Assembly (NCBI GenBank): GCA_050239825.1
Contig: JBFXGO010000007.1
Location: forward strand, 11,598 to 65,656
Length of the DNA stretch: 54,059 nt
Reading direction: 5' to 3'
From: a bacterium
Lineage (GTDB): Bacteria > Hydrothermota > 32-111
Position numbers and translations under genes: made by a program. The notes under the pieces are model-generated. The model was not told where the DNA came from. It did no database searches and was given only the letters and a program-made list of their open reading frames with translations. Positions 1 through 54,059 of this stretch are shown one piece after another; within the stretch, counting starts at the first letter, position 1, and the number at the start of each line of letters is the position of its first letter.

Positions 1-181
1 TGTGCGCAAGCGCACATGATAGACACCTCGGGTTGCACCAGAACTTTGTGAAGATTACTGTAAAGACTAAATATTAATCAGCTCCCCTTATTAAGCTCAT
101 GGCACATGGCACACGGCTCAGGGCTGACTTGGTGGCTGTTGGCGAGATTGACGCCCTTTCAATGGTTAAATATGTTTATCC

Positions 182-210
182 TTGACTTATTTTGTTTAAT
201 ATGATAACTT
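182..210 (+). promoter_or_regulatory. Putative sigma70-type promoter of the first operon
   Basis: TTGACT (182-187), 17 nt, TG-extended TAACTT (205-210); AGGAGG RBS at 256-261. Confidence 0.45.
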
Positions 211-267
211 TATCTTTTCTTTGTATCTTTATTAATTAAATGTATTATATAATACAGGAGGTTTTTG

Positions 268-1599
268 ATGAAAAAGAGAGTATTAATTCTTGGCGCGGCC
301 GGAAGAGATTTCCACAATTTCAATGTTTATTTCAGGGACAATGCGGATTATGAAGTCGTAGGCTTCACTGCAACACAGATTCCTGACATTGAAGGCAGAA
401 TGTATCCTGCATCACTCGCAGGCAAGCTCTACAAAAAGGGCATATACATATATGATGAAAAGGACATGCAGTCCATCATAAAGAAGGAGAAGGTTGATTT
501 TGTGGTCTTCGCATACTCGGATGTGCAGAATCAGTATGTGATGACAAAAGCCGCAGAGGCAATGAAAGCCGGAGCAAGCTTCATGCTTTTAGGTCCCGAA
601 CAGACATATGTCAAATCAACTAAACCGGTTATAGCAATAGTCGCAGTAAGAACCGGAGCGGGCAAGTCACAGACAACAAGAGCCGTCTCCACAATTCTAA
701 GGGAGAAGGGATTCAAACTTGTCGCTATCCGTCATCCGATGCCATACGGAGATTTGGAAAAACAGAAGGTGCAGAGATTTGCGTCAATTGCAGACCTTAA
801 GAAGAACAAATGCACGATTGAGGAGATGGAGGAGTATGAACCGCACATAATGAACGGCACAGTGGTCTATGCAGGAGTTGATTATGAGGCGATAGTGAGG
901 CAGGCGGAGAAAGAGGCGGACATAATACTATGGGACGGAGGAAATAATGATTTTCCTTTTTACAAACCCGATCTCACAATAACTGTGGCTGACCCGCACA
1001 GGCCTACGCATGAGCTCACTTATTTTCCCGGAAATGTCAACATAAGAATTGCTGATGTCATAGTCATAAATAAAATAGATTCTGCGCTTCCGTCAAATGT
1101 TGAGATACTTAGGCAGAATATCGCAAAAGTAAATCCTTCGGCAATAGTTATTGAAGCCGCTTCGCCGGTCTCAGTCGAAAAGCCGGAACTTATAAAGGGA
1201 AAGAGAGTTGCGGTTGTAGAGGACGGACCCACGCTTACCCACGGAGAGATGAAATACGGAGCAGGCGTAGTCGCGGCAAAGAGATTCGGAGCCAAAGAGA
1301 TAATAGACCCGCATCCTTATGCAGTCGGAGAGATTAAAGCCACTTACGAAAAATATTCCGAAGCCGGAGCGATACTTCCCGCAATGGGCTATTCCGATAA
1401 ACAGATAGCAGATCTTGAAAAGACAATCAACAAGATTCCATGCGACACTGTAGTTATCGCAACTCCGATAGACCTTAGAAGACTTGTTAAGATAAACAAA
1501 CCGTCTGTGAGAGTCGGCTACGACCTTCAGGAAATCGGCCGTCCGTCTGTCTTAGATGTGCTGAATGATTTCCTCAAGGCAAACAAGATAAAGAAATAA
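268..1599 (+). CDS. arcE: COG2403 P-loop ATPase (often annotated cyclic 2,3-diphosphoglycerate synthetase/GTPase), likely arginine synthetase
   Basis: GAAGRDFHNFN N-terminus, P-loop RTGAGKS, RHPMPYG, WDGGNND, EDGPTLTHG motifs; stop overlaps start of carbamate kinase; AGGAGG 6 nt before ATG 268. Confidence 0.75.
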   Translation: MKKRVLILGAAGRDFHNFNVYFRDNADYEVVGFTATQIPDIEGRMYPASLAGKLYKKGIYIYDEKDMQSIIKKEKVDFVVFAYSDVQNQYVMTKAAEAMKAGASFMLLGPEQTYVKSTKPVIAIVAVRTGAGKSQTTRAVSTILREKGFKLVAIRHPMPYGDLEKQKVQRFASIADLKKNKCTIEEMEEYEPHIMNGTVVYAGVDYEAIVRQAEKEADIILWDGGNNDFPFYKPDLTITVADPHRPTHELTYFPGNVNIRIADVIVINKIDSALPSNVEILRQNIAKVNPSAIVIEAASPVSVEKPELIKGKRVAVVEDGPTLTHGEMKYGAGVVAAKRFGAKEIIDPHPYAVGEIKATYEKYSEAGAILPAMGYSDKQIADLEKTINKIPCDTVVIATPIDLRRLVKINKPSVRVGYDLQEIGRPSVLDVLNDFLKANKIKK

Positions 1600-2540
1600 T
1601 GGGCAAGATAGCGGTTGTTGCCCTTGGCGGCAATGCCCTGATACAGGATGGGCAGAAGGGCACTATTACAGAACAATTCGCAAATACCCGGATGTCTTTG
1701 GACGGAGCAGTTGAACTGCTCCGTTCGGGTTTTTCAGTAGTAGTGACTCACGGCAATGGACCTCAGGCGGGGTTTGAAATGATAAAGAATGAGAATTCTG
1801 AGAAGGATGCGCCGTCACTGCCCCTTGGAGTGATTGACGCCGAAACTCAGGGTTCCATCGGCTATATGGTTTCTCAATCCCTCATGAATCGCCTTAAAAA
1901 AGAGCGGATTGACAGGAAGGTCGCCGTTGTCATCACGCAAGTGGTTGTCGATGAGAATGACAAATCAATAAAGAATCCTACAAAATTTGTTGGCAAATTT
2001 TACAGAGAAGATGAGGTGGAAGCGCTTTTACAGAAGGGGTGGGCTGTCAAGCATGATGTCGGACGCGGCTATAGAAGAGTTGTTCCTTCTCCTGAACCGA
2101 TAGGAATAGTGGAGAAGGATGCTATACTCACCCTCCTCGAAAAAGGGTATGTTGTTGTAGCTGTGGGCGGAGGCGGAATACCAGTCTATTATGATGCAAA
2201 CAATAATCTTGAAGGACTTGACGCTGTAATAGACAAGGACAAAGCATCTGCTCTTCTGGCAGAGGAGATAGGGGCAGAAGAGTTTTACATTTTCACCGCT
2301 GTAAAGAGAGTGTGCATAAACTACAGAAAAGCAAATGAACAGGAGCTGAAAGAACTCACTCTAAATGATGCGAGAAAACTCTTTATAGAAGGGCAGTTTC
2401 CTGCCGGCTCAATGGGGCCGAAGATTGAGGCGATGATAAAATTCGTTGAAAATACAGGTAAGAGAGCGATAATCGGTTCAGTAGAACTTGGACGCGATGT
2501 CGTAAAAGGAGATTCCGGAACACTGATCAAAAGGGGGTAA
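1599..2540 (+). CDS. arcC: Carbamate kinase
   Basis: ALGGNAL, THGNGPQ, PTKFVG, RRVVPSP, GGGGIPV, AVIDKD, GSMGPK motifs. Confidence 0.95.
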   Translation: MGKIAVVALGGNALIQDGQKGTITEQFANTRMSLDGAVELLRSGFSVVVTHGNGPQAGFEMIKNENSEKDAPSLPLGVIDAETQGSIGYMVSQSLMNRLKKERIDRKVAVVITQVVVDENDKSIKNPTKFVGKFYREDEVEALLQKGWAVKHDVGRGYRRVVPSPEPIGIVEKDAILTLLEKGYVVVAVGGGGIPVYYDANNNLEGLDAVIDKDKASALLAEEIGAEEFYIFTAVKRVCINYRKANEQELKELTLNDARKLFIEGQFPAGSMGPKIEAMIKFVENTGKRAIIGSVELGRDVVKGDSGTLIKRG

Positions 2541-2541
2541 T

Positions 2542-2949
2542 TTGGAAAGAACCCTGATGCTGATTAAGCCGGATGCCGTAAGCAGGCATCTGATAGGCAA
2601 TATACTGTCGATAGTGGAGAGGGAAGGTTTCAGGATTGTAGATTTGAGAATGGAAAAATTTTCCAAGAACAAGGCAAAGCTGTTTTATTCAGTCCATAAG
2701 GACAAAGATTTCTTTATGCATTTGGTGAATTACATGACTTCGGGAAAGAGCGTCGGCGTTATACTTGAGAGAGAAAATGCCGTTTATTATCTGCGGGAGG
2801 TTGTCGGAGAGACAGACCCTGCAAAAGCAAAGGAGAAGACCATAAGGCATCTCTACGGTGAAACATACAGGAGAAATTCGGTACATGCTTCAGATTCAAG
2901 AGAATCATATATGTATGAATCGAGGATATTCTTCAAGGAGACAAAATGA
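2542..2949 (+). CDS. ndk: Nucleoside diphosphate kinase
   Basis: ERTLMLIKPDAV and RNSVHASDS (catalytic His); TTG start after GGGGG. Confidence 0.93.
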   Translation: MERTLMLIKPDAVSRHLIGNILSIVEREGFRIVDLRMEKFSKNKAKLFYSVHKDKDFFMHLVNYMTSGKSVGVILERENAVYYLREVVGETDPAKAKEKTIRHLYGETYRRNSVHASDSRESYMYESRIFFKETK

Positions 2950-3800
2950 AAGTAGCCAGAATAGGATTTTACGGAATAAGAAATATCGGTCCGGGGCTCG
3001 TGCAGTCAACAGTCAATAAAGGTCTTACAGCAGTTGTCTTTGAAAACAACTCGGATGTTTATCACAATGCATTGAGCATAATTGAGAGAAACATAGATTA
3101 TGAGATAGACCACTGGGGGCTTACTCCAAAGGACAAGAAGGTGATGATGTCCAGAATCGAGCATATTGAAAAATTTCAGGATTTTTCAAAGTTTGACATT
3201 GACCTGATAATCGAATCGGTTGAAGAGAATCTTCAGAAGAAGCAGGAGACGGCAAAGAAAATCTACGATGAGCTTGGAATGAACATACCGGTTGTTTTAA
3301 CTGCCCAGACAAATACTATCGAAGCGATCATCGACGGACTCGACGATAAGGAGCGCACTGTAAACATTCATCCTGTTCCGTCGGTTCCGATATATAAAAT
3401 TGTCGAACTCATCAAATCGGGAAAGACGACAGAATCGACTCTTGAGATTGTAAAGTACTTTTTTGAGAAACTTGATATAAAGTGCGTTGAAGTGGAAGAT
3501 ACTGCGGGAATGGTGGGTCCGAGGATATTAGTTTCGACTGTGCTTGAAGCCTGTGATATGATGCGCGATTCACACATTCGCACCGAAGAGTTTGATCTCA
3601 TAATGAAAAAGGGTTTGAAGATGTACAAGGGGCCTCTTTCAATGGCTGATGAGATAGGTCTTGACAATATGAAGCTTTGGATAGAGGAGCTCTCAAAGGT
3701 TAATTCCTCTGTATATAAAGTGCCGCAGATAATTTTGGACCTTATAGGAAAGGGGCACACAGGAGTTAAGGCGGGAAAAGGTTTTTTAAACTACAAGTAG
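2946..3800 (+). CDS. 3-hydroxyacyl-CoA dehydrogenase family protein (divergent)
   Basis: IIESVEENL..K, H...VP..KIVEL, GPLSMADEIGLD, GHTGVKAGKGF motifs; Rossmann GxGxxG degenerate. Confidence 0.75.
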   Translation: MKVARIGFYGIRNIGPGLVQSTVNKGLTAVVFENNSDVYHNALSIIERNIDYEIDHWGLTPKDKKVMMSRIEHIEKFQDFSKFDIDLIIESVEENLQKKQETAKKIYDELGMNIPVVLTAQTNTIEAIIDGLDDKERTVNIHPVPSVPIYKIVELIKSGKTTESTLEIVKYFFEKLDIKCVEVEDTAGMVGPRILVSTVLEACDMMRDSHIRTEEFDLIMKKGLKMYKGPLSMADEIGLDNMKLWIEELSKVNSSVYKVPQIILDLIGKGHTGVKAGKGFLNYK

Positions 3801-3807
3801 GTGAACA

Positions 3808-5016
3808 ATGAAAATATTAGTTTTGAATTCCGGAAGCTCATCCCTCAAGTATCAGGTGATAGACACATCCAAACAGGATTCTCTTGTCAGGGGGCTCGTT
3901 GACAGAATAGGGATGCCGAACTCCATCCTGAAGCAGAAGAGGTTTGACGGGGATGTCGTTGAAGTTCAGGAAGAGATAATAAGCCACTCGGTAGCGATAG
4001 AGAAGGTTCTTGAACTGATAATGGACAAACAGCATGGAGTCCTGATGAGGATAAATGAAATTAACGCTGTGGGGCACAGAGTTGTGCACGGAGGCGAAAA
4101 ATTCTCGCGCTCTGTGCTTATAAATGACAGGGTTATAAAGGCGATTGAGGAGTATTCCGACATAGCTCCTCTCCATAATCCCTACAATTTAAGAGGTATC
4201 AACGCATCAATAAGGGCATTGCCGAATGTGCCTCAGGTGGCGGTATTTGACACCGCATTTCATGCGACTCTTCCTGAAGAGGCATTTGTGTACCCGATTC
4301 CCTATGTTTTTTACGAAAAATATAAGATAAGAAGGTATGGCTTTCACGGAACAAGTCATTACTTTGTTTCAAGACGAGCGGCTGAGATTCTTAATCGCAA
4401 TACCAATGATTTTTCCGTCATCACATGCCATCTCGGCAACGGGGCTTCAGTGACGGCTGTCAAGAATGGAAAATCCATAGAGACATCTCTCGGCTTCTCA
4501 ACAATTGCTGGAGTTATGATGGGCACAAGGTGCGGGGATTTTGACCCAGCAGTTATACTGAACATCATGGAGAAGGAGGATCTGACCATAGAACAGGCAG
4601 TATCTCTTCTGACAAAACATTCCGGTCTCCTTGGAGTCAGCGGAGTCTCCTCGGATATGAGAGAGGTGCAGAATGCGGCGAAGAACGGCAACAACAGGGC
4701 TCAACTTGCATTGAAGATGTTCTCCTACATCATAAAGAAATTCATCGGTTCTTACTCGGCAGTTCTTGGAGGAGCTGATGCAATTGTCTTCACCGCAGGA
4801 ATCGGAGAGAATGTTCCCAATGTGAGAGAGTGGTCTGTTGAAAATCTCGGATATATGGGAATAGAGATGGACAAAGAGAAGAACGATTCCTGCATAGGAA
4901 AAGAGATGATAGTTTCAACTGATTCCTCAAAAGTGAAGATACTTGTCATTCCAACCAATGAAGAGCTTGTTATAGCTGAAGATGTAGTTAAAGTGGTTGA
5001 GGAGATGGATGAGTAA
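3808..5016 (+). CDS. ackA: Acetate kinase
   Basis: NSGSSSLK, GHRVVHGG, APLHN, RRYGFHGTSH, CHLGNG, IPTNEEL. Confidence 0.96.
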   Translation: MKILVLNSGSSSLKYQVIDTSKQDSLVRGLVDRIGMPNSILKQKRFDGDVVEVQEEIISHSVAIEKVLELIMDKQHGVLMRINEINAVGHRVVHGGEKFSRSVLINDRVIKAIEEYSDIAPLHNPYNLRGINASIRALPNVPQVAVFDTAFHATLPEEAFVYPIPYVFYEKYKIRRYGFHGTSHYFVSRRAAEILNRNTNDFSVITCHLGNGASVTAVKNGKSIETSLGFSTIAGVMMGTRCGDFDPAVILNIMEKEDLTIEQAVSLLTKHSGLLGVSGVSSDMREVQNAAKNGNNRAQLALKMFSYIIKKFIGSYSAVLGGADAIVFTAGIGENVPNVREWSVENLGYMGIEMDKEKNDSCIGKEMIVSTDSSKVKILVIPTNEELVIAEDVVKVVEEMDE

Positions 5017-5218
5017 AATTACTGGCGAGATGTATGTGGAGGATATTGTAAGCAATTTCCCGGATACTGTAGGTTATCTAATGGAGAGGGATATAATCTG
5101 CATAAAATGCGGCGCTCCCGTGTGGGGCACATTGAATGAACTTCTTGAAAGCAGGGGAGTCAAGGATAAGGAAAACTTTATTCTGAAGATGAATGATTTT
5201 CTTGATGGGAAGGAGTAG
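5009..5218 (+). CDS. Small DUF1858-like protein
   Basis: MSKITGEMYVEDIV..P....L.E..I.CI.CG pattern; ATG 5009 preceded by GAGGAG. Confidence 0.65.
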   Translation: MSKITGEMYVEDIVSNFPDTVGYLMERDIICIKCGAPVWGTLNELLESRGVKDKENFILKMNDFLDGKE

Positions 5219-6008
5219 AGAAAATGGTTGATTTCTTCAGTGCTTTGTACGGGCACACATTGACGCATTCAAAGCATCTGATGCAGTCATAATCAGTCTG
5301 ATTTTCATAGATGTTTATATCCATCGGACACACTCTGTTGCACATTCCGCACTTTGTGCACTTGCTCTCATCATACTTTATCTGAAGAAGACTTACCTTA
5401 TTAAACAATCCGTAAATTGCCCCTATCGGACAGAAGATGACGCAGAAAAATCTCTTCATTGTTATAGAACCCGCTACAAAGAGAATGGCAAAGGCGGCTT
5501 TGAGGTAAAATATTAAACCAATTGACTGCAAAAGAGCGGGATTCATTATAATCTGCGCTATTGATGCCTCAAGAGTTCCCGCAGGGCATAGGAATTTGCA
5601 GAATACAGGCTGATGGATCAAAAGAGGAAGAGAAAGCGTAAGACCCAGAACAATAAATTTATTTAATCTAAAGACTCTTTTTATTCTTATTTTGACAGAT
5701 TTGATTTTGTATAAGAGCTCCTGAAGAAGGCCGAAAGGACAGAAATTGCCGCAAGGGTATCTTCCAACCAAGGTTCCTATTGCGGTGAAGAAGCCGAGAA
5801 CAAAATACGGAATCCTCATCATTTTAAGCGACTGCTGGGCAGAACCTATCGGACAGCTTCCCCATGCGAGAGGGCACGAGTAGCAGTTGAGAATTGGAAC
5901 GCAGACCGACTTCAGTTTACCCTGATAGAGAGTTGTTCCATTCTTCGGGTTGATGAAAAAGAATGAATTCATCAGAAATGCCGAAAGGTACTGGATTAAT
6001 CGTCTCAT
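5178..6008 (-). CDS. Membrane 4Fe-4S binding protein (NapH/MauN-like polyferredoxin)
   Basis: CYSCP..CPIG, CGNFCPFG, FCKFLCPAG, FC..FCPIG and two CxxCxxCxxxCP ferredoxin motifs. Confidence 0.85.
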   Translation of the reverse strand: MRRLIQYLSAFLMNSFFFINPKNGTTLYQGKLKSVCVPILNCYSCPLAWGSCPIGSAQQSLKMMRIPYFVLGFFTAIGTLVGRYPCGNFCPFGLLQELLYKIKSVKIRIKRVFRLNKFIVLGLTLSLPLLIHQPVFCKFLCPAGTLEASIAQIIMNPALLQSIGLIFYLKAAFAILFVAGSITMKRFFCVIFCPIGAIYGLFNKVSLLQIKYDESKCTKCGMCNRVCPMDINIYENQTDYDCIRCFECVNVCPYKALKKSTIFSTPSHQENHSSSE

Positions 6009-6142
6009 GAGATGCCTATGCAGTCAAAGCAGATGAACCTTCCGAAGTTAAATATCATCTGAAGGTCTTTGTTTAAGAAACCGTAAACCAACAGGATAAT
6101 TGCCGCAACAATAAGCATGAAAAAGAGATGCTTTCTGTTCAT
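6005..6142 (-). CDS. 45-aa membrane peptide with C-terminal CxxC-IG motif (CD1871A-like), missing from the ORF track
   Basis: Translated by hand: MNRKHLFFMLIVAAIILLVYGFLNKDLQMIFNFGRFICFDCIGIS*; ATGA overlaps with both neighbouring genes. Confidence 0.8.
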   Translation of the reverse strand: MNRKHLFFMLIVAAIILLVYGFLNKDLQMIFNFGRFICFDCIGIS

Positions 6143-6795
6143 TTGTATTTTATTTTAAAATCCTTTACCTTAGAGGTCATGACAAGCTCTTCGTTCAGGT
6201 ATACCTCAATTGAGTCTGGGACTGTGAGGTAATCCGACGCTTTTATGCTCTTTATAACCTTGACATTGTAAATGCCGAAGTAAGATTTGAACTGCATTGA
6301 TTTAAGGCTCATGTCGGATGCAGAGAGAAGCATCTGCAGAAGAATGCCGCCTTTGTCGGCAGGGACTATTCTAATAGAGTTTCCCTCTCTCGTAACAACT
6401 GCCGAGTCCGGAATAATAGTTTTCAAACTGTAACTGTTCAGAGAATTCGGCGAGTAGGTATAAATGGAAAATTTTTCATTCTGCATCATCACATCAATCT
6501 CTTGTGTTCTTTTGGATTTACCGGTTGACAAAAACTCTTCCTTGGTATTGTTGTCAACCATCCTATTTTGATACTCAAGTGAATCAATATAATCAATCGT
6601 CTGCGTCGTCATGGTAAAGTCATTATCATTCATCTTCATCAGAGAGAGAGCCTCAACGCTTATCATTTTTATATTGCTTCTTATAAGAGAATCTCTCCTG
6701 TCAAGTTCGTCGAACAGTATTTTTTTTGAGTATGTTTCTGCCGTCAGAAGAACGAGGGATACCGTTAAAGCGAAAAAAAGAATGAATTTTTTCAT
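6139..6795 (-). CDS. Hypothetical exported protein
   Basis: 218-aa ORF with signal peptide (MKKFILFFALTVSLVLLTA), start overlaps glmS stop. Confidence 0.7.
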   Translation of the reverse strand: MKKFILFFALTVSLVLLTAETYSKKILFDELDRRDSLIRSNIKMISVEALSLMKMNDNDFTMTTQTIDYIDSLEYQNRMVDNNTKEEFLSTGKSKRTQEIDVMMQNEKFSIYTYSPNSLNSYSLKTIIPDSAVVTREGNSIRIVPADKGGILLQMLLSASDMSLKSMQFKSYFGIYNVKVIKSIKASDYLTVPDSIEVYLNEELVMTSKVKDFKIKYK

Positions 6796-8633
6796 TACTC
6801 CACTGTAACCGATTTTGCCAGGTTTCTCGGCATATCCACATCAAGTCCTCTCATAACAGCTATTTTGTAGGCGATTAACTGCAGGGGAATAACCGATAGT
6901 ATGGGCGAAAACTCCTCTTTGGTCTCGGGGATATATATGACATCGTCAACAATATCCTTTATCTCCTTGTCTCCCTTGTTTGCTATTGCAATGACATATC
7001 CCTTTCTTGCCTTTATCTCCTTGATGTTGCTTGTAATCTTTTCATAGATGCTGTCTTTTAGAGCAATCACAAGAGCCGGCATGTTTTTATCAATGAGAGC
7101 AATAGGTCCATGCTTCATCTCTGCCGCCGGGTATCCCTCGGCATGAATATAGGAAATCTCTTTCAATTTGAGAGCGCCTTCAAGAGCCACCGGGAAATTG
7201 AATCCTCTTCCGAGGTAAAGGAAATTTTTCTTTTTGTATGTCTTTTTGCAGATGGAATCAATCTTGTTTTTGTCATGCAGTATCTCATTGACCTTTGACG
7301 GAAGCTTTTCAAGCTCCTTTATCAGCGAAAGCCCCTGGTCAAATGAAAGAAGCTTCTTTCTCCCGAGAGCTATAGCCAGAAGCGTGAATGCAGTCACCTG
7401 AGCAGTGAATGCCTTTGTGGATGCAACTCCGATTTCAGGACCTGCATGGGTGTATATTCCGGCATCTGTCTCGCGCGCTATGGTTGAGCCGACCACATTG
7501 CAGATTCCGAGCACCGAGGCGCCCTTGCTTCTTCCCTCTCTGAGAGCCGCGAGTGTGTCCGCAGTCTCTCCGCTCTGGGAAACAACAATCAGCACGGTTC
7601 TATCTGTTATGATAGGGTTTCTATATCTGAATTCAGATGCGTAATCAACCTCTACAGGTATATTGGTGTACAACTCGATAAGAGATTTGCCTATCAACGA
7701 AGCATGCCATGAGGTGCCGCAGGCAGTGATAATTATCCTGTCTGCGTCAAGGAGTTTCTTGAAATAATCCTTTATTCCATTGAGTCTTGCGGTGCCATTC
7801 TCCTTGTCAAGCCTGCCTGTCATAGTGTCTCTCAGCGAATTAGGCTGTTCGTAAATCTCCTTGAGCATGAAATGTTCATAACCGCTTTTTTCAATCTGCG
7901 AAAGAGTCATATCTATTTCTACAAATTCAGTATCTATGGATTTGTTTGATTCAACTTTTGAAAGTTCGATATTATTTTTTGTCAGAAGTGCCACATCTCC
8001 GTCCTGCATGTAAAGAACCTGATTGGTGTGGGCGATTATTGCAGAAGCATCTGACGCAATAAACATTCCGTCATCCGACCTTCCTATAACTAAGGGACTG
8101 CCCTTTCTCGCCGCAACCATCATCTCAGGGTGCTCGGCAGACAAAACTACTATTCCGTATGTGCCTTCAACTTTATTGAGAGATTTTTTTACTGCCTCCA
8201 GAATATCGCCCTTGTAAAAATATTCAATCATGTGGGCAAGCACTTCCGTGTCTGTCTCGGATAAAAACTTATGTCCCTTTCCGCTGAGGAAGTTCCTTAT
8301 AGACCTGTAGTTCTCTATTATTCCGTTGTGGACCAGTGATATAGAGTTGGTGCAGTCTCCATGGGGATGAGCGTTTATATCATTCGGCTCTCCGTGCGTC
8401 GCCCATCTTGTATGGGCAATTCCGGCATGTGATTTGCATGGTTTGTTTTTCTTGAACTCTTCCTCAAGGTCTTTTATCTTACCTGCCTTCTTTATTGTCT
8501 TTATCTTGAGTGAATCCTTGCATATAAGAGAGATGCCTGATGAGTCGTAGCCCCTGTATTCAAGGCGCTTGAGTCCGTCCATCAGAACATTAAGCGAATC
8601 TTTTGCTCCGATGTATCCGACTATTCCGCACAT
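6795..8633 (-). CDS. glmS: Glutamine-fructose-6-phosphate transaminase
   Basis: MCGIVG, LEYRGYDS, HTRWATHG, SQSGETADT, PRNLAKSVTVE. Confidence 0.98.
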   Translation of the reverse strand: MCGIVGYIGAKDSLNVLMDGLKRLEYRGYDSSGISLICKDSLKIKTIKKAGKIKDLEEEFKKNKPCKSHAGIAHTRWATHGEPNDINAHPHGDCTNSISLVHNGIIENYRSIRNFLSGKGHKFLSETDTEVLAHMIEYFYKGDILEAVKKSLNKVEGTYGIVVLSAEHPEMMVAARKGSPLVIGRSDDGMFIASDASAIIAHTNQVLYMQDGDVALLTKNNIELSKVESNKSIDTEFVEIDMTLSQIEKSGYEHFMLKEIYEQPNSLRDTMTGRLDKENGTARLNGIKDYFKKLLDADRIIITACGTSWHASLIGKSLIELYTNIPVEVDYASEFRYRNPIITDRTVLIVVSQSGETADTLAALREGRSKGASVLGICNVVGSTIARETDAGIYTHAGPEIGVASTKAFTAQVTAFTLLAIALGRKKLLSFDQGLSLIKELEKLPSKVNEILHDKNKIDSICKKTYKKKNFLYLGRGFNFPVALEGALKLKEISYIHAEGYPAAEMKHGPIALIDKNMPALVIALKDSIYEKITSNIKEIKARKGYVIAIANKGDKEIKDIVDDVIYIPETKEEFSPILSVIPLQLIAYKIAVMRGLDVDMPRNLAKSVTVE

Positions 8634-9956
8634 TTATAGAATTTTCTCCATTTGTTTTAATATTTCATCTACTCTCTCTCTTGTCTTGAATTCGCATATT
8701 ATTCTTATAATCGGCTCAGTGCCTGATTTTCTCACATGGAGGAATCCGTCGCTGAACTTGACCCTTAGTCCGTCCGTCTTCTCAAGGTTGAAGCACTTAA
8801 AATGCTCCTCAGCCCTCTCAAGAACAGACGCTGAAGAGACATCGTATTTTCTCTTCTCCATGTATGTCTTAGGGTAATCCGAAATAATCTCATCTACAGA
8901 CATCTTGGATTCGGCAAGCATGCTTATTAGAAGAGCGCATGCAACCAAAGCATCCCGTGTGAGGTTTATCGACGGAAGAATCACTCCTCCGTTTCCCTCA
9001 CCGCCTATAACAGCCTTGTTGAGCATTATGCCGTCAACTACATTCGCCTCTCCGACGGGAGTGCGGGTTACCTTGAAACCGAGTTTCTCTCCAAGAAGTT
9101 CAAGCATCATGCTTGTTGACTGATTTATCACAATTAGTTTCTTGTTGTATTTCGTCAGGGCGTAGAGACCCGACAGAGCAAGAGTGTACTCTTCAGATAT
9201 ACAGCCCCTTTCCGGCGTCACAATGGCTATTCTGTCTCCGTCTCCGTCCGTAGCAAGCCCTATGTCAGCCCCTGTTCTCTTGACTTCTTTTTCAAGCATC
9301 TTGAGGTTTATTGGTATAGGTTCGAGAGGGCGCTTGAACTTTCCGTCAGTATTTGTATTTATTGTGTGAAGCTTCACGCCGAGTCCTTCAAGAAGTTCGG
9401 CGATAACAATGCTTCCTGCTCCGCAACCGCCGTCAAATACAACCTTGAGCTTTCTATTTTTTATTTTTGCTTTGTTTACAAACGGAAGATTCAACACAGC
9501 TTGAATATGTTTTTTATAGAGTGTAAAATCATTTTTGTTTGACTTGAAGATGGACTTGAATTTCAGAGGCGTCTCTTCAAGCTTCATGAACATTCTGTAA
9601 TCAGCGTGATTCAAAAATCTGCCCTGTTTTGATACAAGCTTGATGCCATTGTACTCAGGCGGGTTGTGTGAGGCAGTGATGATAAATCCGCCGTCAAATT
9701 TGAGGTTTCTCACAAGGAAGAGAACCGTGGGAGTAGGCACAATGCCCGTAAATGTTGTCTCCAATCCCTTGTAATTGAGAGTGGAAAGGAAGATCTCGGA
9801 GAATGAGCTTCCTGATTTCCTTGTATCCATTCCTCCTATGACTCTGCCCGATTCGACAAAGTCGCCGAAAATGGATGCAAACTTTGCAACCCTCATGGGG
9901 TTAAGGTCCTCTCCGACGAGACCTCTTATGCCGGAAACGCTTCTTATTAGTGTCAT
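8634..9956 (-). CDS. glmM: Phosphoglucosamine mutase / phosphohexomutase
   Basis: TASHNP phospho-Ser motif, DGDGDR metal loop, GGEGNGG, RKSGTEP; adjacent to glmS. Confidence 0.85.
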   Translation of the reverse strand: MTLIRSVSGIRGLVGEDLNPMRVAKFASIFGDFVESGRVIGGMDTRKSGSSFSEIFLSTLNYKGLETTFTGIVPTPTVLFLVRNLKFDGGFIITASHNPPEYNGIKLVSKQGRFLNHADYRMFMKLEETPLKFKSIFKSNKNDFTLYKKHIQAVLNLPFVNKAKIKNRKLKVVFDGGCGAGSIVIAELLEGLGVKLHTINTNTDGKFKRPLEPIPINLKMLEKEVKRTGADIGLATDGDGDRIAIVTPERGCISEEYTLALSGLYALTKYNKKLIVINQSTSMMLELLGEKLGFKVTRTPVGEANVVDGIMLNKAVIGGEGNGGVILPSINLTRDALVACALLISMLAESKMSVDEIISDYPKTYMEKRKYDVSSASVLERAEEHFKCFNLEKTDGLRVKFSDGFLHVRKSGTEPIIRIICEFKTRERVDEILKQMEKIL

Positions 9957-9964
9957 AGTCTGTT

Positions 9965-9992
9965 ATTATATATATAAAACGGTTTTAGTCAA
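9965..9992 (-). promoter_or_regulatory. Putative near-leaderless promoter of glmM
   Basis: Minus strand TTGACT-16 nt-TATAAT ending 8 nt before the ATG; no Shine-Dalgarno. Confidence 0.55.
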
Positions 9993-10067
9993 TAAGATTA
10001 ATGAGAAAATCAGAAACATTAAAGCAATTATGATAAAACACAATCTAAATATTTGTAAAAGTGTAAT

Positions 10068-10757
10068 TTAACTTCTGAAAAATACAGATAATCCGAAATC
10101 AATTGAGTAAATAATAGATTCAAAACTTTTTTTATCCAATAAAGGTTTACTTTCTAAACCCACAGACAAATAAGGCATAAACCATGATTCTCCCATATTA
10201 TGCATTTCGTTTCCATAAAAAAGATTTATTTCAAATCTCTCTCCCGAACTTTGAGAACTAGTGGGCCAGCCAGAGTCAGTCCAATCAACAAATCCGGCTC
10301 TTGCTCTTACTGTCGGGTTAAAATTATAGTAGTTTGCAACTTGCGACTTGTAGATTTCCGATGAAAGATAAATCCCTCTTTCAGTATAAACTGCACCGAA
10401 AAAATAATATGCATCAAATACAATAGACATTGACGGATATGAATTGCTCTCTCTTATCAAGGACTTTGATATAAAAGCATCAGCATAACATAATCCGTAT
10501 GAAACTCCTGACACGAACCCGTTTCCCCATCCTACTCTCGATGTCAAAGTGAAAATTTTTGAGGCATTTGGTTCGTGTGAGTAACTGAAAAATTGATAAG
10601 ACCAGCTAACAGATTTACTTTTCGTAAATAATTCGGAATACCCTAAACTCGCTCCAACCTCATACTCACCCGGCTCCAATACCCTTGCAGAATGAAACAA
10701 TGTCACGCAGTTGGTGAAGAGAAGAACCAATCCAATAAATCCAATTATCCGCCTCAT
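10068..10757 (-). CDS. Hypothetical lipoprotein, family A copy 1
   Basis: Lipobox-like LLFTNC; first 31 aa identical to A2/A3; beta-strand-rich remainder. Confidence 0.8.
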   Translation of the reverse strand: MRRIIGFIGLVLLFTNCVTLFHSARVLEPGEYEVGASLGYSELFTKSKSVSWSYQFFSYSHEPNASKIFTLTSRVGWGNGFVSGVSYGLCYADAFISKSLIRESNSYPSMSIVFDAYYFFGAVYTERGIYLSSEIYKSQVANYYNFNPTVRARAGFVDWTDSGWPTSSQSSGERFEINLFYGNEMHNMGESWFMPYLSVGLESKPLLDKKSFESIIYSIDFGLSVFFRS

Positions 10758-10821
10758 GAAAAAATCATAGCACTTTTTTAAAAATATTCAATAGTAAATA
10801 CACAAAGATATTGACACTTTG
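10665..10821. repeat. Direct repeat R1 (family A 5' end plus divergent promoter)
   Basis: 157 bp identical to 14999-15155; 10665-10784 identical to 19357-19476. Confidence 0.95.
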
Positions 10822-10844
10822 GTTGAATGTAGTAAAATAATCGA
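10758..10844. promoter_or_regulatory. Back-to-back leaderless promoter module 1
   Basis: Minus: TTGAAT-16-TATGAT-6 nt-ATG(10757); plus: TTGACA(10811)-16-TAAAAT(10833)-6 nt-ATG(10845). Confidence 0.7.
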
Positions 10845-11795
10845 ATGGGGAAAAAAATTGTCTTGGAAATTTCATTGTTTATCTTTACATTCACTGCAAT
10901 TTTTCCTTATGAGGTAATAGGCATTGTCTCTGATTCTGTAAAGACCGAGATTCTTTTGAAGAAGGAGCGGTATAGCGAGCATATTTCACTCTTTCCATTT
11001 GGGGCTGATTCAGTGCGAATAGACGGAAGAATAGTCAGCTTTGATGATTCCATATCAGTTGACGATAGGGAGCTCGTAAGAAGCGTGGAATATTTCTCTC
11101 CCTGCATGAGCACAGATAGTATGCTTCTCTTCATGTCGCCCAGCAGCAAGAATATTCTTCTCTTTGACGAAGAGAGAAGGGGGTTATATACATTAAAGAC
11201 TACTGGCTTGGAAAAGTATGAAAGCTATTTCTCAGTTTCATCATTTCTTCTTCCGGCATTGACCTTTCTGCTTATTCCTGTCTTATACATTTTCGGAAAA
11301 GTGCGCGGAGCTGACAACAAAGACATAGAAGAAATATATACCAGCCAGATAGGTCCCACATTCTCCTTCTTTCTTGTTTCTCTCCTCTACTCCGCAGCGG
11401 AACTTGGATTTTACTATTTAATTAAGAACTCATTCAAAAAGAACACAGATAACGGCAACATCAAGAAATCATTTTTAGAAGGAATGTATGCGGCTAAGAG
11501 AGAAGTAAGATTAAATATCGTGACTGACTTTGCCATTTCATGCGGAGAATTCATTCCAATGGCAATAACTGTTCCGTTTATTGCCATATCTGTGGTGCAG
11601 GAAAAGTTTCGTGATAGGAATGACGCATCAATCGCGGCGGCATTGTGGATTCTCTTCTCGATTCTCCATTATGCAAAGAATGTAGCTTATCTGATGAAGG
11701 ACCCTGAGCATTTGATTCTGAAATCAGAGCTGGCAAGCGGAAGCAAAGACCTTTTTTATATGAGAGGATACATTGAAGGAATCAACCAAGAATAA
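10845..11795 (+). CDS. Hypothetical exported/membrane protein, family B copy 1
   Basis: Signal-like N-terminus, several hydrophobic helices; paralog of 16819-17757 (PYE.IGIV.D..KTEILLKK, FG.DSV.IDG, GS.D.F..RGYI.G). Confidence 0.8.
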   Translation: MGKKIVLEISLFIFTFTAIFPYEVIGIVSDSVKTEILLKKERYSEHISLFPFGADSVRIDGRIVSFDDSISVDDRELVRSVEYFSPCMSTDSMLLFMSPSSKNILLFDEERRGLYTLKTTGLEKYESYFSVSSFLLPALTFLLIPVLYIFGKVRGADNKDIEEIYTSQIGPTFSFFLVSLLYSAAELGFYYLIKNSFKKNTDNGNIKKSFLEGMYAAKREVRLNIVTDFAISCGEFIPMAITVPFIAISVVQEKFRDRNDASIAAALWILFSILHYAKNVAYLMKDPEHLILKSELASGSKDLFYMRGYIEGINQE

Positions 11796-12318
11796 GTTTA
11801 TTCTGATTCTGTTATCTGTCGCAGCGGGATTCCTGCTTGGGGGGGAGATAATCGATTTCAGAATTTCCGAAATTGACTCTCTGACTCTGGAGGAGAGAGT
11901 TTTGGTCGAGCGGAATAAGCTTGACGGCTATATTTCATCATTGGATTCTTTTGTTTCGACTTGGGCATACTCGGACTCATTAGATTTAAATCCTCTCTCA
12001 CGACTGCCTGTCGAAATAATTGCGATTCACCATGAAGCTGATTGTTCCTTCGCGGCAAGAAGATATGCACTTCTTGGAAAGATGAAGAAAAAATACGAGT
12101 TTTCTTTTGAAGAAAGAAGGAAAAAGAATGAAAGGATTGAATGGGTAAGGAATTCTGTAAGCGGGGCGTTAATTCTTCTTCAGACAGGATATACGCTTTA
12201 TAGGATGCTGGCTTATGAAGATGAAACCGGACCTGCATATCTTGGAGTGGCAGCTCTGCTTGATCTTTGCGTCCTGCTCATCCATTTGCAAACGAGTGAA
12301 ATTATTTACACAGAATGA
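11773..12318 (+). CDS. Hypothetical membrane protein, family C copy 1
   Basis: Paralog of 17735-18298 (GeIIDF, EERVL, PVEI..IH, LIL.QT.Y, DL..LL.H.Q); TTG start at the equivalent position in both copies after a GAGG-like RBS. Confidence 0.75.
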   Translation: MKESTKNKFILILLSVAAGFLLGGEIIDFRISEIDSLTLEERVLVERNKLDGYISSLDSFVSTWAYSDSLDLNPLSRLPVEIIAIHHEADCSFAARRYALLGKMKKKYEFSFEERRKKNERIEWVRNSVSGALILLQTGYTLYRMLAYEDETGPAYLGVAALLDLCVLLIHLQTSEIIYTE

Positions 12319-12782
12319 AAAGACTGATTTTACTTATTATCCTTTTGCCTTTGATTGCTACAGCGAATGAGCCGAGTCTAAAGGATTACTACAGAATGGG
12401 CTATGATGAAGGAATTGATTTTGCAAAAAGCAACAAAAGTATAAATGACAAATCTTTCTGTTCAAATGCCGGGTACTGCCTCTCCCTCTCATTTACTGAT
12501 GTGGTAATGGGGATTACCACATCTGCCGCATTTGTTATGTTGGCTCCTCTCGTTCTTTCAGATGAGGCAATATACGATGGTTGGGGCTTTTTCACGCAGA
12601 CAGCTTTTCAGCTTAGTTTTGAGATGTTTGTTATGCGGTGCGCCGGACTCATTTATGAAAGACTCAGAATAAAGGATGAGTTTGACATACTGAAGAAGAG
12701 AAAAGATTTCATCAATGACTCCTACAAGGCAGGATTCATTGACGGTGCGAAAAGCATTTACAATAAAAAGGTAAAATTTTAA
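12315..12782 (+). CDS. Hypothetical exported/membrane protein, family D copy 1
   Basis: Signal peptide; paralog of 18295-18759 (YR.GYDEG..FA, DE.DI.K...DF.N..YK.GF.DGAKSIYN.K..F). Confidence 0.8.
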   Translation: MKRLILLIILLPLIATANEPSLKDYYRMGYDEGIDFAKSNKSINDKSFCSNAGYCLSLSFTDVVMGITTSAAFVMLAPLVLSDEAIYDGWGFFTQTAFQLSFEMFVMRCAGLIYERLRIKDEFDILKKRKDFINDSYKAGFIDGAKSIYNKKVKF

Positions 12783-12827
12783 TTGCTGATGAACGGCAAA
12801 ATATCATGTTCAGTTAACGGAGAACAA

Positions 12828-13802
12828 ATGAAAAAAGAACGGAATATCTTTTCGGCCCTTTTTCTTCGCATTTATTTTTGTTGTCTCTGCTTGATTCTGT
12901 TTACTGCGGACTGCAGTTTCCTGAATCCGGATTCAAGGTATATATCAAAAGTTTCGGATGAAGGGATAATGGGTGTATTTGATACGATAGTAACCGATTC
13001 ACTCATATTCTGTGATTACCAAAGCTACATTCTGCAGTTGTATTCATGCAATAAAGAGACACCGCTGACTCTTGAAAGGGAAGTTGAAGGTGAAGGAGAT
13101 TTCAGCTCGATGACATATGACGGCAGGCATCTTGCGGCATTTGCGGAATCAACCATTATTATCTACAATCCCCTTTCTCTGGCACGGGTCTGCGAAGAAC
13201 ATGTGAATTTTGAGTATGGTTCCATCGAAATCAAAGACACCCTTCTTTATCTGATTCCCCTATATGATGACAACGGATATATATACATTTACACGGTTGA
13301 TTTTCTTCTTCAGGATATAACTTTGATTGATTCATTCCCGGAGTTTGATACGCACGATCTTTCCCGGGGAGAAGAAATTTGGTTTCTCTCAAAGTATGAC
13401 TCTCTCTACTTCTGCAGGGCGGATTCGGCGGGTTTCCTTGAGAAAATAGCCGGTGTACCGACTGAGTATTCCACTATTGGCATAAACTGCGACACTCTTT
13501 TCGTAGCGGTTTACACCGACAAGATAGTGAAGCTCTATCTCGAAAACAGAGAATTGAAAAGCGACACAATCGTTTTGGATCTTCAATCGATAGGCATGGA
13601 AGGGGAGTACATGAAATGTTTGTACTCCGAGGGCGGTTATTTTTACTGCATATTTGAGATTAACTACAACGGCAGACTCTTTGCTTATTCAAGAGCAGAG
13701 AAGAAGTTTGTCTCCTGGATTGAGGATCCCAGCGTCTGGAAGTGCGGAATCAATGATAATTTTATCTATGCCAATAATGGGATATATCTGAAGCCGCAAT
13801 AA
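12828..13802 (+). CDS. Hypothetical probable lipoprotein, beta-rich (propeller-like), family E copy 1
   Basis: GGAG RBS before ATG 12828; paralog of 15179-16120 (P.SRY..K.S, ITDSLIF, DG.HLAAF.E.T, C.YS.GGY). Confidence 0.75.
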   Translation: MKKERNIFSALFLRIYFCCLCLILFTADCSFLNPDSRYISKVSDEGIMGVFDTIVTDSLIFCDYQSYILQLYSCNKETPLTLEREVEGEGDFSSMTYDGRHLAAFAESTIIIYNPLSLARVCEEHVNFEYGSIEIKDTLLYLIPLYDDNGYIYIYTVDFLLQDITLIDSFPEFDTHDLSRGEEIWFLSKYDSLYFCRADSAGFLEKIAGVPTEYSTIGINCDTLFVAVYTDKIVKLYLENRELKSDTIVLDLQSIGMEGEYMKCLYSEGGYFYCIFEINYNGRLFAYSRAEKKFVSWIEDPSVWKCGINDNFIYANNGIYLKPQ

Positions 13803-13820
13803 TCAGAATATCTGGAAATC
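13800..13820. repeat. 21-bp E/F junction repeat, copy 1
   Basis: TAATCAGAATATCTGGAAATC identical at 16118-16138. Confidence 0.9.
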
Positions 13821-14405
13821 AAAGGCAATTCCCGAGTAAAAATAATCCATGTGCGAGTAAGTCACTTTTCTTATTAATCCGCTTTCAATCCTTATGGAGT
13901 GCATCATTCCTTCAATGGGTTTAAACGAAACTCCACAAAACAGCATTCCGGCATAGTTAAATTCTCCCGCGTATTCTGCCGCAGCTCCCGAGTAGAAGCT
14001 TATGCTTTTATCGAATTTTCGTCCGTAATAGAGAGTCGGTTTTATCAGCGAGGGCATAATTTCCTGTAGCATGAGGCTTCCCATTGAAATTTTGGCTGTG
14101 ACGATGTTATTATCTTTTTCAAAAATCAAAAACTTTGCGCCACCGCAGATCCTTTCAAAATCCATCTGACCGCTTAATTCTAATCTGTCTGTGATTCCTG
14201 CTCTTACCTGTATTCCTCCGAATGCGTTTTCATAATTGTCAAAACCCCTGTAGTAAAGTTCGTCGCTTCTCTCTATGTAATTGTGGTAACCGGAAACGGA
14301 TGCGACAACTGAATACTTCTCAAGGAGCTCTGCCTGCTCAAGCATCGGCAGGCAACCGGTAAATATTAACAGTGAAAAAAGAAGAAGGATTATAATTTTC
14401 ATCAT
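13803..14405 (-). CDS. Hypothetical lipoprotein, family F copy 1
   Basis: Lipobox IFTGC; ends DFQIF; paralog of 16121-16729 (GITDR.ELSGQ.D.ER, LQE..PS..KP.L.YGRK). Confidence 0.8.
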   Translation of the reverse strand: MMKIIILLLFSLLIFTGCLPMLEQAELLEKYSVVASVSGYHNYIERSDELYYRGFDNYENAFGGIQVRAGITDRLELSGQMDFERICGGAKFLIFEKDNNIVTAKISMGSLMLQEIMPSLIKPTLYYGRKFDKSISFYSGAAAEYAGEFNYAGMLFCGVSFKPIEGMMHSIRIESGLIRKVTYSHMDYFYSGIAFDFQIF

Positions 14406-15091
14406 CTTTGCGACCTTCTTGAAAGAGTGAAATCAAGATTAAGTTCAAAGGAGAGGGGACCCTCAGCCCATGATTGTTTCCCATACATGAATTCAACGGA
14501 TGCGGCCGCGATTATGAAGGATGTCTCAGTAACCTTCATTTCATTGCCGATTGTCAGACCCACTACGGGCAGATGCCCCGAATAGCTGTATCCAGACATT
14601 ATGTCTGCTGTGGACCACAGCTTGTAACCGCCCCTGATTCTCAGAAACGGATTGATATTGTCATTTCCCTCATATCTGCTCTTAAATAGGTCGAGAGAGG
14701 CGCCTGCCGCATACTCACCGTGAATAAGAACCCATGTTATGGAAAAATCAGTTGTAATTGCTACAGAAGGCAATTTGCCGCTCTCCGCTACTATCCTCTT
14801 GGTCACAAAGAAGTCAATGAAAGGAAGACCGAGGTAAGCGCCTGTATTGAGTCCGTCTCTCCAGCCGTTTCTAACAAATAACCCGATGGGCGGAGTTGAA
14901 GGCGCTCTGAACTCTATAAAATTTCTTTCATTTCCCAATATGTTTTCATAATCCTGAGTGCTCATTCCGGCAAGCGTAAATGATCCACCCGTCTCTGTCT
15001 CACCCGGCTCCAATACCCTTGCAGAATGAAACAATGTCACGCAGTTGGTGAAGAGAAGAACCAATCCAATAAATCCAATTATCCGCCTCAT
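14402..15091 (-). CDS. Hypothetical lipoprotein, family A copy 2
   Basis: Same N-terminus as A1/A3; stop overlaps F1 start (ATGA). Confidence 0.8.
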   Translation of the reverse strand: MRRIIGFIGLVLLFTNCVTLFHSARVLEPGETETGGSFTLAGMSTQDYENILGNERNFIEFRAPSTPPIGLFVRNGWRDGLNTGAYLGLPFIDFFVTKRIVAESGKLPSVAITTDFSITWVLIHGEYAAGASLDLFKSRYEGNDNINPFLRIRGGYKLWSTADIMSGYSYSGHLPVVGLTIGNEMKVTETSFIIAAASVEFMYGKQSWAEGPLSFELNLDFTLSRRSQR

Positions 15092-15155
15092 GAAAAAATC
15101 ATAGCACTTTTTTAAAAATATTCAATAGTAAATACACAAAGATATTGACACTTTG
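14978..15155. repeat. Direct repeat R2
   Basis: 14999-15155 identical to R1 (offset 4334); 14978-15118 identical to R3 (offset 4358). Confidence 0.95.
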
Positions 15156-15178
15156 TTTGAAATAGATATGATAATAAA
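15092..15178. promoter_or_regulatory. Back-to-back leaderless promoter module 2
   Basis: Minus side identical to module 1; plus: TTGACA(15145)-16-TATGAT(15167)-6 nt-ATG(15179). Confidence 0.7.
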
Positions 15179-16120
15179 ATGGGGAAAAAAAGCACATTCA
15201 TTCTGGTTTTTTTGTTAAGTTTAAGTGTACTAAATTCATGTTATTTTTTTGATCCCGAATCAAGGTACCTGCCTAAAATATCCGAAGACATCTGCATCGG
15301 CAATTTCAGCAGCTGCATTACCGATTCGCTTATTTTCAAAGCGAACAACTATTACATAGAAGTAAACAGATGCAGTGAAACAACTCCCGCGAGTCTTTTG
15401 AAAAGAATCGATACCGAAAGCGAAGTCACGGACATTGATTTTGACGGAAAACACCTTGCCGCTTTTCAGGAAACCACTCTTCTGGTTTATGACCCGATAA
15501 CCCTATCCGTTGCTGCAAGTGCAAATGTTTACGGATTTGAAGGGACTGTTGAAATTGATGACACTTTGCTTTACGCAACCGACAGATGGGATTTTTCGGA
15601 CAATATATCGGTATATTATATTGATTTTGAAAATCAGGAACTGATTCTGCGCGATTCGATTATGGAATCCGGTGTTCTGTCAATTGACAAGGGGAAGGAT
15701 TATTTTCTGATACAAAAAGAAGATACGGCAATTATATGCAGAGTAAATGATTTACACACACTAGAAAGAATCGGATGGTTCTTCAACAGTGATGCCGTCT
15801 TTTTCAGAAATGATACAGTCTTCGAAATCTTTAATGAAAATGTGCTGATTTTCCATTTGGATTCAGGTGTTTTAGAATGTGATACAATCTCTCTTGAAAA
15901 GATTTATGAGGATTTGGAATTGGACAGCTATGAGTGTATTTATTCGGACGGCGGATATTTGTATTTGGGTCTTGCAAATAACAATTCATCCCGCCTTTTC
16001 GTATATTCTATGGAGGAAAATAAAGTCCTCTCCTGGACAGAAGAAAATCTGATCTGGTACTGCGAAGGAAACAGTCATTTTATTTATACCGATATCGGAG
16101 TTTATCAAAAGCAAGAGTAA
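15179..16120 (+). CDS. Hypothetical lipoprotein, family E copy 2
   Basis: Lipobox-like VLNSC; paralog of E1. Confidence 0.8.
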   Translation: MGKKSTFILVFLLSLSVLNSCYFFDPESRYLPKISEDICIGNFSSCITDSLIFKANNYYIEVNRCSETTPASLLKRIDTESEVTDIDFDGKHLAAFQETTLLVYDPITLSVAASANVYGFEGTVEIDDTLLYATDRWDFSDNISVYYIDFENQELILRDSIMESGVLSIDKGKDYFLIQKEDTAIICRVNDLHTLERIGWFFNSDAVFFRNDTVFEIFNENVLIFHLDSGVLECDTISLEKIYEDLELDSYECIYSDGGYLYLGLANNNSSRLFVYSMEENKVLSWTEENLIWYCEGNSHFIYTDIGVYQKQE

Positions 16121-16138
16121 TCAGAATATCTGGAAATC
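16118..16138. repeat. 21-bp E/F junction repeat, copy 2
   Basis: Identical to 13800-13820. Confidence 0.9.
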
Positions 16139-16729
16139 TATCCCTATACCGGCATAGTAAAAATCATAATCAGAAAAGGTGATGCGTCTGACAAATCCGC
16201 ATTCAATTTTCAGACAGTGCAGCATATTTGAAAAGGGCTTGACAACTCCTCCGAAAAACAACATTCCACCGCAGTCGGTTGGGTTTCTGTATTCAAAAGC
16301 CGTTCCGCCGTATATGCTGAAATTATTGTTTATTTTTCTTCCGTAAAAAAGCGCCGGTTTCACGATAGATGGAAGCATCTCCTGAAGGATTAGAGTTCCC
16401 ACCGAAAGTTTTGCTGAAATAATGTTATTATGTCCTGAATAGAGGAGAAACTTTGCGCCTGCATAAGCTCTTTCCAAATCTGCCTGCCCGCTTAATTCAA
16501 TGCGGTCTGTCAAGCCGCCCCTCAGCTGAAATCCTCCCAATTCAAACGCATATCCGGCACCATAATCCTCGGGAGGGAAATAAAATGATTTATATGCGAG
16601 AAGGGAAGAGACAACGGAATTTTTTTCTATGAACCCTGCCTGCTCTATCATCGGAAGACAACCGGAAAACAGAATCATTCCGAACAATAATAACAGTCCC
16701 ATTTTAAAATGCTGAAATAACCGCCTCAT
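16121..16729 (-). CDS. Hypothetical lipoprotein, family F copy 2
   Basis: Lipobox LFSGC; ends DFQIF; paralog of F1. Confidence 0.8.
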   Translation of the reverse strand: MRRLFQHFKMGLLLLFGMILFSGCLPMIEQAGFIEKNSVVSSLLAYKSFYFPPEDYGAGYAFELGGFQLRGGLTDRIELSGQADLERAYAGAKFLLYSGHNNIISAKLSVGTLILQEMLPSIVKPALFYGRKINNNFSIYGGTAFEYRNPTDCGGMLFFGGVVKPFSNMLHCLKIECGFVRRITFSDYDFYYAGIGIDFQIF

Positions 16730-16818
16730 AGAATTAATTTTATCATTAAAAAAAGAAATATCAAGAGGTAATATGAAATGCGCATTGACTTAAATTGATA
16801 TTGCAGTAAACTTATCAA
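16730..16818. promoter_or_regulatory. Back-to-back leaderless promoter module 3 (diverged sequence, same geometry)
   Basis: Minus: TTGATA-16-TAAAAT-7 nt-ATG(16729); plus: TTGACT(16785)-16-TAAACT(16807)-6 nt-ATG(16819). Confidence 0.65.
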
Positions 16819-17757
16819 ATGGGAAAAAAGATAGTATTCATTATGGCTATTTCGACATTCATTTGCAATACACTAATGCCATATGAAATCATAGGAATAG
16901 TAGAAGATGCTTATAAAACCGAAATACTTCTTAAGAAATCCGCTTACAATGAGAAAGTTGTTTTTTCGTCTTTTGGATCCGACTCAGTCAAGATTGACGG
17001 TAAACTATCCGAAAATGCCGACTCTATTTGTCTTGACAGTTTATACCTTCTGCGTAAGGTAACTTTTTATTCTCCTCTCGCTATGATGAAAAATATTGTT
17101 GATTCACTTGAATTTCAAAACAGGGAAATCTTAATGTACGGAGAAGGTTACAAAGGGAGATACAAACTCGATAAGGGAATTCTGAAAAAAACTCAGAGCC
17201 TGTTTAATTATCCCTCCTTGACGCTTCCATGCCTCTCTCTTCTTCTGATAACTTGTCTTTACGCATATGGAGAGGCGACAGAAAATGATGACATTAAGGA
17301 TGATTTTCATGAGCAGATCCCGGCATCTTATGAATTCTTTAAATATTCTCTCATTTATTCTTTGGCTGAGATGGCGGCAATCAAATTGGTTTCATTGCCG
17401 TTTCAGGATAGAACCGATGGAAATGATCCGTTAGAGAGCTATCAGAAGGGATTCAGGATGGCTGGAAGCCAAAATCAGGAGCTTGAAGCAGCCAGAGTGC
17501 TTTCTACCGCTGCGCATTCAGCTGCTCTTTTTATTCCCACTCTTATTGTTGTTGCATCAATCAACAAAAATGCCGAACGCGTTAACATTGAAGGGGCAAC
17601 TGAGTCATGGATTCTTTTCACGCTGATTCATTTTATTACTAATCAGACATATTGGGGAAAAAACAGCGAACAACTTTTCATGATGACGTCTTTCATAACA
17701 GGAAGCAGAGATATGTTCTTTTTGAGGGGCTACATTGACGGTTGTTATGAGAAATAA
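16819..17757 (+). CDS. Hypothetical exported/membrane protein, family B copy 2
   Basis: Paralog of B1. Confidence 0.8.
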   Translation: MGKKIVFIMAISTFICNTLMPYEIIGIVEDAYKTEILLKKSAYNEKVVFSSFGSDSVKIDGKLSENADSICLDSLYLLRKVTFYSPLAMMKNIVDSLEFQNREILMYGEGYKGRYKLDKGILKKTQSLFNYPSLTLPCLSLLLITCLYAYGEATENDDIKDDFHEQIPASYEFFKYSLIYSLAEMAAIKLVSLPFQDRTDGNDPLESYQKGFRMAGSQNQELEAARVLSTAAHSAALFIPTLIVVASINKNAERVNIEGATESWILFTLIHFITNQTYWGKNSEQLFMMTSFITGSRDMFFLRGYIDGCYEK

Positions 17758-18298
17758 ACTTATCTTTCTGATTGTTGCTGCTTCGGCAGCTCTCGCCATG
17801 ACAGGAGATATCATTGATTTTACCTTGACTCCTCTTGTCTCCGGAGAAAGCGAGGAGAGAGTGCTTTTAGACAAAAGCGAAATAAAGTTGTATCTGAAAT
17901 CTCTCGACCTCTCTCTCTCTTCATCGACAATAGACAGCAAACCTGCAGTTGATTTTGACGAGAATGAATCTTCAATGTTGATTCCGGTTGAAATTGTTAC
18001 AATTCATTCTTCATGCGACTCCCTATTTATGAAAGAGCGAATAAAATTCCTGGAAGAAAATATGAGGGATTATTCGTTTTCAAGAGAGAATAGAATCAAG
18101 AAAAATATGGGCAGGGAGACAGCAAGAACTGCCGTTTTAAGCAGTGTTATTCTGATACAGACGCTCTACTATCCCATAATGATGCTTCTCGGTGAAGACA
18201 GGCCTGATTACTCAATGGGAATTGCAGTAGTTGCGGTAATAGACCTTATCCTGCTGTTGGTGCACTGGCAGGGAACACAGACAATATACGGCGAATGA
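17735..18298 (+). CDS. Hypothetical membrane protein, family C copy 2
   Basis: Paralog of C1; TTG 17735 or ATG 17747 start. Confidence 0.75.
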   Translation: MTVVMRNKLIFLIVAASAALAMTGDIIDFTLTPLVSGESEERVLLDKSEIKLYLKSLDLSLSSSTIDSKPAVDFDENESSMLIPVEIVTIHSSCDSLFMKERIKFLEENMRDYSFSRENRIKKNMGRETARTAVLSSVILIQTLYYPIMMLLGEDRPDYSMGIAVVAVIDLILLLVHWQGTQTIYGE

Positions 18299-18759
18299 AA
18301 AGAATCATATTAATTTTTATTATTATTCCTCTCTTTATCTTCCCGGATGAAACTTCTCTGTTGGACAGTTACAGGGAAGGCTATGATGAAGGAAGAATTT
18401 TCGCCGAAAAGAACACCCCCCATTTCAAAAGCTTTGGATGGAAAGACGGATGCGAGTGTATTCCTGTTCTGCTGACCGACGCTATTGCCGGTCCTCTTCT
18501 AGCCGCCGCCGTCGTCGTATTAACTGCAGCAGCAATGGGGAAATCAGATGATGATGCTATCTCCTTTATACCTGAGATGGCGGCGCTTCTGACCGCAGAG
18601 ATTTTTGTTATGAGGGGTATGAATTGTCTTTTCGGAAAAACAAGGGCAGTTGATGAATATGACATTATAAAAATGAAGAATGATTTTCCGAATGAAGCGT
18701 ATAAGGAAGGTTTCCTGGACGGAGCAAAGAGCATTTACAATAGAAAATTCAGGTTCTGA
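18295..18759 (+). CDS. Hypothetical exported/membrane protein, family D copy 2
   Basis: Paralog of D1. Confidence 0.8.
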   Translation: MKRIILIFIIIPLFIFPDETSLLDSYREGYDEGRIFAEKNTPHFKSFGWKDGCECIPVLLTDAIAGPLLAAAVVVLTAAAMGKSDDDAISFIPEMAALLTAEIFVMRGMNCLFGKTRAVDEYDIIKMKNDFPNEAYKEGFLDGAKSIYNRKFRF

Positions 18760-18774
18760 AATTTATCAGGTATT

Positions 18775-19449
18775 TTATTTTCTTCTGAAAAAAGAGAGAC
18801 TGAGATTAAGCTCCACTGAAAACGGACCGCTTGCCCAACCGATCTCTCTGTATGATACCTCCAACCCCAAAGAAGTGGCAATAAAAGATGATTGTTTTAA
18901 CATTGTCTCGTTTCCGATAATAATCGCGAGAGACCCGTATCTTCCGGTGCTGGAGTTTCCCTCCAGCATATTATAAGATTGCCATGCATTATACGCTCCG
19001 CGGATTTTCAAAGATGGATTTGCCTTTGTCTTTCCGCTGTAATTGCTTTTGAAAAAATCGAGAGAGGCTCCTATTGAGAGGTTGTTGAAGAAAAGCACAG
19101 AGGTCAATCCCACATCTCCGGTCAATGCGCAGGAAGGAATGGAACCTGATTCCTTAAAAATTTGTTTTGTTGCGAAAAAATCTGCAAAAAGAAATCCAAG
19201 GTATGCGCCGGTATTTATACCGTTTCCCCATCCTCTGCGAGCGTATAAAGCTATCGGAGGTGTCGTAATGACCATCTGCTCAATCTGTCCCGACATTATA
19301 TTCCCGCTCTCCTGCGCCACTGTGCCGGAGAGAACAAATGATCCACCCGTCTCTGTCTCACCCGGCTCCAATACCCTTGCAGAATGAAACAATGTCACGC
19401 AGTTGGTGAAGAGAAGAACCAATCCAATAAATCCAATTATCCGCCTCAT
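18775..19449 (-). CDS. Hypothetical lipoprotein, family A copy 3
   Basis: First 38 aa identical to A2; shares TPPI.L..R.GW..G.NTGAYLG, GASLD.FKS, GNE, WA.GP.S.ELNL with A2. Confidence 0.8.
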   Translation of the reverse strand: MRRIIGFIGLVLLFTNCVTLFHSARVLEPGETETGGSFVLSGTVAQESGNIMSGQIEQMVITTPPIALYARRGWGNGINTGAYLGFLFADFFATKQIFKESGSIPSCALTGDVGLTSVLFFNNLSIGASLDFFKSNYSGKTKANPSLKIRGAYNAWQSYNMLEGNSSTGRYGSLAIIIGNETMLKQSSFIATSLGLEVSYREIGWASGPFSVELNLSLSFFRRK

Positions 19450-19476
19450 GAAAAAATCATAGCACTTTTTTAAAAA
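19336..19476. repeat. Direct repeat R3 (lacks the plus-strand promoter half)
   Basis: 141 bp identical to 14978-15118; ends 1 nt from the HD-gene stop codon. Confidence 0.95.
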
Positions 19477-19477
19477 A

Positions 19478-20278
19478 TTACAAGTACTCCATCATCTCCT
19501 GACCTATCACTCCGGCGTAAAGTTCGATGTATGGTCTGACAGGGGAGGAGAGTATCTTCGGAAAGAGTACTGATTCAATCTGGAAGAATCCCACCGATTC
19601 GCTCATTTTCACATCTATTCTTATCGGCTTTCTGCTTCCTTTTGAAATTGAAAGGTCCTGAATCGCTGTTGACGAGTACCTGTGGATGTCTCCCACCTTC
19701 GGTTTTGTCTTTAAGAGAGTCGGGATCCTTGCTCTGCCCTTCTCCATATCGCATCCGTCTCCTATAAGCACAAGCCCGGCTTCAATCGAATGTATCTTCT
19801 GAGTTGCCATGTGTCCGGCTATTCCCTCCATAATAAGCGAGCGCAGTATTATTCTTTTTTCCGCCTCTGTCTTATAAATCTCCTTTAAGAGTCGGTCAAT
19901 TATGTTGACTGCAAATATCATTGAATAAATTTCATGGTTATCCCTTCCCACAGTCATGCCAATGTCATGGAGCATTGATGCCGTAAAAACTGCGACCTTG
20001 CTGTCCTCGACTGAGCCGACCTGCTCAGACACGAGTGAAAACTGAACGCCCGCATCCTTTAAAAGGTCGAACATTATCATTGAATTGAGTGATGCGGTTT
20101 TCATGTGGACAGGCCCGTGGTCATTGAACCCCAACCTCTTTATCGAGACAATGTTGGCATAATCCATCAGATATTTTATCTCAAAATCATTGAATATGAA
20201 ATTTGCCATCTCAAGGCATTTCCCGCTTAATCGTTTAAGAATCTCTCTTTCAAGAGCTGTCTCTTTTTTTGATTTCAA
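19478..20278 (-). CDS. HD-superfamily metal-dependent phosphohydrolase (COG3294-like)
   Basis: NDHGPVH, LHDIGM, DGCDMEKGRAR motifs; AAGGAG RBS before TTG start. Confidence 0.85.
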   Translation of the reverse strand: MKSKKETALEREILKRLSGKCLEMANFIFNDFEIKYLMDYANIVSIKRLGFNDHGPVHMKTASLNSMIMFDLLKDAGVQFSLVSEQVGSVEDSKVAVFTASMLHDIGMTVGRDNHEIYSMIFAVNIIDRLLKEIYKTEAEKRIILRSLIMEGIAGHMATQKIHSIEAGLVLIGDGCDMEKGRARIPTLLKTKPKVGDIHRYSSTAIQDLSISKGSRKPIRIDVKMSESVGFFQIESVLFPKILSSPVRPYIELYAGVIGQEMMEYL

Positions 20279-20290
20279 ATTGACTCCTTT

Positions 20291-23095
20291 TTATTTTATT
20301 GTGGCAGTAATGCCGAAATCGAGTCTCTTCAACTCTTCATTGTATGTGACAACCAAGCCCGGGTATATTGAGAGAATCGACATATTTACGCAGAGGTTTA
20401 CGGAAGCTCTGGAGACAAACTCTCTCTTTTTCTCGTAAAAATTGTACCCTGCCAGCTGACTTAAAGAGACGGAGAGGTAATCAAACCTAACGGGGAGGGA
20501 TTCCATGAATTTAAACGGAATTCCTCTGTTGATGAACATTATCGGCTTCACAAACCCTGCCTTTATGTAAGAAAAATCTCGGATGTACAATTCATTGCTT
20601 AGTCCGTCCTCCTCAGGAGTAAAAGAGAGCAAAGGCATCAAATCATTCACATTCATAAAAGAATAAAGCGGCGACTGAGTTAATATCCCTGAACGAGAAT
20701 AATAGAAATTTGCATTTAGAAATAAATTAAAATTCCAAACAGGACTCATGTAAAATGAGCTTTTCAGCGATATACCGTAATCAAACATTACGGTGTCAGT
20801 CAAAAACTGAGACACATACCACTCAGATGATGCAACAAAACCCTTTGACGGAGTGATGCTCAATATTGAACTTTCATAATCAGATATACCGGTCTCAAAA
20901 GAAATTCCTTTCGAAGTATATTTAAAAACTGTGTCGAATACCGATGTTACGGCTTTTCTATATGAAATTGCGGGGGTCATGTAAAACCCGGTAAATGGTT
21001 TCATCCGTTCAAAATTCATTATCAGAGAAACTTGATAATCGTTTGGTAAATAACTTTTCAATCCTTCGTATTCATTATCTAAGATGACTCTGTTGAAAGA
21101 TAATTGAAAAGCAATATCATTTTCGAAATGTGAAGAGGTCAGTTCAATGTATGAAGGGTATATGAAATTCTTTTCGGTGCCGAATATAAGGACTGTAGGC
21201 ATTGTCGAATAGTAGAGAGTTAAAGCCTGTGAAATATCGCTGTTCAAACCTATAAAGGGAAGTCCCATAATTGCAAATGAAGATATGGGGTCGGGCAATA
21301 TAAACGGCAAAAATGCGTATGCTCCGGGGCCGGAGAATCTTGGAAGAATGTATTTCCCATTCTCTTTAAGTGTTACTTCCTGTTTTTTCAGTGAAGCCGG
21401 TATAACTATTTCTTCAAGAGATATTTCTTCTTCATTTTGTTCAAGAACCTTTGAAGAGTAAATGTCATCGCCATTTCCGCTGATATCCTGAACATAGACA
21501 ATGTTGTTTTCTTCGTCAACAGAATATGACGATACATTATATAATGAATTATATATCTTTCTGATTTTCTTTGATGCAAGGTCGTAGAAATAGACAGCGT
21601 TAACTTTGCTTCTGTCGGATATAAAATAGAATCCGTTATTGTTAACGCTCCACTGAGGCGAATGGTCTGTGGCAAGATCGGAAGTGAGAAACTCAATCTC
21701 TTTGGTAGTCATGTCGTACAGCACTATGTCTGTGAATCCTCCCTCTCTGTAGCATGAGATGAGGATGTTCTTTTCGTCTTTCGCCGAAATTGTATAGTAT
21801 TTGAAATCCTCTCCAAGCGAGAATGAATCAACCGCCAACCTCTTTGAGATGGAGTATACAATTATTTTCTGCTTATTGAATTGGTTGCGGATGAAAAGCA
21901 GAGTATCTCCGAATGCGTCTCCTCCGAAACCTCTCTTTGTGCCCTTCAGTTTTTCAAGTTTCGACTCTTTAATGTCATACTCATACATGTCAAAGAAGTA
22001 ATTCGTATTGTCATAAACATCCAGCATATCAATGTATATTTTATTATTGCGCACAGAGTAGTGCGTCGAGTAAGTCACTTTGAAAAGCTCCGTCTCCTCA
22101 TCATTCTCCCTTGCTACAAATCGCTTCTCTCTATGGGGGAATGATTTTATGTAGTAAAGTTTGTTATCAAAGCAGGATGGAAGCGAGTTATCAAAACCGA
22201 ATTCAGTCAGTTTTGTTCTTTCATTGAAAATCATATTTGATTTGAGGTTGTCTGTTCTCTTTTCAATATCCTTGTAAACATCATCAAGCGCATCCGATGG
22301 AAATGTCCCCATATTTGCGCGCGCCAGCAGGTCAGGGAATGCCACTGAAAAGGGAAGCAGGGAGCAAAAATCGAGGCGGGTGAGTCTGTCAGGGTTTGTA
22401 TTGTATTTTTCCCTATACTTATCCAGTATATATGGCCCGTAGAGGTATGGAAGCTCCGAATAAGGGAAGAATCTGTTGAAGTATGATGATGCATTTCCAA
22501 CAGGTTGTTTTGCAGAATCTAAAAGCATTGTCCTGAGAAGCGCTTCATATTTGGTGTCCTTCATTCTTCCTCTTCCGAGTATCGATTCATTGTAAACTGC
22601 GTAACCCTCAAGAAAATACATCGGATAAGCCGCGTTTGGAGCATAGAAGAGAGAGTTTCTTGTTATTGAAAGACATGAAGGCCTTGTCGCAGAGAGGTGC
22701 AGTGCGTGCGTAAGTTCGTGAGTCAGCACATACTCAACCCATTCGCCGTGCTTTGCTATGAATGTCGGGTCGGGATTTGCAAGATAGATGTTGACCATCG
22801 GATTAAGAAGGGGAGAGGATGAACCGTTCGGCACATCGGACTGGTCTGTGATAATCAGATTTATTTTTGTTCTGACTCTTGTGTGCATCAGATCCGACAG
22901 TGTGTCGTAAACACCTTCCGAGATTTTTGCAATTTCAGGGACAATATCCGATAATTCCTTTTTGTAAGTGTATGTGAAATGCTCTGACGATGAATACATC
23001 ACATCGCTCATGTCGTCAAACATCCTGAGAGATATTGTCTGCGAGGATAGCATTATTGACGGCAAAAGCATTAATAGTAAAAATAATTTTCTCAT
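20291..23095 (-). CDS. Large exported protein: zincin-like domain, TolB/PD40-like propeller, C-terminal beta-strand region
   Basis: Signal peptide; HELTH motif plus downstream EGYA; DHSPQWS..GFYFISDR repeat-like segment; amphipathic strands at C-terminus. Confidence 0.65.
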   Translation of the reverse strand: MRKLFLLLMLLPSIMLSSQTISLRMFDDMSDVMYSSSEHFTYTYKKELSDIVPEIAKISEGVYDTLSDLMHTRVRTKINLIITDQSDVPNGSSSPLLNPMVNIYLANPDPTFIAKHGEWVEYVLTHELTHALHLSATRPSCLSITRNSLFYAPNAAYPMYFLEGYAVYNESILGRGRMKDTKYEALLRTMLLDSAKQPVGNASSYFNRFFPYSELPYLYGPYILDKYREKYNTNPDRLTRLDFCSLLPFSVAFPDLLARANMGTFPSDALDDVYKDIEKRTDNLKSNMIFNERTKLTEFGFDNSLPSCFDNKLYYIKSFPHREKRFVARENDEETELFKVTYSTHYSVRNNKIYIDMLDVYDNTNYFFDMYEYDIKESKLEKLKGTKRGFGGDAFGDTLLFIRNQFNKQKIIVYSISKRLAVDSFSLGEDFKYYTISAKDEKNILISCYREGGFTDIVLYDMTTKEIEFLTSDLATDHSPQWSVNNNGFYFISDRSKVNAVYFYDLASKKIRKIYNSLYNVSSYSVDEENNIVYVQDISGNGDDIYSSKVLEQNEEEISLEEIVIPASLKKQEVTLKENGKYILPRFSGPGAYAFLPFILPDPISSFAIMGLPFIGLNSDISQALTLYYSTMPTVLIFGTEKNFIYPSYIELTSSHFENDIAFQLSFNRVILDNEYEGLKSYLPNDYQVSLIMNFERMKPFTGFYMTPAISYRKAVTSVFDTVFKYTSKGISFETGISDYESSILSITPSKGFVASSEWYVSQFLTDTVMFDYGISLKSSFYMSPVWNFNLFLNANFYYSRSGILTQSPLYSFMNVNDLMPLLSFTPEEDGLSNELYIRDFSYIKAGFVKPIMFINRGIPFKFMESLPVRFDYLSVSLSQLAGYNFYEKKREFVSRASVNLCVNMSILSIYPGLVVTYNEELKRLDFGITATIK

Positions 23096-23151
23096 ACCTT
23101 CTTCTCTCTTTCTTTTGTTATTGAATTTTTCATCATTAAGTATATTATAGT

Positions 23152-23952
23152 ATGTATATGAAAAGTCAAGAAGTGAAAATTAAAGCGGCATTTTCCCAAA
23201 TGGATATAGAGTTCGCCGATGTAAAATCCAATCTGCGTAAAATAACTGCGGATGCGGGAAAAACAGATGCCGATATAATAGTCTTTCCGGAGCTCTCTCT
23301 TTCAGGATACAGTATAGCCGGCAGAAAGAGACTCTCCTCTCTTTCCCAGGAAAAAGATTCATTTCTCTTTGACTGCATTGAAGCTCTCTGCATTTCAAGG
23401 GAAATTTCAGTTGTCTTCGGTTTTTCTGAAAAATACAAAGATAAAATCTACAATTCATCGATGCTGATAGATGAGAAGGGAAAGAGGCATGTTTACAGAA
23501 AAACACATCTCTTTTTTAATGAAAAAAAACTCTTTGACAGCGGAGACACCGGATTTTTCACTGTCGGAACAGGCCATGCAAGAGTCGGCATGATGATATG
23601 TTTTGACTGGTTCTTTCCGGAAGCTATGCGCTCTCTTGCTCTGAAAGGCGCAGATGTGATTCTGCATCCCTCAAATCTCGTGATGCCTTATTGTCAGGAT
23701 GCAATGAAAACAAGATGCCTTGAGAACAGGGTCTTTGCGGTCACTGCGAACAGAGTGGGAAGAGAGGGCGATTGTCTGTTCACGGGCAGAAGTCAAATTA
23801 CATCCCCGGATGGAGAAATCATCGCGAAGGGAGGCATAAAAAACCAAATAGTTTTGTCTGCCGATATGGATTTGAGTCAAGCGAGAGATAAGAAAATCAG
23901 CAGATTAAATGACCTCTTCAAAGACAGAAGGAGAGAGTATTATGTGCTGTGA
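23152..23952 (+). CDS. Nitrilase-family carbon-nitrogen hydrolase
   Basis: Glu-Lys-Cys triad motifs FPEL, YRKTHL, ICFDWFFPE; start may be 23158. Confidence 0.92.
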   Translation: MYMKSQEVKIKAAFSQMDIEFADVKSNLRKITADAGKTDADIIVFPELSLSGYSIAGRKRLSSLSQEKDSFLFDCIEALCISREISVVFGFSEKYKDKIYNSSMLIDEKGKRHVYRKTHLFFNEKKLFDSGDTGFFTVGTGHARVGMMICFDWFFPEAMRSLALKGADVILHPSNLVMPYCQDAMKTRCLENRVFAVTANRVGREGDCLFTGRSQITSPDGEIIAKGGIKNQIVLSADMDLSQARDKKISRLNDLFKDRRREYYVL

Positions 23953-24394
23953 GAAGCTTCCGTACTTTCCGAAATGCTTTGTCTGCGGGCAGGATAATCC
24001 AATAGGCATGAAGATGATTTTTGAGTATGATGCAAAAAGCGACAGTGTCAGAAGCAGTGTCACATTCAGCGATGACCATGTGGGATATGAAAACATTGTC
24101 CACGGAGGGTTGGTGACAATGGTTATGGATGAGGCAATGGCATGGATGTCAATAAAAAAAACCGGTCTAATGTGCCTTACAAGCACACTTGATGTGAAGT
24201 TTTCAAGGGCAGTCAAGAGCGGGATAGAGTACAAGGTAGAGGCAAAAACAACAGGTATAAATGATGAAAGAATATTGATGACTGCCTCTGTTTGCGATTC
24301 TGACGGCCAAATCTGCGCAGAGAGCAGGGGAAATTTCGTCATAATGAAGGGCAGAAGGTCTTCAATGATGAAAGAAAAAATGAAAACACATTAG
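23942..24394 (+). CDS. PaaI-family hotdog thioesterase
   Basis: CFVCG.DNPIG, HGG....MDEAM motifs. Confidence 0.85.
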   Translation: MCCEKLPYFPKCFVCGQDNPIGMKMIFEYDAKSDSVRSSVTFSDDHVGYENIVHGGLVTMVMDEAMAWMSIKKTGLMCLTSTLDVKFSRAVKSGIEYKVEAKTTGINDERILMTASVCDSDGQICAESRGNFVIMKGRRSSMMKEKMKTH

Positions 24395-24402
24395 GAGGAA
24401 AT

Positions 24403-24648
24403 ATGGCATTTGAAAGAGAAAAAGTAAAATCAATAATCTTCACTTCAGACCTTGAAATAACTGGAATGGTGCACATTCCGCCGGGAGGAAGGCTTACTGA
24501 TTTCATAAACAATCTCGCCAAGTCATTCATCCCTGTAACCGATGCGGACATCAAAACGCGTGATGGCCGCACATACCATACGGATTTGATGCAGCTCAAC
24601 AAAGACTACATCATCGTCATCATTCCCGAAGATTCAATAAAACTATAG
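24403..24648 (+). CDS. Small conserved hypothetical protein (DUF6812-like)
   Basis: AGGAGG RBS; I.G.VHIP...RLTDFIN....FIPVTDA....NK..I pattern. Confidence 0.7.
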   Translation: MAFEREKVKSIIFTSDLEITGMVHIPPGGRLTDFINNLAKSFIPVTDADIKTRDGRTYHTDLMQLNKDYIIVIIPEDSIKL

Positions 24649-24655
24649 CTATATA

Positions 24656-24870
24656 TAGGGACGGTGGTTGAAATAGTTGCAATTTTTAAGTCTGATCATT
24701 CAAATCATCACTATTAATGCTGATTTTAAGCGATGCTACTGTCTTTCCCGTGCTCACTTTTAGATTTTTTATTGTCAAATTATAATTGGTCCATTAATCA
24801 TACAAAGTGCCTGTTAATAATATATCCAATGTGATTTTTGTCACTGCAACTATTTCAACCACCGTCCCTA
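24656..24870. mobile_element. 215-bp non-autonomous MITE/REPIN-like element with perfect 26-bp inverted repeats
   Basis: TAGGGACGGTGGTTGAAATAGTTGCA (24656-24681) and exact reverse complement (24845-24870); the same repeats flank the transposase at 52065-52886. Confidence 0.85.
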
Positions 24871-24879
24871 AAAAATCTC

Positions 24880-24907
24880 TTGACATTGACGAAATATTTA
24901 ATATAAT
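24880..24907 (+). promoter_or_regulatory. Consensus promoter for the tRNA pair
   Basis: TTGACA(24880)-16 nt-TATAAT(24902), 15 nt before tRNA-Asn. Confidence 0.75.
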
Positions 24908-24922
24908 TCTTTATCTTGACAC

Positions 24923-24995
24923 TCCTCGGTAGCTCAGTCGGTAGAGCGAGTGGCTGTTAACCACCAGGTCGGGGGTTCGAGTCCCTCCCGGGGAG
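24923..24995 (+). tRNA. tRNA-Asn (GTT)
   Basis: Acceptor TCCTCGG/CCGGGGA, D arm AGCTCAGTCGGTAGAGC, anticodon loop CTGTTAA, GGTTCGAGTCC; CCA not encoded. Confidence 0.95.
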
Positions 24996-25187
24996 CATAA
25001 AAAGTTCTTTTTAATGCGACACGAAGACTCGAAGGTGAGCGAAGCTCACAGGAAGCGCGAGCTTCCGCCCAGGGGGTTTGATATCCGCGGACGCGGATGA
25101 TCCTGTCCCTCCCGGGGAGCATAAAAAGTTCTTTTTAATGCGACACGCAGACTCGAAGGTGAGCGAAGCTCACAGGAAGCGCGAGCT
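24981..25187 (+). repeat. tRNA-linked duplication: 83-bp copies at 24981-25063 and 25105-25187 (period 124 bp, 1 mismatch)
   Basis: GTCCCTCCCGGGGAGCATAAAAAGTTC...GGAAGCGCGAGCT repeated; includes tRNA-Asn 3' end. Confidence 0.9.
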
Positions 25188-25204
25188 GAACACAGTATCA
25201 TTTC

Positions 25205-25278
25205 GGGCCCATAGCTCAGCTGGTTAGAGCGGATGACTCATAATCATCAGGTCCCAGGTTCGATCCCTGGTGGGCCCA
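25205..25278 (+). tRNA. tRNA with CAT anticodon, most likely tRNA-Ile2 (lysidine)
   Basis: Fully paired GGGCCCA/TGGGCCC acceptor, anticodon loop CTCATAA, no three consecutive G-C pairs in the anticodon stem; CCA not encoded. Confidence 0.85.
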
Positions 25279-25457
25279 TTCAAAATTCAAAAACATCAAA
25301 AAAAGATTTAACCTCAATTTTTGTTTATTCCATTTAGAATATATTTTTAATCCACTGCATCCAAACTGCGCCTTCTGGTTTATAATCTTTCCTTCTTTCC
25401 CCTTGACTCTATTTATACTTTTATGCTATATTATATAATTATGCAAACGGAGAAAAT

Positions 25458-27920
25458 ATGGACTTAAACTTTTCGCGCCGGATGGCAGTAATTCTGAAAA
25501 AGTGCGAGCAGAGGACAAGGGGTCTCAACCGTTTGAAGATTGAGCCCTATGATATTTTATTAAGCATACTTTCAGATAAAGACCTTATCACAGGGAATTA
25601 TGTATTGAGGTCCTCAAAGTCGACGGACTCTGACGCGCTGGAGATAATCAAAAATTCGCTCAGACAGCTTGTCAAAAAAGGCGAAGAGCAGTCTCAGTTT
25701 ATTGTTTTCGATGTTATCGAATCTGCCGATACCAAGAAGATGTACATTGAAGCTGAGAGATTTGCTCTTGATATGGGAGATACGGCAATCGAGCCGGAGC
25801 ATGCGGTCTCTGCTATATATATGACCAATCAGCCATCGCGGGAGATTCTTGACTCTGTCGAATTTGACCTCACAAAATATATCGCAATGATGAAGAGGGG
25901 CAAGGGCAAGGATGAGGAAGGCGAATCAACAGATTTGAATTCTTCTTCAATGACTCCCATTGCGGATTATCTCTGCAAAGATTTGACAAAGATGGCGCGG
26001 GAAAACAACCTTGACCCTGCTTTGGGGCGGGATTTGGAAATCGAGAGGGTTCTGCAGATTCTCGGCAGAAGAAAAAAGAACAATCCGGTTCTTATAGGAA
26101 AGCCCGGCGTCGGAAAGACAGCCATCGTAGAAGCTCTTGCTGACAGGATTGTCAAAAATCTTGTGCCGGAGGTAATCAAAAACAAAAGAATACTCTCTCT
26201 TGATGTCGGCTCCCTCGTCGCAGGAACAAAATATAGAGGACAGTTTGAAGAGAGGATGAAGAACCTTATAAAGGAACTTGAAGAGAACAAGGACATTATA
26301 CTTTTCATAGATGAACTTCACACGATAATCGGCACAGGCTCGGCGGAGGGCTCGATTGATGCTGCCAACATGCTGAAACCGCAGTTATCGCGGGGCGAGA
26401 TTCAGTGCATAGGAGCCACCACTCTCTCTGAGTACCACAAGTATATTGAGAAGGACGGAGCTTTAGAGAGAAGATTCCAACCGGTTGATGTGAAGGAGAT
26501 GGATTCCATCCAAACAATTTCAATACTCAAGAAAATAAAACACAAGTATGAGGACTTTCACAATGTGGAATATTCCGATTCAGCAATAGAGGATGCAGTC
26601 AACCTCTCACAGATGTACATTACAGACAGGGTTCTTCCCGACAAGGCGATAGATGTAATTGATGAGGCGGGAAGCAAGGTTAACATGGAGCTTTCAATAA
26701 AGATAAACAATCAGATTGAGAAGATGGAAAAAGAGCTTAAAGAGACGATGAGCCAGAAGGAGTTTTTCGCCTCAGTCAACAAATATAAACTTGCGGGCGA
26801 GAAGCGCACAAAACAGCTTGAACTTGAAGGAAAGATAAAGGCTTTAAAGGAGATTCACACTAAAGAGCACAATAGAATAAAGGTGACTGAAGCGGTAATC
26901 AAGGAGGTTGTCTCGCTCTGGACCGGAATACCTGTAGACAAGCTGACTGCGGAGAATCAGAAAGACCTTGTGAAGCTGGAGCAGGCATTCCTCGAGGATG
27001 TGATAGGACAGGATCATGCAGTCACAACAGTATCAAAAGCCATAAAACTCACACTCCTCGGAATTAAAAATCCCTCGAAACCAAGAATCTCAATGCTTTT
27101 TTTAGGACCGTCCGGCGTGGGAAAGACAATGCTGGCAAAAAAAATATCAGAGCTTGTGCATTCACACAAAGACTCATTCATGCGCTTTGACATGTCAGAG
27201 TACGGCTCGGAGCATGAACTTGCAAAGATGATAGGGTCGCCTCCGGGTTATGTCGGTTTCGAAGAGCCGGGAAGGCTCACTGAATTTGTGAAGAGGAACC
27301 CTTACTCTCTTCTGCTGTTTGACGAGATAGAAAAAGCGCATCCCAATATCTACAATATTTTTCTGCAGATACTTGATGCGGGAATACTAACTGATGCGCA
27401 CCACAGAACTGTTGATTTCAAAAATACGATAATAATCTTCACATCCAACATAGGCACCAGCGATAGTTCAAAGCCCATGGGTTTCGGAGATTCATCGTCA
27501 AATGAAAAAGCGTCGAAGGAGAATCTTCTGGAGAAGATGAAAGAGACATTCAAGGTTGAATTCATAAATCGTCTTGACAATGTCATAGTCTTCAACCACC
27601 TTTCAAAGGAGAACATCCGCGAGATAATGTATAAACATCTCTGTTCTGTCAGAGAAGCATACCTGAAAAAAAATTACCGAGTCTCCTTCAGCAATGAAAT
27701 CGCCGATTTTCTTACTGAGGCATCCTACTCAGAGAGCTTCGGAGCGAGAGCGGTTGACAGAGCCATTCAGGAGAATATAGAAAACAAGATAACCGAAGAG
27801 ATACTTGCCGACAGATTAACACCGACCATGGAGCTTTGCTTCAATGTGAAAGGCAAGATTATTGAAACAAACTATAAAGAAAATGCTAAAAGCGCCGTTA
27901 AGGCGGAGGAGGATCATTGA
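25458..27920 (+). CDS. clpC: ATP-dependent Clp protease ATPase subunit, ClpC-like
   Basis: Two AAA modules (GKPGVGKT/LFIDE, GPSGVGKT/LFDEIEKAH), short coiled coil, PMGF ClpP-docking loop. Confidence 0.88.
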   Translation: MDLNFSRRMAVILKKCEQRTRGLNRLKIEPYDILLSILSDKDLITGNYVLRSSKSTDSDALEIIKNSLRQLVKKGEEQSQFIVFDVIESADTKKMYIEAERFALDMGDTAIEPEHAVSAIYMTNQPSREILDSVEFDLTKYIAMMKRGKGKDEEGESTDLNSSSMTPIADYLCKDLTKMARENNLDPALGRDLEIERVLQILGRRKKNNPVLIGKPGVGKTAIVEALADRIVKNLVPEVIKNKRILSLDVGSLVAGTKYRGQFEERMKNLIKELEENKDIILFIDELHTIIGTGSAEGSIDAANMLKPQLSRGEIQCIGATTLSEYHKYIEKDGALERRFQPVDVKEMDSIQTISILKKIKHKYEDFHNVEYSDSAIEDAVNLSQMYITDRVLPDKAIDVIDEAGSKVNMELSIKINNQIEKMEKELKETMSQKEFFASVNKYKLAGEKRTKQLELEGKIKALKEIHTKEHNRIKVTEAVIKEVVSLWTGIPVDKLTAENQKDLVKLEQAFLEDVIGQDHAVTTVSKAIKLTLLGIKNPSKPRISMLFLGPSGVGKTMLAKKISELVHSHKDSFMRFDMSEYGSEHELAKMIGSPPGYVGFEEPGRLTEFVKRNPYSLLLFDEIEKAHPNIYNIFLQILDAGILTDAHHRTVDFKNTIIIFTSNIGTSDSSKPMGFGDSSSNEKASKENLLEKMKETFKVEFINRLDNVIVFNHLSKENIREIMYKHLCSVREAYLKKNYRVSFSNEIADFLTEASYSESFGARAVDRAIQENIENKITEEILADRLTPTMELCFNVKGKIIETNYKENAKSAVKAEEDH

Positions 27921-30190
27921 AACGGATTCTTACAGCAGTGTGTGTTGTTTTATTATTCTGCGCGGTTTTCGGACAGGAAGTCATTACCGAAAGAGTCTAT
28001 GATATAGTAGTTGAGGGAAGCAATCTCACCTCCTCCGAATTCATAATAGTGAGGTCGGGTCTGACTGTCGGAATGAAACTCACAGCGGATGACATAAAGC
28101 AGGCTATAAAGAGCCTCTACTCGACAGGATTCTTTTATCAGATAGAGATAGAACCTTTCACAGACCAGTTCGGCACATCCGTAAGAATAAAGGTTCAGGA
28201 GAATGTGCGAATAGGAAAAATAATCCTTAAAGGCAACAAGAAGATCAAAGAGAAGGAGATACTTGATTCTCTCGAAGTTCAGGCAGGAGAATTTTTGAGC
28301 GACTATGCGCTCTTCAGGGTGACAAACGGCATAAAGAGTTACTATCACAAAAAAGGATTTTTGAATGTCGAGCTGAAAGATTCGGTGGGAGAAATATCTG
28401 ACGAGGGATCGGTTAACCTCTACTATCAGGTGAAAGAGAATGAATCCGTCAGGATAAAGAAGATCGAAATATTCGGCAATTTCAAGATAACCGACAATAA
28501 GATAAAATCCATCATGAAGACAAAAGAGAAGGCATTTCTTCAGGACGGACTCTTTAAAGAATCTGATTTTGAAGAGGATAAAGCAGTCATTCTTGCCGCA
28601 ATAATGGACAACGGTTATCCGGACGCCACTCTTGATTCAACAGTGTTCAAATATTCTTTCGACAATAAGTTTATGTTCATAAATATCTATATCACACAGA
28701 ATCAGAAATTTGTTTTCGGGGACGCTACATTCGAAGGCAACACGATAGCACAGGACAAAGACATACAGCGACGCATAGCATTCAGGAAGAACACTCCTTA
28801 TTCAAAGACGCTTTTGGACAAATCTATATCCGCAATCTATGAATATTATATGGACAGAGGGTACATTCATGTAAATGTGAGAAACGAGAATGACAGGGTC
28901 GGAGACACTATGAATGTCAAGCTCAATATCAGCGAAAACGGCCTTGCGTATATCAATGACATTATCATTGAGGGAAATGAAAAAACGGAAGACGCGGTTA
29001 TAAGGCGTGAAATAATTTCTAAGCCGGGAGAAGTATTCAAGAGAAATGACCTTGTGCTCTCCCACTCGAACCTTTTCAGGTCGGGATTCTTTGAAGATGT
29101 CCAGATAAACCCAATTCCCACGGAGGACTTGTCAAAGATTGACCTGACATTTAAAGTCAAAGAGAAACAGACGGGCGAATTCAACATAGGCGGTTCATAC
29201 AATCAGGCGGACGGACTCACAGGCAACATAACCATAAGGATAAACAATCTTTTGGGCAAGGGCTTGTCGACATCACTCCTTCTTGAGAAGGGAGCATCAA
29301 TCACAAATTTCTCATTCGGATTCACTGAGCCGTATCTGATGGGATACCCTGTGGTCGCAGGTTCCGAACTCTACTATAAAACCAGCGACAAGACATACTA
29401 TTATGACCAGCGCATAGGAGGTTCTGCAACTCTCGGTCTTCTTCTTTCAGAGCGCCTCATGACAAAATTCTATACAAAATACAAACTTGAACAGGTCTAC
29501 ACTTATGTTGATTCAACCTATAAGGATATACTCGACGACTGGATTCTTAACCAACTTGGAGAGAAGACAATGCTCTCCGAAATATCTCCGTATCTTGTGA
29601 GAGATTCAAGAAACCATTCATTCTTTCCCGAATCGGGGCAGATGATGGGTCTCTATACATCCTTTGCAGGAGGCATTCTCGGAGGAGAAAAGGATTATTA
29701 CAAAATCACTGCAGATATGAGGGTATACCAGCACCTTTTCTGGAAGTTTACTTTTATGGGGAGAGTTGCTTTCGGAGCGGTTGACTCATACGATGATCCC
29801 AATGATGTGCCTTTTACCGAAAGGTTTGTCTTCGGAGGAGTGGGCACATGGGGAATCAGAGGATATCCCGACCGTTCAATCGGATCTGATATCGACGGCT
29901 ACATAATAGGAGGAAGAGGAGCGGTCCTCTCCAACCTTGAGCTTCGACTGAAGCTTAACGAACAGGCTTATATGCTCACGTTTTATGATGTGGGCAATGC
30001 CTATGAAAATATGACAGAGGCTCTCTCTGATAGATTTAAGACTCTCTATCATGGAGCTGGAATTGGAGTGCGCATTGAAATTCCCATGGTTGGAGTCATG
30101 GGTATTGATCTTGGCTACGGTTTCCAGAAGACGGCGAACGGATACGGACTGAGCTGGGAGCCTCATTTTCAGGTCGGAACATCTTTCTAG
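27917..30190 (+). CDS. bamA: Outer membrane protein assembly factor BamA
   Basis: Signal peptide, POTRA repeats, NLLGKG, IRGY motif, C-terminal FQVGTSF. Confidence 0.92.
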   Translation: MKRILTAVCVVLLFCAVFGQEVITERVYDIVVEGSNLTSSEFIIVRSGLTVGMKLTADDIKQAIKSLYSTGFFYQIEIEPFTDQFGTSVRIKVQENVRIGKIILKGNKKIKEKEILDSLEVQAGEFLSDYALFRVTNGIKSYYHKKGFLNVELKDSVGEISDEGSVNLYYQVKENESVRIKKIEIFGNFKITDNKIKSIMKTKEKAFLQDGLFKESDFEEDKAVILAAIMDNGYPDATLDSTVFKYSFDNKFMFINIYITQNQKFVFGDATFEGNTIAQDKDIQRRIAFRKNTPYSKTLLDKSISAIYEYYMDRGYIHVNVRNENDRVGDTMNVKLNISENGLAYINDIIIEGNEKTEDAVIRREIISKPGEVFKRNDLVLSHSNLFRSGFFEDVQINPIPTEDLSKIDLTFKVKEKQTGEFNIGGSYNQADGLTGNITIRINNLLGKGLSTSLLLEKGASITNFSFGFTEPYLMGYPVVAGSELYYKTSDKTYYYDQRIGGSATLGLLLSERLMTKFYTKYKLEQVYTYVDSTYKDILDDWILNQLGEKTMLSEISPYLVRDSRNHSFFPESGQMMGLYTSFAGGILGGEKDYYKITADMRVYQHLFWKFTFMGRVAFGAVDSYDDPNDVPFTERFVFGGVGTWGIRGYPDRSIGSDIDGYIIGGRGAVLSNLELRLKLNEQAYMLTFYDVGNAYENMTEALSDRFKTLYHGAGIGVRIEIPMVGVMGIDLGYGFQKTANGYGLSWEPHFQVGTSF

Positions 30191-30198
30191 GAGTGTTT

Positions 30199-31137
30199 AT
30201 GAAAAGAAGAATCTTGATAATTGTCGTAGCGCTTCTTATCTTCTCTTTTCTCAATGCCGAAAAATTCGGTTATATAAACTCTAAGGCGATATTCCAGAGA
30301 TACAAAGGAATAGAGGATATCAACAGAGAAATAGACAAGGAGCTTACGGAGTGGAACAAACAGATGGGTGAGATGCAGAATGAACTGTCAGAGCTTGAGC
30401 TGACATACAAAGAGCAGGAGGCTATGCTCTCTGAAGATGCAAAGATGAGAAAACAGCAGGAGATTTCTTCAAAGAGGGATGCGCTCAACAAATTCATAGA
30501 GGAGATATTCGGAGAGAGCGGAAAATCAACCACCATAAACAAGCAGATGCTCAAACCTGTCGCTGACAAGATTTCAAGCATAATAAAAAAGATCGGAGAT
30601 GAAGAGGGCTATACGATAATAGTAGATTTTGCCGATGGAAACATACTCTATGCACGAAAGGATGCCGACCTCACGGACAGAGTTTTGGAAGAGCTCAACA
30701 AAGAATTCTTCATACCTGTTGCGGCAATCAAAAGATACATTGTCTTTGATTTCGTGCCTGAAGACAAAGAGACAAGGAACGAACAGTATCACATAAAAAT
30801 GGCCAAGACTCTCTATACTTCTCTGAAAATTGAGAATAAAGTGGAGCCGGTCAACATCAAAGATGTGAATGACTATCTTAAAAAAGCGGGTATTACAAAT
30901 ATTGAAGACATGAAGCCTATGGACGCAATAAATTACGGAGTTGCTCTCAATGCTGATTACTCTGTCGCCGGAAAAATAAAAATGTCCGGCGGAAAAATAA
31001 TAATAAATGTGAAGCTATATTCGATGAAGATGCGGAATGAGGTTCTTAACATAGAAAAAGAGGCGTTGTCGGCTATTGACTTCAATGCGGTTGCGTCTGA
31101 GATATTGACGGAAATAAAAACATATATTGAAAAGTGA
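30199..31137 (+). CDS. skp: OmpH/Skp chaperone fused to an extra C-terminal domain
   Basis: KFGYIN, long coiled coil, ILYA...DLT..VL.EL ending near aa 170; ~140 extra aa; follows bamA. Confidence 0.75.
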   Translation: MKRRILIIVVALLIFSFLNAEKFGYINSKAIFQRYKGIEDINREIDKELTEWNKQMGEMQNELSELELTYKEQEAMLSEDAKMRKQQEISSKRDALNKFIEEIFGESGKSTTINKQMLKPVADKISSIIKKIGDEEGYTIIVDFADGNILYARKDADLTDRVLEELNKEFFIPVAAIKRYIVFDFVPEDKETRNEQYHIKMAKTLYTSLKIENKVEPVNIKDVNDYLKKAGITNIEDMKPMDAINYGVALNADYSVAGKIKMSGGKIIINVKLYSMKMRNEVLNIEKEALSAIDFNAVASEILTEIKTYIEK

Positions 31138-31144
31138 GGTGAAA

Positions 31145-31591
31145 ATGCACTCCAACTTGGATATCAACAGGATAATGGCTGTACTGCCCCACAGATATCC
31201 GATGCTTCTCGTTGACAAAATCATAGAGATGAATGAAAAGAAGGTTGTCGGGATAAAGAATGTGACGATAAACGAGCAGTTCTTTCAGGGGCATTATCCC
31301 GGGCATCCGATAATGCCGGGCGTTCTCATAGTTGAATCGCTGGCTCAGACAGGAGCGATGTTCCTTCTCATTCATGTGGAAAATCTTGAAACAAAGGTGC
31401 CTTATTTCGTCAAGATTGATAGAGTCAAATTCAGGAAGCCGGTTCTCCCGGGCGATGTGCTTAGAAATGAATGCACTCTTATTGAGCATAAGGGTAATAT
31501 GTTTGTTCTTGAAGCTAAGGCATTTGTTGACGGAAAAGTCGTATGTGAAGGAGAGCTTACTGCGGCAATTGTTGATAGGGACAAGGCATGA
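31145..31591 (+). CDS. fabZ: 3-hydroxyacyl-ACP dehydratase
   Basis: LPHRYPMLLVD, FFQGHYP..PIMPGVL.VE, KFRKPV.PGD. Confidence 0.95.
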   Translation: MHSNLDINRIMAVLPHRYPMLLVDKIIEMNEKKVVGIKNVTINEQFFQGHYPGHPIMPGVLIVESLAQTGAMFLLIHVENLETKVPYFVKIDRVKFRKPVLPGDVLRNECTLIEHKGNMFVLEAKAFVDGKVVCEGELTAAIVDRDKA

Positions 31592-32928
31592 TCAAAATAT
31601 ACGATACTCTGAAAGGCGGGAGCAGGGAATTTTCCCCGCAGTCGGATGATAAAATTGTAAGAATGTACTCGTGCGGCATGACTGTTCAGGATTCTCCGCA
31701 TCTGGGTCATCTTCGCGCTCTTATCACTGCCGACATAATTAAACGCGTTATGATGAATCAAGGATTCAAAGTTTTTTCCGTCTATAATTTTACGGACATA
31801 GATGACAAACTAATAGAGAAGATGAAGACAGGCGAAGACTACAGAATTCTCGCTCAGCGCAATATCGATGAATTCATGAGGTGTGCCAAAATCATGAACA
31901 CCCTTGAGTTCGATGTCTACCCGCGCGCCACAGGACATATTCAGGAGATAATTGAATTTGTCGAAAAACTTATTGAAAAGGGATATGCATACAAATCCGA
32001 AGGCGATGTCTTTTTCAGCGTATCAAAGTTCGACGGATACGGCAAACTCTCCAAGAAGAAGATTGAAGAACTCATTGAAGGAAAGAGAGTCGAGATAAAT
32101 GAAAAGAAGGAAAATCCGCTTGATTTTGTACTGTGGAAGGGAGTAAAGGACAAAGAACCGTACTGGCACTCTCCTTTCGGGCCGGGGCGTCCGGGTTGGC
32201 ACATAGAATGCTCCGCAATGAGCATGAAATACCTCGGAGAGACCTTCGATATACACACAGGCGGCGAGGACTTGATATTCCCTCATCACGAGAATGAGAT
32301 AGCGCAGAGCGAATGCGCAACGGGAAAAATATTCGCAAATTTCTGGGTTCACAACGGAATGGTAAATCTCAAGGGCGAGAAGATGTCCAAATCGACAGGC
32401 AATGTTTTTAAGGTGAGTGAGATTCTCTCCAGATGGAGTCCTGATGTCGTGAGACTTTATCTGTTGAAGACTCACTACAGAAAACTCATTGAGTTTTCAG
32501 CAGAAAGGCTTGATGAGGCACGGTCAGCTTATGCAAGGGTTGCAAATGCGCTCGAAGGAGAGGTCTCTGAATCAGCAGAGAACAAATATATTGAAAAATT
32601 CACCGAATCTCTCGCAGACGATTTCAATACGGCTCAGGCATTGGGATTTGTCTTTGATGCGGTAAATGAAATAAACCAGAATAGTCAGGAAGCTCCTTCT
32701 CTGAGAAGAGAGATTATACAAATGCTGGGTGTTCTCGGATTTACAGGAGCATTAGGGAAGACAGAGACGCACGACAAAGAGCTGATAGAACTTCTGATTG
32801 AACTTAGGGAAGAGGCGAGGAAAAAAAAGAATTTTGAAATGTCGGATAAAATACGAAACAGATTAAAGGAATTAGGGATTGCGCTCAGTGATTCAAAGGA
32901 AGGAATCAAATGGAAAAGAGAAGACTGA
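31588..32928 (+). CDS. cysS: Cysteine-tRNA ligase
   Basis: CGMT, HLGH, GRPGWHIECSAM, DLIFPHHENE, KMSKS. Confidence 0.97.
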   Translation: MIKIYDTLKGGSREFSPQSDDKIVRMYSCGMTVQDSPHLGHLRALITADIIKRVMMNQGFKVFSVYNFTDIDDKLIEKMKTGEDYRILAQRNIDEFMRCAKIMNTLEFDVYPRATGHIQEIIEFVEKLIEKGYAYKSEGDVFFSVSKFDGYGKLSKKKIEELIEGKRVEINEKKENPLDFVLWKGVKDKEPYWHSPFGPGRPGWHIECSAMSMKYLGETFDIHTGGEDLIFPHHENEIAQSECATGKIFANFWVHNGMVNLKGEKMSKSTGNVFKVSEILSRWSPDVVRLYLLKTHYRKLIEFSAERLDEARSAYARVANALEGEVSESAENKYIEKFTESLADDFNTAQALGFVFDAVNEINQNSQEAPSLRREIIQMLGVLGFTGALGKTETHDKELIELLIELREEARKKKNFEMSDKIRNRLKELGIALSDSKEGIKWKRED

Positions 32929-34088
32929 CATCATACATTATACTTGAAGAGGTCTTTGATAAAGGGGTCTCGCTGAAGGATTCATACTCAAAAGAGACAG
33001 CCGACAAGACAAAGCATGAGTCGGATTTTGTAAAAGAGCTTGTATATGGAGTCACAAGAACAAAGCTTCTGCTGGACTGGTTCTTCATGCAGGCTGTCGG
33101 CAAAGAGATGACAAATGTCTCAAAAAAATCCAAGCACCTAATAAGAATGGCTATTTATGAAATTGTATTTATGAAACACAAAGACTATGCCGTGCTCTCA
33201 TCAGTTGTGGAGATTGCAAAAGAGAAACTGAGAAATCAGGACAAGTTCGTCAACTGGGCTCTCAGGGAATTTCTCAGGAACTGCGACAAACTGGAGCTTC
33301 CGGGAGAGAAAGACAAGCAATCTCTCTCATTCCATTATTCATTCCCGCAGCATTTTGTTGAATACCTCATTTCAGAGGTGGGGCATGACAGAGCAATTCA
33401 GCTGATGAAGTTCTACAATGAGAAGCCTCAGACATTTGCTTTCAATGTTGAGACAGGAGCTTTCAGGGAATTTAATTCCGGAGAGAGGCTCACTTCGCAC
33501 GAATATATACTTGACCCTGTATATCTGAATATATTCAGATTTCTTCAGATGGAGGACATAAAGACGGTTCTCGACTGCTGCGCGGCGCCCGGAGGAAAAT
33601 CATTTCTTCTGAAATCATTTATCAGGAATGCCAAAATAACTGCGATAGATAGGGACAGCGAAAGAATAAAAATCATGAAGGAGAACATAGAGAGGCTTCA
33701 GTTAAGCGGAATAAAAGCCGAGGCGACAGACCTTCTCAAGTCAGACCTTCAAAAGGTATTTGACCTTGTCATCGTAGATGCTCCATGCACTGCAACAGGA
33801 ACAATAAGGAAGAATCCGGATGTGAAATACAATTACAGAAAAAAGCTTGACACTCTTTGGGATACTCAGATAGGCATGCTTGAAAAGGCGGATGAGTATG
33901 TCCGCGACGGAGGCTCTCTGCTTTACATGACATGCTCAATACTCAGTGTGGAAAATCAGGAGGTTATAACCGAATTCGTTTCCAAAAATTCCGATTACAA
34001 AGTCTATAGCCAGTTCTTTTCATTCGGAATGCCTTACAACGGCGGATACGGTGTCTTACTAAAAAAATCAGGAGGTGAAGATGTTTGA
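32910..34088 (+). CDS. rsmB: RsmB/NOP-family RNA m5C methyltransferase with NusB-like N-domain
   Basis: CAAPGGKS, VDAPCTATG, YMTCS motifs; ELVYGV.R N-domain. Confidence 0.8.
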   Translation: MEKRRLTSYIILEEVFDKGVSLKDSYSKETADKTKHESDFVKELVYGVTRTKLLLDWFFMQAVGKEMTNVSKKSKHLIRMAIYEIVFMKHKDYAVLSSVVEIAKEKLRNQDKFVNWALREFLRNCDKLELPGEKDKQSLSFHYSFPQHFVEYLISEVGHDRAIQLMKFYNEKPQTFAFNVETGAFREFNSGERLTSHEYILDPVYLNIFRFLQMEDIKTVLDCCAAPGGKSFLLKSFIRNAKITAIDRDSERIKIMKENIERLQLSGIKAEATDLLKSDLQKVFDLVIVDAPCTATGTIRKNPDVKYNYRKKLDTLWDTQIGMLEKADEYVRDGGSLLYMTCSILSVENQEVITEFVSKNSDYKVYSQFFSFGMPYNGGYGVLLKKSGGEDV

Positions 34089-34878
34089 CAATACAGGAAA
34101 AACAATCGGAATATCAGTGGTTGTGTCGCTGATAATTTCAATAATCGTCTCTTTGCTAATGATTATGTTTGTTTCCCCATTGATAAAGCCGGCTGCTGAA
34201 AAGCAGGCAGAGGCGGCAAAGATAGAGGTTCCTCTTATAGAGGGGAATGATTATGAGAGGGCAAAGCTTTTTCTGGAAAACAAAGGACTTTCTCTCTATG
34301 TGGAATCAGAGAAGACAAATGATACGGCTGAGAAGGGAATTATACTCTCCCAGAATCCTATTGCCGGAGCAATGGTTGAAAAGGGGTCTGCTGTTAATGT
34401 CGTGATAAGCGCGGGAAAAGAGATAGAACCTCTCGTTCCTGTCGATACTATGCCTAAGGAAGAGAAAATGGTCCTTCTTCCGTACTTTACCGGACTTAAT
34501 GTGGATGAAGTCAAGAGGGAGATAGTGAAGCTCAGGCTGAAGATAGGAAGCATCTCTTACATAGACAATGAAAAGTATAGAACCGATGTGGTTGTCCTCA
34601 CTTCGCCGGAGGGAGGAATTGAGCTGCCTGAAGGCTCCTCAATAAATCTCACGGTTTCAAAGGGAACCGTATCCGTAGTCATGCCGAATGTGAATTCATT
34701 GACAAAATCAGATGCTGTGGATAAAATAAAATCCGCAGGTCTGGTTGTTGAAGAGGTTGTGAACATAACCGATACAGAACTTCCGTTTGATATAGTTGTT
34801 AAACAGTCACCCGAACCGGGAACAAAAATCAAGAAGGGAACAGGTGTCAAAATATGGATGAACACGGAAAGAAAGTAA
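34081..34878 (+). CDS. Membrane-anchored PASTA-domain protein (3 repeats)
   Basis: One TM helix, then three VP...G / Q.P..G..V..G..V repeats; GGAGGT RBS before ATG 34081. Confidence 0.85.
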   Translation: MFDNTGKTIGISVVVSLIISIIVSLLMIMFVSPLIKPAAEKQAEAAKIEVPLIEGNDYERAKLFLENKGLSLYVESEKTNDTAEKGIILSQNPIAGAMVEKGSAVNVVISAGKEIEPLVPVDTMPKEEKMVLLPYFTGLNVDEVKREIVKLRLKIGSISYIDNEKYRTDVVVLTSPEGGIELPEGSSINLTVSKGTVSVVMPNVNSLTKSDAVDKIKSAGLVVEEVVNITDTELPFDIVVKQSPEPGTKIKKGTGVKIWMNTERK

Positions 34879-35678
34879 ATATAGGATTCTTCAAGAAGTC
34901 TGCCGCCTCTGTAAAAGAGTCTGCAGATTCAGTAAAGAAGTTGAATGTTTTCGAACAGGGTCATAAATACGGCCTTGTATTGATGCTGCTCGCTTTAATT
35001 TCGGTCATATTGGGAATAATAACAGCTTACATAGTTATGCCGGTCATGATGGGGAGAAGCAATGAGCTCTCAGTCCCGGATATAACAGGTCTTTCAATAA
35101 AACAGGCGAGGACGGAGCTTGAAGTGAGGGGGCTTGACCTAAGAATAGCGGGTGAAGAGTATTCTGAGAAGATAGGTTCGGGGCTCGTCATTTCCCAGAA
35201 CCCTCTGCCTTTTTCAAATATTAAATTTTATAAAGTGGTTGAAGTGACAGTATCACTCGGTTCTGAAAAGGTTCAGGTTCCGAAAGTGTATGGACTGCAC
35301 ATTTCCAATGCCATAGACGCTCTCACAAGAGCCGGTTTCACAGTTAATGACACTGCTCTTGAATTCAGCGAAGAACTTGATGAGAATATTGTGACTGGAA
35401 CAGAGCCTCCGTTCAACAGCATCATTCCCAAAGGCACCACTATCACCATTAATGTGTCGCGCGGCAAAAAGAATGATTATGTCTTTGTAGGTTTGTACAG
35501 GAATATGGAGACGGACTCGGCTCTTGCTCTTGCCCGTTCAATGAAACTGGTGCCTGTGATTTTTGATTCTGTGAAGGCGAATGTGCTGAAAAGCATAATT
35601 GTTGCACAGTACCCCGATTCAGGAGAGTACCTGAAAAAGCAGGATACTCTTAAATTCAAAATTCAGGTTCCGGAATGA
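34854..35678 (+). CDS. Membrane-anchored PASTA-domain protein
   Basis: TM helix; VPDITG, VISQNP, VPKVYG, IVAQYP repeats. Confidence 0.85.
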   Translation: MDEHGKKVNIGFFKKSAASVKESADSVKKLNVFEQGHKYGLVLMLLALISVILGIITAYIVMPVMMGRSNELSVPDITGLSIKQARTELEVRGLDLRIAGEEYSEKIGSGLVISQNPLPFSNIKFYKVVEVTVSLGSEKVQVPKVYGLHISNAIDALTRAGFTVNDTALEFSEELDENIVTGTEPPFNSIIPKGTTITINVSRGKKNDYVFVGLYRNMETDSALALARSMKLVPVIFDSVKANVLKSIIVAQYPDSGEYLKKQDTLKFKIQVPE

Positions 35679-36319
35679 AGAGAAAAATTCAGGTTCTTCC
35701 GTCTCTTCTTTCAATGGACATTTCATGCATCAGGAGCGCGATTAAAAGAATACCTGACAGCGCAGAGATTTTGCATCTCGATATTATGGATGGAAATTTT
35801 GTGGAAAATATCACCTTCGGCCCTCTCTTTCTTGAAAATCTGAGGCCTTTGACAAATAAGAAGATTGATGCACATCTTATGATCTGCAATCCCGACAAGT
35901 ATGCTCCGGTCTTTATAGAATACGGAGCTGACCTAATATCATTTCATCCGGAGACATCAGAAAATCCTCTTGCTCTTTTGACGAGAATAAAAAAGATGGG
36001 CGCAATGGCCGGTGTTGCGATAAATCCCGATGTCAGCGAAAAAAAGATAGTGAAGTACCTTGACTGCGCGGATTATGTGCTTGTGATGTCCGTCTTTCCG
36101 GGATTTGCGGGACAGAAATTCATAGAATCTGTTCTTCCGAAAATAGAGAGACTAAAAAAATTGCAGAGTGAATTTGATTTTGCCATAGAGATAGACGGCG
36201 GAATAAATGAGGCAACAGGAAGAATGGCTGTGAAGGCGGGAGCTGAATGGATTGTCTCCGGCTCATACCTCTTCAATGGAAAAAACATGAAACAGAAAAT
36301 TGAGAGGATTCTATCATGA
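35675..36319 (+). CDS. rpe: Ribulose-phosphate 3-epimerase
   Basis: HLDIMDG.FV.N.TFG, DAHLM, MSV.PGF.GQKF, IDGG. Confidence 0.96.
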   Translation: MKRKIQVLPSLLSMDISCIRSAIKRIPDSAEILHLDIMDGNFVENITFGPLFLENLRPLTNKKIDAHLMICNPDKYAPVFIEYGADLISFHPETSENPLALLTRIKKMGAMAGVAINPDVSEKKIVKYLDCADYVLVMSVFPGFAGQKFIESVLPKIERLKKLQSEFDFAIEIDGGINEATGRMAVKAGAEWIVSGSYLFNGKNMKQKIERILS

Positions 36320-37851
36320 CAAAGGGCGGAATTGTAGTTGTTGATTTCGGCTCACAGTACACTCAACTGATTGCGCGGAGAGTGCGCGAGATGAATGTTT
36401 ATTCGGAAATAATAAATCCTGAAACCGCTGAGAAGCACGATTATACTGGCGTGTCAGGCATTATACTTTCTGGGGGGCCTAATTCCGTTTATGACAAAGG
36501 CAGTCCGTCCGTATCAGACAGAGTGTTTGCCCTTGGGGTTCCTGTTCTTGGAATCTGTTACGGAATGCAGTTGATAGCATTCAAGCACAAGGGCAGTGTA
36601 GCCCACTCTGCTGAGCGTGAATTCGGAAGGAGCAGGCTGACCATACTTGTTAGAGATAAAATATTCAGAGGAGTAAAGAATCTGTCAACAGTGTGGATGT
36701 CACACTCGGACAAACTGAAGGATACTCCAGCCGGCTTTAAAAAGATAGCCATGAGCGAGAATTCGGAAATAGCCGCAATGAAGCATTCTTCACTGCCTCT
36801 TTACGGATTTCAGTTTCACCCTGAAGTTCATCACAGTGAGATGGGCAGTGCGATGCTTTACAATTTTGTAATTCATATATGTTCGGCAAAACAAAACTGG
36901 ACGAGCGCAAATTTCATAGAATCTACTGTAAAGGATATCAAGAATGAGGCAGAGGGGAAGATCGTAATAAGCGGGATATCCGGAGGAGTTGATTCAACTG
37001 TCGCTTCAATTCTTGTAAAAAGAGCGGTCGGAAAGAATCTGAAAGGATTTTTAATAGACACCGGACTTCTAAGGCACAATGAGGGATTGGAGACAGTGAA
37101 CATTCTCAAAAAGAAGCTTAATCTCAATGTAGAGTATGTGGATGCATCAAAGCTTTTTATTAGAAAACTGCGCGGTGTAGAGGATCCGGAGGAGAAAAGG
37201 CGAATAATAGGCCGCACATTCATTGATGTGTTCGCATCAAGGGCGAAGACATACAAGAATGCCGAATATCTTGTGCAGGGAACAATATATCCCGACAGAA
37301 TAGAATCACAATCTCAGAAGGGCCCATCACATGTCATAAAGACGCATCATAATGTCGGAGGGCTTCCAAAAAAGATGAAATTCACACTAATAGAACCATT
37401 GAAGGAATTGTTCAAGGACGAGGTGCGCAGAATCGGCTATGAGCTTAAAATACCTTCGGAGCTTTTGCAGAGGCATCCGTTCCCCGGTCCGGGACTCGGA
37501 ATAAGAATACTGGGAGAAGTCAGGGAAGAGTCTGTAAAAATACTTCAGAAGGCAGACAAAATTTATCTTGAAGTTTTAAGAGAGAGGGGAGAATACGATA
37601 AAATCTGGCAGGCATTTGCCGTCTTGCTTCCAGTGAGAACAGTGGGAGTGATGGGCGACCAGCGCACCTATGATAATGTAATTGCTCTGAGGGCGGTGAC
37701 ATCAGTCGACGGCATGACTGCGGACTGGCATGATTTTCCAAGAGAGGTACTGCAGGAGATTTCGAGAAGAATAATAAATGAAGTCAAAGGAGTCAACAGG
37801 GTGGTCTATGATATATCCACAAAACCCCCGTCAACAATTGAATGGGAATAA
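36316..37851 (+). CDS. guaA: GMP synthase (glutamine-hydrolysing)
   Basis: DFGSQYT, GICYGMQ, QFHPEV, SGGVDS, IKTHHNVGG, KPPSTIEWE. Confidence 0.98.
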   Translation: MTKGGIVVVDFGSQYTQLIARRVREMNVYSEIINPETAEKHDYTGVSGIILSGGPNSVYDKGSPSVSDRVFALGVPVLGICYGMQLIAFKHKGSVAHSAEREFGRSRLTILVRDKIFRGVKNLSTVWMSHSDKLKDTPAGFKKIAMSENSEIAAMKHSSLPLYGFQFHPEVHHSEMGSAMLYNFVIHICSAKQNWTSANFIESTVKDIKNEAEGKIVISGISGGVDSTVASILVKRAVGKNLKGFLIDTGLLRHNEGLETVNILKKKLNLNVEYVDASKLFIRKLRGVEDPEEKRRIIGRTFIDVFASRAKTYKNAEYLVQGTIYPDRIESQSQKGPSHVIKTHHNVGGLPKKMKFTLIEPLKELFKDEVRRIGYELKIPSELLQRHPFPGPGLGIRILGEVREESVKILQKADKIYLEVLRERGEYDKIWQAFAVLLPVRTVGVMGDQRTYDNVIALRAVTSVDGMTADWHDFPREVLQEISRRIINEVKGVNRVVYDISTKPPSTIEWE

Positions 37852-38620
37852 CCTAAAAGAGATTAAGCTCTTCTTTTTCGACATGGACGGAACTCTCTAT
37901 CTGGGAGAGAATCTTATTGACGGCGCTGTAGAGTTCGTAGCAAAATTGAAGGAGAGGGGAATCGGAAGAGTCTTTCTTTCCAACAATTCATCGAAAAACA
38001 GAAAGGAGTATTTGAAAAAACTGACGCGCATGGGATTTGAGTGCGTCGAAAATGACATTTTCACATCCCTCAATGCAACAATACTGAAGCTGAAGAGAGA
38101 GGGCGTGCGAACCATTTACCCATTGGGCACTCCTTCATTCGAAGAGGAACTGCTTGATAACGGATTCAAATTTTCAAAAGAGAATCCCGACACTGTACTT
38201 TTAGGGTTTGACAAAACTCTGACTTATGAAAAAATAGACAATGCTTATCAGCTGTTAATAAAGAATGTGAGATTTGTCGCGACTCATCCGGACATAACCT
38301 GTCCGACGGAGAACGGCTACATACCGGATATAGGAGGATTCATCTCAATGTTTGAAAAACTTACCGGAAGGCTTCCCGAGATAGTGGGAAAGCCCAACAC
38401 CTGCATGGTTCTCTCCATTATGGAGCATTTCGGATTAAAGCCTCAGGAGTGCGCAATGGTGGGTGACAGACTCTATACGGATATGAGAATGGCAATTGAC
38501 GCCACAATGAAATCAATACTCGTCCTTTCAGGCGAGACAAAGCATGATGATTATGTCAAAAGCAAGTTTGAAGTCTTTATTGAAGCAGATTCCGTAAAGG
38601 ATTTGACGCCTCTTTTATGA
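37838..38620 (+). CDS. HAD-IIA family phosphatase (NagD-like)
   Basis: FDMDGTL, SNNS, VGKP, GDRLYTD; probable TTG start overlapping guaA end. Confidence 0.88.
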   Translation: MNGNNLKEIKLFFFDMDGTLYLGENLIDGAVEFVAKLKERGIGRVFLSNNSSKNRKEYLKKLTRMGFECVENDIFTSLNATILKLKREGVRTIYPLGTPSFEEELLDNGFKFSKENPDTVLLGFDKTLTYEKIDNAYQLLIKNVRFVATHPDITCPTENGYIPDIGGFISMFEKLTGRLPEIVGKPNTCMVLSIMEHFGLKPQECAMVGDRLYTDMRMAIDATMKSILVLSGETKHDDYVKSKFEVFIEADSVKDLTPLL

Positions 38621-39465
38621 AGATACTTATTTTGGGCTCAACAGGTCAGCTTGGTAGCGATATTCTCAGGGTTTTTGAAAAGAAGCATAAGATAACGCAC
38701 GGCGGCAGAAATCTTTTTGATATCCACAACTATGAGAATTTTGAAGATTTCATAAAAAACAGATTTGACGCAGTCATTAACTGCGCCGCATTTCTTGATG
38801 TGCCGGGTGCGGAAAGGTCTCTCTACGAACCGCTCATTATGAACGGAACCGCTCCGATGAGAATGGCCTCTGTATGCAGGAAAAATAATATAAAATTCAT
38901 GCACTTTTCAACTGACTATGTTTTCGACGGAAAGAAGAGAATCCCATACATAGAGAGCGACTCATGCAATCCGCTGAATGTCTACGGACTGACAAAGTAT
39001 GTGGGGGAGAGGGGAATTCTTTTTGAAAATCCCGCTTCGGCGGTGATTAGAGTGAGCGGGCTCTACGGAAAGACATTGAGCAGGGCAAAGGGCTATAACT
39101 TTATCTCTCTTTTCTTGAAGAAAGCTTCAGAGTCTGATGTTGTTGAAGTTGTAGGAGACGAAGTCCTGACTCCGACGAGCACCATAAATGCTGCCAATCA
39201 GGCTCTTGTCATTCTTGAAAACGATTTAAGAGGGCTGATACACTCTACTGATGAAGGAGAAGTGTCTTGGCACGGTTTTGCCGAGGAGATAAAATCATAT
39301 ATGAAACTTGGTGTAAAGGTAAAGAAAGCCAAGCAGAACAATTCAACAGTTGAAAGACCTAAGTATTCGGTGCTAGAAAATAAAAAACTCAAAGATGCAG
39401 GTTTTAATGTGATGAAAGACTGGCACGATTCTCTGCATGAATTTCTCGGGGAGGTCTATCTGTGA
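38617..39465 (+). CDS. rmlD: dTDP-4-dehydrorhamnose reductase family SDR
   Basis: GSTGQLG, NCAA, STDYVFDG, YGLTK, RPKYSVL. Confidence 0.85.
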   Translation: MKILILGSTGQLGSDILRVFEKKHKITHGGRNLFDIHNYENFEDFIKNRFDAVINCAAFLDVPGAERSLYEPLIMNGTAPMRMASVCRKNNIKFMHFSTDYVFDGKKRIPYIESDSCNPLNVYGLTKYVGERGILFENPASAVIRVSGLYGKTLSRAKGYNFISLFLKKASESDVVEVVGDEVLTPTSTINAANQALVILENDLRGLIHSTDEGEVSWHGFAEEIKSYMKLGVKVKKAKQNNSTVERPKYSVLENKKLKDAGFNVMKDWHDSLHEFLGEVYL

Positions 39466-40625
39466 ATTATTACCTCTTTGAAACAGGATGCAGGCTGAAT
39501 CAGTCACTTACAAACAGGCTGGCCGGAGATTATGAATCAAAGGGTTTTTCAAGAGTATCTTCCCCCAAAGACGCAGATTTGATTCTGATGGGTTCATGCG
39601 TAGTCACTGCAAAGGCGCAGAATGAATTTATGAGGATTTACAGAAAATTGAGGAGGGAGAATCCTTTTGCAAGGATAGAGGTGTCGGGATGCCTTAAAAA
39701 CCCGGATGAACTTGAGCACGATTCCGAATATGTTAGACAGGAGAGCATTCTTCAGATAGAAAATCCAACTTCATTCAGGACAAGACCCGAAATTGTAATT
39801 CAGACAGGGTGCAATAATTTCTGCTCTTACTGCATTGTGCCTTACATGAGGGGTTCCGAAAGGTCAAGGAGTATTTACGAAATAAACAGAGACATAGACT
39901 ACTTTCTTGAAAGGGGAGCGAAAGAGATTGTTCTCACCGGAGTTCATATCGGAAAGTATAGGAGCGGACCGCTGAATCTTGCCGGTTTATTAAGAGAAAT
40001 AAAAAAGAAAAATATATACAGAGTGCGCCTGTCATCTCTTGACATAAGTGAAATAGATGATGAGCTCATTGAAGAGATAGGCAGAGACAATATGGTGGCA
40101 AGGTTTATACATATTCCGCTACAACACACTGAAGACGATGTTTTGTTGATGATGAAGAGAAAGTATGGAAAGAGTGAGGCGAAAAAGAAAATCTCCCGGC
40201 TCTCTGCAATTGATGGGATGAGGCTGGGAGCAGACATTATATATAACTTTCCTGCAGAAAGTTCTATTGATTTTGAAAACCTGCTGAAAACGCTTTACAA
40301 TCTTCCGATTTCGCATTTCCACCTGTTTTGCTACTCACAGAGACATTCGACTCTTGCTTCGTATTTTAAAAATGCCGAATCTTCAAATAAGGAGAAGCTC
40401 TTACTGCTAAAGGAGCTTGCGGAGAAAAAGAGAGGCGAATATGCGGAGAGTGTCATAGGCAGGCATGACGAAATACTGGTGGAGAGTATCAGCGGCGAAT
40501 TCGCTTCGGGGAAATCCTCTTCATATCTAAATTGCAGAGTAAAAAAGAGCACATACAAGATAGGCGATGTGGTTAAAGTTCTATACAAATCCTTTGACGG
40601 AAGGAACATGTTCTGTGAAGAATAA
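39462..40625 (+). CDS. mtaB: Radical SAM methylthiotransferase, MtaB-like
   Basis: GCRLN, SCVVT..A, GCNNFCSYC, EIVLTGVHIG, RVRLSS. Confidence 0.7.
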   Translation: MNYYLFETGCRLNQSLTNRLAGDYESKGFSRVSSPKDADLILMGSCVVTAKAQNEFMRIYRKLRRENPFARIEVSGCLKNPDELEHDSEYVRQESILQIENPTSFRTRPEIVIQTGCNNFCSYCIVPYMRGSERSRSIYEINRDIDYFLERGAKEIVLTGVHIGKYRSGPLNLAGLLREIKKKNIYRVRLSSLDISEIDDELIEEIGRDNMVARFIHIPLQHTEDDVLLMMKRKYGKSEAKKKISRLSAIDGMRLGADIIYNFPAESSIDFENLLKTLYNLPISHFHLFCYSQRHSTLASYFKNAESSNKEKLLLLKELAEKKRGEYAESVIGRHDEILVESISGEFASGKSSSYLNCRVKKSTYKIGDVVKVLYKSFDGRNMFCEE

Positions 40626-41883
40626 ATACTTTATTGCCACATACGGATGTCAGATGAATGACTATGATTCAAAGGTTATCGATTCTTTGCTCTCATCAGA
40701 AGGTTATGAAAAAGCTTCAACCGCCGAAGAGGCTGACATGCTTATAGTAAACGGCTGCTCAGTGAGAGAGCATGCTGAAACCAGAGCTCTTGGCTTCATG
40801 AGTTCTCAGAGAAAGAGCTCCGGAAAAAAGAAAAAGGTAATCCTTGCAGGGTGTCTTGCGAGGTCTTTAAAAGAGCTCCCCTCTTTTATTGATATGGCGG
40901 TATCCCCGACGGAGTATCTTTCACTTGCAGAGCTCATTAAGGAAGGGCGAAGCAAAACAGACCTCTCTTCAAAGGGTGATTATACGGGTATTGATGTAGA
41001 GCAGGGAGTGACTCTTCTTGCTCCTATAAGCAAGGGATGCAACAACTTTTGTTCATACTGCATAGTTCCATTTTTAAGGGGAAGGGAGGAATCTTTCTCT
41101 CCGGATTCGATAATCAGGCAGATTAAAAACAACATGAAGAGCTCAACTGCCGAGATTCTGCTGATGGGTCAGAATGTAAATTCATACGACTACAATGGTA
41201 AAAAATTTACCTCCCTTGTAAAAGATGTGCTCGCTGAGTTTAAAGACAAAAGGGTAAGATTCATCACTTCGCATCCGAAGGACTTGTCCTTAAAACTCAT
41301 AGAAATAATGGCTGACAATAAGAATCTCTGCTCCCATCTGCATCTTCCTTTGCAGAGCGGATCCGATAGAATGCTCTCTTTGATGCACAGGCAGTACACA
41401 TACGCCGGATTCAGGCATCTTGCGGATGAAGCAAGAAAAATTCTTCCTTCAATTTCTCTGACTACTGACATTATGACAGGCCTGCCGGAAGAGACGGATG
41501 AAGATTTCAATGATACATTAAAGGCGATGGAGGATATAAGATTCAATGATGCATTCATGTATAAGTACAGTTCGAGAAGGTTTACAATGTCAAGGTATTT
41601 AAAGCAGACGGATGATGAAATTGGTCTGTCGCGTCTGAAAATACTCATTGAGACTCAATTGAGGATAAGGAGGGAGAAAGCAGTGGCAATGGTTGGACAG
41701 GTTCTCGAGGTCCTTGCGGAGAATGAATCACGGAGAGTTAAAGATGAATATTTCGGAAGAGATTCCGGCAACAGGAGTGTAATCATAAAGAGTCGTGATG
41801 TGCAAATAGGAAGAGTATACAAAGTGAAGATAAATGAGGTGAAAGGAATAACATTGACCGGAGAAAAGGCGGAGGAAAAATGA
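40615..41883 (+). CDS. miaB: tRNA methylthiotransferase MiaB
   Basis: TYGCQMN.YDS, CSVRE.AE, GCNNFCSYC, GQNVNSY, TSHP, HLPLQSGS; GTG start. Confidence 0.88.
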   Translation: MKNKYFIATYGCQMNDYDSKVIDSLLSSEGYEKASTAEEADMLIVNGCSVREHAETRALGFMSSQRKSSGKKKKVILAGCLARSLKELPSFIDMAVSPTEYLSLAELIKEGRSKTDLSSKGDYTGIDVEQGVTLLAPISKGCNNFCSYCIVPFLRGREESFSPDSIIRQIKNNMKSSTAEILLMGQNVNSYDYNGKKFTSLVKDVLAEFKDKRVRFITSHPKDLSLKLIEIMADNKNLCSHLHLPLQSGSDRMLSLMHRQYTYAGFRHLADEARKILPSISLTTDIMTGLPEETDEDFNDTLKAMEDIRFNDAFMYKYSSRRFTMSRYLKQTDDEIGLSRLKILIETQLRIRREKAVAMVGQVLEVLAENESRRVKDEYFGRDSGNRSVIIKSRDVQIGRVYKVKINEVKGITLTGEKAEEK

Positions 41884-42611
41884 AAATAAAATTGTTTTTG
41901 CTGATGTGCATTCCGATCCTTCTGAATGCCTCGGTCAGCTACCGCGAACTTTATCTGAAAGGCGATTTGAAAGCATTAACGGCGGCGCTAGATTCAATGG
42001 AAAAGTCAAGGGCGGAAGTTCCGAGCGAACTTTTGTTTTACTCGGCAGAGCTTATGGAGAATGTGCCGAGGTCTGTCGCATGCTACACTCAGATAGTGAA
42101 TTCCCGCACAGATTCGCCATTCTACAATGCATCGCAGCTTCGACTGGCAAAGTACCATTCGCTTCAGCAGGATTCATCAAAAGCCGCTCTATATCTGAAG
42201 AGAATAATTTCCTCAAAAGATTCAATTCTTTCTCCTCTGGCATATCTCTCTCTGATTGCAATATATGAGAGGTTCGGAGACATATCAAATGCGTCAAAAT
42301 ACATACGCGATTTTCAGACGGATTTTCCCTCTTCACAATTTTCATCTTACTACTCAACCGAAAAAAGCAACCATTCAGTATCCAAGGATGTATTCTACAC
42401 GATACAGATAGGTTCATTCAAAAATGTCGAGAATGCCGATAAAATGATGGACGAATACAAAAAGAAAAGGTACGATGTGTACAAAATTAATGATAAGGAA
42501 CTTATAAAGGTTAGAATCGGAAAATTCAAAACCGAGAATGATGCCAATAAGTTTCTGAAGGTATTTCAAAAAGCAGAAACAATTCCCGCATGGGTGGTGA
42601 AGGCGGAATGA
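41880..42611 (+). CDS. Exported helical-repeat protein with C-terminal SPOR domain
   Basis: Signal peptide; YTIQIGSF...NA, KVRIG.F SPOR motifs. Confidence 0.8.
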   Translation: MKIKLFLLMCIPILLNASVSYRELYLKGDLKALTAALDSMEKSRAEVPSELLFYSAELMENVPRSVACYTQIVNSRTDSPFYNASQLRLAKYHSLQQDSSKAALYLKRIISSKDSILSPLAYLSLIAIYERFGDISNASKYIRDFQTDFPSSQFSSYYSTEKSNHSVSKDVFYTIQIGSFKNVENADKMMDEYKKKRYDVYKINDKELIKVRIGKFKTENDANKFLKVFQKAETIPAWVVKAE

Positions 42612-45193
42612 ATTTGAAAGAGTCGACGCCGCTTATAAACCAGTATCTTGAAATCAAGAAAAGCTATGCAGATGCAATTCTGCTCTTTAGGATGGGGGAT
42701 TTCTACGAAACATTCTATGACGATGCAATGCTCGTCTCGCAGATACTAAACATCACGCTTACATCGCGCGAGTATGCATCGAAAGATGTCCCTCTTGCCG
42801 GATTTCCCGTGAAAGCCGCAGACCAGTATATAAGCAGGCTTGTAAAGACCAATAGAAAGGTGGCGGTGTGCGAACAGCTTGAGGAGCCATCAAACAGCAT
42901 AAAGCTGGTGAAGCGCGGAGTCGTAGAAGTGATAACCCCCGGAACAATCATGAGGGAATCTCTTCTGTCTGAGAAGGAGAACAATTACATAGGAGCTGTA
43001 AAAAAAAGCGGCCTAACGACATCTCTCGCAGTCTCCGATATATCAACAGGCGAGATGTATGCGGTTGAGTTCAATGACGATGCTTCGGCTGAAGACTATA
43101 TGATGAAACTATCATTGAGCGAGATACTCACCGACAACTCTTCATTAAGAATTATGGAGAAGCAGAGAAGAATCATCGACCATTCATACTTTGATTCTGA
43201 AGAGGCAAAGAGAGCGCTTGAAGAGCATTTCGGATCAGAATGCCTTGCAAAGACAGGATTTGACAAGGCGACTGAAGCCTCTCTGCAGGCGGGCGGCGCA
43301 TTGATTGCATACCTAAAAGAGAGCCAAAAGAGAAAAATGACTCAGGTAAATGAAATAAAAATCAGAATGCTCAATGAAAGGATGACAGTTGATTATCAGA
43401 CAATGAGGAACCTTGAGCTGTTTGAAAGGATGAACGGAGACAAGGAAAATTCATTTATTGACGCGGTTGACGCCACAAAGACCCCCATGGGCGGACGAAA
43501 GCTCAGGAATCTCATGAGGTCTCCTTACTGCTCCGTTAAAGAGATTGAGTCATCTCTGAGCATAGTAAAAAGTTTTGCCGAATCTGTTGAACAAACAAAG
43601 GTTTTACGCGGGATTCTTTCGGAAATCGGAGACATTGAGAGGATAAACACAAGGGTCGCCGCAAGAAAGGCGACTCCGAGAGACCTTGTGCTTCTCTCTT
43701 CGGCTATAAAGCTTTTGCCGCGAATGAAGGAGATACTTGACTCTCTCAATCTCAGTTTTTTGCTGAACGATTTTAATGAATTAAAAAGCATTTCGCAGTT
43801 GATAGATTCCGCTCTCAACAGAGAGAGGGTTTTAAATGGAGAGAAGGAGAGATATTTCAACGAAGGGTATGATGCGCAGTACGATGAGCTACTGCAATTT
43901 TCAATGCGCACTTCTGAGCTTATATTCAAGATGGAGGAGCAGGAGAGGAAAAAGACCGGCATACAAAACCTTAAAATAGCATACAATTCGGTTATGGGCT
44001 ACTATATAGAGGTGACGAACTCTTACAAAGAGAAGGTGCCGGCTGAATATTTCAGAAAGCAGACATTGAAGAATGCCGAGAGGTACATAAATGAGGAGCT
44101 GAAAGAGTATGAGCTGAAAATACTCTCCGCAGAGGAGAAGCTCAACTCGATGGAGAATGCAATGTTTACAGGCCTCATAGAGCATATTTCGGAGCACTGC
44201 GGGGAGATATCAAACATCTCTGAAAAAGTCGCCGCAATTGATATGGCGTGCTCCAATGCGGTGAATGCCCAGCAGAATGATTGGGTAATGCCTGTTGTAG
44301 GCGATTTTGATGAAATAGTTATTGAGGACGGAAGACATCCTGTTGTTGAATTTGTGGACAGAACAGCGCCTTTTACGCCGAACTCTCTTTCAATGGACAA
44401 GTTTACCAGAGTGATACTCTTAACCGGACCAAACATGTCAGGCAAGTCAACATACCTTAGACAGAATGCTATTATAATATACATGGCTCATCTGGGGATG
44501 TTCGTGCCCGCCAAAAAAGCGCATATTCCTCTTACTGACAGGATATTTACGAGAATAGGAGCGAGCGATGATATCTCAAAGGGAGTTTCGACATTCATGG
44601 CTGAGATGCTTGAGAGCGCCAACATAATTAAAAATATGTCTTCGCGGAGTTTCATTGTTTTGGATGAAATAGGCAGAGGCACATCGACTTTTGACGGACT
44701 GGCGCTTGCATGGGCTATCCTTGAGTATATCCACAATTCTCCTTTGAGCCCTAAAACTCTCTTCGCAACTCACTATCATGAACTCACAGAGCTGTCGTCG
44801 AAACTGCCGAAAATCAAGAACCGTACTACAAAAGTGCGAAAACTGCAGGACAGGATAATCTTTCTGAGAAAAGTCATCGATGGTGCTACGGATGAAAGCT
44901 ACGGAGTCGAGGTTGCAAAGATGGCGGGTCTTCCGTCGGAGATAACTGAGAATGCAACCGGCATACTCCGCCTTTTAAAGGAGAGCGAACTGAATGTCAA
45001 GGAGAAGATGCGCGATGTGTCTCAACTAAGGCTTTTTGACGAGAAGCAAAAAGATTCCGAAAGCGAATCGGTAAAAAATATCGCTGATAGAGTAAAAAGT
45101 ATCGATTTGAAAAATACCACGCCTATTGAAGCTCTTCTTCTTCTGCAGGAGCTGAAGGAAATAATTGAAGAAAAAAATAAGGAGAAAAAGTGA
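42608..45193 (+). CDS. mutS: DNA mismatch repair protein MutS
   Basis: TP...QY, FRMGDFYE, GRHPVVE, TGPNMSGKST, STFM.EM, DEIGRGTST, ATHYHEL. Confidence 0.98.
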   Translation: MNLKESTPLINQYLEIKKSYADAILLFRMGDFYETFYDDAMLVSQILNITLTSREYASKDVPLAGFPVKAADQYISRLVKTNRKVAVCEQLEEPSNSIKLVKRGVVEVITPGTIMRESLLSEKENNYIGAVKKSGLTTSLAVSDISTGEMYAVEFNDDASAEDYMMKLSLSEILTDNSSLRIMEKQRRIIDHSYFDSEEAKRALEEHFGSECLAKTGFDKATEASLQAGGALIAYLKESQKRKMTQVNEIKIRMLNERMTVDYQTMRNLELFERMNGDKENSFIDAVDATKTPMGGRKLRNLMRSPYCSVKEIESSLSIVKSFAESVEQTKVLRGILSEIGDIERINTRVAARKATPRDLVLLSSAIKLLPRMKEILDSLNLSFLLNDFNELKSISQLIDSALNRERVLNGEKERYFNEGYDAQYDELLQFSMRTSELIFKMEEQERKKTGIQNLKIAYNSVMGYYIEVTNSYKEKVPAEYFRKQTLKNAERYINEELKEYELKILSAEEKLNSMENAMFTGLIEHISEHCGEISNISEKVAAIDMACSNAVNAQQNDWVMPVVGDFDEIVIEDGRHPVVEFVDRTAPFTPNSLSMDKFTRVILLTGPNMSGKSTYLRQNAIIIYMAHLGMFVPAKKAHIPLTDRIFTRIGASDDISKGVSTFMAEMLESANIIKNMSSRSFIVLDEIGRGTSTFDGLALAWAILEYIHNSPLSPKTLFATHYHELTELSSKLPKIKNRTTKVRKLQDRIIFLRKVIDGATDESYGVEVAKMAGLPSEITENATGILRLLKESELNVKEKMRDVSQLRLFDEKQKDSESESVKNIADRVKSIDLKNTTPIEALLLLQELKEIIEEKNKEKK

Positions 45194-45819
45194 AAAAGAG
45201 AATCATTCTTATTGTGATGTTTGTAATCAGTCTAATGCTTTATGCCAAGAGAGATTATTCTGAAGAGATGCTGAATATCGGATCAGACGCTTTTCTTCTT
45301 GCAAAAATCACAGCTATGAGAGGAAGCATCCTTGTTCGGCCGACAGAGAAGGACTCAATGTTAGTTTACTGCGTGAAATCCGCTAAAGAGGGATTCTCTG
45401 CAGAAAGTGTCAGAGTAAATGTAAACAAGTCAGATAGCGGTTATATATTCATAGACTGCGTTTTTCCCTCAGGGGACGGTGAATTTATGGGAAACCTCGA
45501 GATACTGCTACCTAAGAATATATCTGTTGAGAGCATCTACACAGAAGAAGGAGACATCAACCTTGAAGCAAATTACTTTGCTTCGGATACTGTCAGGGTA
45601 AAAACAATCAAGGGGAGCATAATGTTTACCGCCGGAGAAGATATCAATGCGGAGATTATAATGACCTCTGAACCGCAGACAGTGCTTGCCGACAGTGCGG
45701 ACTCATGCTCAAGCTGTTCTGATTGTCCGTCAAAGCAAAAGGAAAAACGAATACTTCTTAATGAGGGAAAAAGCAAAGTGATTCTTACTGTTGTTGAAGG
45801 GACTATAACAACTAAATAA
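45190..45819 (+). CDS. Hypothetical exported protein (DUF4097-like beta repeats)
   Basis: Signal peptide; repeated T..G.I strands; CSSCSDC segment. Confidence 0.6.
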   Translation: MKKRIILIVMFVISLMLYAKRDYSEEMLNIGSDAFLLAKITAMRGSILVRPTEKDSMLVYCVKSAKEGFSAESVRVNVNKSDSGYIFIDCVFPSGDGEFMGNLEILLPKNISVESIYTEEGDINLEANYFASDTVRVKTIKGSIMFTAGEDINAEIIMTSEPQTVLADSADSCSSCSDCPSKQKEKRILLNEGKSKVILTVVEGTITTK

Positions 45820-45821
45820 TT

Positions 45822-46301
45822 CTATTTAAGCGTTTTTTCAGTTTCTTTGTATATCGCGAGATTCGTAAAGTATGCGATGCGCAAAAGTTTTTCCCTGTAA
45901 AAGTGATAGCTTGAAGGAATAGTCTGTTTTGGCTTGTAAAAAAGCGTATCCTCGAAGAACTCATATTTTACTGTTATGAAATTTTTATTCGCTTTCTTTG
46001 ATGTGTCCGTTTCAATCTCTTCAATGAAAAGCTTGACCGTGTAGAGAAGGTCTTTTTTATCCTTTAATTGCTCTATTTGGCTGTAAATTGAATCATTTGC
46101 TGTTATAGAAAAATGAAGAGAATCCGAATAAACCCTTAGTTTGAAGAAGGTCATTTCACATGACATTGTATCTTTGCATGTTTTTACATATCCCTGCGCA
46201 AAGAGAGAATCATAATCAAAAAATAAATTTTCCGAAAATATTAAAACTTGGGAAAAGAGTAGAAGACTAATAAGAATTGTCTTTAAAGCCGTCATAAACA
46301 T
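45822..46301 (-). CDS. Hypothetical exported protein
   Basis: 159-aa ORF with signal-like N-terminus overlapping ftsK end. Confidence 0.6.
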   Translation of the reverse strand: MFMTALKTILISLLLFSQVLIFSENLFFDYDSLFAQGYVKTCKDTMSCEMTFFKLRVYSDSLHFSITANDSIYSQIEQLKDKKDLLYTVKLFIEEIETDTSKKANKNFITVKYEFFEDTLFYKPKQTIPSSYHFYREKLLRIAYFTNLAIYKETEKTLK

Positions 46302-48636
46302 CCCTGGGTTTTGAACCGTTTGCCGGACCTACTATGCCTGCCTGTTCAAGCTGGTCAAGAAGACGGGCGGCTCTCGGATAACCAAGAGCGAAATGCTTTT
46401 GGAGCATTGATGTGGAAGCTTGTTTTTTCAGCTGGATGAAATCTCTCGCCGCATCAAAGAGAGGGTCAAGCTCTTCGCTCTCAATCACCGCACCGGTTTC
46501 ATCTCTTGTGAAGTTTTTTGTCAGACCTGATTCTTCAATAGGTATGTGGTATGTTACAGATGAAAGAATCTCAGTGAGTTTGTCCGGCTCTATATCAAGC
46601 TCTTCGGAGTATTGCTTTACAAACTCCTCAATTCTGAGCTCAAATCCGGGAGTGTTGCGGGGATTTGCAATGCACTGAACAAGTTCGTTTTCGATTATGA
46701 GTTTTGACAGCTTGGATGAATCTTTGACGCTTCCTTCGAAAAGCTTTTTCATGTATGTCTCAGCCCACAGATTGGCAATTGCGGTAGCTTCGTCTGTCTT
46801 TAAAAATGCTCCGTGAGCTCTCATAATATATCCTCTCTGGGGCGCTATGTACAGCATATCACCCTTGCCGAGCAGTTTGTCTGCTCCGCTGGCGTCAAGA
46901 ATGGTTTTGGAATCGGCTTTTGAGGGGACTTTGAATGATATTCTGATGGGAAAGTTTGCCTTGATGGAGCCGGTGATTATGTTGACAGACGGCCTCTGAG
47001 TTGCAAGAATCAGATGTATTCCGACAGCTCTCGACATCTGCGCAAGCCGAATTATATAAGATTCAATATCCTTTTGGCTGGTCATCATCAAATCTGCCAT
47101 TTCATCTATTATTACTATAATGTACGGCTTCTTCTTGTCGCTCTTCTTGTTGTACTCTATTATATCCCTCACTCCGAGTTTTGCGAATGCCTTGTATCTC
47201 AGGTCCATCCAGAGAGTGAGTTCCTTGAGCATTGAAACCGCCTCTTTGGAGTCCGTAATAACCGGTCTTTCAAGGTGAGGCACGCCGTTATAAATGGATA
47301 GTTCAATCCTTTTCGGGTCAACCATTAAAAATCTGACCTCTTCAGGTTGCGCCTTGAAGAGAATTGAGGTGATAATGCCGTTTATGCAGACAGATTTTCC
47401 GCTTCCCGTGGTTCCAGCTATAAGGAGATGCGGCATTGTGGAAACCTGAGCATATATCGGGTTATTTTCAGTATCCCTTCCGAGCACAATGCTGGTCGGG
47501 TCTGAATAGTCGATGAACTCCTTTTCAGTCATAAGGTTTTTAAGATAGACTGTGACTCTGTTCTTATTGGGTATCTCAATTCCCACAGCGGATTTTCCGG
47601 GAATATGTCCGAGTATTCTTATTGATTTTGCCTTCATTGCCAGAGCAAGGTCGTCGGAAAGTGATGTTATCTTGTTTACCTTTATTCCGGGAGCAGGTTC
47701 AAACTCGTATGTTGTTATGACAGGCCCCACATTTACATTTATAACTCTTCCCTCAACCTGAAAACTCCTCATTTTTTCTTCAAGGATTTTTATATTATCG
47801 TTTATTTCGGCATCATCCTTTGTGAGAGTTATGTTGGGAGCATCCTCAAGAGAATCAAGAAAGAGCCGCTTGAACTCATCCGTTATTAAGTGCTTATAAT
47901 CTATGTTGGGGTCAGTTCCTGTCCTGACAATAACCTTCTTAGGTTTTTCCTTCCTTCTCGGTTTCGGCTTCCCCTCAATCGCTTCGCTTTCATACTCGTT
48001 ATTTTCAATCGAAGGTTCAAAATCATTCTCCTCATTACCGTTCCTCTCTTTTCCTTTTTCGATTCTTCTGAAAGCTTTGGAGAGAAGCTCCATAATAGGT
48101 GAAAATTCAGATAAAACAAGAATGCTGATGAACAGCAAAAAGAAAATTATGACAGAGAGACCCACAGAGCCGAGGTACTTTGAAAAGAATCTTGATGCGC
48201 CGTCTCCGTAAAGACCCGCCATATTGACATCATTGAAGAGATTCCCAATGAGCATCGGAACCAAGAGAGTGAAAACAATTGCTATTATCGCAGGAAAGTA
48301 TTTGTTCTTCACCTTCATTATGAATCCGAGCCCTGTATAGAGCAGGAAGAATGGAAGAAAGAAGGAGAACCAGCCGTACAATGTATAAGATGAGAATGCG
48401 ATGTTGAATCCGAGTATTCCGCCCCAGTTCTTCTCTCTGTTGATGCTTTCAAGCTCCGACATATCGAAACTGGCAAAGCATACGAACATGTACAGGGACA
48501 GCATTAGAAGAAGCAGGAAAGCGACGTATCTGTACAGGCTCTTCTCCTCGGAGAGTCCTCTCTTCTTTATGTCAAGAATGAGAAGAGCCGCTGAAGCTAT
48601 CAGTGAAAGAATGAAGAGAATTTTGGAAATCAGCAT
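46267..48636 (-). CDS. ftsK: DNA translocase FtsK
   Basis: N-terminal TM helices, PHLLIAGTTGSGKS, DPKR.EL, IDEMADLMM, ATQRPS, LLGKGDML, gamma domain GYPRAARL. Confidence 0.95.
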   Translation of the reverse strand: MLISKILFILSLIASAALLILDIKKRGLSEEKSLYRYVAFLLLLMLSLYMFVCFASFDMSELESINREKNWGGILGFNIAFSSYTLYGWFSFFLPFFLLYTGLGFIMKVKNKYFPAIIAIVFTLLVPMLIGNLFNDVNMAGLYGDGASRFFSKYLGSVGLSVIIFFLLFISILVLSEFSPIMELLSKAFRRIEKGKERNGNEENDFEPSIENNEYESEAIEGKPKPRRKEKPKKVIVRTGTDPNIDYKHLITDEFKRLFLDSLEDAPNITLTKDDAEINDNIKILEEKMRSFQVEGRVINVNVGPVITTYEFEPAPGIKVNKITSLSDDLALAMKAKSIRILGHIPGKSAVGIEIPNKNRVTVYLKNLMTEKEFIDYSDPTSIVLGRDTENNPIYAQVSTMPHLLIAGTTGSGKSVCINGIITSILFKAQPEEVRFLMVDPKRIELSIYNGVPHLERPVITDSKEAVSMLKELTLWMDLRYKAFAKLGVRDIIEYNKKSDKKKPYIIVIIDEMADLMMTSQKDIESYIIRLAQMSRAVGIHLILATQRPSVNIITGSIKANFPIRISFKVPSKADSKTILDASGADKLLGKGDMLYIAPQRGYIMRAHGAFLKTDEATAIANLWAETYMKKLFEGSVKDSSKLSKLIIENELVQCIANPRNTPGFELRIEEFVKQYSEELDIEPDKLTEILSSVTYHIPIEESGLTKNFTRDETGAVIESEELDPLFDAARDFIQLKKQASTSMLQKHFALGYPRAARLLDQLEQAGIVGPANGSKPRDVYDGFKDNSY

Positions 48637-48668
48637 ATTTTTTTATTATCCTTAAAAGAAGAAGATTG

Positions 48669-50366
48669 TCAAGAGAGAACCTTCCTGTATTCGGAATATG
48701 CAAATTTCATCAGCTCCTCCATTTTCTTTCTTGAAAAGTCAAAAGAGACACCCATGGTTGAATAGACATCGGCTATTGATACAGACGAACCGAGAGAGAG
48801 TCCCTTAAGGTACATCTCGATTGTTTTCTTCGGGTCATCAAGGTAGTTTTTCCACAACTGCAGGGCGCCAAGCTGTGCCATGCCGTACTCTATATAATAG
48901 AAAGGCACTTCAAATATGTGTATCTGCATTTGCCAGAGTATAGGCAGGTAATTTTTATAACCCGACCAGTCAAAATACTTTTCCTGATATTCTGTTGCAA
49001 TGGTGTTAAAATAAACGAGTAAATCCTCCGGTTTTGACTCCGGGTTCGCATAAACATGATGCTGGAACTTGTCGACTATTGCGCACCACGGAAAGAAAGT
49101 TATGATTCCCTCAAGTTGTTTTCTCTGAGCCTGTTTAAGCTGTTTTTCATCATTGTAGAATATTTTCCACCTGTCATAGGTTATCATTTCCATTCCCATG
49201 CTGGCAAGTTCAGCCACCTCAGATGGAGTATTCTTGTAAAAATATGTGAACATGTCTTTTACTTTAACTGTGTGGACTGCGTGTCCCGACTCATGCATCA
49301 ATGTGCGCATGTCGCTATTGGAGCCTGAGGCATTCATGAATATAAACGGAAGGCCCGATTTATAAAGAGGGTAATTGTATCCGCCCGGGGCTTTGCCCTT
49401 TCTGCTTTCCAGGTCAAGCTTATTGTCAGAGTTGACGCTTTCGAATACTTTTAAAAATCTATCGTCAATTGAAGCGAAGACCTGCCTTGATTTTTCAATA
49501 AAATCAGATGCATCCGCGAAAGGCTTTAAAACCTCATCTTCCGGCATGGTAGCATGCGCATCATAAGGCATCATATCTGCGACTCCAAGTCTCTTCTTTT
49601 TTTCACCAATAATTTCCCCGAGAATGGGTGTGCACACTTCGAGCACCGATTGATGAAACTCTTCGCACTCTTTTGTAGAATAGTCAAACCTCTCAAGCTC
49701 CTTGAATCTGAAATCAGTGTAATTTGACTCTCCGGCGTTCAGTGCTGTTTTATGCCTCAATGAAGTCATCTTCATGAATATCTCGTTTATTTCATCCTTC
49801 ATTGACAATCTCTTTTCAACAACCTTGTCGAATGCTTCCTTTCGGATATGTCTCTCCTTTGATTCGAAGAATTTAGTCATCTGCGACGGAGTATACTCTT
49901 TTCCCTGAAAATCTATCATAATACTGCCCACCTTCTCCTGATAGTCAACCGCCAGATTTGATATTTCTGTTTTGAGAGGAACATTCTTTTCGCTGAATAT
50001 CTGAACATTTACATCAAGCCGTTTTAGGAAAAGATTCCACTTGGTATCTCTGAGCTGTGATGAAAATACCGAGTCCGCAATTTTCTTGTTTATGATAAAT
50101 GTGATTTTGTCTACTTCAGGTCCTATTTTGTCATTGAAGAGCGAGAATCTCTCCCTATAATCCTTGTTGGAAGTGTCGCGGGTCATATTAATGTATGCCC
50201 ATCCATAATCCTCCTGAAATGCCTCTACCAGTTTTCCATAGTCGCTTATAAGCTCTTCAAGCTCTGCGGCGGATGATACTCTTCTTTCTGCGAGCTCTTC
50301 AAAGTATGAAGCCACATCTTTGTAATCCGTAACTTTGAATGAAATGTCGAGATACTTTTTGTCCAT
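48669..50366 (-). CDS. M3-family oligoendopeptidase
   Basis: RKGKAPGGY, HESGH, AELASM.ME, PFYYIEY; AAGGA RBS before ATG 50366. Confidence 0.92.
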   Translation of the reverse strand: MDKKYLDISFKVTDYKDVASYFEELAERRVSSAAELEELISDYGKLVEAFQEDYGWAYINMTRDTSNKDYRERFSLFNDKIGPEVDKITFIINKKIADSVFSSQLRDTKWNLFLKRLDVNVQIFSEKNVPLKTEISNLAVDYQEKVGSIMIDFQGKEYTPSQMTKFFESKERHIRKEAFDKVVEKRLSMKDEINEIFMKMTSLRHKTALNAGESNYTDFRFKELERFDYSTKECEEFHQSVLEVCTPILGEIIGEKKKRLGVADMMPYDAHATMPEDEVLKPFADASDFIEKSRQVFASIDDRFLKVFESVNSDNKLDLESRKGKAPGGYNYPLYKSGLPFIFMNASGSNSDMRTLMHESGHAVHTVKVKDMFTYFYKNTPSEVAELASMGMEMITYDRWKIFYNDEKQLKQAQRKQLEGIITFFPWCAIVDKFQHHVYANPESKPEDLLVYFNTIATEYQEKYFDWSGYKNYLPILWQMQIHIFEVPFYYIEYGMAQLGALQLWKNYLDDPKKTIEMYLKGLSLGSSVSIADVYSTMGVSFDFSRKKMEELMKFAYSEYRKVLS

Positions 50367-50426
50367 GATTTCCTTCCTTCGAATAAGGTTATTGAAAAAA
50401 ACAAGATTATTTGATACTCTATAATG

Positions 50427-51497
50427 ATGCAAATAACAAGATTAAGTATAAAAAATTTCAGAAATTTTGCAATAGGCGACTTTAAGTTTGAGGAGCGCAC
50501 TGCAATAACAGGTCCGAACGGAAGCGGAAAGACATCCATTGTGGAGTCTATTTATTATCTCTCTTCTTTCAAGTCATTTCGCGCGTCTTCAGAAGCGAAA
50601 GTTGTCAAGATAGGAGAGTTTGAATTTGTAGTCAATGCCGACGGCGAAAAGGAGGGAGAGAAGTTCAATCTGGGCTTTCAGTATGCAAATTCAAAAAAGA
50701 CAGTCTCTTTTAACGGGGAGAAGGTTGAGAAACTTTCAAACGGTTTCGGAATATTTCTCTCTGTGATTCTCTCCATATATGATAAACTGCTCTCGCATCC
50801 TTATTCAATTTACAGAAGAAAGTTCCTCGACCGCCTTATCTCAACTATAGATGACCAGTACTTTGAAGCATTGATGCAGTATCATGCGGTGCTTAGACAG
50901 AAGAATAATGCGCTCAAGATTAATCAGCCACGCACTCTTATAGATACATATTCAACGCAGATGTCGCAGAGGGCTCAGTATATTTATGAGAGAAGGATTG
51001 AATTTTCGACATACTTTGAAGAGGTTCTGAATAATGTGTATTCAAGAATTTTTGAGAAGGATAATCTCATCAAAGTGAAGTACTTCTCTTCAAAGGACAA
51101 TGGAGAGTATACGGATTTGACACTTCTTGAGGCGGCAAGGAAAAGAATTGATACTGAGGAGAGGCGCAAAAGGTCGGTCTGCGGAGTTCATCTGGACGAT
51201 TATATAATAACTGTGAACGGGCATCCGATAAGCGAATTCGGAAGCGAAGGAGAGAAGATCCTTCTCGGTATAACCATGAAGGCCGCTGAAATACAGTTGA
51301 TTTACGAAAACAGGGGAGAGTACCCTGTAATAATGGTAGATGATGCCTTTTCCGAACTTGATTCAAGAAAGAGAGAATCAATGATAAAATTATTTGAAGA
51401 GTTTCCCCAGCTGATACTGACTTATCCTTCAAGAAAGATAGAAGAGCATAAGTATTACACGATAGACCTGGGAGTGGAAAAAAATGAAATTTTATGA
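50427..51497 (+). CDS. recF: DNA replication/repair protein RecF
   Basis: NFRN, GPNGSGKTS, KSFR, RRKFLD, S.GE signature, DDAFSELD..R; start 50424 or 50427. Confidence 0.88.
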   Translation: MQITRLSIKNFRNFAIGDFKFEERTAITGPNGSGKTSIVESIYYLSSFKSFRASSEAKVVKIGEFEFVVNADGEKEGEKFNLGFQYANSKKTVSFNGEKVEKLSNGFGIFLSVILSIYDKLLSHPYSIYRRKFLDRLISTIDDQYFEALMQYHAVLRQKNNALKINQPRTLIDTYSTQMSQRAQYIYERRIEFSTYFEEVLNNVYSRIFEKDNLIKVKYFSSKDNGEYTDLTLLEAARKRIDTEERRKRSVCGVHLDDYIITVNGHPISEFGSEGEKILLGITMKAAEIQLIYENRGEYPVIMVDDAFSELDSRKRESMIKLFEEFPQLILTYPSRKIEEHKYYTIDLGVEKNEIL

Positions 51498-52038
51498 ACT
51501 GATGCTCTTATCCGTCGGCCTTTCAATGGACGCTTTTGCCATATCCCTTACATGCGGAATATACGCAGGCAGAGAGAGGATGAAGATGGCTCTGCGTTCG
51601 GGTCTCTTCTTCGGCTTAGCTCAGGCGCTGATGCCGGTTATCGGATACTTTCTGGGAAACGCATTTGAATCTTTGATAAAATCATTTGACCACTGGGTTG
51701 CATTTGTAATTCTCTTCGCGATAGGAGTTAAGATGATTTACGAATCATTCAAGGAGGATGAGTGCAAAAACAGGATTGATGCATCTTCATTCAAAGTGAT
51801 GCTTCTCCTTGCTGTCGCCACAAGCATAGATGCTCTCGCCTGCGGCATCTCCATTGCCCTTCTTGAAGGGGGAATACTTATTCCGGCATTGATTATCGGA
51901 ACAGTTACTTTTTTGATATCTTTCATTGGAGTTGTGCTTGGAGACAAACTCGGAAAGTCCTTCAGACGGGGTTCCGAAATTCTCGGCGGCTCCATGCTCA
52001 TTTTCATCGGCCTAAAAATTCTCTTAGAACATCTATAG
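51484..52038 (+). CDS. mntP: Manganese efflux pump MntP
   Basis: GLSMDAFA, FG..QA.MP..G, DHW.AF, ATSIDALA.G. Confidence 0.92.
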   Translation: MKFYELMLLSVGLSMDAFAISLTCGIYAGRERMKMALRSGLFFGLAQALMPVIGYFLGNAFESLIKSFDHWVAFVILFAIGVKMIYESFKEDECKNRIDASSFKVMLLLAVATSIDALACGISIALLEGGILIPALIIGTVTFLISFIGVVLGDKLGKSFRRGSEILGGSMLIFIGLKILLEHL

Positions 52039-52925
52039 GGACGGTGGTTGAAATTGTTGCATTTTTATGCGTTTTTATCATTTAAGTATCGGCTAACAGT
52101 ACTTTTACTGATTTTCAACAACTTAGCTATTTCTCTCTCGTTATAGCCCATTTTAAACAACTCAAAAGCAGCTTTTCTACGAATTTCCACATCTTTAAAT
52201 TCTTCTTCTTCAAGCTTCATAATTTGACAAAGTTTTTTTAGAGTTATAGGTTTTATAAATTCACCAGTTCGTTTATTATTATAATCTTTATTGAATCTCG
52301 CATCATTCCTTTTCTCAATTTTTTTGAAATCTCTTCGATCGCCTATATAATCTTCTTTAAACTTGATTAAGTCTTCTTTCAGTGCTACTTGTTTTATTTT
52401 ATTTGAATTGGTAAATATTGAAACAAATTGATAATTATTTTTCTGGGGATTGTTATAGCCAGACGCACTGGAAAAAGTATAATCGGTTTGTTTCTCGACC
52501 ATCATTTTAGATACAGGATTGTTGTGAATATACTTTATTATTGATAAAACATACTTTTCACTCAATACTATCAAAATTTTGGGTCTGTCTTGGAAGACAT
52601 GTCCAACAAAACCGTATTTCCTATTGAAATACATTGCATAACGTGTATTTAATGACTTTAAAAGTTTTTCTAATTTATCATCGTGTTCTTTAAGAAGAAG
52701 ATGATAGTGATTGTCCATCAAACAGAATGCATACACTTCAACATCACATCTTTTTAATATTTTGGCGAGGACTTTCAAAAAGAAAATCTTATCATCATCA
52801 CAGAGAAAAATTTTGTCTTTTCTTTGTCCTCTGCAGATAACATGGTAAAAATGATTCGGTAAGTTTATCCTTCCTCTTCTTGACAAAACTACCTCCTTTT
52901 TGCAACTATTTCAACCACCGTCCCT
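52036..52925 (-). mobile_element. ~890-bp element: inverted repeat - Y1 transposase - inverted repeat
   Basis: IRs at 52036-52061 and 52901-52925, each within 1 nt of the 24656-24870 element IRs; AT-rich interior. Confidence 0.85.
52065..52886 (-). CDS. REP-associated-type Y1 HUH tyrosine transposase (RAYT-like) with C-terminal HTH
   Basis: R..R......YHVICRG, CLMDNHYHLL (HUH), YFNRKY..VGHVFQ.R, YIHNNPV, Y.FSS; REIAKLLKISKSTVSRY HTH; AGGAGG RBS, TTG start. Confidence 0.9.
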   Translation of the reverse strand: MSRRGRINLPNHFYHVICRGQRKDKIFLCDDDKIFFLKVLAKILKRCDVEVYAFCLMDNHYHLLLKEHDDKLEKLLKSLNTRYAMYFNRKYGFVGHVFQDRPKILIVLSEKYVLSIIKYIHNNPVSKMMVEKQTDYTFSSASGYNNPQKNNYQFVSIFTNSNKIKQVALKEDLIKFKEDYIGDRRDFKKIEKRNDARFNKDYNNKRTGEFIKPITLKKLCQIMKLEEEEFKDVEIRRKAAFELFKMGYNEREIAKLLKISKSTVSRYLNDKNA

Positions 52926-54059
52926 GGGTGGAATTATCGGGATTTTGGAGCGGCGGCGTTTGGAGAGGAGCATGAGGTCTTTGAGGTCATCTGTGCAGCG
53001 CGCCTTGCACCACTTTTCTGTGAAGTGGGAGTCGGTGACTATCTGCGCCAGAGACGCCAGCGCTCTGAGGTGAAAATTCCTTTCATCAAGAGTGCCCAAA
53101 AGCACGAACATTGTCTTTACTTCTTGATGTTCATCGTCAAAATATACGCCTTCCCTGTTCCTAACAATATAGAGTTTGAATGTTTTTTCTCCGGAAATCA
53201 CAACATGGGGAATGGCAATATCCTCCGATATTGTTGTTCCGTAATCCTTCTCTCTCTCCATAAGCTTCTCATAAATCATTTTTCTGTCGAGCCCTATCTC
53301 CTTCTCCGCAATTTCCGATACTCTTGTGAATACTTCCTCATATCCGGTCTTTTCACTTATGTCTATGACAGCCGAATCGCATATGAGTTTGTCGAAAGAA
53401 TCAGCCACGATATTGTCCCTCTCTCTTATAACCTCTCTCAATTCATTCTCAAGCATCCTGTTTGTTAGTTCCTTAGAAGTTATTCTTTCAACAATATGCA
53501 TCAATGCGTATTCGCGCGCCGACCTTCTCATTCCGTAGAACAGAAAAACCAAAAGCGCCGCCGCAGTGAGCATGACACTTAGAATTATCGCAGTAGGACC
53601 CATTGTTATTATGACATAAATAAATCCTGCGGTGCCGAGTATCTGAGGAATGGGATAAAGCGGAGTCTTGAATGTGGGTCTGTAATTCATGATCCCGCTC
53701 TCCCGCAGGACAACCACAGAGAGATTGGAAAGAATGTAATTTACTATCAGGACTGTCGAGGCAGCTTTTATCAGCAGTTCTATTTCAAGAAAAATAGCCG
53801 ATGTGACAAATGCTCCTGTTATGATTATTGAGTAATGCGGAGTATTGTGTTTTTGGTTGGTTTTAGAAAGAAATGAAGGAAGGAGGTTGTCCTTGCTTAA
53901 TGCAAAGGGATACCTTGAAGCTGCCATTATGCCTGCATTGGCAGTGGCAAAGAATGCGATTACTGCAACGAAGGCAAAAAGGTAAGACCATGACCTGCCT
54001 GAGGAGACATTGGCCGCATCGGAAACCGGCGTGAGAGAGCCTGACAGAAGGTTGCCGGG
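52911..54059 (-). CDS. APC-family amino acid permease fused to a PTS EIIA domain (5' end beyond window)
   Basis: Frame open to window edge; ANAGIMAASRYPFALS.D, YRP.FK.PLYP, then REK..GT.I...IAIPH EIIA motif. Confidence 0.88.
   Translation of the reverse strand, partial: PGNLLSGSLTPVSDAANVSSGRSWSYLFAFVAVIAFFATANAGIMAASRYPFALSKDNLLPSFLSKTNQKHNTPHYSIIITGAFVTSAIFLEIELLIKAASTVLIVNYILSNLSVVVLRESGIMNYRPTFKTPLYPIPQILGTAGFIYVIITMGPTAIILSVMLTAAALLVFLFYGMRRSAREYALMHIVERITSKELTNRMLENELREVIRERDNIVADSFDKLICDSAVIDISEKTGYEEVFTRVSEIAEKEIGLDRKMIYEKLMEREKDYGTTISEDIAIPHVVISGEKTFKLYIVRNREGVYFDDEHQEVKTMFVLLGTLDERNFHLRALASLAQIVTDSHFTEKWCKARCTDDLKDLMLLSKRRRSKIPIIPPRDGG

Follow-up and report, generated by a model that had tools for sequence, protein, structure and literature searches.

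How can three direct repeats stay identical in a locus whose paralogous genes share only 33–53% of their amino acids over full-length alignments? The locus lies in a window of 54,059 nt (the whole stretch of DNA analysed here, on contig JBFXGO010000007.1). The initial annotation, which had found the paralogs alike in scattered motifs only, described a hypervariable envelope locus in which divergent cassettes recombine at a constant site marked by the repeats. We compared the interval in three congeneric genomes (G000, the genome under study, G001 and G002) and three short metagenome contigs.

An island between two conserved genes

Flanked by glmM on one side and a conserved gene of 266 aa on the other, the locus is a chromosomal island whose position is fixed within a single genus of an uncultured lineage (Table 1). 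glmM is 84–92% identical in congeners and adjoins the island in G001, G002, L020 and L021. The 266-aa gene, named the HD gene in the initial annotation, is 88–95% identical in G001, G002 and L019–L021, and had no Pfam match at E ≤ 1e-5. The G+C content is about 0.34–0.44 in the island versus about 0.44 in its flanks.

The locus comprises 13 ORFs of six families (A–F), at the coordinates and strands first reported. Two units of 4334 and 4358 bp with permuted gene order, as originally described, were recovered from the ORFs, the repeat spacing and the paralog matches. Read from the HD gene toward glmM, a module consists of A and F in one direction followed by E, D, C and B in the other, and a last 'cap' A gene lies beside glmM. 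The 4-nt overlap of A and F is kept in G000, G001, G002 and G004. Every family is paired by BLASTP (E 1e-30 to 9e-83), with amino acid identities of 38% (A1/A2), 34% (A1/A3) and 53% (A2/A3), and of 35, 36, 42, 33 and 48% for the B, C, D, E and F pairs. The genes are under purifying selection (pN 0.07–0.40 versus pS 0.6–0.9), and dS is saturated among the genes compared.

Table 1. Genes, repeats and promoter regions of the island and its anchors (window positions).
Feature	Position	Strand	Description	Basis
glmM	8634..9956	-	left anchor, phosphoglucosamine-mutase-like	Pfam PGM_PMM domains I–IV
A1	10068..10757	-	predicted lipobox-type 10-stranded outer-membrane barrel; 'cap' copy by glmM	ORF, family A; fold modelled on A2
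R1	10665..10821		A1 codons 1–31 (93 nt), A promoter and larger part of divergent B promoter; promoter-like sites 10791-10764 (-), 10811-10838 (+)	exact matches to R2 and R3: 10665-10821 = 14999-15155; 10665-10784 = 14999-15118 = 19357-19476
B1	10845..11795	+	N-terminal signal or anchor, ~110-aa domain, 3–4 hydrophobic helices	ORF, hydrophobicity
C1	11773..12318	+	putative small membrane protein	ORF; 23-nt overlap with B1
D1	12315..12782	+	putative small membrane protein	ORF; 4-nt overlap with C1
E1	12828..13802	+	predicted beta-propeller lipoprotein; ATG at 12828 fits orthologs (ORF list offers TTG at 12783)	fold inferred from paralog E2
F1	13803..14405	-	predicted lipoprotein 10-stranded barrel, C-terminal DFQIF	AlphaFold2; 4-nt overlap with A2
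A2	14402..15091	-	predicted lipobox-type 10-stranded outer-membrane barrel	predicted structure
R2	14978..15155		A2 5' end and divergent promoter region	exact with R1 over 14999-15155, with R3 over 14978-15118
E2	15179..16120	+	predicted beta-propeller lipoprotein	ESM Atlas model
F2	16121..16729	-	predicted barrel lipoprotein, A-like MRR start	48% identical to F1
P	16730..16818		divergent promoter region between F2 and B2; promoter-like sites 16764-16737 (-), 16785-16812 (+)	diverged copy of A/B intergenic region (alignment)
B2	16819..17757	+		35% identical to B1, 46% to G001 type-2 B
C2	17735..18298	+		ORF, C1 paralog
D2	18295..18759	+		ORF, D1 paralog
A3	18775..19449	-	predicted outer-membrane barrel copy by HD-motif gene	ORF, family A
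R3	19336..19476		A3 5' end, 27-nt promoter spacer and -10; promoter-like site 19483-19456 (-)	141 nt exact with R2: 19336-19476 = 14978-15118
HD gene	19478..20278	-	right anchor, 266 aa	conserved in relatives

Predicted products

In line with the initial annotation, which ascribed a signal peptide, lipobox or transmembrane helices to all gene products, an N-terminal hydrophobic segment was found in 13/13 locus proteins, with further hydrophobic helices in B, C and D. Its failure to recognise enzyme, integrase, replication or capsid motifs is matched by the absence of significant hits for the 13 proteins in Pfam, NCBIfam, PADLOC and PHROGs. An outer membrane is expected, because BamA and Skp genes are present in the window.

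The profile and structure searches that had been proposed for the six families yielded folds for A, E and F but none for B, C and D. Both A and F are predicted to carry lipobox-type signals and to fold as small outer-membrane beta-barrels of 10 strands. The AlphaFold2 model of A2 (pLDDT 83.4, pTM 0.77) resembles OpcA (Z 15.4, rmsd 3.1 over 176 residues) and pOmpT (Z 15.3), and its Foldseek matches include OmpA, Pla, OmpT, Ail and OpcA. The F1 model (pLDDT 77.8, pTM 0.74) also has 10 strands, and matched outer-membrane barrels in Foldseek at E 3e-4 and weaker. Family A had no Pfam match at E ≤ 1, and an HMM search found 53 remote relatives among 1.84 billion representatives, with the Cys and the post-Cys motif kept. 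Whether A is lipidated is uncertain, as Asn occupies position −1 of its box (L-F-T-N-C). The most variable segments of A coincide with the tips of predicted long hairpins (majority-residue fraction 0.29 and 0.38, versus 0.45–0.73 elsewhere), and the model predicts that these tips are exposed at the surface.

The ESM Atlas model of E2 (pTM 0.73) is similar to LVIVD-repeat propellers (TM 0.73). B, C and D appear from their sequences to be small helical membrane proteins in overlapping frames, limited to the genus and the island, with no relatives outside the genus detected by profile and structure searches apart from one marginal match of C. Family B counted only 5 proteins in 5.8 billion, and the D profile matched in 3 of 272 genomes of the phylum. 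The C profile scored strongly only in genus g1 (3/272 genomes) and marginally in a fourth genome (E 3e-4, with an internal stop).

Concerted evolution of the A 5' ends and variable module content

Rather than serving as dedicated borders of cassettes, the repeats coincide with the promoter −10 region and codons 1–31 of the A genes. They are direct, occur at spacings of 4334 and 4358 nt, and R1, R2 and R3 are the only copies in the whole genome. The reported 100% identity holds for 120 nt in all three copies, for 157 nt in R1/R2 and for 141 nt in R2/R3. In every A gene the common 120 nt run from −27 to +93. Both the signal peptide and an N-terminal motif kept across the A superfamily (C-[VL]-T-x-x-[HY]-S-[AP]-R-V-x-E-P) are encoded within the 31 codons. 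What had looked like delimiting repeats are thus the module junctions, each made up of the divergent B/A promoter region and the 5'-most 31 codons of the A gene that follows.

Within these 31 codons, the A copies of G000 show no synonymous differences (0/22.3 in all 3 pairs), those of G001 show 0–4/22 and those of G002 2/21.5. Between genomes, 7.3–11/22 synonymous sites differ. Past codon 31, in contrast, identity tracks orthology, as G000 and G002 share 89% of nucleotides in A1 and 79% in A2. Hence, gene conversion between A copies within a genome keeps the repeats identical, and all three genomes show this concerted evolution. This differs from the original argument that an ancient duplication would have eroded the repeats. 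At least two separate events are required, since the shared tract of A1/A2 extends further upstream and that of A2/A3 further downstream.

The comparison of the glmM–HD interval suggested earlier shows that its content varies strongly. The interval is empty in L021 (630 nt), holds one A gene in L020 and one module in G002, and contains two modules in G000 and G001, in opposite order; contig L019 ends within the repeat. The differences in content have their borders at the 5' repeat of the A genes. One gene per family per unit, as initially stated, applies to the genome under study. It does not apply to G001, where one module lacks E and an extra A is present.

Allele ages are mosaic as well. 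A1 of G000 and its ortholog in G002 (86% identical) have a pS of 0.30–0.32, compared to 0.67 in glmM and 0.62–0.77 in neighbouring genes. B1 of G001 and G002 is 87% identical (pS 0.38), and the adjoining C1 is 52% identical (pS 0.76). With pS about half that of their neighbours (0.6–0.8), A1 and B1 point to recent allele exchange between species. A3 is 55% identical to an A copy of G001 (L015:10684-11358). E2 carries a B-type promoter and MGKK start behind an upstream region identical to that of B1, and the upstream region of F2 aligns with the A/B intergenic regions. Judged from their sequences, these E2 and F2 start regions appear to be traces of rearrangement. Varying content, borders at the A 5' repeat and allele exchange thus uphold part of the initial reading, that of a recombining envelope locus; the part on a cassette-delimiting site is not supported, as the repeats are promoter plus 31 codons.

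Explanations and comparison with known systems

We consider it likely that this is a surface-gene island in which the A tract evolves in concert and ordinary recombination at the A 5' ends, which are identical, adds, removes and reorders modules. The tract's concerted evolution, the module differences in number and order, their borders at the tract and the mosaic allele ages are direct observations. A dedicated cassette-exchange system is very unlikely; its repeats would be att-like, with 4.3-kb circles and a site-specific recombinase as in an integron or shufflon. Module number does vary at a constant site, and unit 2 lies exactly between identical repeats, as single-crossover integration of a one-repeat circle would leave it. 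However, among the 50 ORFs of at least 110 aa in the window, Pfam detected no integrase, invertase or transposase in the 37 flanking ones, except for one Y1 transposase-like gene (52065-52886) 32 kb from the locus, and the 13 locus proteins, scanned separately, matched neither Pfam nor NCBIfam. The repeat is direct, made of coding sequence and promoter, with no inverted-repeat core or Rfam structure, and in congeners the A copies share only its 93 coding nt. Moreover, the ends of the identity tract differ per pair, which is expected of gene conversion but not of a fixed site. The circles and deletion joints anticipated by the initial annotation were absent from contigs of the one public run with this DNA, which is a weak test as it covers contigs only. 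A conserved promoter and signal-peptide 5' end on variable bodies is the architecture of antigenic-variation families, and homogenised 5' tracts would permit chimeras. Even so, it is unlikely that single cells undergo programmed antigenic or phase variation, be it by switching of expression sites or by conversion from silent cassettes, of the kind seen in Mycoplasma vsp, Treponema tprK or Neisseria opa. All A copies are full length with their own promoter-like site, so there are no silent cassettes; promoters and 5' coding regions contained no simple-sequence repeat, and the three A promoters are identical in length. In the source-run contigs chimeric joints are absent, and the only variation is a minor variant (~5×) carrying point differences in F1/A2.

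The same variant is also what an assembly artefact might leave, in which the two units were put together wrongly at the common repeat, either as alternative alleles from co-occurring strains or through a misjoin mediated by the repeat. This is a metagenome assembly with repeats (141–157 nt) about as long as short reads, and contigs of that public run stop at all three repeats, so that the order of the units is given by this assembly alone. Yet, an artefact is very improbable: the independently assembled G001 also has two modules, with four A genes in tandem and shorter shared tracts, and concerted evolution recurs in all three genomes. Mean depths of the contigs over unit 1, unit 2 and the two flanks (20.2, 17.0, 21.7 and 21.9) also argue against it, weakly because they are per-contig k-mer depths, as those of the units do not sum to flank depth. 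Least probable, to the point of being hardly credible, is a static ancient duplication with repeats kept solely by purifying selection on signal peptide and motif. The N-terminal motif is indeed kept across the whole A superfamily. Selection on the protein leaves unexplained, however, why synonymous differences are zero within the genome versus roughly 45% between genomes, why 27–64 non-coding nt are identical, and why module number and order differ.

Under the favoured explanation of ordinary recombination, repeated gene conversion would keep the 5' tract of a genome's A copies identical, and modules would be duplicated, deleted, reordered and imported by general (RecA-type) homologous recombination acting on this tract and on the conserved flanks. 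B–E might be accessory factors, or might form an envelope-spanning assembly together with the barrels.

Related systems are known elsewhere. In lipoprotein families such as Mycoplasma vsp/vlp and the Treponema tpr subfamilies, an identical 5' expression region with signal peptide precedes mature parts that diverge, and paralogs undergo gene conversion. The island differs in that it has no silent copies or phase-variable repeats and places each barrel gene within a multi-gene module. Integron arrays and shufflons likewise hold units between identical short sequences, varying in number and order, but here there is no recombinase at the locus and no attC-like or inverted site, the units have their own promoters, and the 'site' is a gene 5' end. 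Neisseria OpcA/Opa and the omptins (OmpT/Pla) share the predicted fold of A, with 10 antiparallel strands and long protruding hairpins, and the variable segments lie at the hairpin tips. The likeness is one of predicted fold and does not imply an adhesin or protease function. A belongs to neither sequence family and carries a Cys of lipobox type followed by a conserved motif, both of which, to our knowledge, those families lack.

Further parallels come from Helicobacter pylori. In babA/babB, homA/homB and sabA/sabB, one segment is described as more similar among the paralogs of a strain than across strains and the remainder as divergent, and inter-locus recombination as producing chimeras and copy-number or locus variation (PMC3960876). 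The A genes resemble these paralogs in segmental concerted evolution and gene conversion, but are homogenised at the 5' end (promoter plus 31 codons) instead of the 3' end. Furthermore, the H. pylori genes are single, scattered and encode large adhesins, in contrast to small barrels of no known family in tandem six-gene modules. Replacement flexible genomic islands of free-living prokaryotes are described as surface-structure islands swapped by homologous recombination in conserved flanks (PMC4033161). The present island shares with them a constant site between core genes, content that differs in close relatives, envelope products and lower G+C. Those islands mostly carry glycosyltransferase/O-antigen genes and are exchanged whole. 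The island described here is instead built of modules and contains a homogenised recombination tract of its own, and its gene content is one of envelope proteins, not of glycan synthesis.

The island thus combines known kinds, with outer-membrane paralogs evolving in concert inside a replacement genomic island, and is a new example of a known route to surface variation rather than a new kind of system. For the organism, such recombination would diversify barrels exposed at the surface, with phages or other antagonists acting on the cell surface as the probable selective pressure.

Organisation of the island and its repeats

The window (contig C14, bases 11598-65656) lies in a metagenome-assembled genome of 2.1 Mb in 67 contigs, estimated to be 99% complete. 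Between glmM on the left and a conserved gene on the right, which the initial annotation called the HD gene, the gene order is A1(-), B1 C1 D1 E1(+), F1 A2(-), E2(+), F2(-), B2 C2 D2(+), A3(-). These 13 open reading frames and their strands are exactly as drawn initially. The three reported repeats (R1, R2 and R3, at the 5' ends of A1, A2 and A3) are also there, as direct repeats with spacings of 4334 and 4358 nt. Exact identity extends over 120 nt in all three copies, 157 nt in R1/R2 and 141 nt in R2/R3, and the genome contains no fourth copy. Contrary to the claim that the paralogs match only in scattered motifs, their alignments run over the whole length, with BLASTP E-values of 1e-30 to 9e-83 and 33-53% amino-acid identity (A1/A2 38%, A1/A3 34%, A2/A3 53%, B1/B2 35%, C1/C2 36%, D1/D2 42%, E1/E2 33%, F1/F2 48%).

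Each repeat runs from ~27 nt upstream of the A start codon to codon 31 of A. It comprises a promoter-like spacer with the -10 hexamer TATGAT 6 nt before the ATG, the A signal peptide including its Cys (MRRIIGFIGLVLLFTNC), and the 14 residues after this Cys (VTLFHSARVLEPGE). R1 and R2 additionally share the divergent promoter of B1/E2 (TTGACA-16 nt-TAAAAT/TATGAT, 11 of 12 matches) and the first codons, MGKK, of B1 and E2, while R2 and R3 additionally share 24 coding nt. Because the tract ends are specific to each pair, at least two separate events are required.

The genes are tightly packed, with overlaps of 23 nt for B>C and 4 nt for C>D. A 4-nt A>F overlap is kept in the source genome, in its two congeners (G001 and G002) and in G004, which belongs to another genus of the family. 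In all junctions, promoter-like -10 hexamers are followed after 6-7 nt by the ATG of A1, A2, A3, F2, B1, E2 or B2, with no Shine-Dalgarno-like sequence in the gap. The mRNAs of these seven genes may be leaderless or near-leaderless. The number of promoter-like sites (31) was not above that in shuffled sequence (24.2 +/- 4.6), so that their consistent placement alone is noteworthy.

Coordinates of the anchors, neighbouring features and compared loci
Feature	Location	Coordinates (strand)	Remarks
glmM, left anchor, phosphoglucosamine-mutase-like	window	8634-9956	Pfam PGM_PMM I-IV
Promoter-like sites at junctions	window	10764-10838; 15098-15172; 16737-16812; 19456-19483	
Minor variant in F1/A2	window	14048-14116; 14504-14633	
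HD gene, right anchor, conserved	window	19478-20278	266 aa; no Pfam match at E <= 1e-5
Signal-peptide protein just past HD gene	window	20291-23095 (-)	934 aa; no Pfam match at E <= 1e-5
Outer-membrane biogenesis cluster	window	27917-31591	BamA (4 POTRA + Omp85) and Skp/OmpH (both in 27917-31137), FabZ-like
Two adjoining PASTA-repeat protein genes	window	34075-35678	no kinase or transpeptidase domain detected
Y1_Tnp (IS200-like)	window	52065-52886 (-)	E 2.9e-12
B1 of congener G001	L015	11447-12397	
B1 of congener G002	L016	12426-13373	
Cluster in G004, other genus	L017	3383-5574	order E, F, A
Cluster in G005, other genus	L018	620-2565	order A, F-like, A
Cluster in G003, other genus	L047	581-1917	order F-like, A
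Remote A-superfamily barrels of the source genome	L044-L046	C18:8886-9491; C48:13745-14086; C64:17337-17948	

Concerted evolution and turnover at one site

We compared the A genes of the source genome with four from G001 and two from G002 (loci L015 and L016). Over the first 93 coding nt, identity was 100% within the source genome, 92-100% within G001 and 95% within G002, compared to 80-86% between genomes. In codons 1-31, synonymous differences amounted to 0 of 22.3 sites in all three pairs of the source genome, 0-4 of 22 in G001 and 2 of 21.5 in G002, as against 7.3-11 of 22 when genomes were compared with one another. Past codon 31 the opposite held, orthologs being 79-89% identical and paralogs 28-53%. 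The A 5' tract, i.e. the A promoter plus the first 31 codons, therefore shows segmental concerted evolution by gene conversion. The initial annotation had reasoned that repeats left by a simple ancient duplication would be eroded by now; concerted evolution answers this objection, since gene conversion that homogenises the A copies within one genome would keep the repeats identical despite their age.

Conservation of the N-terminal tract is also in part functional. Among 1.84 billion representative proteins, an HMM search (E <= 1e-3) returned 53 relatives of A, nearly all of 157-248 aa and one a partial match inside a 4481-aa protein. All relatives inspected keep the Cys and a motif of the type C-[LV]-T-x-x-Y-[HY]-S-[PA]-x-V-x-E-P.

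Comparison of the interval between glmM and the HD gene across relatives, proposed in the initial annotation, revealed loci with no A gene, with one A gene, and with one or two modules, the order of the two module types differing between the source genome and G001.

Content of the interval, read in the direction from the HD gene to glmM
Locus	Content
L021 (metagenome contig)	630 nt, no A gene
L020	one A gene, 46% identical to A1
G002	A2>F1> <E1 D1 C1 B1, A1>
Source genome	A3> <D2 C2 B2, F2> <E2, A2>F1> <E1 D1 C1 B1, A1>
G001	A2'>F1'> <E1' D1' C1' B1', A3'>F'> <D2' C2' B2', Ab> Aa>
L019	contig stops inside repeat

Judged from these gene orders, the canonical module reads as A>F> <(E)DCB and comes in two old types; in addition, a "cap" A gene adjoins glmM. 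The segment that the source genome has in addition to G002 carries the A 5' tract at both borders. Unit 2 of the source genome, the interval from R2 to R3, is an internally rearranged type-2 module: a promoter and start of B type have been acquired by E2, and the A-like start of F2 (MRR...) is preceded by an upstream region of A|B type. A single site between conserved core genes thus differs in content among close relatives, which is what characterises a replacement island. In other genera of the family, A and F-like barrels are present without B, C and D, and none of the clusters in G003, G004 and G005 is at the glmM site.

Between the source genome and G002, pS was near saturation (0.61-0.77) in the flanks and most module genes, but 0.30-0.32 in A1. 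Nucleotide identity was 87.8% in the body of A1, 79.4% in the body of glmM and 81.7% in the repeat part of A1. Likewise, B1 of G001 and B1 of G002 were 87% identical (pS 0.38), and C1, which overlaps B1, 52% (pS 0.76). A sharp recombination breakpoint is visible near the B/C overlap of these two genomes. The unequal synonymous divergence among genes indicates that the island is a mosaic of alleles that differ in age. Module proteins have diverged far more quickly than those of the flanks: ortholog identity in the island was 40-76% (86-87% for the recently exchanged A1 and B1 alleles), against 83-94% for glmS, glmM and the HD gene. Purifying selection on the module proteins persists, with pN well below pS; dN/dS was unusable because dS is saturated. 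Of the initial proposal that cassettes are exchanged at a constant site, the part that stands is that content and order differ among relatives and that allele ages are mixed; the Pfam scan found no recombinase near the array, and no structured site was found at the unit borders. The 934-aa signal-peptide protein just past the HD gene, in which a HELTH motif was seen by eye, is 60-66% identical in the congeners and evolves at the pace of the island genes.

Predicted proteins of the module

Pfam, NCBIfam, PADLOC and PHROGs gave no significant match for any of the 13 proteins, in which the initial annotation had recognised no enzyme, integrase, replication or capsid motif. None of the three A and two F proteins passed a curated Pfam or NCBIfam cutoff at E <= 1, and none of the 27 remote A relatives scanned had a Pfam match at E <= 0.01. 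The six families appear to be undescribed, considering these four libraries and the "hypothetical protein" labels on their database matches. The structure searches that had been suggested provided predicted folds for A, F and E.

The AlphaFold2 model of A2 (shallow alignment of 21 sequences; pLDDT 83.4, pTM 0.77) reads as a closed antiparallel transmembrane barrel of 10 strands. Its best structural matches were likewise 10-stranded barrels, OpcA (Z 15.4, rmsd 3.1 over 176 aa) and pOmpT (Z 15.3); a designed 10-strand barrel reached Z 14.7, and Foldseek returned OmpA, Pla, OmpT, Ail and OpcA at E 8e-6 to 1e-3. In its predicted structure, A resembles OpcA and the omptins, but by sequence it is not a member of these families. 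The model of F1 (shallow alignment of 9 sequences; pLDDT 77.8, pTM 0.74) also has ten strands, with Foldseek barrel matches at E 3e-4 and weaker. In an hhalign comparison of A and F, the N-terminal 34 columns alone aligned (probability 81%). F has a canonical lipobox, L-F-[ST]-G-C, and A a predicted lipobox-type signal, L-F-T-N-C (G-C or N-C in remote relatives, the Cys being nearly invariant). As to a putative aromatic beta-signal at the C-terminus, 6 of the 7 F members aligned terminate in DFQIF; A terminates in FFRS, SRRSQR or FFRRK, where basic residues follow the last strand. Within the genus, the two longest hairpins of the A model had the lowest majority-residue fractions at their tips (0.29 and 0.38), compared to 0.45-0.73 in most strands and 0.93-0.97 at the N-terminus; on this model topology, the tips fit an assignment as variable, surface-exposed loops. 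Profile searches of A against PDB sequences gave only 27-residue matches to designed "Bagel" propellers (E 8e-7), which were judged compositional, no stretch passing alone.

The A profile was found in 14 of 272 genomes of the phylum and in 7 of 13 other genomes of the family. The source genome itself encodes three remote barrels of the A superfamily, none of which has adjoining B-E-like genes. For two of them, the immediate neighbour is a further small signal-peptide protein (248-289 aa), and one of these neighbours has an aromatic residue at its end. The gene arrangements suggest that small barrels recur in pairs. Since the window contains genes for BamA and Skp, an outer membrane is to be expected in this organism.

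The ESM Atlas model of E2 (pTM 0.73) matched LVIVD-repeat beta-propellers at TM 0.73, and E is accordingly predicted to be a beta-propeller lipoprotein; the lipobox region reads T-S-G-C in orthologs, A-D-C in E1 and N-S-C in E2. B, C and D carry hydrophobic helices in addition to their signal or anchor segment; no relatives were detected, and the distribution of the three families is extremely narrow. The B family counts 5 proteins among 5.8 billion, the C profile was found in 4 of 272 phylum genomes (three of the genus and a marginal one with an internal stop) and the D profile in 3 of 272, and all matches of B, C and D are located in this island. In profile searches against PDB sequences, B, C, D, E and F reached E 0.17 at best. 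For B, the ESM Atlas model was poor (pTM 0.32), with no match above 0.78. A motif [YF]-x-x-G-[FY]-x-[DE]-G was seen by eye in B1 (residues 205-215, in a loop, and 305-313, at the C-terminus) and D1 (24-33, just past the signal peptide, and 136-146, at the C-terminus), but hhalign gave no support for kinship of B and D (probability 4%). In complex predictions of B, C and D with D as partner, a control with B replaced gave an equal score, so that the outcome speaks neither for nor against a complex. A Tol-Pal-like reading (membrane proteins, propeller and outer-membrane lipoprotein) was dropped, as no sequence or fold link was found.

Mechanism, alternatives and implications

We consider it probable that the locus is a replacement-type island of modular envelope genes, shaped by gene conversion at the junction of A 5' end and promoter together with homologous recombination there and in the flanks. 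Gene conversion would keep this junction identical, while ordinary homologous recombination at the junction and in the conserved flanks would duplicate, delete, reorder and import modules; the barrels would be the likely exposed, diversifying parts. That recombination yields chimeras and copy-number changes is inferred from the pair-specific tract ends and the differences between genomes.

The array could in principle be an artefact in which strain alleles were stitched together. The one public run in which the stretch occurs, probably the source sample, offers contigs only, and no RNA run is listed for it. These contigs stop at each of the three repeats and none joins across, so that the unit order is that of this assembly alone. 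An artefact nevertheless seems highly improbable. Mean depth of the four long contigs, a weak measure, was 21.7 in the left flank, 20.2 in unit 1 (R1 to R2), 17.0 in unit 2 and 21.9 in the right flank, and the unit depths thus do not sum to that of the flanks. Furthermore, the independently assembled G001 likewise has two modules and four A genes, and concerted evolution is present in all three genomes. A minor variant at ~5x, compared to 17-22x for the main form, was seen in F1/A2. Together with the per-contig depth of unit 2, which is ~5x of coverage below that of the flanks, it might reflect a co-occurring strain that lacks unit 2 or differs in it.

Purifying selection alone as the force that preserves the repeats is extremely unlikely, being contradicted by the identity at synonymous sites. 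Programmed antigenic or phase variation is quite unlikely, since silent copies are lacking, the junctions contain no tandem or simple-sequence repeat, and the three promoter copies are identical. A site-specific cassette system with circles, of the integron or shufflon type, we regard as very unlikely. The Pfam scan of 37 flanking open reading frames and the 13 locus proteins found no recombinase near the array, and the borders are direct repeats in coding sequence and promoter whose ends differ pair by pair, rather than a structured site. Inverted repeats in the region were at best <= 28 nt with 70-83% identity and none lay at the unit borders, and Rfam gave no match. The sole recombination-type domain in the scan was a Y1_Tnp domain 32 kb away. 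Hence, the island differs from integrons and shufflons, which have a site-specific recombinase and structured or inverted border sites.

The closest evolutionary behaviour, as far as described in the parts of the source consulted, is that of the bab/hom/sab outer-membrane paralogs of H. pylori, where one gene segment undergoes concerted evolution within strains, and copy and locus are altered through gene conversion (PMC3960876). As in the A genes of the island, a segment is homogenised within a genome while other segments follow orthology; there, however, it is the 3' end of single scattered genes and not a 5' tract. In genomic terms, the closest concept appears to be the replacement flexible genomic island, to judge from what we consulted of PMC4033161.

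A bolder and rather unlikely reading is that each module forms a self-contained, so far undescribed apparatus that spans the envelope, with B-C-D in the inner membrane, the propeller E in the periplasm and the barrels F and A in the outer membrane. This apparatus would act as a variable surface receptor for kin or phage recognition, with the homogenised tract evolved as a recombination handle for capture, swap and re-ordering of modules between lineages. If true, it would be a recombinase-free analogue of the integron for multi-gene envelope machines.

The locus opens no new class of genetic mechanism. It offers a clean natural case, in an uncultured lineage, in which a short homogenised front end of a gene would both mark the modular turnover of envelope genes at a single site and drive it. 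New are two unnamed families of barrels with a putative lipobox and ten predicted strands, one with about 50 representatives at 50% identity, and three membrane-protein families limited to this genus and this island. For work on candidate phyla, the island singles out the part of the envelope that varies most and is, on that account, probably the most exposed; this part is likely a surface of contact with phages.
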